Assembly: GCA_973895155.1 (NCBI GenBank)
Contig: OZ316891.1
Span: forward strand, 22,649,884-22,713,883
DNA from: Marsupella aquatica
Lineage: Eukaryota; Plantae; Marchantiophyta
Reading direction: 5' to 3'
DNA length: 64,000 nucleotides
A model generated the notes under the pieces. The model did not search any database, was not told the DNA's origin, and worked only from the letters and a program-made list of their open reading frames with translations. The translations under genes and the position numbers were made by a program. Shown in pieces: positions 1-64,000 of the stretch (the first letter of the stretch is position 1; every line of letters begins with the position of its first letter).

Positions 1-3000
1 CCAAGATTCAGAGGTTGGCCCGTGTCATACCCTAAGAATTAAAGACCCAGTATCATCATCTGGACTGTCGGGAGCCTCAGCTTCTAGGCTGCGTGATTCC
101 AGGCATGCAGCATAGTCCTCCACCAACGTCGTCCCTAAACGAGTCTCCAGTATTACTGAGACGAGCTGTGGCATGCGCGAGCTGCAGCAAGGGTGACACT
201 TACCTTAGCAAGGAAAGGGCATACCACAATCTATGTACCACCAGCTGAATCACACGCAGTAAATTGCTCTCCCCGTAGGACTATGGAAAGTGAAGCCTCT
301 CAGACTTGTTAAGCTGAACTGTCACTGGGATAGCTATTATGCAACGCTGTCATGTTACCTGAGGATACCCATTATTTTAATCGAGAATTGTTGAATCTTG
401 GGAGACATATCATAGCGCACATATTCTAAAAGTGTGATTACTTGTCGAATATCGTGTGACAACGTCAAAACAAGAGGCTGCACACAAAACAGTGTCTTTC
501 TTAGAATTTTTAACCAATGATAGAGCTCCCCAGAAGCAACCTAATACAATTCTGGTCGAATTGGAACATCGGCGACAATTGGACAATCAAGTACATAAAG
601 GCACAAGTTTGAGGGTGTACTTGATAAACTGGGCGCCAGTGTTCAGCATAGGGACCATCTTTCGTCAAAGCAAGAAGAAAGATTTGTAGACAAAGCTGAA
701 CGGCTTCCTCAAGAAATGGACCATGAAGTTTACTTGTTCGCTCATCGATAACAGTGTTTACACCTAACATTAGGATGCTCATCATATTTCGATAAATAAC
801 TTTACCGCTCATGAGATCCTAGATAACCACAATCACGAGCATTGGTTAGTAAGGGAACCCAATGGTGCGTAAAATTCAAGACGGATTTTTCTCCTTGGCA
901 AAGCACCACGAAATAGTGTTTGCTTTGTCAAAGGTAAAACAAAGAAACTAGGGGTAGGGGATACAAACCACAGATGAAAGCTGTAACAACTAGGCGAAAA
1001 TAACCTTATCATACAAAAGGCACGGGTAATGTCGGATTTCAAAGACATTTAAAAACAGCAGTAAGAATCCCACTCTGGTGATGTAATCCAGTGGAGCAAC
1101 TGGCACTACCACTGACAGAGTTCCGCACAGCTTTCACCTCTGATGCAGTCTTCTATCAAGGCTGCTTCAATTATGAAAACACTACAGGGGACGGTAAGAT
1201 CACACAGCCAAGTTGTGATTTATATCTGCGCAATTCTGTCGTCGTTCCTTATTGATGGACCCATCAGTCAAACAGCATCTGGCTTGGAACCACATGAAAG
1301 TACGAAAGTACAACTCCATGTATGAATAACTTACAATAAGACCCACTGAAAGCTGACAAGAAATATCCCTTTCCACTTGAGAGAATACTACATAAGAAAA
1401 TATGGACCATAGAGCAAAACCTTCATCAACTCAGCAGTTGGCAGACGACCCAGGGGCGACAGTCCATCAGAAACCCCATTTTGGGGAAGAAGAGCATAAT
1501 CTGTACTGCTTCTGATTTCTTCGTCTGATAGCTGGTACACACTCAACAATCTGTGTTCACCGCAAAGTCCGAGAAATGGCAATCAGTATATCATGGTCAA
1601 TTTCTTGAGAGTCGATGGGAATTGACATGTCACCATGGGTATAGTCCACCGCAAATATGCTCATCCATATAGAATAGCAGCATCTGGGCCGAAGAAGGTT
1701 CTGTCAACAGGATATTTCAAAACAAATTCCAAGACTGTCATAAAAATCGCACATTTGGAAATGCGTGAGCGCAGCGACGACCAGCTTCCATTTTTCAACT
1801 GAATCAGAATATGCTCGTTGAGCAAACGGAGCAAATACTTGGTCACGTACAAAGCTGAAGATCCCAATATATCTGCGACAGAACAACAAAAATTCAACTC
1901 CCAAAGGCAAGCTTAGACACGTTCAAGAATTCCGACTGGAAACTGGCCATCTGACAGAGGAGATGGTGATTTCCTCATGGACACATTCTGGAGATTCTAT
2001 CAGGAGCACTGGCAAGCAAGTAATTCATCGCCTACACACCAGTTTACATCCAAGACAAAGAACGGTTCATCATCACCTTCGGCCACTGTCTGAGTTATCT
2101 TCTTCATTGACGATAAGGACATTAAGGAGTTCCAAATAAGAACGAGTAGAGGGGTACTCCTCCTGCCTTGCCTCCACCTCATTTAACTCAAATGTCATAT
2201 CATAAGCCTGCAGAGATGATGATAATTAGATGCTGACTTTAGTAAACATTATGATGAAGTAATTTATGCGTCGCTCCGTACATTCCAAAATTTCTCAATT
2301 CGATTTTCAGCAACTAAAAGGACTGCACCTGGGACGGAAGCTGTTGGACGTTTCCTTCCGCAACAACAGGTGCGGCAAGTACTGGAAGGTCGTACTGCTC
2401 CAGTAACCGCCATACTTTACCCTTCAACATTGGCAAAACTTGCACAAATACAGCAATAGCATTTCTGAGAGCCCCCTGGAGCCACCGTCGCAACACAAGC
2501 TCCTCATATCAGTACTGTACGTCTTTGTATCAGGTTAAAGATTTCGTCGGTATCATATTTAACATGCCTTCCACTACTGGAGCTTCCAATAGCTACAATT
2601 ACATTCCTCGCGCAGTGATCACTCGGCATCGGTGCCTGCTCATAGTTTGGACTCTCAATCCTGAACAGATGTGCTTACTTGACGTTAAGAAAGAGAAATC
2701 ACGACTCGACTTAAGCATCCATCTGTCTCAGATATTATATATCAAGTACAAAGGATGAAGCATCCATACCTTCAAGTACGGAGGAACATTCTCATATGGA
2801 AGGAGTCTGAAGAGAGGCTCAATATCAGGAAACCATTGTGATCTTTCCAGATCATTTCCGACCTCCATCACCTGAACATCGACAGTAGAGCCCTTGTAAA
2901 ATACTGCTTCCTGTGAACTTTGCAGTTTGCATCATCGCCTAAAGTGACTCATCAGTTCACAGCACTGAAGATAAGGTTGAGATCAACGGCATACCTTCTT

Positions 3001-6000
3001 CAATACCCTTAAATACGCTTCAAGGGCCCTAGCATCCCAATCCTGAAACTCGGGAAGCAATGCACCTGGACTCTGTAAGCTTTGTCTAAACCGATAGTCA
3101 TACACGTCCAATGAGTTGAAAAGGATCTGCCATCCAACTCCTCGAATTGTCTTGTTTTGTAGCAGCTGGTACACTTTCTTTCCCGTATCTTCATTTGAAG
3201 CCTGTTCACAAGGTCCCCGCAAAACCAAATTGTAGCTTATCAACACTAAGAAAGTACTCTCCTAAAGACTCTCTTGCACACAGCAAAACCATATCTGCTT
3301 GTGTGTCCCAAGATCTTTACTCGTTATCAAATTGAATTTCGAGCGTGACCCGCACACAAGCTTTGACCGATTATGTAAATGAAACATAGACCAAATGGAA
3401 TCAATTGTACGGCAATGCAAGAAACCAGTAAAACATTCTAGATTTGGAGGCTGGAAACAGAGCCAGTATCTTACAGACCAGCGCTGTAAGCATGTTTAAA
3501 AAGGCCACCAGTGTCACATGGGTAGTATGATCTTCCCCAGCAAAACGCACGAAGTTCCATAGTAGGTCGTTGTCAAGAGTGAGTTCTGGTTCCCTCTGGT
3601 CACAAGATATGGCAGGTTTGAGAACTATGAATCTAAAACCTTGAAAACATTCAACACGACTGGCATGAACCCGAGATCATTCAACCCATACAAATGGCAC
3701 CATCATGATCAGCAACTACGAATTGACTTCACAATTCAAAGAAGGACCAAAACCTTCGGCATGGTCAAAAAGCACCCTAGGTTTACAATCAAATACTGAT
3801 ACAAATTCATTTAAGCATCACTCACCAAACCAGCAGAGGTAGTTCAGCAGAGACGTTTAAACAACAGCAGTCATGTGATCAGTGAACTTGGACAGACCTG
3901 ATATACTTCTGAAATCATGTCCAAAAATGATGTGAATGGCTTCGCTTGTGCTTGTAATCCTTGTTGTTCTGCACGAGCAGCATCATCTGCTAAGGGATCT
4001 TTGATCTCGTGCATGTATGAACCTAGTGCAATCATTGCTGAATCTTTAAGATCTTTTATCTGCATTGAAAGGTTGGCACAACTCAGTATAATGTTAAGAA
4101 GCCGCTGTCAAACTGATGATCACACTCAGAATGTACATTCTATAAGAAATCAGGAAAAAGTTTGGAAACACCTGCAATTTGTAAGCATCCCCAACGAGTG
4201 TAAGGGGTGAAGCTTACCTTTTCATGACCTAGAGGATGAGAGAAGAAGCTTGTAATTAACTTATGCAGGTAGGCATTATACATGAAGATCAAATCTTCAT
4301 CATCATTCTGTTTAATATCAGCAATACAAAGCGTCAGAGGAGGACCTAAAGACTCTATACTGACAGTTGATCGAGTGAGCTGTACAACTGATTAGACCAA
4401 AATTCTGAAAATGAGGCAAGAGCGCGAACTTTCGAATTTCCAAGCAAACAAAATTGGTTATCAAGTGAAAGATACCACTCTAGGTATCTTCCTAGTTGCT
4501 TTCTCGCTCCCAGTTCAAACTATGAAGACAACCTCAACTTAAACAGGATGGGTGAGATTTCCTTTGCGTCATAACATGATATGCCTCGTGACCTACATAC
4601 CTGAAAAGCTGCCGTCTTCAGCACATTGGAGGTGAGAAACTCAAATGCAGTGTGTTCACAGGCCCAGTCAAGACAGGTCCTAGCGTTTGACTCCGCACTC
4701 GGATTGCCTCCACGTGCTGTAGGTCGTGAGGTTAACATCAAGAATATTGCCCACACAAGGCGAATCACACCTGTGAAGCCCTCTGTGGTTGCATTAGTAT
4801 CAGCACCCATAACCTGCACAACAATCAGAAACTTCATTTGTTAGTGTAAAGCTAAGTCTTCCCAATACTACCTCACGGGAACCTTTTTCGAGATCCATTA
4901 TAAAATTCCGAAAGCATCCCACGCAAATCTTCAAACAAATCAAGTATAAGTTTACCATCTTTTGGAAATCTTGATGAAAAGCCGAATCAGAGGAGAGTAC
5001 TTCTCGTCCTCCTCCAAGAGCATCCGACATCAACGAAATCACCAGAGCAAACATAATGGTATATGCAACCTGGCGCACATAAGGTGAAATCATTTAAAAC
5101 CATTATAAAGTTGATTCCAGAATCCAGTTTTTCTCATCAATATGTCAAATCGTGTGCCCCTTGGTCAAATATATAATCCTTGAGATTCAGAAACTTACAA
5201 GTTACACTCCAGAAACAATTTTCAAGTCCTTGAGAACAGCAGTAAAGTCGTAAGCGCAATCTAAGAAACAATTTCCAGTAACAAACACTTTTCAACGATT
5301 TAAGACCAGAAATCCAATCTCCGCAATGGAGTCCAGTAAGGAAGCTTCTTGATCATATCGACTTATTGGGTTGAGGGTTGCTCTACTCACAAAACAATCC
5401 CCACGCCCTGTGCTAGACGCACAGATACAACTATGATCCGTATCAGCTTCAGATTATGGAGAAGAAAATAAAATAAAGATATAGAAATAGAAATAGAAAT
5501 ATACATAAAGATGATCATACGGGTAAGAAAACCTGTAGCTATACTGATTAAGGAATAATTGTTTTACCTGGAACTTCACCGTATCCTGCGTAATATTGGC
5601 ATCCGCACAGCAATCTTTCAGCAGGTTGTACAGATCTTTTACTTCTTGTGGATCTGCATTAAAGGCAAAAGATTCAATGAAAATAATATTTACGTTTTTT
5701 CAAGGATGAACATAACAAAGGATTGTCTTCCGATACTGAATATGTCAAAAAACGATTGCATGGAACTTAGGTTGCGAGGCCCAGAGTACTGCAACTCACT
5801 GAGCCGAACAATAAGACAAGAGAAAACAAGGCACTGGCTGATGCTCAGGCGCTCCCCGTGAGCAATATCCCGGCGTTGCGAAAGTGCACCTCTCGCGTCA
5901 AGGACATAAGGCTCAGTTCCAGGGCCCCCTGAACCTCCTGGCTCTTCTCTATTCAAAGCCTGTACGTGTGGCCGTGGGAGATTACCAATGATACCAATTA

Positions 6001-8506
6001 TAATTCAGTTTGGAAACTTGATCAAAAAGCTACTTTTTCTTAACTTCTATCAGTCCAACCACCCCAAGTTATTCACTGAGGTTGTCACGTACGACAAGAC
6101 TCAATTGATGAGTAGCACGACATTCATAAAACGTTTAAAAAGAGTTATAAGGCTAATCAGCAGCTCTGAACTCTATGAAGAGAGGCTCTATCATATCATA
6201 TTCAAGTAAGCTAGCTGCCAGACATTGGTAGAATTCAGTTATAACCCCTTACAACACAGCAATCACCCCTTAACCTGTTACTTCTAGCAAATAATATGTT
6301 TCACCAAAACATAAATAAATTGACATCTGCAAGTATTTCCGTCTCTGCACCTTTATAAGGGACATAAGCCGCTTCCTGTATCCACCTGCCAGCAAGGTTT
6401 CCAGATATTGGCGCATATCTCCCACGAAATCAGGATCCAAATCCTCGTCCAAAACAACAGCCTGTCTTGCAACAACGCGATATAAACAAATTAAAACGCC
6501 TCGCAAAGCTCCAATGAATACACAGGACAGTGAGAAATTACATCCAACAGCATTACCTTCGATCATCACATGTTGTTGCACCTAGTCCGCAGGATGCATA
6601 CAACTCTACTCTTTGAAGAGAACTTAGCCTGCATTAGAGCTACTACTCTTTTGAAGTGAAGTATCTTTAAATCTGGCATACCTATGCAATGGACTACTTT
6701 CTTCAGTTTGTAGCAACAACGAAGTCCAAGCTGTTGCTCTCCCAAAAAGGGTTGTTTGAGGGCGTCTCTCGTTCGAACGTTGCACATGGAAGGAGATCTT
6801 ACTAGCCCAGCAAACCATAACATTAATAGTAAGCTAAAAAAATGTAGAATCTTACCCGGAGCAATTGTTGCACCGAACTTATTAGTGCTCTCCTTTCAGT
6901 GAACCACAACCCTGCAGCCAGGCGAAGAACTTCCAGAGGCTCCCTTCCCAGTAGATTCCACTGCAACCACAAATAACTATGAGCGGAACGGCCCTGACAT
7001 GGAGTGACCCCCAGTGCAAAGCACCGACCTAACAGGGCCCAAACACTTAGATGAAATACCTCCTGATGAGCAGCCACCAAAAGACTGACGCAGTCAACTT
7101 CGTTGAGATGGTAGTCATCGCTCAATTTTAGAGCCTGCACCGCAGAAGAATTTCATCAAAACAGGACACGTCCACCAGCTGAACAAGCTCAAAACAATAA
7201 TCGCACTGACTTGTTACTTGCATCACGTTATCGGTCACTGTTATCACAGGTAGCAGCTGGAGAAACTTCGGAAACCTGAAATCTTCCTCATAATAGGACG
7301 GGGTTGGAAGCTTCAGCTTACTATCTCAACATCCTGGTCGTCCAAGACGGTCGGAGGCGCATTTGGCAATCTGACCTCTTTTGATAAAACCTGTTGCCTG
7401 TCTTCTGCTTTTGGGCCCTGCGACAACGAGGGAAGAATTGGACGAATCCAGTGCTTTCAAATCCGATGCATGCTGTCCCTGCTGGGAATATTGCGAGGGT
7501 CGTTCCTTTCCAAATTTCACGATAACTACGAATACAAAACATGCCTAGACCTACTCTATTTCGATCTCCAGAGAATTTTACGCAATGTTGTAGGACGTAC
7601 ATGGGGCAACATTTTCGAGCTGGAAGACATGACAGAGGGATAATCACTCTCTTGGAACTCGGTAAACGAATAATGAGTAAAAAATGTTCAACAAAGGTTC
7701 TTATGCACATTGCCTGTCAGTCTAAACTTTCTTTCTAGTTGTAGCTCCTTGTCCCATATCCGAACGGAACACAGATCGCATAAGACATTCTGAATCCTGT
7801 CGAGCGACACGTGCTATGTAGAGGATCTGAGGCCCAAATTCAGTCTCCTTGTATTCGTCGAGAGGACTAAGTGGTTTTATAGAGAGCATCAAATCAAATA
7901 TTTCTGTATCACACAGGAGCTCAGTGCTGGTTGTCTGCCATTTTTTCGTCGATTGCTTTATTATTAAAGTGCTGACGGTAGAGTGCTAACACAGAGCATA
8001 CGAGGAAATAGAGGTGAAATTGCGCACTCGTACTCGAAAGTCAATTTCAAACTTCGGCTAGGACACTGTAATGTAGCGTTTACAGATAGAAGGTTACGAA
8101 TGTCGCTACCGGACCAGCGAACAAGATCAACAATAACACGGGTAAGAAACAGCAGAAATACTAAAACAGATGCAAAGCTGCTGCCCGTCGTGAAATACCC
8201 AAGGACGCATTCCCACAAGACCGTTCCGCCCGACGCTGGAATTTGCCAACGCAGGAGGCAAAATCCACAAAATCTCCTACGATTCCTCAATTGCCCACCG
8301 TAATACTCATTTCTTTAAAAATTTCATCAATTTTACATTCAAGCACCCCAGGGGTGACAGAAACGTACCGGAAAAAGAAGGAAATTCTTCAGGTCGTCAC
8401 TGGAGACGTGGAGAGCATGAGCGAGGTCGGCGCGCTGCTGCGGGTCAGGCTTCGCTCCTCGCAGCGCGGCCTCCACAGTGGCCAACAGGCGGCGATGCGA
8501 AACCAT
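1..8506 (-). CDS. NUP205: Nuclear pore complex protein NUP205, multi-exon; 5' portion, continues past the left edge of the window
   Basis: Exon 1 (8369-8506) encodes MVSHRRLLATVEAALRGAKPDPQQRADLAHALHVSSDDLKNFLLFP, followed by a GTACGT donor. Later exons encode ALKLSDDYHLNEVDCVSLLVAAHQE, WNLLGREPLEVLRLAAGLWFTERRALI, EPYVLDARGAL, GALRNAIAVFV and MSGKVIYRNMMSIL, all resembling plant NUP205. Introns are GT-AG. Confidence 0.9.
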
Positions 8507-8674
8507 GGTCACAGAATCAACCTGTCTGGCCGACGCCACTCTCTCTGAGCTCGCTCAGCCGTTCCACTCAGCGCATCTCACAATGCGCAGCGCGGGAAAC
8601 GAAGAACGAACTGGCACCAGCAGCGGCGTGCCAAGGCAAGCGAGCGAGGGCATGAGGGCACGCTCATCGGCTCA

Positions 8675-8965
8675 TCACAGCTGCTACGTACACACTAGGC
8701 GAGAAGAGGAGAGCTCCTTCGAGGTTTTGGACGAGGGCACGACGCTCATCGACGCGGTGCAGCTGCCGTGGGCAATCTGGGGAACCAAAGTCACGACTCA
8801 ATCACAGCTGCTACGTACATACTAGGCGAGAAGTGAGAAGAGAGAAGAGGGGACCTCATTCGAGGTTTTGGACGAGGGCACAGCGTTCATCGACCATCGC
8901 AGCAGCAGCAGTAGCAGCGGGGCAATCAATCTAGGGAACAAGAGGAGTTCTCGTTCGAGGTTTTG
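8675..8965. repeat. Diverged ~125-bp tandem duplication upstream of NUP205 (two copies plus a partial third)
   Basis: tcacagctgctacgtaca(c/t)actaggcgagaag...ttcgaggttttggacgagggcac occurs at ~8675 and ~8802; ttcgaggtttt recurs at ~8954. Confidence 0.75.
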
Positions 8966-9088
8966 CTGAAGGTTTAGGACGGGCAGGCAGAGGGAGGCAA
9001 TGCGAGGGACGAGAGGGGTCCCAGTTCAAATGCAAGCTTGCCCCCGTCATCAAAGGGTATCGAGTTTCATGCAAGAAGAGGTTGGGGC

Positions 9089-9180
9089 AGAAACCAACCG
9101 GCTTAGGTCAGTTGACCAGGGGATTAGCCTAGAACCCAAGAGGTAGTTAAATCTCCCCTGCACATGCAAGGGGGTATGGA
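9089..9180 (+). mobile_element. tRNA-derived SINE-like repeat, copy 1 (degenerate)
   Basis: agaaaccaaccggcttaggtcagttgaccaggggattagcctagaac... aligns with the reverse complement of 61770-61870, which has A-box and B-box-like motifs. Confidence 0.55.
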
Positions 9181-9736
9181 GCAGCTTATTTAGTAAAGTT
9201 TTTTAATTTTGGTTTTTTTAATTTTTAGCCAGTGTGGCAGACGTAACCTAGGGTTAGTGCTTACCTTACCAACGGACACAATTTCCCGTCGGTACCCTCC
9301 ATTCCCATAATCTTCCCTACAGACACCCGTAACCCCTCTCCAAACATCAATAACCCCCTGCAGAAAGTCATAACGTGTCACTAGAAGTGGCATATTCCCC
9401 ACCATCTGAGAATATCATCCCACCGTTCAATAAACTACATGGTGACATCAGACGGCACCAATCATATCAGACAACACATGGCATCAATTTTAGCAGATTT
9501 GAGTGAAGCAACGCGACCATGCGTAGATGCCAGAATGCAACAACAGACTCCACACAAAATTAATTTACGCAAAAGCTTATGTCTGAGGAAAATCCATGGT
9601 CACTTTATTCATTGAATCATCAAATAATGATCCTTGTTCACAGAATCAACATCCGTAAGATTTACATCAAAAAACTAAAGTCAAGTGATCAACAAGATCC
9701 GTGTTGATCTAAATGTAATTCTCTGTGCTTCTAACT

Positions 9737-12482
9737 CTATGATTGACCATTTCTAACATTCTCCTTGTTGTCGTCATCATCTTTCTTGTTCCCACAAATG
9801 ATGTTAATTGTACAATGCTTGAACTGGTTACCACTCATGCTACTTCCTCTGTAAACCTGAGAACTACTTGATCCTCTAAAATGCTTTGCAGTAGTAGGAT
9901 TCTCTGCCAAGTACGCCTCAAAATTGATGTCATCAGCCTCCTTATGCCACTTGGAGACTTCTTCAATGTGCTCCTTTGCAGTCGACACATTCTCCTGGGC
10001 CTTCTTCGATCTACTATAACTATGCCCCAACCGGAGCTGAGCCTTCTCCAAATCACCTTCCTGTAAACAACAATAATAAAAATTCTCACACGTTGAGTTC
10101 GCAATGCAAGGACCCCAGGAGATAGGGAAATACGACAAAACAAGCACTTCATGCCAATACTTCCAACTGCATTCGAAATCTTGGAATACTGTGCAAAGGA
10201 ACAAGTGGGATCTCACCTTAAGGTCTTTAAGAAACAGGCGGAAGTGAAAACAAAGTCCACGGATAAATCACACACATTCGACCAGCAAATCAACAAACAA
10301 TTGACCAAAAGATATTGGAGCCTATACCTGTATTGTGCTAGTGTTGCTTGTCAATTTAGAACTTATAGTGATGTCCTTGCAGATGATAGGAGGCAACGTG
10401 GTTCCACTCAAATATTGTAGTACATAAAGGGATAACCATTGGTCCAATCAGTGGATTCAATGTTTTTGAGCATCCAATCACGTCGTCTTCCACAAACCGC
10501 TTAGATACTTCTGTAAGTGCAATCTTGTAATTCAAATCAGGTCTTGCAGAAATAAGAGTTATTGCTTCCATTTTCAAGAGTTTGGTTCGGTCGTACCTCT
10601 GATAGCCATCAGCAGTATGATGACTTGAGATCATCATACCCACCTCATCAGGTACACCCTGAGAAGCCATCCACGTAATAAGAGTAACTCGCCCACTCTT
10701 GTTTGTGAACAGATTTGTCGGTAGGCCAACAAGCTGCAACATGGTTTTTAGCCAGTTAGAAGCTCAGTCTCGAGCCACCTTGTGCTTTCTATTATACCAA
10801 GCAATGTCAGTCGGGTTAGTAATTGGACCTAGAAACAAATTTGGCTTAGTTTTAGCCACATCCTCTACTGGTGGGTGTCGCAAGTACTGCTTGATGCACA
10901 AGACCAAATTTGGCTCAAACGAGTGGTACAAGTTTCAAAATTGCTCCTCATTGTAATGACTTAGAGTATAATTGTTGTTTTTGGACTCTCACTCTTCAAA
11001 CCTGAACAGACGCCACAAAAACATCACAAAAACAAAGTTGAGAAGCGCATGCATCAATGTTCACTTCAATGACTTGACAAATGAGTAAAAATTAATCAAG
11101 AAGCAAAAATGTCCTCCTAAACTTGAGTAGAAAGCAAACTCCTCCGCAACATACACTTCCACACCCGAAGGCGAGGCAGGCACACGACTTGCACGTTCTA
11201 TCTAGATTAGAATCTTCAATGCAACGATGCTTTTGGACGTTTCCTCACCTCCTCTAGAAGCGAATTCTTCACCAGATCAAATATGCAGAAGTTCAAAGCA
11301 ATGTAGGGAGCAATGCCTACATTTCTACGTCCAAAAGTAGTTCACACAACTAAGAAGAAAACGATGACAAACCTCCTCAAGAGCTTCTTCCAACTCGTGA
11401 ACGTGGAACGATTAAGCATTTCAAACATTCTAAAGAAAGCAACAGAGTTACCTCACGTACTCCTGTCCCAATTTGTTCACCTCAATTCTTAGATCCTTTC
11501 GTTGCAAATTCCATAGTTCGCCACCACCTCTTTTTCCAAGACAACAGAGACAATAAAATGCAAAATGTTTCTAATAGCCATGTGGGCTGGTAATCTGATG
11601 GTCAATGTCAGCCAACACAATCATTTCCATCTCCTTAGTAATAATCTAAACCTGCACATTGGAGAACTCACAGATTACGACCTTCTCAAATCAAGAAATG
11701 AATACCTGTAGATATTCTCAAAAGAATGCCAGTAGATAAAATCCTTGCCTGCTTCCATTTTTATTTATGTCGTCTCATGCAGACTTCCTTATTGCTGCCC
11801 TGGGAACCAATCGAGTTTTGGTGAAGGCTGAAGGCGAATTGATGTCGAAATTTGTCTCAACCAAACCTTTCGTGGTACCATTCAAAGCTCGAATAACGTT
11901 GGCACACCGAATGATTTGATTTAGGCCAATGATTCATCATGTTCATTAGATTGGAGCTGGGATATGGTAATCCATCTACCTTTATAGCCCTCGAAAATGA
12001 GTGACTGAAGAGTTTATTGAGCTGAACTAATGGCAGGTTCCCTATAGGAAGTGACATATCCCACTGCATGGCTGATCAGAGCTGATCAGCTTGCCTCATT
12101 GCCCATCGATCGTTGTGTTCAGAAGGCTGTTTCTCTCTTCCACGACTAGCCTCCACCAATAGAGGATTACAACATCTCTCAGTTCTGGACTATTGACGAC
12201 ATTGGCAATTGATCTTTCACCCGGTGCAACTACGCCGTAATTCCTTTCCTCTGAAGTATCTGCATTCTGAAGAGTGGGAATGACAACAATACATCCATCA
12301 AATTGAGGTAAATCAGCAAACAAATCAAGAATACGTTCCGTCTCAAGCTCGCCTGCAAGCTCATCAAGAAGGTGCATCTCCAAGTCATTCGAATCTGCTC
12401 CATCATCTTTGATCTTGGCAGGGCTCCATAACTCTCTGGACAGATTTTGATATGATCTGAAATGACTGATATGGATAAGCAA
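9737..12482 (-). mobile_element. Degenerate Crypton-like DNA transposon: spliced tyrosine recombinase (DUF3504-type) pseudogene
   Basis: Minus-strand pieces in order: QLNKLFSHSFSRAIKVDGLPYPSSNLMNM; FYCLCCLGKRGGGELWNLQRKDL (R at 11529-11531); GT-AG intron 11002-11451; FEE*ESKNN (K at 10980-10982); CIKQYLRHPP...LFLGP...WYNRK; LFTNKSGRVT (K/HxxR); ISSHHTADGYQRYD (H, and Y at 10593-10595); C-terminal GNQFKHCTINI. Several in-frame stops and a frameshift are present. Confidence 0.75.
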
Positions 12483-13769
12483 AACTCTCCAAGACCTTCA
12501 TCAAGTGATCAATGCATTGACTCCAATCGTCTTTTGCAAATGTCTTATAAGAGAGAACACTCATTGCAACGTACAAACCTGAAAATGCTTGAACTAGTGA
12601 ATGGAACCAATTCAGCAGGCTGCATCGTACGTGTAGCAAGGCGAGGAAATTTGAATTTTGTGCCCGACAGCACTTCTTTGCGATCTGCCATGCTCAACAA
12701 GTTGCAATTGATTTCAAATCTTGCCCCGCCAGCGCCTCAGCCTCGACAATCGTAACTCACCTCAAAAAATGAATTGACCGTGCTCATCCCGTCACGGCTA
12801 CACACTCTTTTTTGAATGTCTCTTCCTTGCTTGGATGTTATTGGTTGGACCGTTAGTAGCCGGTAAGATAATCATTGACCCTAGATTAGTATGGTTATCC
12901 CGATCTAACGGTCGTTACTAGCGTTCAACCGGCCCTCCCCCCGGCCCTCCCTTGTTCCTCCCCAAACTCTCCCGGCTACGCTGATCAAGTCAGGGTCAGA
13001 ACTTGGTCGGGCAGGTTACACGCCAGTAACCTCCCTGTAGATCGGTATTATCTTACACATTAGCAACTCTAAGGGAGGAGATGCTAGGAATATTCTTTGT
13101 TACTTTTTTCTGGATTACATCGCCACCAGATATCCCTAGATTTAAAAATGACCATTAGATTCTGGAAAAAGGGGTCCATGATTAGGTGGGAATGTGGCAA
13201 ATGACACAAAATCTAGCGAATGTTAGCCAAAAGTAGCAAACACTTTTTGGTGAGGTGGAATTTGGCTAAATTTGAACTTAAACAAATATGCTGGTATGGA
13301 GGGTGGGGTGTAGTGGTTGGAGTATTGGTTTCTCTTTAGCATGGGCTGGTCTGTTAATTTTGGAGCTCTAGTTCAACCCCCTCTCCCTCGTGGTCTGGGT
13401 CTCTGTTGGACGTACCCCTGGGTATGATCCCTTGTGGCTACTGTACAAAGGCACATGCTCCCGGAATAAATTGTCTATAAATTGTCTATCCTCTGTTGGA
13501 TGGGTCTGCTCTTGGTTTCAAGAGCAAAAAGAGGTTGGGCAAGAGGGGGCCACCGTAAACTCCACCCTCTTGTTACCTCCCTTTTGTTTGCTCTCGTACA
13601 TGAATTATTTTCATTTCACACTCGCTTTGTATATCTTTTTCATTTTTTGTTGGGGAAGGAAACCTGCCTGAGGAAACCAGCCACGAGGGAGTTTATATAC
13701 AATGTATGTTTTAGGATATCCAGTGTACTACCTTTCACATGATTCTTTGAAAAACTTTGAAAAAGTTGT

Positions 13770-13955
13770 GGCCAGTTGCTTTAGGCCAAAGTCCATAACT
13801 TTTGCCACGAAATTGGTCATGTTCATGACCCACGGTCATGATCATAAGTCACTCTAGAGACCAGTGAAAAAAAACAAACAAACTTGACATAGTCCTTTGA
13901 AAAAGTTATGGCAAAAGCCATCATCTTAGAGCTTTGAAGCTTTGACACACCCTAC
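13770..13955 (+). repeat. Dispersed repeat (MITE-like), related to 63075-63230
   Basis: Shared blocks gtccataac, catgacc, tcatga, agtgaaaaaaaac, aaagttatg, caaaagccat and gaagctttga occur in the same order at both sites. Confidence 0.55.
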
Positions 13956-13964
13956 TGTATTCGT

Positions 13965-14370
13965 ATGAGCTTCAGTTCACACAGACTGAAACAAGCTGTT
14001 TTTATCGAGCCCAGTCTTTGCCATCTTTTCTCGAGTCCCACTTCTGTTCACAGAGACTGAAACAAGCTGGGTCTATCGAGCCGTCATCTTTTCTCGAGTC
14101 CCACTTCTGTTCACAGAGACTGAAACAAGCTGGGTCTATCGAGCCTAATCTTTGTAATCTTTTCTCGAGTCCCAGCCTCTGCCGTCATCGCCTGAGCTTC
14201 ACTTCACAGAGACTGAAACTATAATGTGGTTCTGTCAAGCCTGATATTTGTCACCTTTTCTCGAGTCCCATTGTGGAAGGCTCCGTCGTAATCGTCTGAG
14301 CTTCAGCTCGCAGTGATTGAAAGAAGGTGGTTCTGGGGAGCCTGACCTTTCTCATCCTTGCTCGAGTCCT
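13965..14370. repeat. Tandem ~62-90 bp repeat array directly upstream of RRP41L
   Basis: The unit cttctgttcacagagactgaaacaagctgggtctatcgagcc...ttttctcgagtccca occurs about five times and diverges towards the gene. Confidence 0.85.
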
Positions 14371-14504
14371 GCAAGTCGTGTAGGTGACGAACATCGTCGA
14401 GTGGGTGGTTGGCGACGTGTATGTGGGTGACGGGGTGTGGGAGGTTTCCAAAGCTGCATTTCTCACGAGGCAAGGATTATCAAGGGGGCAGAAGATAACA
14501 TAAA

Positions 14505-16929
14505 ATGACAGTCGATGCACGAAAGCCGTTGCTGGGGAGGGATGGGGTGCGTTTGGACTCCCGCCTGGCCAGGCACGTCCGCCCTGCCTGTAAGTGTTCC
14601 TTCTCTGAATTAGCCAGCCGCTTATGTGACCTAGCTGGAAGCGACTTTTGCACAAGTCTTTGGCACGTTTTCTTCTATTGTAGTGCTTTTTTAATGTATG
14701 TTTTCGTCCCTCTCATTCTCTCTCCTATGACAAATTTCAAAGTGACCTAAAGCCCTAAACTCTGCATGGGGGAATTGCAGCTTTAAGCTTCATCTCGGTC
14801 ATCTGTTTCTGCAGTTTTGAGAATTGGGGCTGTAAGTGCGGCTGCTGGATCAGCTTACGCAGAGTTTGGGTCTACGAAGGTCATCGTCTCTGTGTGAGTC
14901 TCCCTTTCCCTCACGTCTTTGTCCTCCCCCACCCCCCCTTTTGTGAGGCTCTTTTTCGGAGATAATCTTTGCATCTTGGCAAGTGTTTCCAGGGTGAGAG
15001 AAGTTTGGTGAAAAGCCTGCCGAGACTTGAACGTGGGAAAGAGTGCTTTCTCTTGTCAATTTTTGGTCTGAGACAATTGCTGCTGAATACTTCCTTATTT
15101 GTAGGTTCACCTTAGCCGATCCCAGACCCCGGTTGGGGCATCTCCGTGTCTTGTGATACGCGTTTAAAATGGCAGAACTGTGTTTCGTTGCATTAGGTAT
15201 TCCTATCGTTTTCGAATTGCTGAGGGTGCTTCACATTCAGTGGAAAGAAGTTCAATTTTATGTATTGCTGACACTACGAGGGCAAGTTCCAAAGGCACAC
15301 AGGAGGCAATAAATATATTTCCTAGACGAGCTGTTAACATATCTTGTGTGGAATGGTTTGATAGTAACAATTCTAGAGAAGCGGAGACTCGTTAGTGCGA
15401 GAAATTTTGCAAAGAACGGGTGATATGATTCGATATAAGACCGGAGGAGCCTCACTTTGTAGTGCAGTGCTGTTGGAAATCGTCAATGTTGTAGTGCTGA
15501 CAGCTGTCTTTTTTATCATTTCCATGTTGTGCTGACAAGAAGAGAGTGTGCGGGTTGGACTGAGCAGGTATGGCCCAAGAGAAAGCAAGAAAGCTCAGGC
15601 TTTTAGTGACACTGGTCGCTTGAATTGTGATGTTAAGTTCACATCGTTCGCCACCGACTCAAGAGGGCGAGCAGGGCAGGTTACTCAATACCCATTTAGC
15701 TTGAACACAATTCAGTAAAAATAGGTGTACATGAGCTGTGCGACTTAAAGCAACGGCAGTTGTGTTTCTTCGCTGGACCTGCCGGCTATTGACTTGGTTA
15801 TGCTGGTTTGAGCATGATGCACTTGCTCAGTCGTTTCTTGGTTTTGTTTGCCAGGAAGTTGGAGAGAAGGAATATTCCGTTTTGTTGCATAAAGCCTTGG
15901 AGTGTGCTGTTGATCTCCATTCCTTCCCGAAGACTACAGTCGATGTGTTTGCCCTAATCATTCAGTCCGACGGAGGTATATTCCGTTTGCACTAAATTTT
16001 TTCTAAAACGGCAGCAGTTCTCGTCCAGACTGCAGTCTCAAGCATGAGGGAAGCATGAGAATCGGACTCTCTGCTCTACCATTTTGTGATGTGAAGTGAC
16101 CATGTTTTGGGATTCAGAAAGGTAAATTTGGACTGGTTCATTCTTGTACACAGGAGACCTGCCTGCCGTGATAACATGTGCATCACTGGCTCTTGCTGAT
16201 GCTGGTATCGTTATGTATGATCTAGTAGGGGCAATATCAGGGGTAAATTTTCGAAATCACTTAAACGTCAAGTATTTTGTGAATCTTAAAGTGCTTTGTA
16301 TTGGTCGTCGTGAGGAGCAGCACTTCGATGATCTCGTGATGAGTAGGATTTGCTGTAAGTTTTTGCGGAGTTAATTAACAGATTTGATTCTGAAGGGTGT
16401 TTCTAATATTTCTATCTTTTATCAGAGCATTGTGGGAAGGGAGCTTCTGTTGGACTCGACATCTGAGGAGGAGCGAAATCAAGATGGAAGTGTGCTAGTT
16501 GCCGCCATGACGTCCAGAAATGAAATCACTCAAGTTGCCTTCACTGGGGAATGGTCTAGCACCAGTGCAAATGAGGTTTGCTGTCGCTACCTTGCTTACC
16601 ATATGGTGTAGCTCTTATTAGCATTCTTCTTCTAAATGAGGTGCGAGAGCTGAAAATTTTACTCATTTTGCCAGAGAAGTCCTTACTCTGCACAGGTTCA
16701 GCTAACAAAGATGTTCAGTTGCATAGGACACAGACAATACCTAGGAAATGACTATTGAAATTGTCCGGACCAAGGGTAGATTGTTTATTTCCCCTGATGT
16801 TTGCTAGTTTCCGTTGGCTCACTAAGTGCTGTTTTCACTCAGGCCTTGGAACTCTGTATGGATGCGTGCAAAAAACTTGGGGATGTCATGAGAGCGTGCT
16901 TAAAAGAAGATGCTGCAGAGAAGAACTAG
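14505..16929 (+). CDS. RRP41L: Exosome complex RNase-PH subunit RRP41-like (MTR3/EXOSC6 type), multi-exon
   Basis: Spliced exons give MTVDARKPLLGRDGVRLDSRLARHVRPA|FLRIGAVSAAAGSAYAEFGSTKVIVSV|YGPRESKKAQAFSDTGRLNCDV...|EKEYSVLLHKALECAVDLHSFPKTTVDVFALIIQSDG|GDLPAVITCASLALADAGIVMYDL...|...ALELCMDACKKLGDVMRACLKE. Stop TAG at 16927-16929. Splice phases checked at the first three exons are consistent. Confidence 0.92.
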
Positions 16930-19364
16930 AATGAGCAATTACAGACATTCACGAGTCCTTGAAGCCTGCGGGTGCCGTCATGGATCTGCATGTTGTAAGT
17001 CACAATATGACTTCAAGACATATAGAACAAACATGACGCTAGCAGACTTCCCTTCAAACCATCGATGGCATCCAGGAGATGCGTCCAACTTCATGAAGCA
17101 GATCAAAATCTCTAAATAGCTCAGAATGTTTCTTCATACGGTAGAGAAATTCGTGGTCTGCGCTCCTCTGACCACTACTTCAGCTCTGAAAACGAAATTC
17201 CAGAAAATGCTTTTGGGACTGAAGAGGCAAGGCTAGAGGAAATGCCCATCTGAATGGCAGTTGAGATTATCAGGGCAAGCCCAGAGCTTCATAGTGGACC
17301 ATTTTTGTGTTCATACAGATTTCGAAATACATGAGTTTACCTTGGCAGAAAAGATTCATGTCCATGACTCTGACATTCTGAATTGGGAAGTTTGGGGTTT
17401 GGCCACTGTTGTTTTGACTTCAAGTTGTCAGTTGCACTAAGTGCGACAAAGCAGAAGATAGGATGAGAACTCATCAGTCAACCCACAGCAATTCTGAACC
17501 ATCGTTTTCGAACATTAACTCGTTCGAAATCTTTTGTCCCAACTATCGAGAGACACTCTCCAAGGAGCTTTCTACTATTGGTTGGGGGATTCTCGATCGT
17601 GCCTTGATCGGCTTCTCTAGGTAGCCAATCTTGTGCCTACAAATTCCTCTTTCTTTTGGTCGTCCTCAATATCAAATTCACAATCGTGATTGCCAAATAT
17701 TCTGGCGGCTTCCCCTCATTCAGGTGCACTTCAATCTGCTCTCTCCAGGGGATGATCTGACCACATATTCATTCTTCTTCGATGTCAATTCGTGAGAGTC
17801 CAGACTTACAATCGATTAGTACAAGGATAGATAGGACGCGTCACCATTTCACGCTTCCTACCTATCCTTGGGCTACCTCATAGGGACTCAATTTGCTGTG
17901 GTTACACGATGGGCGTAATACCTCGCCTCTGTCGGTAGGTCTTGCCAAATTGAAGCCCTCAGCAATTTTCCACAGAAATTCTAGACAATGAGATACAGGC
18001 CGCCAATGTAGGTCAGACTGAAAGCAATCCAGATATCAGATCTCACTCGTGAGCCTCTTGGCGTACTTCAAACGATATCCACACGTCCGTGGTACACCAG
18101 TATTTGAGAGCCGACTGACCATGACGAGGGTAAGGCGCGTATTTCAAAAGATACTCCCAGTTAACCACGGACAAGTATGTAAGAGCCGATTGACCATGGA
18201 CTGACCGGCGACTGGTTGTTTGCGAAATTGAAGATACCCAATTAGTATTTAAGAACCGATTGACCATGGATGACCGGCGACTGGTTGTTTGCGAAATTGA
18301 AGTCTAACCACGGAATGGCACACTACAAGACTGTGGATCAATACGAAACACTGAGGTTCTGAGAATCTGCCATTCATTCCACAAACGACGTGGGACCTCG
18401 TCCCTTCGTGAGAACTTGTAGCTAAGTCTAAACATGGGTTTGGCCAACAGAGTCCTCGACACCACTACAGCAGTACAGTAGCGTTCATAATCACCCTCTC
18501 CTCTGGGATGTGGGATGTGAGTGGTCGTAAGAGATTCCATCAGTGTCCAAAATATAGACATCAATCATGAGCTACATTTAGATCCCTGCCCTTATTAACG
18601 CATTGGCTAGACGTGCTCATAAACATGAACGTTAGGACCACACCCAGAAATAATTGCCCCAAATACCTGAGTAGTTTAGCCCGAATATCAAACCCAGATG
18701 TGGGAAAGTTAATAATGAGAAGAAATACGCTTGTGCATCACAACAATTCTATAATCAAGTATTGCATGCGCGCTGACCCAACTGCTCGAATTGTTCGATG
18801 CATAAAGTTCCAGGCAGCTATTCCAGAGGAGTTCATTCATCCCAAGACTACTAGCAGCTATTCATTCATCCCAAGACTACTACAACAATAGGACTCAGAG
18901 GCCCTTCGAATAGAGAATCTCTACTAACATAGAGGCACCATATGAAATGAGAAAAACGGGAACACAGTTCCCATCCAGGAGAGTCTATACGTGTGACTTC
19001 TCAGGAGAAAGACGTTTAATACAATTTACTGTTGGAGAAGTGATTATCTCATTTGAAGTGCTCCGGAGTGTATTTACTTGTGGTATGGTGTACAGTCCAA
19101 GTTCTGTAAAGGGGCTGATAAGTGCAATCGCACGATATGAGAAGCTCAATTGTGATAAGCAAAAGTAAAACCGCCGTGATGAGAAAACTGTCCCATTATT
19201 TGACCATATACTGGACGTCTACTGGAATATCCACTACTTCAGACGTTCCTGAAGGAGGACAGGGAATCCATGGTCATCTGGAAAGTCGTTGCATAATGTA
19301 AGAGAATTGCACAAGAATAAAAATGAGGTGATCCGCCCTAGCCCTAAACCCTAAGTGTTACCTT

Positions 19365-21554
19365 CTATAGTCGATAAAGAGGAGTGATACCCAAAAGTTT
19401 AAAGCACTGCCTCATGACAACTGCTGTCGCCTCGCAAAGTAGCAAGCGACTAGATTGCTCCTCCGTACCCAACACTTTGCAATTCGTATAAAAGTCGGTA
19501 TACCTGTCCGCCAAGTTATAAACGTACTCGCACAACGTGTTTGGAAGATAATCATGAAGACAATCCTCGATAACCTCTGCGAATTGCAGAATATGCACAG
19601 CAAGCTGCCTTTCACTTTTGTGATTCAAAGCCAGTGAGGAAGTCCGCTTCAACTCCTCCATATTTTCGTTTGAATTTACGAGAATCGAGCAAATTCTTGT
19701 GTGCGCATACAAAAGATAAACAGCCGTGTTGCCCTTCTGATCAAGCATCTGGTCAAAGTTGAAAGTGTAATTTGTAAGCCGATTGTTCTTCAAGTCGGCA
19801 TATTTCACAGCACCATAGCCTAAAGCAGCAGCCGCTTCCTCCACCTCCTGCGCTGACCAGTCCACTGACTTTCCTTTCTCCTTAATTACCGTTTTACTCC
19901 GAGCCTTGGCCTCATCTAGCAAATCGACAAGTCGGACGACTTCTGAGCTTCGGGTTCGGAACCGCTTCCCGTCTTCACCAAGCACCAGGCCAAAGCCCAA
20001 ATGCCGTGCCGAAGGTTTGTCGACACCGACTTCGAGCCACCCAGCTCGTTTTGCTGCTTTGAAGACCATGTCAAAATGCTGATGCTGCCCAACATCTGTG
20101 ATGTATATTAGCCACTCAGCCTTCTCCACGTTCAGCCGGTACCAAAGTGCCGCAAGATCAGTGCTTGCGTAGTTAAAGCCTCCATCACTTTTCACAACAA
20201 TGAGGGGGATAGGTTGGCCATCAACTCGGATGACTTTTGCACCCTCGCTTTCTTCAACTAGTCCTTTGTCAGTCAGCTCCTGAAGAACGTCAGCAATATA
20301 TGGATTGTAGAAGCTTTCACCTTTTTCCTCGAGGGTAACGTCTAGACGCTTGTAGACTTGAGCAAACTCAAGCCGACTGATATCACATATTTTCGTCCAC
20401 GCTGCTCGGTAGGTAGGGTCTCCTCCCTGAAGAAGAACAACAGCTTTCTGGGACTTCAACTTGAACTCCGCATCCTGATCAAATCGTAGTTTGGCGGATT
20501 TATAGAACGCCTGCAAGTCTCCAATAGCTTGATCACCAATGTCCTCCCAGTTGGGAAACAACTCGAACATAAATTCAATGAGCATCCCGAACTGAGTTCC
20601 CCAGTCACCAACGTGATTACGGCGCAAGACCTCCACATTACAGTACTCCAGCATTCGAGCCACACAATCCCCTATGATGGTAGACCGCAAATGGCCCACG
20701 TGCATTTCTTTCGCAATGTTGGGAGACGAAAAATCAACTACAGCTCGTTGCACGGGTAGCCTCGGAGCCCAAGTGTCCACTCCATTGATCAGCATCTTCA
20801 TTATTCTCTCTTCGATCCAGTCCTGCGAGAGGACAATATTCACGAACCCCGGCCCTGCAATGCTGGTGGATGTCACCACAACACTCTGGGGCAAATTCTT
20901 CGCGATTGCCTGGCCGATGGCATTCGGATTTTTGAAGGCCCCCTGCGCCGGTGTTCCTTTAATCTTTGACCAAATCCCCATCGCATTGTTACACTGATAA
21001 TCACCGAATTTAGGGTTCTTACAAACCTCTACCAAGGCCTCCACTTCGGTCAGCTCCGGCACGGTCACATTGATCGCCTCCTTCATCAATCTTTCAACTT
21101 GTCGCCGCACGCTCTCCTCTCCCGCTCCAACTCCAGCTCCTCCTCCTCCTCCATCTTCAGTTGCATTCTCGTTCGCCATACCTACCGTGCCCGCCGCCGC
21201 CATTCCTCGTACACCCGTGACAGCCCCGTCCCTCGCACTCCTCCGAACGCCGATGGATTCCGCAAATCTGCCACACCTCCTCGAGCGCAGAAGAAGCGTA
21301 CCAGCAGAAGGCGATGCGTGAGCTGAGAGTAGCGTCTCCTCTGCCTTGCTGCTGGAACGAGCGAGCACCAAGGTTTGGCTGCGGGTTTTGTGAGGAGCTG
21401 CGGAGGATGGGGGTCTCTGGAGAAGGAGAAGAGAAGTGGCGGCTGACGTTGAGGTTGAGGTTTTCGAAATTCGTTTTGCTGCGGCTGCGAGCGCCGCCGA
21501 GGAAGAGGAGGGATGTGCGGGGCAATGCACGAGGAGCAGCATCGACAGTCTCAT
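19365..21554 (-). CDS. ArgRS: Arginyl-tRNA synthetase with N-terminal organellar transit peptide; single uninterrupted ORF
   Basis: Motifs FGDYQCNNAM, VVDFSSPNIAKEMHVGHLRST (HIGH-type), NHVGDWGTQFGMLI, GKRFRTRS and KGNTAVYLLYAHTRICSI. Likely start is MRLSMLLL (ATG 21554) with a Ser/Arg/Ala-rich presequence; the ORF-track extension upstream crosses a CT microsatellite. Confidence 0.95.
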   Translation of the reverse strand: MRLSMLLLVHCPAHPSSSSAALAAAAKRISKTSTSTSAATSLLLLQRPPSSAAPHKTRSQTLVLARSSSKAEETLLSAHASPSAGTLLLRSRRCGRFAESIGVRRSARDGAVTGVRGMAAAGTVGMANENATEDGGGGGAGVGAGEESVRRQVERLMKEAINVTVPELTEVEALVEVCKNPKFGDYQCNNAMGIWSKIKGTPAQGAFKNPNAIGQAIAKNLPQSVVVTSTSIAGPGFVNIVLSQDWIEERIMKMLINGVDTWAPRLPVQRAVVDFSSPNIAKEMHVGHLRSTIIGDCVARMLEYCNVEVLRRNHVGDWGTQFGMLIEFMFELFPNWEDIGDQAIGDLQAFYKSAKLRFDQDAEFKLKSQKAVVLLQGGDPTYRAAWTKICDISRLEFAQVYKRLDVTLEEKGESFYNPYIADVLQELTDKGLVEESEGAKVIRVDGQPIPLIVVKSDGGFNYASTDLAALWYRLNVEKAEWLIYITDVGQHQHFDMVFKAAKRAGWLEVGVDKPSARHLGFGLVLGEDGKRFRTRSSEVVRLVDLLDEAKARSKTVIKEKGKSVDWSAQEVEEAAAALGYGAVKYADLKNNRLTNYTFNFDQMLDQKGNTAVYLLYAHTRICSILVNSNENMEELKRTSSLALNHKSERQLAVHILQFAEVIEDCLHDYLPNTLCEYVYNLADRYTDFYTNCKVLGTEEQSSRLLLCEATAVVMRQCFKLLGITPLYRL

Positions 21555-21571
21555 TCTTTTCTCCGATTGGA

Positions 21572-21572
21572 G

Positions 21573-21603
<31 letters not shown>

Positions 21604-21604
21604 C
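21572..21604. repeat. (CT)n/(GA)n microsatellite in the ArgRS 5' leader
   Basis: ctctctctttctctctctctctctctctctccc is seen directly. Confidence 0.9.
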
Positions 21605-21747
21605 CTCGAATCTCGATGACACAGCAGAAGGTGTTCGTTTGCGTTGTATTTTGCTTGTTTTCCCGTTGTATTTTGCTTGTTTTCCCGTTGTATTTTGATT
21701 GATTTTGCGGCGGATTTCGGACGTTTCGGAGGGGGAGAGTGAGAGAG

Positions 21748-22960
21748 TAGTCATGTACTCCCACGCTCCCAATCTACGGTTTGGGAGTGGACGGCTCCAA
21801 CTCTCGAGGCAGGGCTAGTGTGTGGGTCTCATGAGGCTCTAAGTGAACAGTAATTTGGGAGTGGACGGCCCCAGCACTCGAGGCAGGGCTAGTGTGTGGG
21901 TTTCATGAACAGTAATTTGGGCTCTTAATGAACAATAATCTGGGAGCGGACAACCACGGTGAAAGATGACAATTATAACCTCACATGTGACCTTTCGGAG
22001 GGGCAAGAGTGTGAAAGTAGTCATGTACTCCCAGGTTCCCAATCTACGGTTTGGGAGTGGACAGCTCCAACACTCGAGGCAGGGCTAGTGTGTGGGTTTC
22101 ATGAGGCTCTTAGTGAACAGTAATTTGGGAGTGGCCGACCAAGGTGAAGGATCACAATTATAACCTCACATCCCTGACCTGACCTCACTGGCCCAACTTC
22201 AATAATAATAATAATATTTTTTTTCCAATTCGACTCTTTACTGAAGCCAGTGCAAAAGGAATCATAGCAAAGGGAAGGTCTCATCCACCAGGATGCACCA
22301 TCTTATTTATCAAGCGCAAACCCCAAGCTACAGTTGGGGTCTAGGCTTCTAGAGTGAAGCCTCTACACCGTAACTCTATGGCACACCGACTCACGGGTAT
22401 GACATGGGTATGATGTATGTCAAATGATGATCATGTATATTTTTTGTCATGACTTCTATTTTCATTCAGAGAATGAGCATTCATGCTTGTTAATACAATA
22501 TTTTTCCTAAAATAGTGGAGTGCATAGTCCCAGGCCCCCCCTGCCCCCCCCCCCTACACCCCCTGTAATGAAAAGAGGACCCCATGACCCCATGAAGGAT
22601 CGATGACCAATATATACCTCATATTCCTGACCTTTCTTTTTTGATTCTGTGCTTTCTCTTTACAATCCAATTCCTTACTGGAACAGTGAAAAAGGTAAAG
22701 AGCAAAGGGAAGGCCTCATCCACCGGGTTGCACCATTCATAGATAAATTGTCCTAAAATTGTGGAGTGAGTAATCATGTCTTCCCAGGCTCCCAATCTAA
22801 GATTTGGGAGTGGATAGCCCCATCACTTAACCAGGATCAACTGTGCAGGTTTTACATGAGGCTCTCATTGAACAGCAATTGGGGAGTGGATGACCCCTCA
22901 TAATGGAAAAAAGAATAACCCTATCAAGGATGACAAGTATAAACCCTTACATCCCTGACC
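21748..22960. repeat. Locally duplicated repeat family upstream of ArgRS
   Basis: gtagtcatgtactccca..ctcccaatctacggtttgggagtgga...gggctagtgtgtgggt.tcatgaggctct occurs at ~21748 and ~22017, partially at ~21855, and diverged at ~22770; gcaaagggaagg..tcatccac recurs at ~22267, ~22702 and ~23300. Confidence 0.75.
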
Positions 22961-24409
22961 TTACCAGACCAGCCTTAAGTGGAAATTAAAGGAAACTAAA
23001 AAGGGGTCAAACAAAGTACAATGGAATAAAAGCAAGAAAGGTCGAGAGAGAACAAACACCAAAGTCAAAAGACGAGGGCAATCGCAAACCCCAAAGAACT
23101 GGAAAGAGGGAAAAAAACAAAAGAAATAAATTTACAAGAGCAAGAGTGTGATGAACTAAAGCTCCACATCTAGTGTCATAACTAAGTATGCAGGTGGGAC
23201 GTGGATATACTCAGGAGGCAAAACAAAGTTGTTTACTTTGTGTTTTCAATCCAATCCTTTCTTGACACCAGTGGCAAAGCTACAAATGAATAGCAATTGA
23301 AAGGGAAGGCTTCATCCACTGGGTGACACCTTTACATGAGATTTGTCCTAAAATTGTGGAAGAGGGTAGTGGCTGGAATCAATATTATTATTCGCAAAGA
23401 GTTTAGTTAACTTTCAAAGGCATCACTTCCAGCTGGGGGCATAGCCTCCATTTATGTTCAAAAGATAGGTACTTGCATGGGCTTGTGTGGAATAGGGGAA
23501 AATTTAGAGCTCCCCCCTATAAAATGTCAAAGGTGGGTAAGCAAGGACCAACTGGGGTGCCAGCAAAACAAAACTCATATTGGTCAAACCAACAATTTAT
23601 TTTCAACTATTACTAATTATCTACCATATGTTTATCCTCCTTTATCCTGTTAAGCATTTACTCTTAGGTCTAGAGTTACGATGTAACCGTAGTTAAGACT
23701 AACCTTAGTAAGATTTGGTTAGGTTAGTGATCTTGCAGACTATATCCATGCACTATATCCAGCAAAGAAAAGATGGTACTGAAAGAAGGGTCCATGGGTT
23801 TTATGGGAATGGCCTTACACCCCCTTTTCTTCCTAGTAATGATTAGTGGACCTTGAGGTTCATGATAATAGCCATAAGATTTGAGGGGAAAATGCATACT
23901 ATCCAATCATAAGTACTTTGGGGTTCCTGTGGTACATATGCAGAGTAATTTTACCTGTAAAATTTCAGAAAATGCATACTTAAGAAGATCCCATGGATCG
24001 AGTTATTGGTGACCCAGTTTTTGCCTCAATGGCGAGGCATATGGCAGTCCCACTCATCTTTGGCGGAGAGTGCCAGCTGAAGCAGAGCCTCACCTGAATA
24101 GTTACTCCCCATATGTACACTATGCCAGTTTCTTTGTTGTCATGACTTTCCAGGTACGGTACTTAACTAAAGGGAGTGCTTAGTCCATCCCCAGCATGTA
24201 CTCTTTTCACCTCACAATGAACTAACTTGGGCACTGATGAAACACTATGATAAACCTGTGAAATGCTGACTCATCTAGCAAAATGAGGGTGACTGTAGTG
24301 TACTTTAGGAGTTGATGCTTAGATGGACCATCCAGTTTGAGCATTCGGATTGACCAGACTAGTATTGACACCAAAATACCCATACTATCCATGCAAACCC
24401 GGTTTGGAC

Positions 24410-24833
24410 TTGCCCGGCAAATAGAGGCTTTAGAGTCCGTCAACCGGCAACTTGTCACCCGGACTGTCCCGGCCCGGCCGATCTTGACTTCCCGGCCCGG
24501 CCCGGCCATGACCTCCCGGCCCCGCTGGCTCACACCCCGCCCCGACCCTGTCCCGGCCCGACCCCGGCCTCTCCCGGCCTCTCCCGGCCCGGCCCCGGCC
24601 TGTCCCGGCCCAGTCCCCGGCCTGTCCCCGGCCTGTCCCCGGCTTGTCCCGGCTTGTCCCGGCCTCTCTCGACCTGTCCCCGGCCTCTCCCGGCCCGACC
24701 CCCGGCTTGTCCCGACCTATTCCGGCCGGTCCCTGCCTATCCCGGCCCGGCCTCGCCCTGTCCCGGCCTATCGCTGCCCGGCCCGGCCTGTCCCGGCCCG
24801 GCCGGCATTTGGGCCGATTTTTGCCCGGCAAAT
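24410..24833. repeat. GC-rich (CCCGG)-based low-complexity array bounded by a 13-bp direct repeat
   Basis: Dense cccgg/tgtcccggc units from 24458 to 24803; ttgcccggcaaat at both 24410-24422 and 24821-24833. Confidence 0.85.
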
Positions 24834-26209
24834 GCCGAGTTTACGTGCCCGGCAACTCGGCAAGTTGCCCGTCACTTCAAACTTGGCATGCAAAGGAAAA
24901 GTATCATAATTATGAATACAAAACAATGTTTCATGATGCTTCATGCAGTTTGTGGTGATCCTTACAAACAGCTTGTCACAAGTTTTTAACCTAGTGATTT
25001 TAGTGAGTTATGGTGAGCTAACCCATTGCCTGTGCATTGCACAATTGTTGTTGCTGCCATGCAGTCATATTGGCCATCTTGCCGCTGAGACCATGTGATT
25101 GTTGAGGCCATGCAATCATTGCAAATATATTGTTATATCCATGAGATCTTTCCATGATGTTCTTGCAACCATGTTATTGGGTGTTGCAGTCCCATCAAAT
25201 GGTGATGAAAAAGTTTGTTGTCAGCAGACGCCATGATCCATTGCTGTCATTTTTGGTGTTTGTACGTCTAGAAATAGGTTATTGCATATTGCATATTGTA
25301 GTATTTGATTCAGTAAAACCTTGTGTCTCTCCACCATATCCCCAAAATGCCCACTTCACCTCCATACATATATCAAAGTGCCAAAGAACAAAAGGCTAGC
25401 TCGGAAAAGGTGTCTCTCCACCATATCCCCCAAAATGCCCAACGGGGAACATGATTCCACAAGCTCCGAGCAACAGGATTTCAATAGGAGTACCGGTGGA
25501 CTGATCGATGCATAGTCTTGAAAGGAGATTTACAAGGGCAGTTACTGTAGCATCAGATTGACGATTCCAAGGCCCATCTTGGAAGGGCAAAAGTCCTTTG
25601 GGGTGGAGGAGGTTTGCCTTTGGAACTCAAGCATCACTAAGATGAATATCACACACGGGAGTATGCAATTACTGTGGTGTAACCCACTTTGGAAAGCAGA
25701 ATATCTGAAAGAGTTAGTAGGGACACTACGGCATGGCCATTCTGCTGCTAGAGTCTGCTGAAGATCTTTTCCGCTGTGCCAGTGTGCCACTTGTGGTGCG
25801 AAGTTGGGATTTTAGGAGCGGAATATGAAGAGGTTCAACCATGCGGTGATGTTGCTGGCCACGTCTCCAGAAGATGATGATGAATTGGAGTAATTTGATC
25901 AAAAGTAATTTGATCAAAACTAACATCGTCCCAAGTGCTTTTCCAAATCGTTGTAAGGCATTCGCTGCTCCTCGGGTATGAAGGTTGTAAGGTCATCAGT
26001 AGTGGAGGAATGAGCTGCTGCCAGATTCATCTAGTTCACTGAGGTTTGGAAGAGAGCGAGAGAAAGCTACATCTCTCTCATAACAAACGCAACTGATTGT
26101 CAAATAAAATGGTTTGGTTTATCGGGTTAGGGACTTCAGTGGATGTGACAATCTAAAGGCAGGAGACATTTTAGTTCGACCCATCAGAATTGGGAAGAAG
26201 GCAAGAAGG

Positions 26210-27921
26210 ATGCATGCGATTGAAAGAAGTTGGAGTAAGATCATAGCTCCTGCTGCTGTCCATCCCGAGGCACTTTTCGTAATTCGCAAAGGGGCAGCTC
26301 TTGTGGTGGAATGCGGAGGAAGAAGGAAGGCGGTAGAGCGCATGATCACAACACTACAGAGAAGTCGCCATGATGTCCGGTCTGTAAGGGGAACTCTGAG
26401 GAGACTCAGCAATGAAGCTAAACCAATGCAGATGCAAATTCTGTTCCAGCTGATCGACGACCAGGACTGGCAGCTGGCCCTTCCGGTAATGGCTTCCACA
26501 ACTATTTCTTGATTTCACAAATTCCTTGTAGGAATTTTGCTTCCAGACTGAAGCCATTTAAGAAGAAATTCAACAGTGAGAATTCACTCCCCATAATTGA
26601 AGACAACGGAGTGGATAATTCTATAGGTTTGAGTGATTCGTTTTAGTTTTTGGACTTTCGAAACAATTCTATATTTAATAATCCTTCTCAGTAGTTCTGG
26701 AAATTCTCTTGGTCCAGGAAATTGTACTGTGATCGGGATCAGGGTTTTGTTTGAGTTCTTGTAACATCACGTCTGTATTTTTGTCCTCATGAATGTTTCC
26801 TGGCAGCATTTCTCTAAGTCTGCTGTTTTGGTGGACCACAGATGTACAAATCATTGATTGAAAAGGATTGGTACAGATGGAGTCCCACTGTGCACGCAAG
26901 ATTGGTGGCTCTTCTGGTTTTTGTAGATCAACCAGACGAAGCAGAATTGTTGGTCTCAGAGTTACCTGGGCAGTACAACAATACGGAGAGACTTGATCTC
27001 CAAGTCTGTCTAATTGGAAGCTACGCAAAGTATGGTCTTCTTGACAAAGCATTGACTACATTCCATGGCCTTCAGTGCCACTCTCTTCCAAATATTGAAT
27101 GTTTGAGCTACGGAGCCTTACTTCGGGCATATTCATCCTTGGATCTTCCGCATCAAGCCTACCTAGTTTTGAAAGAAATGAAGAGCAAGGACATTCGTCC
27201 ACGCCTGCATGATTTCAAGGCTCTTCTGGCTGCATTTGGCAGGGGTGAGCATTTTGCAGACATGGAGAAGGTAGCCCAAGAAGTTTATGACACTGGTATT
27301 AAACTAGACCAGGCAGGGTTCAATATGATGTTGTCTGCATACGGCCAAGGGAGAAGGTTTGATTGTGTTAGCGTAACCTTGCAGACAATGAGGGAGTTAG
27401 GCATCTCGTGTTCTATCAACACATACAATGCGATTAGTAAATCATGTCCAAGCCTCATTACCTACTTCGAGTCTCTGCACGAATTACCCAAAAGTGCGGC
27501 TTCCGTCTGTACTTCCTTGCAGTTAATGGGCATAACAGATGGCGAGCTGGGGGCCGTCAAAGAATTACTAGCTCTAGGATTACCTACAGGCTCGGTGAAG
27601 TGGGACAAAGACGTTTGGGAGCTAGACATGCATGACATGTTTCAAGGAACAGCCAGCACAGCACTTTTTCATTGGCTTCAACAACTGAAAGCTCAGTGCA
27701 TAGACGGCGTGCCAGTCCCTCAAACAATAAGAGTGGTCACAGGTTGGGGCAAGCACAGTGATATTGAGGGAAGACCGGTACTTAAGCACAAAGTGCTCGA
27801 GTTGCTGGAAAGGATGCAGTCCCCATTCAAAATAGACAGCCATAACAGAGGTGTTCTCATGTCTCGCGGATCTACTCTCAAGAGCTGGTTGATAACTGAC
27901 CAGATGGTAGCCGTTTCCTGA
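26210..27921 (+). CDS. PPR-SMR protein (At2g17033-like), two coding exons (~26210-26485 and 26842-27921); start codon uncertain
   Basis: ...WQLALP|MYKSLIEKDWYRWSP joined across a GT-AG intron; PPR helices (YGALLRAYSSL, FKALLAAFGRG, FNMMLSAYGQG); C-terminal SMR domain WELDMHDM...IRVVTGWGKHS. Confidence 0.85.
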
Positions 27922-30254
27922 TTGGGTCAGGAAATTCTCATTAGCGGAATTGATAGATGTAATTGTCCAGTAAGTCCATTTGCGGTCCTTGGTTGTGGGA
28001 CTATGCGGGTAATGTTACTTGACGCATAAATTGTCCGTTCAAACGAGAAGCATCAGTTCTATTGAATGGCTGCAGCTAAGGCTTGATCTTAAATGGGATT
28101 TGGATCTCAATATAGGCGTATGCCTCAAAGTGCTGAGAAATGTTCAGGGGATCTTATCAACATTAGAACGCAAAAGTCTGCATGCTTAGAATATTTTAGA
28201 ACAGCAATGGTGAACCATCTCAAAGAATATCGTTCTCCTGGAAAAATCTGACCACAAGAGTTCGGCCTAGATTTTTCCCAGGTTTTTCTCGACAGATACA
28301 AGATCTGTGCTCAAGCCAAATCGCTTAAAACTAAAGAATTCGGAATTTGGTCGAAATCAAAAAGCAAGTTTTGTATCTCATCAATGATGATCTTGACGTC
28401 ACCTAAATACACTGCAATTTCCGAATCACTGAGGGTTGCAAGTCCAGTAGTTGCTGTCAACTAAAAAGAGCACCTTCGAAATTGATAGTTCACATAGAGA
28501 CGAGTCAAAATAATGCCACAGCTTGTCTCTGCAAGACATGGTCTGGAAATAGCAAAAGTCGTGCAATTGTTGGAAGATGGGGTATAAGCATCACATCTCT
28601 GATCTCTCTTATCAGTATTTCAAAGCTGACAGAGGCGAAGAAAGGATACAATTTTTATCTTTGCAATGAAGTAAAAAGGTGAGCATAAGGCAGTAATGTC
28701 TGGATAAAACTGACACAAGCTTGTCTCCAATTTGTGCATGCAACATAGATGTGCCTATGACCCTGTGATGGATAAATTGCATCTTTGGAACATTTTACAG
28801 GTTCTATGAATTGGTAGATCAACCCGCAAATTCGGGTTGGAATGCAGCAAAAGAGAGCCCCAATGGGCTTACGAATTAGATGAGAGCTTCAAAAGAGAAT
28901 GTCAGCTGCGTCAGCTCAATAGAAGCTTGGAAAGTCATTCAGTATCAATTTTGGTTCTGGACTCATAGCTGGAAATTACTGCGGATCCTCATCAGTGCAG
29001 AAATCCTCTAGTCGGCTTCATATCAGGGTAGAAGGATCATGCTAGTGGGGTGTCGAATTCTGAGTCCACTGTTGAAATCATGGTCTAAATTAGAAATTTC
29101 GTTCATCAGCAAACAGCCTGGGACGGTCGGATACCCACTACTCGTAGTGTCGGTGTTTAATCTGAGTGGGTAAACCAGCAATCTTAGCATTACACCCATA
29201 TAGTTCCTGACCCAACAGTTGGCAGTGGCTGTTGAAACATATCGCTCGTTAAAGATGTATCTTCATCCCCCACATGCATCCTTGGATTGGGAAACACTAA
29301 CCAATCCAAGCATTGGACGGTTGGATGGAGCACCTTTTCTAGGAAATTGTACGCTAGTACTGCAATGGGGTGAATGATCTTGAGACAAAGTGCTACAATA
29401 GCAGGTTTACTCGCCCAAGAGTGCAACATTGGTCCCAAATTCTATATCAAAACATGAAGTTGGATCTTTTTCTGGAGCAATGAAGCTCAATTGGCCCCAA
29501 CTAGCTACCCAGGAGTTTTCTTCCTTTTTCTGTTGCAAATTGTCTTCGTCTGCATCTGATTTACGCACTTCTAAAATTTCTATCTCGTCTGAACTCAAAA
29601 TGGAAGTAATGGTCGTATACAATATCTTATGAATAAGTCATCGAGATACATAAATATGCTAATGTGTGCCGCTACACTGCAATGTGTGAGTCTTACAATC
29701 TGTTAGCAATTAGAGACAACCGCCAAGAATCCCGAACCAAGAAATGATACCGCTACTTACAATAGTATATTCAAGATTTGGAAGCACTGATCATGCAAAG
29801 TTAGTACCAAAGGAGGAATCCATATCAAGCAATTGGATTGTAAACGCTGAACTGCTACTGCCCAACTCAATGATCTTCTTACTCTACGTGGACTAAAATA
29901 CTTGGGTGATGGGCTCGATCTCTTCTAGAAATCTTCGCGAAACACAGATCGCATGCGATTTTGTTACAACACGAATTGTAGCATTGATATTCCGTATACG
30001 ACGAGAAATCTTCCTACAGAAATCTTCATGAAAAACATCAATGAATAAATTGACAATTATCATCTATAGTGTACAATTACCTTCCTAGTAGTTCGAGACA
30101 GGGAGAAGGGTAGGTCCTGTCTGTAATTGGTCTCAACTCAACGACGCTGTACCACGTCGATACTGTAAGGCCTTGGGGTATGCACGAGGCGCCTAAATCT
30201 ACCTTCAACCCTAAACAAAGACGCAAATTATCTACACAATCCTACAGCTGTCAG

Positions 30255-31769
30255 CTACTCTGAGTCATCGTTATGGACAACGGGTTGCGAGTCCTCGCCA
30301 CTGTGTTGCGCACTAACTCTGTCAAAATACTCTGCAAGCTGTTTGATGACCTGCTCTTTATCCTTCTCAGGGTTGAAAATGTCCGAGACAGAGTGACTCT
30401 CGCCAATATTCTGTTTCAAATCAGGTCCATGGAGATCGACAAACTCTTTGATCAATTTATCATAATCCTTCTTTGATCTGTTCTCGTCCCACCCATGGGG
30501 GTCATACTGAGCTTTCACGTATAGAATAGCTCCAGTGACCATCACTCCCAACGAAACCATGGCTATCATAGAGTTGTAGGCATCATTTCTGGAAGCATAA
30601 ACCCACCCTATAGCAGCTGCAGCTACCGCCACAGGAGTAATAGACACGGCGAGACTGTCAGATATGGAAGTCATTACGGCCGTGGTCAATACTTTGCTAG
30701 CAATAGGAGTAGCAGCCCGTGTAGCCAGACCAGCGAAAGGACCAAGTCCCACGGCACCTTTGCCTATGGTCGCAAACTTCTCCAGCAACACGCTGATCTG
30801 CTTGGTGTACACTTCTTTTGAGGCCAGATTCTGCTTGAGAGATTTTTTGAAATTCTTCGGAACTCCCCAGGTTTGACACAAAGCTCTGCAAAGTCCTGTT
30901 AAAAGTGAGCCCACGATAACCTGATGAGGGCCAGGGACGAGTCCAGCTGGAGACGCCCCGATGGCAGCTTCCTTGTAACCTACAATCTCCTTAGCTGAGA
31001 GTCTAATCTTCTCCTGGAAGTCCACAGCTTGGGCAGCTGTCCATGCAGCCTGCAGCTCACTACTATCCAGATGTTGTTGAGTCTTCACAGACACCAGAGT
31101 CAGGGCGTCATCATCAACTCGGTTGTGCTCGACATCATTTGACACCTTCAGTATATTGTTCAGCACTCTCTCCTTGCTGCTTACACCATTCAGAAGCTCA
31201 CCCAGGTGAGCCTCAACATTCTTAGAGTACTCCACCCCCTCAGGATCCTCATCATTATGTGTCACAATAAGCAAAAGAGGAAGCTCTCCATAGCTTCCAA
31301 TTTCGGCCAACACCTTAGCATTCAATTCGTTTTGGTCATCCAACGCAGAAAGAACGAACCACACTAAGTGCACCCGCTCGGAGAAATCTGTCTTTTTCTG
31401 CCTTGATTTCAAGAACTTCTCCAGCTCCTTCAGTTCTAGGTCAGTGTTCCCTATTGCATGCTTTAACACTCGTTTTACCAAACTTTTCTTCGAGGAGTTT
31501 GGGTCCTTAACCTCCGGAGGTGCAATCGCTATGTCACACTCATGAATCTTCAGAGGTAGAGTTGGGTGGTTCCACTCCTTCGTGATGTCATGCTTGCTGC
31601 TTTTCTCGGGGCTTTGCTTGTTCGTCAATCCCAGTAAGAGCCTGATTAGCGTTGTTTTCCCTGCATTGGGCCTGCCGATCACGAGAATTCTCAATGTTCC
31701 GAATACGTCCCCGGACGTCAATTGCTTGTACTGTGCCTTGGAGACGTTTCCGTCCACGTTGTCCCCCAT
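30255..31769 (-). CDS. Intronless 504-aa P-loop G-domain protein with a hydrophobic/helical C-terminal half
   Basis: Long ATG-initiated ORF with Walker A LRILVIGRPNAGKTTLI, HDITKEW, ERVHLVWFVLS, G4-like LIVTHND, and Ala/Gly-rich hydrophobic helices in the C-terminal half. Confidence 0.85.
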   Translation of the reverse strand: MGDNVDGNVSKAQYKQLTSGDVFGTLRILVIGRPNAGKTTLIRLLLGLTNKQSPEKSSKHDITKEWNHPTLPLKIHECDIAIAPPEVKDPNSSKKSLVKRVLKHAIGNTDLELKELEKFLKSRQKKTDFSERVHLVWFVLSALDDQNELNAKVLAEIGSYGELPLLLIVTHNDEDPEGVEYSKNVEAHLGELLNGVSSKERVLNNILKVSNDVEHNRVDDDALTLVSVKTQQHLDSSELQAAWTAAQAVDFQEKIRLSAKEIVGYKEAAIGASPAGLVPGPHQVIVGSLLTGLCRALCQTWGVPKNFKKSLKQNLASKEVYTKQISVLLEKFATIGKGAVGLGPFAGLATRAATPIASKVLTTAVMTSISDSLAVSITPVAVAAAAIGWVYASRNDAYNSMIAMVSLGVMVTGAILYVKAQYDPHGWDENRSKKDYDKLIKEFVDLHGPDLKQNIGESHSVSDIFNPEKDKEQVIKQLAEYFDRVSAQHSGEDSQPVVHNDDSE

Positions 31770-34700
31770 GATCTAATGCCTGCTTAGCTAATCACAGCAC
31801 GAGCAACATACAAAGAGGAAAAACCGGAGAGACAGTAGCAAGAAATCCCCAACAGTTTTCGCCCTAGATTTCAACTCCACCTACGCTCAGCTTCTAATCT
31901 GACAATCAATCAAACCTCTGGGGGGCAGTAAGGAGATGAAGAAAGAGCCATCCACTACTCCCAACTGATTGCAATCCTCGCTTCAAGACATCGCCCAGAG
32001 AAGCCGAGAAACGCAGCCGTATATAAACAACAGTTACAATTTCCCCCAAAGAAGATGTACACCTCATAAGCACGGAAGCGAGAGGCAATCAGGGACCCAG
32101 GCAAAACCAAAAATCCAAGATCGGATGCACAAACCTCACACCCTTAGAAACCTAGATTGTATGCACGCGTCCTGAGATCCGATCCAGGCCTGCGCACCAT
32201 GCAACAAAAAAGGCTGTAGAGGGACACATCATATCTTCAGCGTACTGCACAGAGGCCCCACAAACTGGTCGGTGTTTTACTCAAGTCACCTCGAAACTAT
32301 CTTCTACAGCACACTCTATTTTACTTAACCCCTCACACAGCATTCATACTGTCAATTACACGGTCCCAATCCGCATTTGAGTACAAAGATGAGAATTTTG
32401 GTGTTCTTCATCAGTAATCAGTAGTGCCCGGGATTTGCTCTCCAGACTGATGTGGCACTCGCTCATCAGTCACGACCAATTCAATGTACAGCAGACATTG
32501 CAGCCTCGGAATCGGTACAGCACAAAGGTCGTATGTGGGTCAGGCTCAGGCTCTTCTGTGCATGGACATGCAGGTTCTCCACTGAAGAACCTTACCTCGA
32601 GGCCATCAAAACTGTGGTGGCAAAAGGAGTAGACATGGCTCTCCACAGAAGAGCTTTGCTTTGTGGCCATAAAAAAAACTCTGCAGCCTTTTTTTCTCTT
32701 CTTTCAAAGCTATAGCCAAAAGCCAAGAGTAGCAAAACGATTCTCGATGAGAGTTAGCAGACCTCATTTATTGGTGTGTATTGGGTCCCGCCATTCATTG
32801 TTGCCCCTTAGTGTAAGCTTGGGGTCTCCATAACTGCACATCAAAATATGACATACTGTGCATGACATCCTTTCATGCCATGATAAATCTTGTTATTTTG
32901 AATACCTTGATATTTTCTTCAAATCAATGAATGCACACCCTATGTTACCACATTTTGATGTGACAGGGGTAGACTTGCCATAAAGATCCAAGTATGCATG
33001 TCTTCACATCAATCTTGCTTTTAATGCTGATTAGCAGTGAGTAGCCCATGCGCATCTGCGGGGTGCCCACTTGGGTCAGATTCTGATATTAGGCAAGATA
33101 TTAGCCGCAAAAGTGGGTTCATTCAATCCAATTGCACTTAGAAAAATTCTGAGGCAGTGGGCAGCAGGCTGGGGCAGGTACATGAAGGAGGCATACAGGC
33201 AACGGTCTCGATCTTGGTCTCGATCTTGCCTTTCGAGCTAAATCACATTTCTTGGTCAATGCTTGGTTGATTGCCTTGAAGGTTTTGTGAGCTTGGACTA
33301 TGGCAATGAAGCAAGCAAGCATAGCACTCTTCATTGCGGCAAGTAAGTGTCGGAGTTCAGGCTTCATTCGTTGACCAGCTTTTGCACATTTTTACCCATT
33401 CTTGCAAGGGGGGGGGGGGCATGCAACATAGAGGACATGTGTGCTACATTTCCACTGCCTACCCCCATTTCCCACAGCAAGAATACGAGGCAAACTGGGC
33501 GAATGCTAAGACTTTCTTTCCATGCACCCTATAAATCCCCGCCCCCCTTCCGTCCCCCCTCCCCCCCATTCCGGCAACCAGGGGTGACACATATGGAGTA
33601 TACTGCTTCAAGAGCTGCACACTAGCTTGTTTTGGACAGCCTTTGGCAGATGCAAAGATAATTGAAAGCTGCTCACATTAATTACTCAAAAATGGACAAC
33701 CATAGGCTCAGGTTTGAACCCCATCCCAACCATTTTGCTTGACTACAATTTTAACTACTGGATAGGCTCCCAGATGGGATCTCCATCCAAGATATTTTGC
33801 TGGAATAGGACTTAAAGCTTGGATGGGATTTAGATCCCAAACATTTTTGCTGGAATAGGATTTTAAAGCTCAGAGAATCTATGGAACTATGAAGTTTTAC
33901 TAGGTTTGATATGGATTCAGGGTACAACCAACAGAGAATTTTAGGATCCTATCCTAGTTCAGAGGTTTGGATGGGATCCCATCCGAGCTTGTGGTTTTTT
34001 AGAAAGGCAAACAAATGACAAAATACGACTTCAAAAGGAAGACACGTGTCTAGTTGCAACAAGCCCCTCAATGTTGCTGTTGACAACAAAAGAGTGACAA
34101 TGCAATTTTGTGTGGCCCACCAGCCTACAAATTGGTAGCGTCTTTGCTTCGTTGATTGCCACAATTGCTTGTTTGACAAAGCTCATTGTAAACTTGTTAT
34201 AAAGTGAGGGTGACACGTACACTGGCTAGCTTAATGTAGATTTGCCAAGTGGCTTAATTTCGTCCAGCACATTTGTTTGCTATGGTGACACAACAACTGC
34301 TGGGTCAGGCGCTCATCATATTGTAGTAAAAGTATTGTTGGGGCATCTTGAGGTACTGTGCTCCAGTTGCCATCATTGGGCCACCTTGAGATAATCCCTT
34401 ATTTATATATCCCTTTGTCCAGATTGTATACAGAAGGGAGGATAAGGTTGCCAAAACTGAATATTATTGCCTTTCAAATTATAGAGCAAGCCGTATCAGC
34501 AAAAGGTCGTGGCTGTTATCTTGCAGTTTACAAAAAATTCCGTACTGGTTTCTCCTTAGCCCCTTATTAGTGGGCTTTGGTCCAACCCTTTGTCCCTCCT
34601 GGGTATGACCCAGAGTATGACTCCTCTTGTGGGCTACCCTATGGAGGTGGCTGCAGTTGCTAGTATATTAATTTTCTGTTGAATAGGTCAACTTTTGGTA

Positions 34701-35199
34701 TTCAGGGCAAAATAAAATAAAAAATTACAAAAACTAATCTAAGGGCAAACTTGCCTAACTAGACATGACCCCAGTTCATTTTACCAAGTGGAAAATGAAA
34801 TGAAGAAACTAGCACGATAAAAAATTTATTGCACTAAATCAAGCTAGAAATGGTTACTTTTCAAAATATTATTTAAAAAACCAACACCAATACAATCATA
34901 CAGAAGTGATGGTTTTATCTTGAGTTAAATCTATGTCAAGTCTCGGGGGGGGGGGGGGGGGGGGTCACTTCCATGGAAGTGGCATATCATGTGCGACGAA
35001 GTATAGGGCCATTTAAATGGTTTTGGCGGAAGACTTATTAAGTCTTCTATAGAAATATAAGGTTGTTTAATTGCAAAATGCATACGTGTCATCACATGAT
35101 TGGTGCCGTACAACTTTCTAGAAAGTGACTTAGGGGGGTCATAAATGACCCAAACCGTCGCACGTGATGTATGACCCTTCATATAGTGAACCCCCTGAG

Positions 35200-35868
35200 C
35201 GTCAAGTTAATGCGCCCCCACTTTCCCGGGGCGCCGTACTCTGCCCGTCCTAGTCCCCGACGCTGCTGCCCGCTCTGGCCTGAGTTTGCCAGAACATAAA
35301 CCAATAGTCTAACATTTGGTCGCCCGATCCGGCCCGATCAACTTTGTGCCATCGACTTCAGGTTTGTGTTTTGGCACCCATCACTTTTTAGGCTCCCCTT
35401 GAACACTTAGACTCTATCATGAAATAGGTATGACTCCATTGGAAAGAAGTGTTGCCAAAACATAAACCATGACTCCATCAAGAAGAAACATTTGACAAAA
35501 CATCAACCAAGACTCTATCAATCATGACTCTTAACCAAGTACTAGGCTCCCTTGAACACTAAGACTCTATTACAAAGCAAGTATGACTCTGTGGGAAATA
35601 AGTGTTGCCAGAACATAAACCACGACTCCACAATGAAGAAGTAGATGACACAAAGTCAATCGGGCCGGAGCGCGCAACAAAAAGTGATGGGTGCCAAAAC
35701 ATAAACCCAAAGTCGACGACACAAAGTTGATCGGGCCGGAGCGGGCGACAAAATGTTAGAGTATTGGTTTATGTTCTGGCAAACTCGTGCCGGAGCGGGC
35801 AGCAGCATCGGGGAGTGGGACGGGCAGTGTACGGCGCCTCGGGAAAATCGGGGCGAATTAACTTGACG
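35200..35868. mobile_element. Foldback/MITE-like non-autonomous element with ~190-bp terminal inverted repeats
   Basis: 35200-35388 (cgtcaagttaa...tggcacccatcactttt) is the imperfect reverse complement of 35678-35868 (aaaagtgatgggtgcca...ttaacttgacg). The spacer contains a direct duplication (aggctccc...ttgaacact.agactctat at ~35390 and ~35544). Confidence 0.85.
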
Positions 35869-38127
35869 TAGATTTAACTCGCGGTGATGGTTTTGGGACA
35901 AGTCAATGAATGCCATAAATAATTTATATAGGTTTAAAAATTTTACATTAAAACAATACCTACATTGATATATCAGTGTTTTACATGAAAATAGACCTAT
36001 CCTTAAACGTCACAAAAGTTTTCGTGCAACTTTTGCAAAATAATTATAAAAAAAACTATCCACAAACTCCTTTAACCAGGCACGACTAGCTTAATGACTG
36101 GTGCCTCTTTTTGTATTAAAGTTGGACAAAGCTTATTTTCTGAAATATGAAGTCTTTTCAAAAATAATATGCACCACTCAGAATTTACAGATAGGTCCAA
36201 TGCATTGTAATTTTTTTCCATGTTTCGCACCTAGAATTATGTTTACAATGATAGGTTTGGTAACATGATGTTGAAGATGGCTCCTCCCACTCCTTGATTG
36301 GGCCAAAAAGGGTCCATTTGGCTCTGTTGTAACAAGAAGTAGGTTACTCAAACCCTGACCGACAGACATATACATAACCTAGCCTAGCTGACGGAACTCT
36401 TCCCACACCTAGCGAGGGGACAACAAGAGGGTACCAGACCAAGAACTGAAAAAGAGAATCAAGAGGTGGTTTAAGAACTTGTCAATCATCTCAACCATGA
36501 CACGTGAGCATGTTACAACAAGTATCAAGGTTGCCATTGAAACCCAACTAGGATTGGTAGTCTCAAAACCATGTTGTGCTGCCACACATATGTGACATGT
36601 GAATTCAACTTTGTTCAAATATCCAGATCCAATGGTGCAATGTAAGTCAACTTTACTGAAAAAGCCTCAGACATCCAATGGTGCAGATTTAGTGATACAG
36701 TGATAAAGCAAAATAGAAGGGTTGGGTTTATGTGAAGCCCCCCTTGAGGTGGTTTGAAGAATAGACCATTGGGTCCATTCATTCTTAGTTTACTCGACAA
36801 GCCTAATCCCATTGTGCACATTTAATTTGATACAAATGATGTAATAGAGAAGGGCTGGCTTATATATAGTGCGTCCCCATTGATGTGGTTTAAAGAATTA
36901 TACTAGATCACTTAGTCCATTCCACTTGAAGCATTCCTGCTAGCTCTACCACAGCCAGGATGGTACATGACATATCTTGTTTACCACTGTGGGAGCTTGA
37001 TGATCAACACATTCATGTACGTCCGACGATTTCTCGCTTGCGGATCTTCAACATTATGGAGACCGAGACTATATATAGTTGAGATTTCAGACGTCAAACT
37101 TGACGTAAGTTCGTTTTTCATTCTTGTAGTAGAAGGTTTCTGTTTGGATTTCCAGTACTTTGATGGCATTTGCGGCTCGAAGGCATCGATGATTGGAGGT
37201 CTTCTCTTCATTGAGAATCTGGGATCATTTGGATGCCAATATATAGCAACCGCTTCAAACTTTGGCATAGCTGCCAGACAACCGTACTTGGCTGGGCTAT
37301 CTCCCCAGAGTTTGAGTGGGCATTGGTCTGTAGTTCTACTTAAATCACAGCACAAATTTACTTGTTGCAGACTAGAAGGTATCGTCTCTCGCACTCGTGA
37401 CAGGCTCTCGCAGTACTTCATGTACTTGACAGGTACAGTGTTCTAGTCTCAGTAATTTATCCGCAGAAGATGGCATTTTCGGAGCATTGTCAAATATGAA
37501 AATTCAGGACTCGTGTGTCTCTAGATTTCCACCAAGTTGATCCCTAACTTGGAAGGACGCGAGATTATAGCGAGGAATGCAAATCGCTTTCACCATTTTA
37601 AAGCTGCCGCGTGTTTACGTGATTAATACTGGTGACCAGATTGAATTGCCCGTCGGAATTGTGTTAATTTGAACAAGTAGCTAGAACATATGAAATTATG
37701 TACTTCTGGGATCAATGAAACCTGGCTGGACGGATCTGAGTACTCCACTCCGACAAATAAAATCTGATTTATGGTCTAAGAACATATATAATTATGACAC
37801 ACTAGCTACCAACTGACAACGAAACAGCTCAACGATTTAATTGAATTGGAAAGTTCGTGGTGAATTCAAATTTACAGTACCGTTTGCAAGAATTTGTTTG
37901 CGGGGTACGTCATTTCACTTCAAACTACTGGAGTCAATCCCCACTAAGCTTGAATAGTTTCAAAGCGGGTCTCACCTTCATACTTCATACTGGATATGGA
38001 TAGGTGCAGACCATCATCTAATATTAACGGCACAAATGCTACACTACCCTTCCCCGGGTGTTTATCTGAAGTAGAATCTTCTCCTAAGGTAGAAGGAGCC
38101 CCACTTCAGGCATATATTATTCCTACT

Positions 38128-40617
38128 TCAGGACGATATTATTTTCATACTAAAATCCCAGAGCTTCTTTTGCAGTTCTTCGTCAAGGGCATGCTTTCTT
38201 TCAGTGGATACTCCTTGTAGTTATCGAAGTATTTGCCTGTCACTCCTTTCACGTCGGGGCTAATGGCTAAATAGGCCTGGAGGCCTGCCCCCTGCATTCA
38301 AATCCAAAGAGCACTCAGAACATTGAATGTATTCTCTCTCCACGAGGGCTCAGGTCGGGCATGCAGAATACTACATAATTAATAGCAGGGTACTGAGTAC
38401 TTAATTAGAATCAGATTCCTGCAGATGCATGGACGGAACTAATTTACTATTTCAATTTGCTGGGAACAAGCTACGTCTATGTTGACTCGTTACCTAGTAA
38501 TTGAGAGTTCTTTTGTTATCTGAACGACGTAGTTTCTGAATTCAGTAGAACACAGAAATCATATCCAAAAGAATTTTCGAACGGGTAGATGATAACAAAT
38601 CTAGCTAAGCACTGTATCTAGTCTAGTACACGTTCACACCCGGAATCCACTATATATTTTTCAAACAAAACAGTATGTACGTGCTCCAACAATGCTAACA
38701 ATCTTGTGAAAAGCTTGAGTACACCTGTAGACGCTTTGCAAGCTCCTTGGTGCATAGAATTTGTGCTAGCTTGGACTGCCCGTAATTTTTTAAACAATCC
38801 ATTACGCTTCTGCAAGGAAAAATATTGATTATCTTCCGCCAAAACAGAAATCCCCTCCAGTCAGATGTTAGATTAATACTTCAGAACTAGAACCCCAAGA
38901 ATCTGAGCCACTTATAAGAAAGCTCTTGAATTTGGAAACTATTTTACGTAGACTGTGTTGTATTGACTCTGCTGGTGCATCTCTGATCTCTATCATTCTA
39001 CAGTGCAAATCTAGCAAGCTTTAGCATGCAATTCAAGGCTCTCCTAGAGAAATCTGCAGGTTATAATACCGCAGCCAATACACACGTTCGTGCAAATTAA
39101 ACCTTCATTTGGCCAGAGTAAGTACTAAATCCGAGACCTAAAAGGGTTTTATCTGTACTGAAGGACAGCAAAATTCAATGTACAAGAGTTCAAATAAATT
39201 TGGAATATTGTCTTACCCTTACCCCTTTTTGACATTGGTTTTATCGGGATTATAGATTTCATCGAATTTGGTGCCTTCTTTATACACAAATAACTCGTGC
39301 CCGTTAGATGATACATTGACAATCCTCCCCTCAATACCAGATTCACTGGCTGTCGCTTTCAACTTATCCAGGAGAAGTTGCGTGAGAAGGACATGGCCTA
39401 CAATTGACACAAATAGAAGAGTAAAGTATCTCGTTAGCAGTCTACAGAAGGCCAGCATGCCTGCTTGAGTGACCCTCTCAAGCAGTCTAGACGCCTTCGA
39501 GTTCAGCCTCCTTAATGTTTGGTACAAACCTACCCACAGCGTGCCATCTATTGCGTTCTTTGCCGAAATAACTCACAGTCATCACTTCCATCGAGCTTCG
39601 ATTCGTTCGTTCTTAGTTTTTCCATACTTACCGAGGTAATTTGTAGCAAAATCTATTTCTACGCCATCAACCGATAATTCAAAGGTTGATGCACCAATCC
39701 CAGCATTGCATCTGCTCATATGCAAATGCAAAACATCAGGTGTAATAGGTTACACATGTGAGAGTTCCAGTGTTCAAAATCCAAAGTTAAAAATAAAATT
39801 ACAAGGACCAGAAAACCAAAGATATCAGGAAGATGAGTAATTAACTGAGATCCCTCCAGGGCTAAGTAAAGTTGAATGCATCGAACCAGATTGACAATGT
39901 GAACTGTCCCGCTAAACAAGGATTTGATGAGCAATTTCACGTTCAGTAGGTTGTAAAGCTTCAAGTCTTGGCACAAATCGTACTTACACCAAGACTAATA
40001 ATGGAACATTCAATGCCAAGAACTCCTTCGCAGCTGTTCGCTCAGATTCCAATGAGGCCAGGTCGATCGTCAACAGATCGATTCTGGCGCTGGGAGTCTC
40101 CTTCAAAATCTCCTCCTTCACCTTCTCTGCAGCTGATAGGTTGCGTGCTGCAAGGTACACATGCGCCCCTCGCTTTGCCAGGACACGAACTGTTGCTTTT
40201 CCAAGGCCATTTGTACCACCTGCAAAGTGCGACCACTTGCCATTCAATACATACACAAGAGACAATGTATTGTTCTTAGTGCGTCTCACCAAATGCACAC
40301 TATCGCCATGGACATACATCAGTCACAGTGCCCCCATTTTGTTCAAGTGTTAAGACAAACTCTTTGTCTAAATCTGTGATATGTTCTAAGCCAACGTTCC
40401 AATGTGGATGGACCAGGTCATTGGTATTCCTAGCTGGAAGATATTAATAAAATATTCTTCAGTAGTCTTTTGGGTCATAGTGTGCATTCGGTTCCAAACT
40501 CTATCCCAATTCAACCACAAACTAATGTAAGCGTTGAAGAACAGAACCTGTGACAATTATCGTGAGAGGACTTGCATCAATCCCTTCCGTTACTTACTCG
40601 GCCGTCTTCCTCCCCAT
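38128..40617 (-). pseudogene. Short-chain dehydrogenase/reductase (TIC32/retinol-dehydrogenase-like) pseudogene
   Basis: Exons encode MGRKTAE*VTEGIDASPLTIIVT|GGTNGLGKATVRVLAKRGAHV...|CNAGIG...FATNYL|GHVLLTQLLL...RIVNVSS|...NYGQSKLAQILCTKELAKRLQ|...VKGVTGKYF. TAA at codon 8 (40594-40596); frameshift before ..LQKKLWDFS; no NxxHPG exon recognised. Confidence 0.85.
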
Positions 40618-41553
40618 CTTCTCTACTCTGCTGCCTCCTGCTGTGACTCTCGATTTCAGATTGTGGGAGTAAACAACCCGTTTTACGTGCCCTGCACCTA
40701 TGTATGCTCCTCAGTTTTAATTTTTTTCTACTCCTCGCAATGACAGCTAAAGCTCACACAAATCCAGGAGTCGGCAATCAATCTACCGTATGTGGTCTTG
40801 ACATCAGGAGCTCTCAATTGAATCAAAATAGTTGAGAAACGGCCGACCACCGCAATTGCAAAAATGAGAGGAACGGGAGTGTGATTGGGAGATCAAGTTT
40901 TGCATGTTTCTTCTTTTGGTTCGACGTGGTTACAGTGCATAAACCAAAGCCTCTCAAGGCAGCTGTCATGTAATCGCCAGTTCCGTGCAACTTCAGAAAT
41001 GAAGTTTGCATGACCGGGTCAGTAATGTTATTTTCGAAGGACAACTGGACTGGGTGAGTACTCTAGGGATATCGATCGAAGAGCCTGTGCTATATATACC
41101 TCGATGTTTACTTCCATCGCTCTCAAATCCTAAGTGATGGATTCAGGTTTTCGAATTTCCAAATTTTCATGTCAGAATTGGAACGTTCCTCTGTTAATAG
41201 TTCATTGTTGAGAACAGGAGACAGTTTTGTTAGTGCAATGTTTGACATACGTTCTCACTGAGCACCAATAGTGAAAACAACAATATAGAACTTTTGATTT
41301 TGCTATATGGACCGTACTTTATTAGACCTCTGTGAACGGCATTCGTTTTCTGAGTTCATATTGTCTCGGCCTTTCACCTTCCCTCCCCCCTGATCTTCTT
41401 CTCAGTCGCTGTCTGGCACTTCACTTCACTTCACTTCACTACTTCTCTGCGAATGTTAGGTACCTTGATCCAAAAATAATGGAGTGCATCGACCCTTTCT
41501 TCTCTGTGAGTGAGCTGCTCTCATGACGACAAACGTGGTGATAGGTGAGGCAG

Positions 41554-41640
41554 AACGATGAGGCAACACACTTGCACCAGTTTATCGTGCATGCGGCTTG
41601 GGATATTGTTCAAGACTACGTGTAGACGACGAATGCCATG
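41554..41640 (+). pseudogene. TRAPPC2: Isolated exon fragment of TRAPP subunit 2 (Sedlin/Trs20)
   Basis: Translates as NDEATHLHQFIVHAAWDIVQDYV*TTNAM, matching the conserved Sedlin segment HQFILHAALDxVQDxxWTTxAM, with W replaced by a stop. It is flanked by cag and gt. Confidence 0.7.
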
Positions 41641-41789
41641 TACCGCATACATGTCCCCCAGGAGCTTCTCTTACAAAAATTTGGGATGTCTCCCATAGGT
41701 CATTGGTGCATGGAATTTTGTATTTGCAAGATAAATCAGTAAGCCCGTCAGTAAGGCTCCCGACTTGAAATAGTTAGCCGGAGCTAAAA

Positions 41790-42430
41790 AAGTAACTAGG
41801 GAAGATTAGCCACATCGAATTTTTCCTACAATTTTTCACTTCGTGACAAGTTGGAAAAATGACTTGGCAAGATCCCTCTACATTTTCACTTGGTGGGGTC
41901 AAGCTGAAAAAATGATGCTTTACGGTCAGCCAAGTTGGGTTTTCCGAATTATTTTGTTGGAAAAAGTGACTTTGCAAGGTTATCCAAGTTGATTTTTGCC
42001 TAGTTATAGCTTTTAACTTAGTGAGGCATCAATTGAAATAAAATACTTATCGAGGATAGCCAAGTATCAATTCCCCTACTTGGTAAAGGCATCGAGTGAA
42101 AAATAAGTCAGCAAGGTCAGCCCTTTCAATTTTCACTAGAGAGGATTGAGTAACATGACTTGGGTTGGCTGAGTCCATTTTCAGTCTAAATTCTCATTTG
42201 GTGAGGTCGAGTTGAAAAAATGACTTTGCAAGATCAGCCTAGTTTAATTGTCCTATAGATTTGTGGAGAACGTGCCTCTGCAAGATTAGCCAAGTTGGTT
42301 TTCCCCTGTAATTCACTTAGTGAGCTATTGAGTGAAAAAATTACTTACCAAGGTTAGCCATGTGGAAGCTCCCAATTTGGCGAAGGAATGGAGTGAAGAA
42401 GCTATACAGCTAGATCAGCTAAGTAGAAAA
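41790..42430. repeat. Degenerate tandem array (~65-80 bp units)
   Basis: Recurring motifs (g)aaaaaatgact, gcaag.ttagccaagtt and ttcactt.gtga. Confidence 0.55.
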
Positions 42431-43609
42431 CTTCCAACTCAGCAAAGCCAATCAGAGGAAAAAGAGACACCATAGTGATATTTGAATCCGGGAGGCCATA
42501 AAGTTTCCTTATGTGGGTGATCACAAATTCACAAGCCCAACTACTCCTGATAGGATACTGACGGTGTTGGGCAGAGGGCTACTGGGCTATAATCTTGTAG
42601 ACTTGTGACAAGACCGGCATTATAGACCGACAAATTCAGTGCAGAACAATCTTGCATTTTCAAGGAATTGCAAGGACCTTTAGAAATGGCATTGACATGT
42701 GTCCTGCCACGAGATTGGGACTTTGTAAGATCCATATTCTAAAATTTGGTCATCAACTTGGAGATCGCAAAGGCATGGGCATGTGGTCTGACGCGGGATT
42801 GGCAGCGAGATTTCGTGAAAGACTCCTGCAGATATTCTGCTCCACGAGCGAGTATTGACAGAGTATGCTGTATATAGTCATTCTGAGTTTGTCAAAGAAA
42901 TGTATAGTACCGATTTTCATTTTAGTTTTTGGGGGAATTGTCACGGAAGTGGACATAGTAAAAACAGTTCATCGAGTTTTCTCGGTGCTTTTGAACTGTC
43001 TTATCTTCCAAACGAAGTCCCGTTTAGAATAGAGGCAGTTTAATCAAATTTGTTCGGGAATATTTCCCGACGAAAGTATCATCCCGTTTAAAGGAAAGTC
43101 TAATCAGGTTTTGCTAAATTTCGGGAAAATTGCACTTTTGAGAATTTGCACGGATGATGGCAGACATACCCGCCATCGAGTATCTGCTTTAGGATGATGC
43201 TGAGATCCCGGCTGAGATCGCGACGACAGCTTTGTTTGACAGTGTAGAGTTTGGTGAGGGCCAGTGATCAAGAGAGTAAGGTCATGGCACTTTAGAAAGT
43301 TCACCCTTAAGAATATTGCACACCTTTTGGAGACAATGATCGCTGAGAAATTTGAACACAGGTTCAAATCTAGAGAAACGCTGAGTTCGAGTAAAACAAG
43401 AATGAAGAAGAACTATTCAACAATCAAGTCTCCATATACATTTTCAGGACAAGATTTACAACAAAAGGATGGTTGGTTCTCATTCTGCACAATGTGAGCT
43501 CTGCTTCCAGAGCTTCACGCCTGTCTAATTAATGTTTACAAGATTTGCATTTGGAAGAGTTGAGAGGCAAGGGATCGAGATTGCATTTCCGATCAATTCA
43601 CCCAATCAT

Positions 43610-45458
43610 CTAGATACCAGCTATCGCACTCTGCAGAGATGCCAATGTCCCTTTCTCTGTATCAGCAGCAGCATCAATAATGGATTTGGGCTCAGACGGT
43701 GGATTATTGCCCCTTGTCACAAACTCGTCATCAGCTGCACCGTACTCCTCGGGAAGGCTTCCGGCTTCGTCTTTCGCGGGCGCTTTGATATCTCCATCTT
43801 TCCCAGCTGCACCGAATCCTCGCCCCTCGCTGCTCACCGCATCTTTGGCGCCGTCTTGTACAGCTCCGGCTTTCTCTTCTGCTTTGGATTTGGCATCTCC
43901 AGCGGAATCGGTCGCTGCATCGCCCAATTCACCTGCCTTGTCACTGGTCTTATTCGCAGTATCTTCGACAGAACCCTTGGCCTGACCTGCAGAATCCTGA
44001 GCTGCATCGCCAAATTCGCCTGCCTTGTCACTGGCCTTGTTGGCAGTGTCTTCGACAGACCCCTTGGCCTGACCCGCAGAATCCTGCGCTGCATCGCCAA
44101 ATTCCCCTGCCTTGTCACTGGCTTTGCTGGCAGTGTCTTCGACCGACCCCTTGGCCTGACCTGCAGAATCCTGAGCTGCATCGCCAAATTCTCTTGCCTT
44201 GTCTCCGGCCTTGTTTTTGGTTTCCCCAGCAGCATCCCTGGCTTGACCTGAAATGTCAAATGCTTCAGTATCAACCAAATCGAGACAAGGTGCCGAGGTG
44301 TCTACTGATTAAATTTTTTGCCAAAACATCGATCTAAATTGACAGATTCAACTTCAGCCCGAGTCCAATTTAGATTTAGTTCAAAATTATCTGATATCTA
44401 GGATCAGTTACGACCAAATGTTAATCTCCTGTGGACAGTCGGGTGAAATCGATCCCGTTCCACGCCTGATTGTATTCCTCTTCATTTCTTGACCAACCTT
44501 GAATCACAGGTGCCGTTTCAATGGGGCAGCATACAAAATTAAAGTCTCAATCTTGTTGCTACAGCCGATTAACGGTTGACTTCTTTGACTCCTACTTAGT
44601 TCACTGTCTGTTGTAGAAAGCTGTCCAAACTTCCGAAGTCCCGGACAGTTCTTAATTCTTTAACTATCAGACACAGAACATTCATTTGACTACTACCATT
44701 CGAGGGGTGCTCAACGGGAAACTTGGGAACATGAAGTCCCCTTCGATACGTGCTACAATACTATCTGAGGGTGAACTACATTAGCTGAGTTCTCTCGGAT
44801 CCCGAGAGCGATTCTTAGGCTGGTTGTTAGTACATGAAAAACTCTCCATGGACGATGCAATGTTACTTAAGTGAACCTATCATGTCGTGTGAGGGTTCAT
44901 GACTTAGCAGATGTGTCCTCAGTGAAGGAATGCGGGTAGCGTAGTATTTACGATACCTGCAGCGTCTGTGGCTCCTTCCTTGAACTCTTCAGCCTTCTCA
45001 CCGGCTCCTTCCTTAAACTCTTCAGCCTTCTCCCCAGCTTTCTCCCCCGTCTCCTGAGCTCTATCCTTGGCCTTCGATGCGGCATCCTTCGTCCCCTCCT
45101 TCAATTCTTCAGCCTTCTCACCAGCTCTCTGTCCAGTCTCCTCGGCACCCTCCTTGGCCTTGCCTGCAGCATCCTTCAGTGCATCACCTCCTTGCCCAGC
45201 TGCTTCCTGCGCTTTGCCGGCGAGGTTCTGGATCCCCTCGCCCGCAGCTCCAGCGGCCTCATCGGACTTCTGGGTGGCTTCCTTAGCTGGCCCTCCTGCT
45301 TTGTCGAAGGCTTTATCTGCTCCTCTCGATGCCTTCTTCTTCCCCTCTTTCGTGATGTCCGACGCTCTATCGGTGGCGGCATTGGCTGCTTCCCCGGCCT
45401 CTTTCAATCCTTCACCCGGCTGTGGGAGCTCTTCGGTGCGCGGCTCGTCTTGTGCCAT
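43610..45458 (-). CDS. LEA-like (group 3/LEA_4-type) hydrophilic repeat protein, two exons (44957-45458 and 43610-44247), ~379 aa
   Basis: Rich in Ala/Glu/Lys/Gly/Asp with 11-mer-like repeats (AGEKAEEFKEG) and three 29-aa repeats (KAGEFGDAAQDSAGQAKGSVEDTA.K.SD). A phase-1 GT-AG intron joins the two ORFs in frame. Confidence 0.8.
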
Positions 45459-46279
45459 TGTCTTACACAACTTCTTGTGTTGCTCACTCTCGATGTGGAC
45501 TCAAAACTCAATCAATCCTTGACGGACACAGATTCTCCGATTCAAAACAAGACTTATCAACGTGTTCGGAATTCTTTGAAGCTGCCTGGAGGATTCAAAT
45601 CCGTGAATCGAACTGAATTCTTCGAATGTTAATACAATACTCTTTCGAACAACGACTGTAAACTCGAGAAGGAAGTTCGATGATGTTCAAGTTCGGGAAT
45701 TCCGGGTCGATCCACCACGGTATTTAACCAAGAGCTGCGAACAATGGATGACGACACAGTTCCTAAATTGAGCAAGTTTTACTATTCTAGAATCATCTCC
45801 TAATTGAACATTTTCCCCGCCCGACATGAACTTCAAAATCCAGGCCGTGCATGCTCCAAGGCAGGCGGTTCAGATCCGAAGTTCGCTCCGCCACTTTCTC
45901 TGCATGAACGTTACCTCATGCCAGCTTTTCGATGACGGGGTCGAAGTGAGAGCCAATTTCATCGCAGCAGCAGGCGTACCAGCGGAGCAGCTCTACGTCC
46001 TGATCGAAGCTATTGCATTTGCAAAAGATCTGAGGTACGTCGGGCTGGATGCGCCACCTGCCAGGATTTGGGACCGCCAGGTACATTGCGCCGCTCGAGG
46101 TTGCAATGCAATTCAATGCAATGCAATGCAATGCAGGAGGTCGTGTCCCACCATAGCTACTGGGGGAAGACGTGGCACTGTGGGAGCATGACACCCTCAC
46201 CCTTACCGAACCCTACCAATGGTTGAAGGGCATACCGTACTGCTAATGCTAACAGCGCGAAGGACCTACAGTAGAAACT

Positions 46280-47310
46280 GGCTGACAAGATAAGATGCCA
46301 CTGAGCCACAACGTAACCATACAAATCTACCACGCATAAGTGCAAGATAAGATGCATAAGTGCAAAACAAGAGGCATGGAAGCCACAATGTAGACATACA
46401 GTCTACCATGCATAATTGCAAGATGAGATGTCAGTGAGCCATAATGTAACCAAACAAGTCTACCAAGCATAAGTGCAAAACAAGAGGCACGGAAGCCACA
46501 ATGTAGACATACAGTCTACCATGCATAATTGCAAGATGAGATGCAAGTGAGCCTTAATGTAACCAAACAAGTCTACCAAGCATAAGTGCAAAACAAGAGG
46601 CACGGAAGCCACAATGTAGACATACAGTCTACCATGCATAATTGCAAGATGAGATGCAAGTGAGCCTTAATGTAACCATACAAATCTACCCAAATCCATG
46701 GCTGGATTAGGGCGGGTTTGTGGGGTGTGTGTGGTGTTTTGGCTTGGGTGTTGGGCCCTGTTTGTGGCCTGGGTGGCTTTCGTCTCCTTGCGTGATATGG
46801 ACGGGTCTCTGCGTCCCTTTTTGGAAAAAAAAAAAAAACAAGGTGCATGAGTGCAAGATAAGATGCAAGTGCTCTACAAGGTAAGCGTACACTTTACCGT
46901 GCATGAGTGCAATGTAAGATGCATAAGTGCAAGTTATGATGCACATGAGCCACAAATATAAGCATACAAACCTACCATGCATAAGTGCAAGATAAGATCC
47001 ATAAGTGCAAGACATGTGGCACAGGAGCCACAATGTAGGCATACAGTCTACCATGCATAATTGCAAGATGAGATGCAAGTGAGCCAAAATATAACCATAG
47101 AAGTCTACCGCTTATAAGTGCAAGATAAGATGCAAGTACGCTAGAAGGTAAGCATACAGTTTACCGAGCATGAGTGCAATATAAGATGCATAAGTGCAAG
47201 TTAAAATGCACATGAGCCACAATGTAAGCATACAGTCTACCGTGCATAAGTGCAAGATAAGATGCAAGTGAGCTACAAAGTAAACTTACCGTCTATCATG
47301 CATAACTACA
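46280..47310. repeat. TGCA-rich minisatellite (~56-bp subunit, ~113-bp dimer), interrupted at ~46690-46840
   Basis: caagtctaccaagcataagtgcaaaacaagaggcacggaagccacaatgtagacatacagtctaccatgcataattgcaagatgagatgc repeats at 46455 and 46568; many gtgcaagataagatgca units. Confidence 0.9.
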
Positions 47311-49422
47311 CCCTGTATAAGTGCATTTACATGGTTTACTTGTAGTCCCCTAATATTACAGGTCTCCTTTTATAAATGCACAGTCTGTAATGCAGGTCCA
47401 CTTCACTCACTGACAGTGTAAAGTACATTCTGTGGGTAAATGTAAGGGGGTCATATAGTGCAGCCCCTAAAATTCCTTAAAATGATTTTTCTTTTTTTTA
47501 AATGGCCACAAAAACCCACAGGAAGGGGGGAGTAAACAGCCCAGTACAAAGACACCACAGCACAATGGCAAACCCAACATTGGGGCCAAGGACAGCCCCC
47601 ACACGGAAGACCCACTAGGGGCAACAGACCACCAGCAAAAGCCCATTGGGCACAGGAGCAATTCAAGGCCAACCAGTGCATACTCTCATACCCCCCTCAG
47701 CTCATACCAGAGGAGACCTGATTGCTACCATGAAACAGCCAAAGACAGAAGCTTGGCATCAATCCAACCCTTGGCCTGTAAAAGCTGCAAATGTGCAGTC
47801 CCCTAATATTACAACCCTGTCTAGTTTGTAAATGCACCAACAAGTGCACTTTCTGTAAGTGCATTTCTGTCTATAAGAGAGTACATTCATTTATCAGTTA
47901 CAAAAATGCATAAGTTAGAACCATTTATTGATAAGTGCAGTGGACAACAACACGCAGTAGTTTCATCCACTTATCTAGTTGATTCATGTAGTATGAGGGG
48001 TTGGGGTATGAGAAAATGTCTATGACCCAACAACATATCCGAGGAATAATTTAAAATTATGACATAGTGCATAACATAGGTAAGTGCAGACTTGGGGTGT
48101 CTTCCCCTAAGCCTCTTGGACAAGGTAATTGTACCATTTTTAACTATGTCACCAAGAATTGAACAAAGTTACCAAGTTGCCCCAAAATGATGCTTCCATG
48201 GACCTACCCCTGAACCATGCAACCCCATGGACTTGACACCTTTACACTTCATTCATTGCGCACTTTCTGGTTTCCAAAAGTTTTCAACAACAAAGATTGA
48301 CCGTATTTTATCAAGCAGAATCTTTTCTTGGGCTCGTGAGAAAGGCTTGGGAATATATTTTCAACCAGTCTACAATATCTACTTTTCATGAAAAATTGAA
48401 ACAATTGAAAATTTCTAAAGATACTTCGTCATTGAGTGTCTACACTTTCTGTTAGGGAAAGTTTAGAGAGCTAACTTCAATGTCTCCCTGTATATCTTTC
48501 ATCGAGACTGGAGAAACCTTCAAATTTCAAAAGAGTACTGTCTCATCTTCTTGTCATGGTTTCTCTGTAAGTGCAAACCCATGGGAGTATTTTTAAAATT
48601 GTACTTATCAGATATTCCGCTCCTCCACAAATGCAATTCCAGTGCACTTATGTCAACTATTGATAACTGAAATTTGTGGCAGGAATTGCAATTGTAGATG
48701 TTCATTGCATTTGCAGAAGCTTAATATGAGTTCAAGTAGACTGAGCATTTTCACCTTAATTAATGTGCCTTAAAGGTTGACTCAAAAGCAAAGCATCAAG
48801 ACACTGACAGGTGTGAGGAGATTTGATATATTTCAAAACTTGATTGCTTTATATATTCAAAACCTACTCCTGGATGGACACAAACACTTGACACTGCTAT
48901 GAACTAGATGGGCATTGGAACTATAGAGTGTCGCAATACTTCCAGAACCTAACAATTGCACAACATCAAAACGTAAGAGGTTATAGACATGGTAACCAAG
49001 AGAACCAATGTAAGAATGGCGTTGCATGGACTGAATATGGAAGTCATTTGTCAAACACCTTCTATCACTCATCAAATGCAGGTAGACATTTCATCTTTGG
49101 AACAGAATAAGTGCTATTCAGGTACATTTATTTAATGTTTTGTTTGTGTCCATCAGGATTCATTAACAACCTAATTGGACCTAAACAACAATCCCCTCAC
49201 TACAATTTGCTGAAGTCAACATCAGATCTAACTTGAGGTCAATTGAGCTCGATAAGATTATGGAAAAGAAATCACTGTCCACTTTGCCAAGCAAAACGGA
49301 CTGTCAACTCAAATGCGCAACATAATAATGACCTGAAGTCTTCATTAGAAATATCAATTCCAATGAACTAATAGGTTTCTAACTGAATTTCCTAATTTGA
49401 TGTGGGCTCTATGGCATATCCG

Positions 49423-49720
49423 CCCCGGGGTCCTCACTTCTTTTCTTCTGACCCATCACGCGCGAATAAGTATATGGTTTTTTTATTGGGTTTAGTGAAA
49501 TACTTTTAAATTTTTGTTGAAGAACATTAGGGTTATGTTAATCCAATTTTGAGAATTATAAGAATCATAGGGTTTTTTAAATCAAATTTGGGAATATTTT
49601 ATTAAGTTAGGGGTAAAACAATTCCTTTAAAAAACTTTCTTGACTTAAGTTTTAGGGTGTTTATCCCCCCAAAACTTCGCGCGTGATATGGCACACCCCT
49701 TGGATTGAGGCCCCCAAGAT
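49423..49720 (+). repeat. ~300-bp dispersed repeat (MITE-like); inverted copy at 62240-62510
   Basis: ccggggtcctcacttcttttcttc..cccatca.gcgc.aataagtata...aaaact..gcg.gtg.tatgg.acacccctt..attgaggcccc matches the reverse complement of 62240-62510. Confidence 0.8.
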
Positions 49721-50380
49721 ATCCGCCAGAGTTTTTTCTAGCCTTGAAATTTTCCAAATTCCACCTCACTTAAAAGTCTTAGCCACTTTTGGCATACACT
49801 TCCAGGTTTTTTAAGCTTTTGTTAGAGGTGTCTTGCATGTTACCGTTTCCGTATTGAGGCCCTATTTATATTTAATGTCCGTCAACATATTAAATGTGAA
49901 GAATTTTGTGCCTGAATTCCCTCATTAGCCAGGCTTCACTGTAGTTAAAGTGGAGGCTGAAGGGCAAATGCCAGAAACTTTCCACCCCTTCAGGTCCCAA
50001 TCTCAATGTGAATTTTGAATAACACAAATAGACTCACTTTACACTAGCCTTTCAAGGTGCCAGGCCCAGTGACACATAGCAGCAAAGTGCTGTGGTGCAC
50101 CCTCACCACTTTTTCCCATCATTTTTGGGAGAATTGAGGGCAGACTACATGTTATAAGCCCCCGACACAGTTTCCCACATAGCCACAAACCCCATTAGCC
50201 AGAATCTGACAGTTTGAATTAAATTGAGGAAAATCTAACCTTCAGAAATTAGTCTATGAAAATTGGATAAGATATTCTTAGCATAGTTTTGTTCACTGGC
50301 TAATGTGACTTTAGTCAGGCTGGTAGATAAGAAAAAACAACTTTTTACTAACCTGTCCCCTAAACTACCCAATATTAACA

Positions 50381-53300
50381 ATGTGTTCCCGTGGACGTAG
50401 CCTCATGTGGAGGTGAACCAGTATCTCTCTGTGTCGACTCTTGTGCGTTGGATGGTTCATGGGCTTGTCGTTGCGATTGTCGTCTATGCTCAACAAGTGG
50501 TATCAAAGCATGTCTAGGAGGTGACGAGGTTTTTTCGTGACGGGTTTTTCCAACGTTCATTGTCGATGATACTTTCGGAGTTTCGTCGCATGAAACTCAA
50601 ATGTGTGTGGCTGAGCGGATAAGTTAGTGAGAGGGCTCTCTAACGGTGGTTAGAACTCGCTGACCGGTATCCGTGGTGCGAAAGAATCAAAGTTTGCGTC
50701 GTTCAGGGTTTATTTATGTTCGACGGTTTTTCGGGGGAGAGACCAGAGATTGTTTTTTCAACAGAGTGAGTTGTGTGGTGTTCGGGAGATCGCACATTAT
50801 AGCTCAAGTTGAAGGTTGATGCGAGCTGGTCGTTTCAGTAGCTGAGTTGCTGCCGAGTTGTTACCGAGTGCATCGTGACAAGAGAAGGGGGAGTTCAGGG
50901 TTTTTCACAAGTTATGGAGCTTGTTCCCATCTGAACCGGGTTTCTCTTCGTGACGTCCGACTCAATGGAAGAAACGCGAAGTGCTAGGGCTCAATGGAGA
51001 GTTAATGACGAGGCGGTCGTTTTGTGTCCGGCATTGGCACTTGAGGCGGAGTGAATGTGACTCGACGGAAGTTTTGTCTCTGCTGAGCTTGCAGACTGTG
51101 CCGGTGCAATTCAACAACTTTTCCCGTCGGCGGTCATCATTTTTACTCATGGAATCGTCGGCGGCAAGGTGAGAAATAAAAACTTTCTTTTAAAGGTCAC
51201 TTTTGGATTTTTAAAGGGGTTACTTCACCCCTTATGTGTATACCCTGTCCCCTTCGCCAGTCGCCTTTGCGCCCCCATCGCTTCCATCGCGACCCCGCAC
51301 TTGCCCTCCGGCTCGCGCCCTGCCGGCCCTGCCCTCCCGTTCATGACCTGCCGGCCGCCCGTCGCCCCTCCCTCCTCATTTTTCATCGTACGCAGCCGCC
51401 CGTGTATCCCCTGGGCGTACCCCCGGCCATATGCCCTTCGTCCCCGACCCTTATACCATGTATTTTTTTGATAAGGGGCTTAGCACCCCCTTTAAGGGCC
51501 TATTTTTAACCATTTTTTCTTCCTCTTGTTCTCCCTTGTGCCGGGACCTGCCGCCCTCCATTTCAACCGCTTGGACAGGGGGAACAGCCCCCTGTGAGAC
51601 CTGTCGGACTGTGCAGGAATATTCCCAAAAAATAGAAAGCTATTTTTTGGCCGTCCGACAAAGATTCTGCACGTCGGACAGTAACTTTTTTGGTTCTTTT
51701 TCGACGCAGTGGTAGCCATTGGAGTTAGCAACGCGGCGCACCGAACACATTGCAATTCCGACGACGGGTTGTACTTGGCATTTTGGTTATTCCCTGAGGT
51801 GGTCAAAACAGGGGAGTTTCCCAAGGTTTTACCCACCCCGATCGAAATTTGAATAACTTTTTCGTCAAATTTTAATTTTGATTTCGGCTTTCAGTATTGG
51901 ACTCCTAGCTTTGTGGGCTACACGGCGGTGTTGAGTTTTGAGTTTTATGAGAAGTTTTGAAAAAATACATTTTTTTGTGATTTTCTCATATGAGTGACTC
52001 GAAGAATATTGGAAGAATTGGCGTCGATGGAGCTTCAGGATTGCGACAGTCAGACGGAGAGTCCGAGGAGGAGCTGCTACCGTTTGAGAAGAAACAAGTA
52101 TCACCGGTATGATCACCGGTGCGACGTGCAGTGGAGAAAGTTGTTCTACTACCAGAGTTGTCGGTAGTTGGAAAGAAGAGAGAGATGGCGAGATTTGGAG
52201 GAGTGAAGTTTGAGGTGGAGAAGTACGATGACCGTATTGATTACTTGCTCTGGGAGAAGCAAGTGAAGGGTGTTCTTCGGGCCATGGGCTTAGCTCATCT
52301 ACTCTCTTCGTGAGAGCAATATGATGGAGAATAGGAGATCTCAGAGAAGCAGTGAAGACATGAGCAGGTGATTGCTGTCAATGGAGTGATGCTTTATCTC
52401 AAGCTACACATCATCAAGAAGTTGGATGATTATGCGGATTGCACATCACTTTTCAAGGCCCTCAGAGAGAAGTACTATCGGGAAGATGCGTCAGACCGGC
52501 TGTACAAGAAGTCTCTCTTGATGAGCCTCAGGCTCAAGGAAGGGAGCAAGCTGCAGGATCACCTGGATGAGTTTGACAATTGCAAGAGAGGAAGCCTCTC
52601 GCATGTTGGAGATGTGGCAAGCTTGGCCACATGAAAAAGGATTGTCGAGTAAAGGACCCTTTTGCATCAGCTAACGCGGCATCGAGCGCACATGAGGTAG
52701 ATTTACTCGATGATGATGACATATTGTGATGCCAAAATTTTGCTCTCAACGTAGTGTCAAATCTAGGTAGTGATGATTGGATTCTAGATAGTGCATGTAC
52801 TTTTCACATTTGCTTTAGAAGAGATTTTTTCAGTTCTTACACGGATTTCAACGGTTCAGTGTTGATGGAAATGGAATCCCATGTCAAGTGGTTGGACTTG
52901 GATCTGTTAGATTTTAGATGTTTGATGGTGTTGTGAGAACGTTGAGGAATGTGAGATATATTCCCAACATGATGAAAAATCTCATTTCAATTGGATTTTT
53001 AGAAGCAAATGGCCATCGGTAGAGTTCTGCTAATAATGTCCTTCAGGTTTCAACTGATACTAAAGTTGTATTGAAGAGAAAGAGACATAAAAATCTATAT
53101 GTTTTGGAGGGCAATGTAGTCTGTGATGAAGCCAATATAACCTTATCTCATGAGGAGACGGCCCGACTGTGACACTTCTGTTTGGGCCACATGAGTGAAA
53201 AAGGTTTGGTTATTCTTAAAAAAAAAGATTACTTTCTAGTTTGCAATCTTGTAAGTTGAAATTTTGTGAGCATTGTGTGCTTGGGCTAACTCGGGTTAGG

Positions 53301-53578
53301 ACTTAGCTCATGTTAGTTGTAGTGTTGTTGTGTATATTGCCAGGGCTGGTGCCAGCCCCGGGTGGACTAAGGCTCATTGTTACAGAGCTAGTTGAGAGAT
53401 AGGGAGAGCTTGCGCTGTGGTGCTTGGTATGGCCGATTGGCCTAGAGTGTAGTAAAGCTCTTATGTGTTCCCGTGAACGTAGCCTCATGTGGAGGTGAAT
53501 CACGTATCTCTCTGTGTCGACTCTTGTGCGTTGGATGGTTCATGGGCTTGTCGTTGCGATTGTCGTCTATGCTCAACA
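50381..53578 (+). mobile_element. Internally deleted, degenerate Ty1/copia LTR retrotransposon
   Basis: LTR-end direct repeats at 50381-50495 and 53463-53578, both ending ...ctcaaca. tRNA-iMet PBS-like tggtatcaaagc at 50498-50509. Gag MARFGGVKFEVEKYD at 52185, zinc knuckle CWRCGKLGHMKKDC, protease WILDSACTFH and pre-integrase H..LGHMSEKGL...CEHCV. No IN, RT or RH; many stops. Confidence 0.9.
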
Positions 53579-54389
53579 TGCAGGGCACAGTTGCAAGTAG
53601 GGACGGGAGAAAACACAGAAGGTCCTCCCCACTCACAAAATCTCGACACTTTTGGCCCTCATTGTTACTCAGGAAAACACAAATGAGAAGGGGTCAGAGT
53701 GGGTTAAGGCTAGCCACTAGTAACTTGCCACATGGTAACAGGAACCGGAATAGGAGTTATCACTAAGACAATATGAAACCCAATATGAAATGGAGGCGAG
53801 TTGATAATTAATTTTTGTTTGGGTGGCACTTTAGTAATATGGGGTCGTTTGGGGTACAGGTTAGCAATAAATAACTTGAAAGAAGAAAACCTGTAATAAT
53901 AACCTGAAAGAGGAAACCTACTCACAAATACCCTGATTTCCGCCCTGGAGCTGAACTCCCGCCAGGGTTTGGGGTTTATCCAATTCAGCGTACTCCTTAC
54001 TTTTCTTCTCCCAGAAGACGGATCTCATCACTTCATCATGACCTTCAGCATACGAAATGTTGGTTTCGGTAATGAAGGGGCGATTCGATTAAACGATTTC
54101 GGAGTGTGCGATTTTACTTCGAGTGATATATGGTATTTGATGGAAGGCATTCTTTCTTGGCTTCAAGAGTGAGGTCTCGGGAGTAGAGGGGATTCATGAT
54201 CACTTTTTTGCGCAATTCTCGAACCTGGCGAGATTGAGGCATGATCGGGACGAAGATTACAGTAATGCCTCAATTACAATGCTCATTTCTTGTCTATCGA
54301 GAAACATTCGCCTCTTTGTGACGACTGCAGGGGTGCAACGAAGAAGAGGAGGTGGAGGAGTGGCACCGAGGAATGCAGTAGTGGTGATC

Positions 54390-57300
54390 ATGGTGGACGG
54401 GCTGTTGAAGCTAGAATATGCGAAGTCTGCAAGAGCGGCTTGTCCCCTTTGCGGCTCCACTATTGCTAAGGGCGATGTGCGGGTTGGTCGGCAAAAGATG
54501 GTTAACGGATGGCCACAGGTCAAATGGTACGTTGAGTCTGGTTTTTTTTTTCAGATTTTGAAGAGGGATCGGATGAGAGAGAGGGAAGATGTTTCCCAGA
54601 ATTCCCTGTCTACGTTCGTCTGATGGTGCAATTTGCCATAAAGGCATTGTGTAGTGTTTCCGAAAGGGGCTTTTCCTCTGCTTCCATTACTGCGAATGAA
54701 TATTGAGTTGACTTTTAAGGAGGGCTCGAATGAGATGTTAAGCCGTACAGTCCTGTCTGTGTTCATCTGATAATTCAAAGCACGATGAAGCATTGTCTCT
54801 TATTGTCGAGAGGCAGGTTTCTTCCGCTTACATGATTGACCATATTTGCAAAATTGACTTATATCGTCTCTATCTCTCTGTCAACTGAATTCTAACGTCA
54901 TTTGGGAGATTCCAACTGATACTGCAATTTGCCATAAAGCGTTTCATGGTAATTTCCGACAGGGACTTATTTGGGAGGTTCCTGTGCCGACTTAGACCCT
55001 AGGGCTGAAACCTTGAAATAGGTTGTCCCTATGATCTTTCTCTGACTGCACTGAATATGATATTTTCCACAAACCCAGAAACTCTGAGAAATTGTTTGTA
55101 GGTTCATGTAATATAGAAACTGATTTTACTTCTTTCAATGTAGGCATCATCCAAATTGTTTTGGTGAGCATCATCCCGAGGCCGATATGGCTCAGGCAGC
55201 TGGCTTCCTTTCGTTGAAGGTAGTAGCTTCTAACCTTCCACCTGCAGTTCAATTGGGTTGAAAGAGAATTTCTACCAAACCTCAAAATAATTAGATTTGG
55301 TACAGTGTCTAACTCCGCTGCGAAATGCCTGGGATTCAAACTTTGGCCTGATCAGATCTCTTAACCTGCCTTCCGCAACCGGATGCAGACCGCTGACCAG
55401 AAGGCTTTGAAAAGCGTCGGAGACAAATCTCGGAAGGACAGCGAGAATTACCCATCAACAATTCATACCATATCAAGAGGAGGGGTATGCTAGAATACCA
55501 TTGGAGGATTATGAATTTTTTGTGTGAACTAAATTGAAATGCTGTTGAGGAACGACTTCGGTGTTCATGGTTGGTGCGCGACTTTGTTTTTTTAAATGGT
55601 CATGTGGGCTGATCTGTGCAGGTTGTGGTAAAAAGTTCGGCAGGGCTGACAGGTCTTGCTAGCTTTGATCCTTCAAAAATATTGAAATCATATAAAGTAA
55701 TGCTTGACACCAATTTAAAATTTTCCGGATGATTGCTGTTCATTTGGCTTTTTCAAGGTAGTGGCACATTCGGTCGTTGCAACTCCTCAATTGATGTCAC
55801 TGTTAGGGAAGCTTCAGGAAGTGTCATGTTTTGTGGCCATTGCACTTTGATGCAGGACATACCTTTACCTGAGGGCTGGACGTCGTTTTCGACGCTCATT
55901 TTCAAAGCGGTAAGCTGAGTCTAGTCTGGTTTTTATACCCAAAGCTGGCAATAGAATTTCTTTGCCAGGTGGCTTCAGGACTCCTATCTTTTCTTCACTC
56001 CTGCTTTTGCCCTGAGAAACGTTTTGGGTTTGTTGTCTCGATTGTAAGTCCTCCGGTTTAGGGGTCACTGATGTGCTTAGCAATTGAAATTTTCCCCCAT
56101 TCGTAAGGTTTCTCATAGGCTTGTTACTAACCACCAATCCAGGGTGGGTGGATGGCCATACTCAGGCGGACAATGCGGAGCCTTCCGAGAAGATTGCAGC
56201 ATTTGACTTCGATGGTACTCTGGTTGACACCAGCGTTTTCAGGTTCACACTTCACTCTTTCCTCATCATTTGCGAGTACTGAATAAGTACACGCAAGTGG
56301 AAACATGTCGCTTGCAAACATGAGAGTCTCAAAATTGCTTGAAGCATGACTTCTTTTGAGAAATTTGAGTTGGGTATTCGGACATTAGTGGTAAATGTTG
56401 CCTTCTGGGTTTTTTATGTAAATACTTTGGATCCTGTGGCGAAAGGTGACTGGTTTCATTTCGTTAGCAATTTCGTTTCGGAGACATTATGCAACATCAT
56501 TATGATGGGAATCCTCAATCAAATTGGCGTCTAATTACCCAAGGCGTGGTTGGCATATCAGGCAAGGTGCCGATGCCTGGTCTTTGCTTCATGATTGCAT
56601 CCCAACGAGACTTACATCGTACTACAACCAAGGTTACAAACTGGTACGCACCTTTAAACCATTCACTTTGGGATGTTTTCGAAATTTCAAGATATGGTTT
56701 TTTCTGTAGGGATTGTTACAAAAAAAGTGAATCAGTAGTAAATCTCCTCTAACGATTTTCATTTTGAGGATCATTTGTCCCTGCATAGGTAATTTTCACA
56801 AATGAGTCGAATATTGATCGGTTTACCAAGGCACGTGCTAAAGCGATTGACAGCAAGCTAGGCCGTTTGAAGGGTTTCATGCAAGCTGTGACAGTACCGA
56901 TGCAGGTGAGATCTTTTAGTGAGAACAGGCTTTCGATCCTCATGGAGACCCTCGTAGAAGTTAATATTTGGATTTTTTGGAATTGAATTCCGGGTCACAA
57001 CAAGTTTATCGCTCGTTCAGCCGGTGTGCCAGTTGGCAGCCTGCTGAGCCTGCTCAAACTCTAATATGCTATATCATCTAAGCTTTTTCGAATTTTGATA
57101 TACCTCTTGCCATTCTGAAAATGAGGTGACATTGCAGGTTTTCATCGCTTGCGGAAAATCAGGTTCCAATGATGTATTTCGGAAGCCTGCTACTGGCATG
57201 TGGTACTTCCTAGAAAACTACCTAAACGCTGGAATGCCTATTGACAAGGAGAGGTAATTATACCTTTTTACGACTCTGTTCTCCTTTTTCCTTAGAGTTT

Positions 57301-57782
57301 CTAAAGGTTTATTAAGTCCATTTTTATCCGAGCATGCGCATTAATTCTAGTATGACATTCAGACCTTTGATTGTCCTCATGTACAGGTCATTTTATGTTG
57401 GAGACGCTGCCGGGAGAAGGAACGACCATAGTGATGCAGATATTGCATTTGCTAAGGTAAGAAAAGGCCAAGATACCTTTGGCATGGTTTGAAAGCATGT
57501 CAACGCTGTGAGAAGGTGTTTGGGTTTCAATAACCTGATCCATGACAACGATCTATCCTGGCTGTGATGTAGGTGTTGGGATTGAAATTCCTACTTCCAG
57601 AGGACGTATTTATGCCAGAGTCAGATGCCAGCGGAGGAGACACAGCTCGAAGAGACCGGGGAAAAGACAAAGGCAAAGGCAAAGAGAGCAGTGGTTCCCC
57701 AAGTGATCGTCCCACTGATGTCGGTCCAGGATCCAATCTCTGTCCAGAAACCCTCAATCATAGCCCTCCTGGAACCCCTTAA
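54390..57782 (+). CDS. ZDP: Polynucleotide 3'-phosphatase ZDP (PARP-type zinc finger plus HAD phosphatase), multi-exon
   Basis: EYAKSARAACPLC...WHHPNCF (zf-PARP); KIAAFDFDGTL; VIFTNESNIDR; FRKPATGMW; SFYVGDAAGRRNDHSDADIAFAK; GT-AG introns; stop at 57780-57782. Confidence 0.92.
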
Positions 57783-58872
57783 AAGGGATTAAGCTTTTCT
57801 TTTTCCGTTTTCTAACCTTCCTGTGAACAAGTGCACTTTTGAACGACCGGCCAAAACCTCGGGCTTGGGCAAGAGATTTGAACGCAGGACACGGGATTTC
57901 AGTATTTTCAGCTGACTTCAATGTTTTTACTCCAAAAGTTTACCCCGATGTGGGCAGTCTTAGATTCCCCATTGAAGAGATGTTTATCGATGTAGATCGT
58001 TATCATTAAGTGCACTTCACAATACTAGATTGAGTATGTATCTCACTTCGAGAAGTTTTCGAATGAAAAAGAGCAACTTTGGATGTTACTTTACGTACAC
58101 GTCCAGGTGCGCACCAATTTTCTCGATTAATGCAATCATTTGGGCAAATTTCATTTATTGGTAATGGGAAAGCCAATGCAAATTGCATTCATGAGTATTG
58201 AAATTTCTACTGCAAACTGCAGTAACCTATCGTGTGCACTACTCAGTGTACAAATGCTGGGTGAACTTGGCAGTTTCACTTGCCGAGCTTTGCCAACGGC
58301 AATCCATGAAACTATTGTCAGAAATAGCAACCAACAAGAACACTGTTTCTCACACCGCATGAAGCCCACTACATAGAAAGGAAAATAGCAGCTAACAAGG
58401 ACACTGATTCTCACATCCGGTGGAGCCCACAACAAAGAGAAGGCCAACAAGCAACTACCAAGAACACTCATTCTTATACCCACCGAGCACACACCAATGA
58501 AAAGAGTGGGTTAAAGTCAAAGCGGGAAAGGTACGTAAGCATTTCCCCTTCTAATCACATATTGGTCTTTCCTTGGAAATCACACATTGGTGTTTATGGT
58601 CTGCATTAAGATTCTCTCAGATTCTCATTAATTTAAAAAAATTATGAATGACGAATGTGGTATTCGATTCTGTAACAACTAATCTAGATTCTACACTTTC
58701 TAAAATTCTACTTTATACAGACACGCAGGATGAGGTTCCCGTGGATCAATTGTCAATGTTGGCAGCATTTGACCCTAGTCCTAATCCGAAAATTTTGGGA
58801 TCCGAAGTTTGTTAGGTGTGTATACAATGCGCATACACCTGCCGTATCACTCGGATGAATGTGACACCCATA

Positions 58873-59943
58873 TTATGTGATTGTGATTGTCGATAACGTA
58901 TGATTTGAGAACGAAGTTCTGTGATCAGAGCACAGGGATCCATGGCGGCCGCTACTATTTCTCTTTTCCAAGACTTTGGCAGCGGCGAAATTGGGATTGG
59001 GACTAACAGCAGCACTGCCAGATCTGCCCCATGAAACGCTCAACTTCGAGGCTGAAGCAAGACTCTCTTCACTATCTGAATTATCAACTTTGTTGCGCTG
59101 AGAGTTCTCATCACTCCTGTCTACCACAAACTCCAGTCCTGTGTTTGGATCAATTATGGGCGGCTGCTTCACAACAGCTTTGAGGCTCTGACGCTCTTGA
59201 ATTTCCCGAGCAGAAATATCCTCGAAACTGAGATCAAACCACTCGTCAATGTAGCCGAAAGCGTTGCGATGCGTGAGGAGCACAATCTGCCGAATGCCAT
59301 TCAGCATGAGCTTTTCTGCACGATTCTGCACACCCCAATAGTTGGCCTCCACTTTCACCAGCTTGTAAGCGCACATCAGAGGAACACCGGTAGAACTAGA
59401 ATTCTTCTTCGTCTGCCATCCACTCCTAAGTGGGCCTCGCCCACTCTTCTTGGAGCTGACCAGGAGAGGATCCAGCTTCGCCTGGTAGTCTCTCTTCTGA
59501 CCCTTCTCAAGAGCAATGTCGAGCATATCCACTTTCCGGATTGCCAAGTCAGACTCACTCAATCCATGCACATTCTCTGAGGACCCATCATCATCCACAT
59601 GCAAAGTGGTCATCTCAATTTTCAACTTGTGGAAGAAAGGCACTGTGAGCACAGAGCGGCAGTAGGGGTACGTAATCCATGACTTCTCGTTGATGACAAG
59701 TGCATTTGCTGGGACCAGCTTCGTCACCCAGTCCGGCAGGCGATCCCCCAACCGATACAGGTTGTAAGTGAACACCCCTTCTCCCCACACGTCATCCACG
59801 TACGGGGCACTGGAAAGCAGCTGCCCTCCCTGGCCTTCAGTAGTGTTGGACTCGTTGGTCTTCCAATTCGCGTAGCGCTGTCCTCTCCTAAACTCCTCCA
59901 CTGTCATGGGCAGCGGCACCCGCATCTCTGTGATGTGCACCAT
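58873..59943 (-). CDS. START-like phosphatidylinositol transfer protein (IP_trans family), intronless, 356 aa
   Basis: MVHITEMRVPLPMTVEEFRRGQ, YRLGDRLPDWV, INEKSWITYPYCRS, ENVHGLS, SKKSGRGPL, MCAYKLVKV and HRNAFGYIDEWFDLSFEDI are hallmark PITP-alpha/beta/RdgB segments. Confidence 0.9.
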   Translation of the reverse strand: MVHITEMRVPLPMTVEEFRRGQRYANWKTNESNTTEGQGGQLLSSAPYVDDVWGEGVFTYNLYRLGDRLPDWVTKLVPANALVINEKSWITYPYCRSVLTVPFFHKLKIEMTTLHVDDDGSSENVHGLSESDLAIRKVDMLDIALEKGQKRDYQAKLDPLLVSSKKSGRGPLRSGWQTKKNSSSTGVPLMCAYKLVKVEANYWGVQNRAEKLMLNGIRQIVLLTHRNAFGYIDEWFDLSFEDISAREIQERQSLKAVVKQPPIIDPNTGLEFVVDRSDENSQRNKVDNSDSEESLASASKLSVSWGRSGSAAVSPNPNFAAAKVLEKRNSSGRHGSLCSDHRTSFSNHTLSTITIT

Positions 59944-61044
59944 TTTCTAACTTCGTCGGTTTCGATTCTTCTTTCGCTGGCCAATCAATTTCAATCGACG
60001 TTTTAGTGATGGAACACAACCTCTTCCGTATTCTACTCTATGAAGGAATGCAACCTCTTCAGTATACGAGCTCTGAATGAACACCAAATGTTTGATCAAT
60101 TTCGATCGACGCAGTGAAGAAACACAATTCAACCCCTTGAGTATTCTACTCTATGAAGTCCGAACACAACCTCTTTAATGTATATCCTCTGAAGGAACGC
60201 TAACTCATTTATGTTGTATGGTCGGAGCTCCACGTCTTTAAGTAGTGTCTGCAAAGGCAGTCAAGTGGTTACCTTCTCCTCAAAAAAGTATCACCTACCT
60301 TGAATTTCGACGAATTCACCATCGAGACCTACCTCCAAGAATTTCAGTTATTAGTGCGGGGAAGATCAATTCCCGTCCACAGCTTCTTCGATCACGCGTT
60401 CTTCGTTCCGAAGCTCAATTTCCAGGAGCCATCCACGCCGCCCTCCGAACAGGACCAATGATGCAATTTATGACGTCGGAGGGAACGGAAGACGACTTCT
60501 AATCTAACTTAACAGGTCCATTTAGAGTACGTCGGCTGGTGATTCGTTTCCTGTCCGATCCTTCATGCACGCGGACTCGAGGTCTTTGTCCTGCCTGTGT
60601 CCCTTCCCGGAGCTTCTGGCTAAATGTCAATGGCGCTTTTCGATCCTCCAAAGGAAATTGACGAGCGGGGTGATGAATATCTGAATCTGATGTCGAGAAG
60701 GGAATTGATGACAGTCGCAGCACACAGGAAGCGACGTAGGACTTTCCAGTGACTTGCTGAATCTGATGTCGAGAAGGGAATAATCGATTATAGTAGGTGA
60801 AACCCGCAGCACACAGGAAGCGACGGACTTTTTCCGGGGACATGATGAATGTACCTTCACAATGTGGGGTTCCGCTCTCGCACAAAAATGACAGCAGAAA
60901 AATCTGTGAGGAACATCTGGTACGTAAAGGCCTGCTGCAAGGGAAACCCATAAATTTAGGAACAAGTATTTTACAACTCGTGACTTTTACCTATTTTTTA
61001 ATTTTTTTTGTCTTCAATCCAAATGGGGACGAACACTTTGTAGT

Positions 61045-61730
61045 CCCTCCCCACCCCAATAGTGACACTTTGTTTCCCCCAACAGTGACACTTTGTTTCC
61101 CCCAACAGTGACACTTTGTTTGTAGGGAACTCATTTCAGGGTGAGCCCGCCCTTGTCCCCACACCCCAATAGTGACACTTTCTTTGTAGGGCCTCCACTA
61201 CTTCCACCAGGAGGGAGAGAGCATGAAAGCAGGGCCACAAAGTGTACAGGAACCGCACCAGGAGGGAGAGCATATAAAGCAGGGCCACAAAGTGTACATC
61301 TGACAGGGACCCACACTAGGAGGGAGAGAGGATTAAAGCAGGGTAATTGTAACATGCGAGCAAACAGTAAAAAATTTCCTCACACGAGCAAAAGAAATTC
61401 TTGCATGACCCCTATTTTTGTACATCCAACTGCCTAGTTATCAACTACCTGGTTGATAACAGCCCTTTTGGGGACTCCCTTTTTTGCTAGTGAGCTCGCT
61501 AGCCATCTGGAGTCTTTAAAAAAACACAAAATATATAAATGGCACCAAAAAGCAAATGAAATTTGAAACCATCACTAATAACATTTCCTTGCTATCAAAA
61601 TCTCCTGTTTGGTCGCAACATAGAATACCTCATTAAAGCAGGGCCACAAAGTGTACATATATCCGACAAGGATCCGCACCAGGAAGGAGAGAGGATTAAA
61701 GCAGGGCCACAAACTGTGCAACCAGGGGCC
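61045..61730. repeat. Short tandem/dispersed repeats (22-23 bp and ~55 bp units)
   Basis: cccc(c)aa(c/t)agtgacactttgttt x3-4; ccaggagggagag...aaagcagggccacaaagtgtaca x4-5. Confidence 0.75.
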
Positions 61731-61769
61731 AAGTAGATAATAGAATTCCCATTCACTACCCACAAAACA

Positions 61770-61870
61770 CATCCCGCCCACACTCATGTGTGCGGTGGGG
61801 GCATTGAACTTGGGACCTTGCAGTTCCAGCCTCATCCCCTAGCCAACTGACCTAAGCCAGTTGGTTTCTT
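61770..61870 (-). mobile_element. tRNA-derived SINE-like repeat, copy 2
   Basis: The minus strand reads aagaaaccaacTGGCTTAGGTCAGTTGGctaggggatgaggctggaactgcaaggtcccaaGTTCAATGCcccc, with A-box/B-box-like spacing; homologous to 9089-9180. Confidence 0.6.
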
Positions 61871-62239
61871 TACCTATCTTCTAGGTGACTTTACTCTCAT
61901 GCTTTTCCTTAGTGCGGAAGGGGTTGGTTTTTGGGGCATATCTACATTCACCACAAGTAGTCTTGGTAATACTATTTTTTTAGGGCCTACTTTTCTATTA
62001 ACATTACTAATTTTAATTTATGAACTGACACTAATATAGTACACATTAAACATTATTGAATGTATTTAAACAAGAAGGCCATCAATAAACCAATAAGAAG
62101 CCTTTTCTTTGTTCTTCCTTGATTGAGTATTTTGTTTGAGACACCATTTCCACCTGTTGAGGGCCTTTTGTATTTTAGCAATTTGAATTTTACCATTTAA
62201 TTTGTTCTACTTTGCCGGCTTGAGTTCTACAACTTCTTA

Positions 62240-62510
62240 TCTTAGGGGCCTCAATATAAGGGGTGTCCCATACCACACGCAAAGTTTTGGGGAAATGAAC
62301 ACCTAAAACTTAGGTGAATAAAGTTTTTTTGAGTAATTGTTTTATCCCTAACTTAATGGAATATTTTTGGAATATTCTCAAGTTTGGTTTTAAAACACCC
62401 GAATCATGTTTGTCACCAAAAATTGAAAAGTCTTTCACTAAACCCAATAAAAAAACCCTATACTTATTTGCGCATGATGGGTTGGAAGAAAAGAAGTGAG
62501 GACCCCGGGC
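62240..62510 (-). repeat. Second copy of the ~300-bp MITE-like repeat at 49423-49720
   Basis: Reverse-complement similarity across the whole length. Confidence 0.8.
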
Positions 62511-63074
62511 TTCTTACAGAGAGTGAGTTTCTTGAGCTCCTCTTTGCTTCACCTGCTAGTTCATCCTATTAATAGGATAATGGTTAGGGTTTCTAGCCTA
62601 TAACCCTGTGATCAGAAAATAGCAACCCTGATTTAATTGTCGCTCCCTCATGGTGCAGGTCCCTGTCGGATCCGTGGGGGCTCACCCTGAAATGGGTTCC
62701 CTAGAATGAATGTTGTCACTATTGGGGTGGGGAGAGACTATTAAGTGTTCTTCCTCATTTCCATACAAGACCAAAAAGGACTTGTAGACTTTTACAAACC
62801 ACAGTAGTCCCGTAAGTTTATATTTATAAATGACTTGAAGATTTAATTTGTTGTTTGTTGTTGTCCCTCATTGCTAGAAACATCTTACTACTATACATAG
62901 AATCAAATTACAGAGAGGGTGCCATGATGTCACCTTCCAAAAGTTAAGTAAGGCAATATATAGTGAGGAAGTCTCAAGGCTCGGAGTTTAGTTGGGAGTT
63001 TAATGGACCTTAACTCTGAAGTTATGGGTTAGATACATTCAAAGTTACGGACAAAAAGTTACGAATAACCAAAT

Positions 63075-63230
63075 TCAGAGTCCATAACATTTGTCATATG
63101 CCATGACCATTAGTCATGAAAGAGGCTAGTGAAAAAAAACCTTTAGCAAAATCTTGTGAGAAAGTTATGACCATTCCTTTATAGCCAAAAGCCATAGTCC
63201 GTAACTTCGAAGCTTTGAGATGCCCCAGTC
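63075..63230 (+). repeat. Dispersed repeat related to 13770-13955
   Basis: Collinear shared motifs, as listed for 13770-13955. Confidence 0.55.
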
Positions 63231-64000
63231 TTCACTAGAAGAATCCGAGGTGAACTGAGACCGCAATATATGACTCATTTTGGCTCATGTGACTTCATTG
63301 TGACTCAACGTGACTTGACCCACGCTGTGACCCTTGGAGTTGCAAAAGTTGAGACCAAAAAATGGAAGTCACTATTGATACTGGGCTTTGCAACTTGCTT
63401 GATACCCATTTGTGACTGATCTGTGACTTTATTGTGGAGTCTAGCCTTGTTTCGACGTGACTGCAATATGACTTCAGCGAGTCACATCGTAAGTCACATA
63501 CATGACTTACCCGCATTCAACAACGACTAGCGTGTGACTATTTAGTGTCACAGGAGAGACCAATGGAGACCCTGGCCCGCGTCACACAACAGAACCATTT
63601 GGGACTCTATATACTCATGTTTATAACTAATAAGGTTCACATGCAAGTTATAACCATGACTAATGAACACAGAGGGACAGTTCATAAGAAGAGAGAGCAC
63701 TCGACATTACAATACATAGAAACCTGATGTTCTAACTTTAGAAATATAACACATTGAATACAAGAAATGAACATAGCATGAATGACATCCACATGAAACA
63801 AAGCATCATATAAGCAGATCCTACATAAAACATTCATAAGAATTAAACACAATCACAATCTTGCTAAAAAATGAAGATCATTTGAATTCCAATGGAATAG
63901 TTTACAATGTGATCAATGTAATTTAGACAAAACAGGAACTCATAATTGATGACTGTAGGATGAGATAACTGAAAGCACATGCATGATACTATGAATCTCC

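Follow-up and report, generated by a model that had tools for sequence, protein, structure and literature searches.

A decayed Crypton-type DNA element in a plant of probable bryophyte grade, with mapped ends and an inverted copy of its end-to-end junction

The 64-kb window (the whole stretch of DNA analysed here) carries the remains of a transposable element. Our preferred reading, to which we give a probability of about 55%, is that this is a dead 3.8-kb element related to CryptonA/DUF3504 that moved by site-specific recombination at an ACGT core, likely by way of a folded strand. The broader assignment, to Crypton-type DNA elements, is close to certain. An earlier note on this DNA had proposed a decayed copy of a Crypton family, and the present evidence agrees: there is a tyrosine-recombinase gene, there are defined ends and multiple copies, and no RT or RNase H was detected. 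That first reading did not extend to the ends or the inverted junction copy, nor to the occurrence in lycophytes and ferns or the relatives that look domesticated. The interval it assigned, 9737..12482, covers most of the gene, but the element is larger (Table 1).

Table 1. Positions in the window of the element, its insertion site, its recombinase gene and its junction copy.
Feature	Position	Strand	Basis or remark
Whole element, both 4-bp core copies included, about 3.82 kb	9241..13061	minus	contig joints, copy ends, junction scan
Short direct repeat at left end, ACGT; likely crossover core	9241..9244		sequence; empty host-repeat copies
Short direct repeat at right end, ACAT; likely a CpG-decayed ACGT	13057..13060		sequence; other copy diverges after 13061
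Left part of high-copy host repeat	9092..9240		depth rise, loose ends at 9092, joints across element
Right part of same host repeat	13062..13522		loose ends at 13522; summed depth 1186 vs ~20 in unique flanks (run X1)
KVDGLPYPSSNL motif	11982	minus	core-binding domain
GKRGGGE motif (first catalytic R)	11537	minus	
ESKNN motif (catalytic K)	10988	minus	
TNKSGR motif (K-x-x-R)	10706	minus	
ISSH motif (catalytic H)	10631	minus	
GYQRY motif (catalytic Y)	10607	minus	
FKHCTINI motif	9823	minus	
Putative first exon, from ATG 12691	12579..12691	minus	splice signals and reading phase only, no homology support
Putative GT-AG intron after first exon	12578-12457	minus	splice signals and phase only
Exon with acidic N-terminal region and core-binding domain (KVDGLPYPSSNL)	11749..12456	minus	2 stops; frameshifts near 12172, 11928, 11757
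Intron 1, GC-AG in window copy, 97 nt	11652..11748	minus	P0007 spliced at same place
Exon with first catalytic Arg (GKRGG)	11452..11651	minus	2 stops
Intron 2, GT-AG, 450 nt	11002..11451	minus	P0007 alignment gap and splice signals
Catalytic exon: K (SKNN), K-x-x-R (NKSGR), H (SSHH), Y (YQRY)	10328..11001	minus	3 stops
4-bp insertion in catalytic exon	near 10421	minus	comparison with other copies
Intron 3 (putative), GT-AG, 267 nt	10061..10327	minus	splice signals; downstream exon matches P0007 tail
Last exon, FKHCTINI motif and stop	9737..10060	minus	P0007 tblastn E 4e-9
Internal inverted copy of end-to-end junction, ICR-like	12862..12917	minus	alignment vs shuffles
Predicted long terminal hairpin, 5' end of coding strand	12889..13056	minus	folding z

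What is the evidence for the gene? The seven motifs that the earlier note had pieced together all lie on the minus strand and in the order it gave; six are unique within the window, and ISSH occurs five times. A chance origin of this set is rejected because P0007, a protein of Calypogeia fissa, aligns with the window in four collinear pieces (tblastn; E 2e-69, 5e-50 for two, and 4e-9), and the gaps between the pieces mark introns. The decayed gene is ~60% identical to C. fissa proteins. All introns had been taken to be GT-AG; this is correct for intron 2 and the putative intron 3 but not for intron 1, which has a GC donor in the window copy. Among the 150 relatives listed, nine break at P0007 residues 332-340, the position of intron 1, and 21 begin or end at residues 397-403, the position of intron 2. 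The window copy is heavily decayed, with seven in-frame stops in the homologous exons and about four frameshifts. The frameshift near 12172 appears as a switch of reading frame, and those at 11928, 11757 and 10421 are indels relative to other copies. Four of the seven stops are TGA codons opposite an Arg of P0007, a pattern consistent with CpG decay. The observed/expected CpG ratio is 0.50 in the catalytic exon, as against 0.89 in the neighbouring gene for arginyl-tRNA synthetase; other neighbouring genes encode a PPR-SMR protein and LEA-like proteins. The stop at 11573 is a sense codon in other copies, which also read GIRGG where the window copy reads GKRGG. The fragmentation of the open reading frame does reflect stops, some of them consistent with CpG decay, and introns, as had been suggested, with frameshifts as a further contributor.

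What does the gene encode? Its product is predicted to be a Cre-like tyrosine recombinase related to CryptonA/DUF3504. With the catalytic exon as query and stops written as X, one protein was matched among 194 candidates, namely P0007 at 61% identity, and a word-indexed protein search returned Calypogeia and one further protein only. The structure predicted with AlphaFold, from a 24-sequence alignment, is that of the relative P0007 (~60% identical) rather than of the broken window copy. The model is confident over most of residues 210-575 and has a disordered C-terminal tail. Residues 210-580 of P0007 fall with DUF3504/phage-integrase clusters in the ESM Atlas (features 0.98; structure TM 0.79). 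Foldseek, given the P0007 model, placed Cre and its variants at ranks 1-22 and QRICH1 at rank 23, and VIA-align returned XerA at Z 17.3 and Cre at Z 16.6 over 301 residues. A plant profile, built from the 24-sequence alignment of the named plant proteins and their close relatives, matched a profile of 17 DUF3504-scoring relatives with probability 100 and E 2.6e-52 over 347 columns (hhalign). Pfam found no recombinase match in the window pieces or P0007, with DUF3504 below cut-off, and a PDB sequence search gave no significant match (best QRICH1, E 0.54). The Riccia relative P0088 does pass the Pfam cut-off for DUF3504 (31.7 vs 29.7). The earlier note had considered that the spliced protein might match no tyrosine recombinase; the modelled relative P0007 has the fold of such an enzyme, and there is the profile match with DUF3504 proteins.

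At the six catalytic positions, the window copy reads R, K, K, R, H and Y. Of the R-H-R-Y tetrad, both arginines and the tyrosine are present, accompanied by the K and the second H, and the first His is Lys, as in the K-x-x-R proposed in place of HxxR. At this His of H-x-x-R, 22 of 28 plant-side rows have K or R, in contrast to H in 17 of 22 other rows; the catalytic set is complete in 11 of the 28. For a GCR1_C, C48 or DDE domain at the C-terminus, no Pfam family was found in P0007 or in the frames of the element.

Where does the element begin and end? Copies were studied through contigs from four DNA runs; organism A, from which the window comes, and a relative, organism B, each contributed two. 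First, every run has contigs of a high-copy repeat in which 9237-9239 is joined to 13062-13068, and these are empty sites. The empty copies of this host repeat read GGCA-AATGTC-AGCA, with six central letters, as in the window once the element is removed; that is, AATGTC is as long as the G-ACGT-T that is left after taking out the element and one core. Since the empty sites are of equal length, the element sits between ACGT and ACAT, and the target was not lengthened. Second, the match between the window copy and other copies of the element ends at 9241/9243 (X4 and X3, two contigs each) and at 13061 (X1, X2), beyond which the flanks are unrelated. These copies diverge from the window copy at roughly 6-12% of positions in the long pieces listed. 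In all four runs, most positions of the element are covered by several distinct diverged contigs, which fits a handful of copies per genome, summed depth not being equal to copy number. Third, a contig of 3938 nt from organism B runs along the unique flank (5436 to 9224) and resumes at 13070, so the element is absent from the orthologous locus. About 29 neighbouring bases are absent with it, and this is thus no precise empty site. The flanks of A and B diverge by about 2-4% in the pieces listed, which is below the divergence among copies; for this reason, the organism B locus may be the scar of an imprecise excision, or else a pre-insertion allele. No end-to-end repeats or TIRs were found between the element's two ends, and no end-to-end (circle) joint occurs among the contig joints listed, contigs being prone to drop rare forms. 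Locus searches confirmed no relatives in metagenome or viral contigs. A tRNA-like head on the host repeat was considered and is unsupported; Rfam gave a chance-level snoRNA match below the gathering score.

These observations weigh on two readings in which the sequence is not a transposon of this plant at all. One is that it is a pseudogene of a domesticated, immobile host gene, an idea that draws on the domesticated-looking relatives in Marchantia and lycophytes. It is barely credible, given that several copies have sharp ends in common, that copies of the host repeat elsewhere are empty, that the relative's orthologous locus lacks the sequence, and that all six catalytic positions are kept. 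By the same token, the single-copy syntenic gene without boundaries that the earlier note had named as an alternative is not what is seen: the sequence is multi-copy, sharply bounded and absent from the relative's orthologous locus. The other reading is contaminating or recently transferred fungal or animal DNA, such as a Glomhopper element of a mycorrhizal partner. DUF3504 Cryptons are abundant in Glomeromycota, which colonise bryophyte thalli (PMC13465315). Against this, one contig of run X1 (4000-9311) passes from the flank into the element without a mismatch, and the named relatives of the protein are seed-free land plants, as described below; we consider foreign DNA very unlikely, although an ancient transfer is conceivable, as the tree presented below has no labelled fungal sequences.

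The element also contains an inverted copy of its own end-to-end junction. Positions 12889-12917 mirror the end at 13056 and positions 12862-12888 mirror the end at 9244, leaving the junction bases ACG unpaired. The junction aligned with the reverse complement of 12862-12917 scores 52, compared with 34 for the best of 1000 dinucleotide shuffles and 26 for the best of 30 other window blocks. When every end pair in 13030-13109 by 9200-9269 was scanned, the maximum fell at 13056/9244, and the scan so recovers ends inside the core that was mapped independently from contigs. The junction stem is Watson-Crick at 37 of 46 positions, counted in one decayed copy, and shows no strand preference, with three G.T wobbles on the plus strand and two on the minus strand. 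For the terminal hairpin, the folding z is -3.40 (minus strand) and -2.82 (plus strand). When the ends are joined, the folding energy is -43.6 kcal/mol for the minus strand (z -4.8) and -34.7 kcal/mol for the plus strand (z -3.7); these two z values come from 100 shuffles, for a region picked once the match was known. The sequence GGTTAC-6-GTAACC (13014-13031) was rejected as a double-stranded recombinase site; it lies within one arm of the longer hairpin.

How might such an element have moved? Introns at positions common to the relatives, together with the lack of an intron-less joint among those listed, argue for movement as DNA. We give even odds to a route through a folded single strand, which would run as follows. 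First, spliced mRNA would make the recombinase. Second, during replication, a displaced strand, probably the coding one, would fold such that the mirror copy pairs with both ends at once; the ends would be held together as a stem, with about three core bases unpaired. Third, the recombinase would cut and rejoin at the core, releasing a circle whose joint could refold on the mirror copy. Fourth, the folded joint and a double-stranded (A)ACGT(T)-like target would undergo one strand exchange, and replication or repair would complete the insertion, leaving one core at each end and no true target duplication while allowing copy number to rise. Fifth, CpG decay and indels would later have killed the window copy. 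Such a route would account for the exact register of the junction copy, for the unpaired core and for copy gain. Recombination on a folded single strand is the mode of action of integron integrases and of CTX phage integration. By analogy, the folded strand with unpaired bases at integron attC cassettes and in CTX phage may be likened to the site proposed here, although those systems are bacterial, whereas the mechanism of the window element is deduced from sequence alone.

The classical Goodwin route is a credible competitor, if one that we would not back. Here, double-stranded excision would give a circle that re-integrates, and the junction copy would be an accessory arm site or an operator in the promoter region. 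This fits the data on CryptonF (PMC9977147), and the junction copy does lie about 170-230 nt upstream of the putative ATG; in addition, the types of mismatch in the stem show no clear strand choice. However, a copy that serves as a binding site need not reproduce both ends in exact register with the core bases alone missing, nor need it continue into a 168-nt hairpin. The folded-strand route is still the one that we prefer.

Is there any sign of copying through RNA? The earlier note had seen no RT, RNase H or TIR transposase nearby. For the element itself this holds by Pfam, as no family for RT, RNase H or transposase was found in any of the six read-through frames of 9241-13061, in a scan that misses the recombinase too and is therefore of limited sensitivity on decayed DNA; the flanks were screened through the list of ORFs and eight selected ORFs. 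Exons make up most of the 3.8-kb element. The note had also raised the possibility of intact copies linked to RT and RNase H, and neither was detected between the mapped ends. None of the 15 contig joints listed (of 20) matches the ends of an intron, as an intron-less copy would. RT was found in one of the 59 relatives scanned by Pfam. The Adiantum nelumboides gene model P0087 joins a recombinase fragment to an RT fragment and is read as chimeric.

It is very unlikely, in light of these results, that the element is an RT-less derivative of the DIRS-1 type, copied through RNA by an RT acting in trans and using its ICR as DIRS elements do. There are genuine points of likeness: like the window element, DIRS-1 encodes a tyrosine recombinase and contains an internal segment complementary to its two termini (PMC8969392, PMC13465315), which is a DIRS-1 hallmark (PMC8969392), and P0087 could be taken as a further pointer in that direction. 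The differences are more extensive. DIRS elements have RT/RNase H, inverted terminal repeats and a 3' ICR (PMC8969392, PMC13465315), none of which was detected here; the left end of the window element matches the internal copy and not the right end, and the junction copy is near the 5' end. Unlike DIRS-1, the window element has kept its spliceosomal introns, which are at conserved positions, and its recombinase profile is DUF3504-like.

Who are the relatives? A phmmer search with P0007 over 1.84 billion representatives gave 561 matches at E up to 0.001, of which 150 were listed and 30 of these checked. All 16 named relatives among those 30 are seed-free land plants: four from liverworts (Calypogeia, Marchantia and two from Riccia), one from a moss (Ceratodon), four from lycophytes (two each from Selaginella and Diphasiastrum) and seven from ferns, all Adiantum. 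No seed plant or hornwort is among the 16. The nearest named relatives are those of Calypogeia, a liverwort; the host is therefore likely to be a liverwort too, in line with the bryophyte-grade host that the earlier note had proposed. Among 42 phmmer matches scanned, 19 of the more distant pass the Pfam cut-off for DUF3504. A tree of 50 rows was built; it is unrooted, was seeded from P0007, contains no labelled CryptonA/F/S/I, DIRS or fungal references, and leaves out proteins covering <60% of the core profile as well as 20 near-duplicates or isoforms. In this tree, the window copy groups with P0007/P0008 (support 100/100), and a plant-side group of 23 rows has support of 93/97. Twenty-one DUF3504-type rows form a clade of their own (100/99), separate from the plant side in this unrooted tree without labelled Crypton references. 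Calypogeia appears in two separate subclades, which suggests that old families coexist.

How does the element compare with known Cryptons? Cryptons have short direct repeats that match their target, and movement through a circle has been proposed for them (PMC3212892). Like the window element, CryptonA/DUF3504 elements of animals have a single tyrosine-recombinase gene and no RT or TIR (Kojima and Jurka 2011, PMC3212892). Their match with the plant profile extends over its full length, and R, K, R, H and Y line up. There are also differences. The replacement of the first His by K or R and the score below the Pfam cut-off for DUF3504, both described above, set the window element apart. The host range of CryptonA in the available part of PMC3212892 comprises animals, fungi and stramenopiles, with no land plant. 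In addition, no terminal repeats were found in animal Cryptons according to that part of the paper, whereas here a 4-bp core is present at each end and the junction recurs as an inverted copy. Glomhopper, a CryptonA of Glomeromycota, is also of DUF3504 type, with catalytic residues, often with introns, low in copy number and mostly decayed (PMC13465315). It is fungal, and its boundaries and repeats are described as undefinable in the available part of that paper, unlike the mapped ends here. The same source calls DUF3504 widespread in Opisthokonta, and a term search of one of its supplements for six plant names found none. CryptonF-1_cRei of Chlamydomonas reinhardtii has a terminal motif, CACCG, that matches its target CAYCG (PMC9977147), where the window element has an ACGT core. 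It is active, and it excises cleanly yet gains copies, which provides a precedent for targets that match the core and for copy gain; it belongs to the CryptonF group of a green alga, and the available part of PMC9977147 mentions no internal junction copy. In full-text searches of the literature outside Repbase, we found no description of CryptonA/DUF3504 elements in land plants or of an internal junction copy in Cryptons.

What are the implications of these findings? First, the literature examined, within its available parts, records CryptonA/DUF3504 from animals and fungi and, for the green lineage, Cryptons from Chlamydomonas only. The present results reveal a separate branch, largely missed by Pfam, that spans four groups of seed-free land plants. 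Second, it has been hard to delimit CryptonA elements at their ends, and the route by which they transpose is unproven. Here, the ends are mapped, and there is a 4-bp core and a mirror of the junction. Together, the mapped ends and the junction mirror provide a concrete substrate, and intact relatives are available in Calypogeia (P0007) and Adiantum (P0024). Third, a Cre-like plant recombinase with a short target would be of interest to genome engineers.

Fourth, some of the relatives appear from their sequences to have been domesticated, including lycophyte proteins that seem to carry an XRCC4-like head. In the proteins of Selaginella and Diphasiastrum and in P0182, hardly any catalytic residues are left; these proteins form one clade (100/100) and have a common N-terminal domain at 36-50% identity. 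The lycophyte domain was likened to the heads of XRCC4/XLF/PAXX (ESM Atlas 0.88, 199 of 256 features), which is to be taken as a lead only. Repeated domestication is common to animal CryptonA/DUF3504 (PMC3212892) and the plant relatives, and the latter are a plant parallel to ZMYM/QRICH1 of animals. A more sweeping account is conceivable, though we think it rather unlikely to hold in full: the lineage would be as old as land plants and would have been lost from seed plants but retained in liverworts, mosses, lycophytes and ferns; it would transpose through a folded strand on which the internal mirror copy splints the ends, in the manner of bacterial integron cassettes; and it would have been domesticated at least twice, as Mp5g04240 and as the catalytically dead lycophyte fusion with an XRCC4/XLF/PAXX-like domain. 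If true, the lycophyte fusion would be a transposon-derived DNA-end-joining factor. One domesticated-looking relative is found in a model species, Marchantia polymorpha. This protein, Mp5g04240, lacks the second His and belongs to a 90% cluster spanning M. polymorpha and M. paleacea. The Marchantia protein is already labelled 'DUF3504 domain-containing' in UniRef.

In organism B, a relative of the plant sequenced here that is known through contigs of its DNA runs, the locus orthologous to window 9225-13069 lacks the element (the decayed Crypton-type tyrosine-recombinase transposon copy) together with ~29 flanking bases. This locus is possibly the scar of a natural imprecise excision. In one copy of the element from organism B, the left end is tandemly repeated (window 9244-9286), with joints at 9269 and 9286 that return to 9244. 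The element itself splits a high-copy interspersed repeat, and shorter forms of this host repeat have 9134-9136 joined to 13301-13303. An Rfam search with the host repeat gave no match.

Relatives of the recombinase outside the window include candidates for domesticated genes and for a young mobile element. First, in four proteins (P0068, P0075, P0083 and P0182) an XRCC4/XLF/PAXX-like domain at the N-terminus is fused to a recombinase that belongs to the element's clade and is catalytically dead; the fusion is carried by lycophytes (Selaginella, with two paralogues, and Diphasiastrum) and by P0182. It is likely to represent an ancient domestication of a clade recombinase. Second, Marchantia Mp5g04240 (P0034/P0163), conserved across two Marchantia species, retains R, K, R and Y of the catalytic set and has lost the second catalytic His; this model-plant gene is a candidate for domestication. 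Third, the relative P0023/P0160 (819-843 aa, without introns) has a complete catalytic set and was found on 12 contigs with lengths up to 10 kb; it is a candidate young element. Its DNA was not recovered by the locus search.

Host repeat, other repeats and other genes in the window
Feature	Window positions	Remarks
High-copy interspersed repeat	9092-9240 + 13062-13522	~610 bp, split by element
Partial copies of host repeat	49744-49793; 61823-61869	
Tandem array	24464-24810	G+C-rich, CCCGG-type units
Array of 56/113-bp units	46286-47298	
Inverted repeat pair	35200-35868	190-bp, MITE-like
Arginyl-tRNA synthetase	19365-21773	single unbroken frame, 802 codons
Single-exon ORF	30255-31772	505 codons; GTPase-like domain at N-terminus (MMR_HSR1, E 3.9e-6)

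Beyond MMR_HSR1, the 505-codon ORF has no clear family match. The coding region of the arginyl-tRNA synthetase contains no intron.
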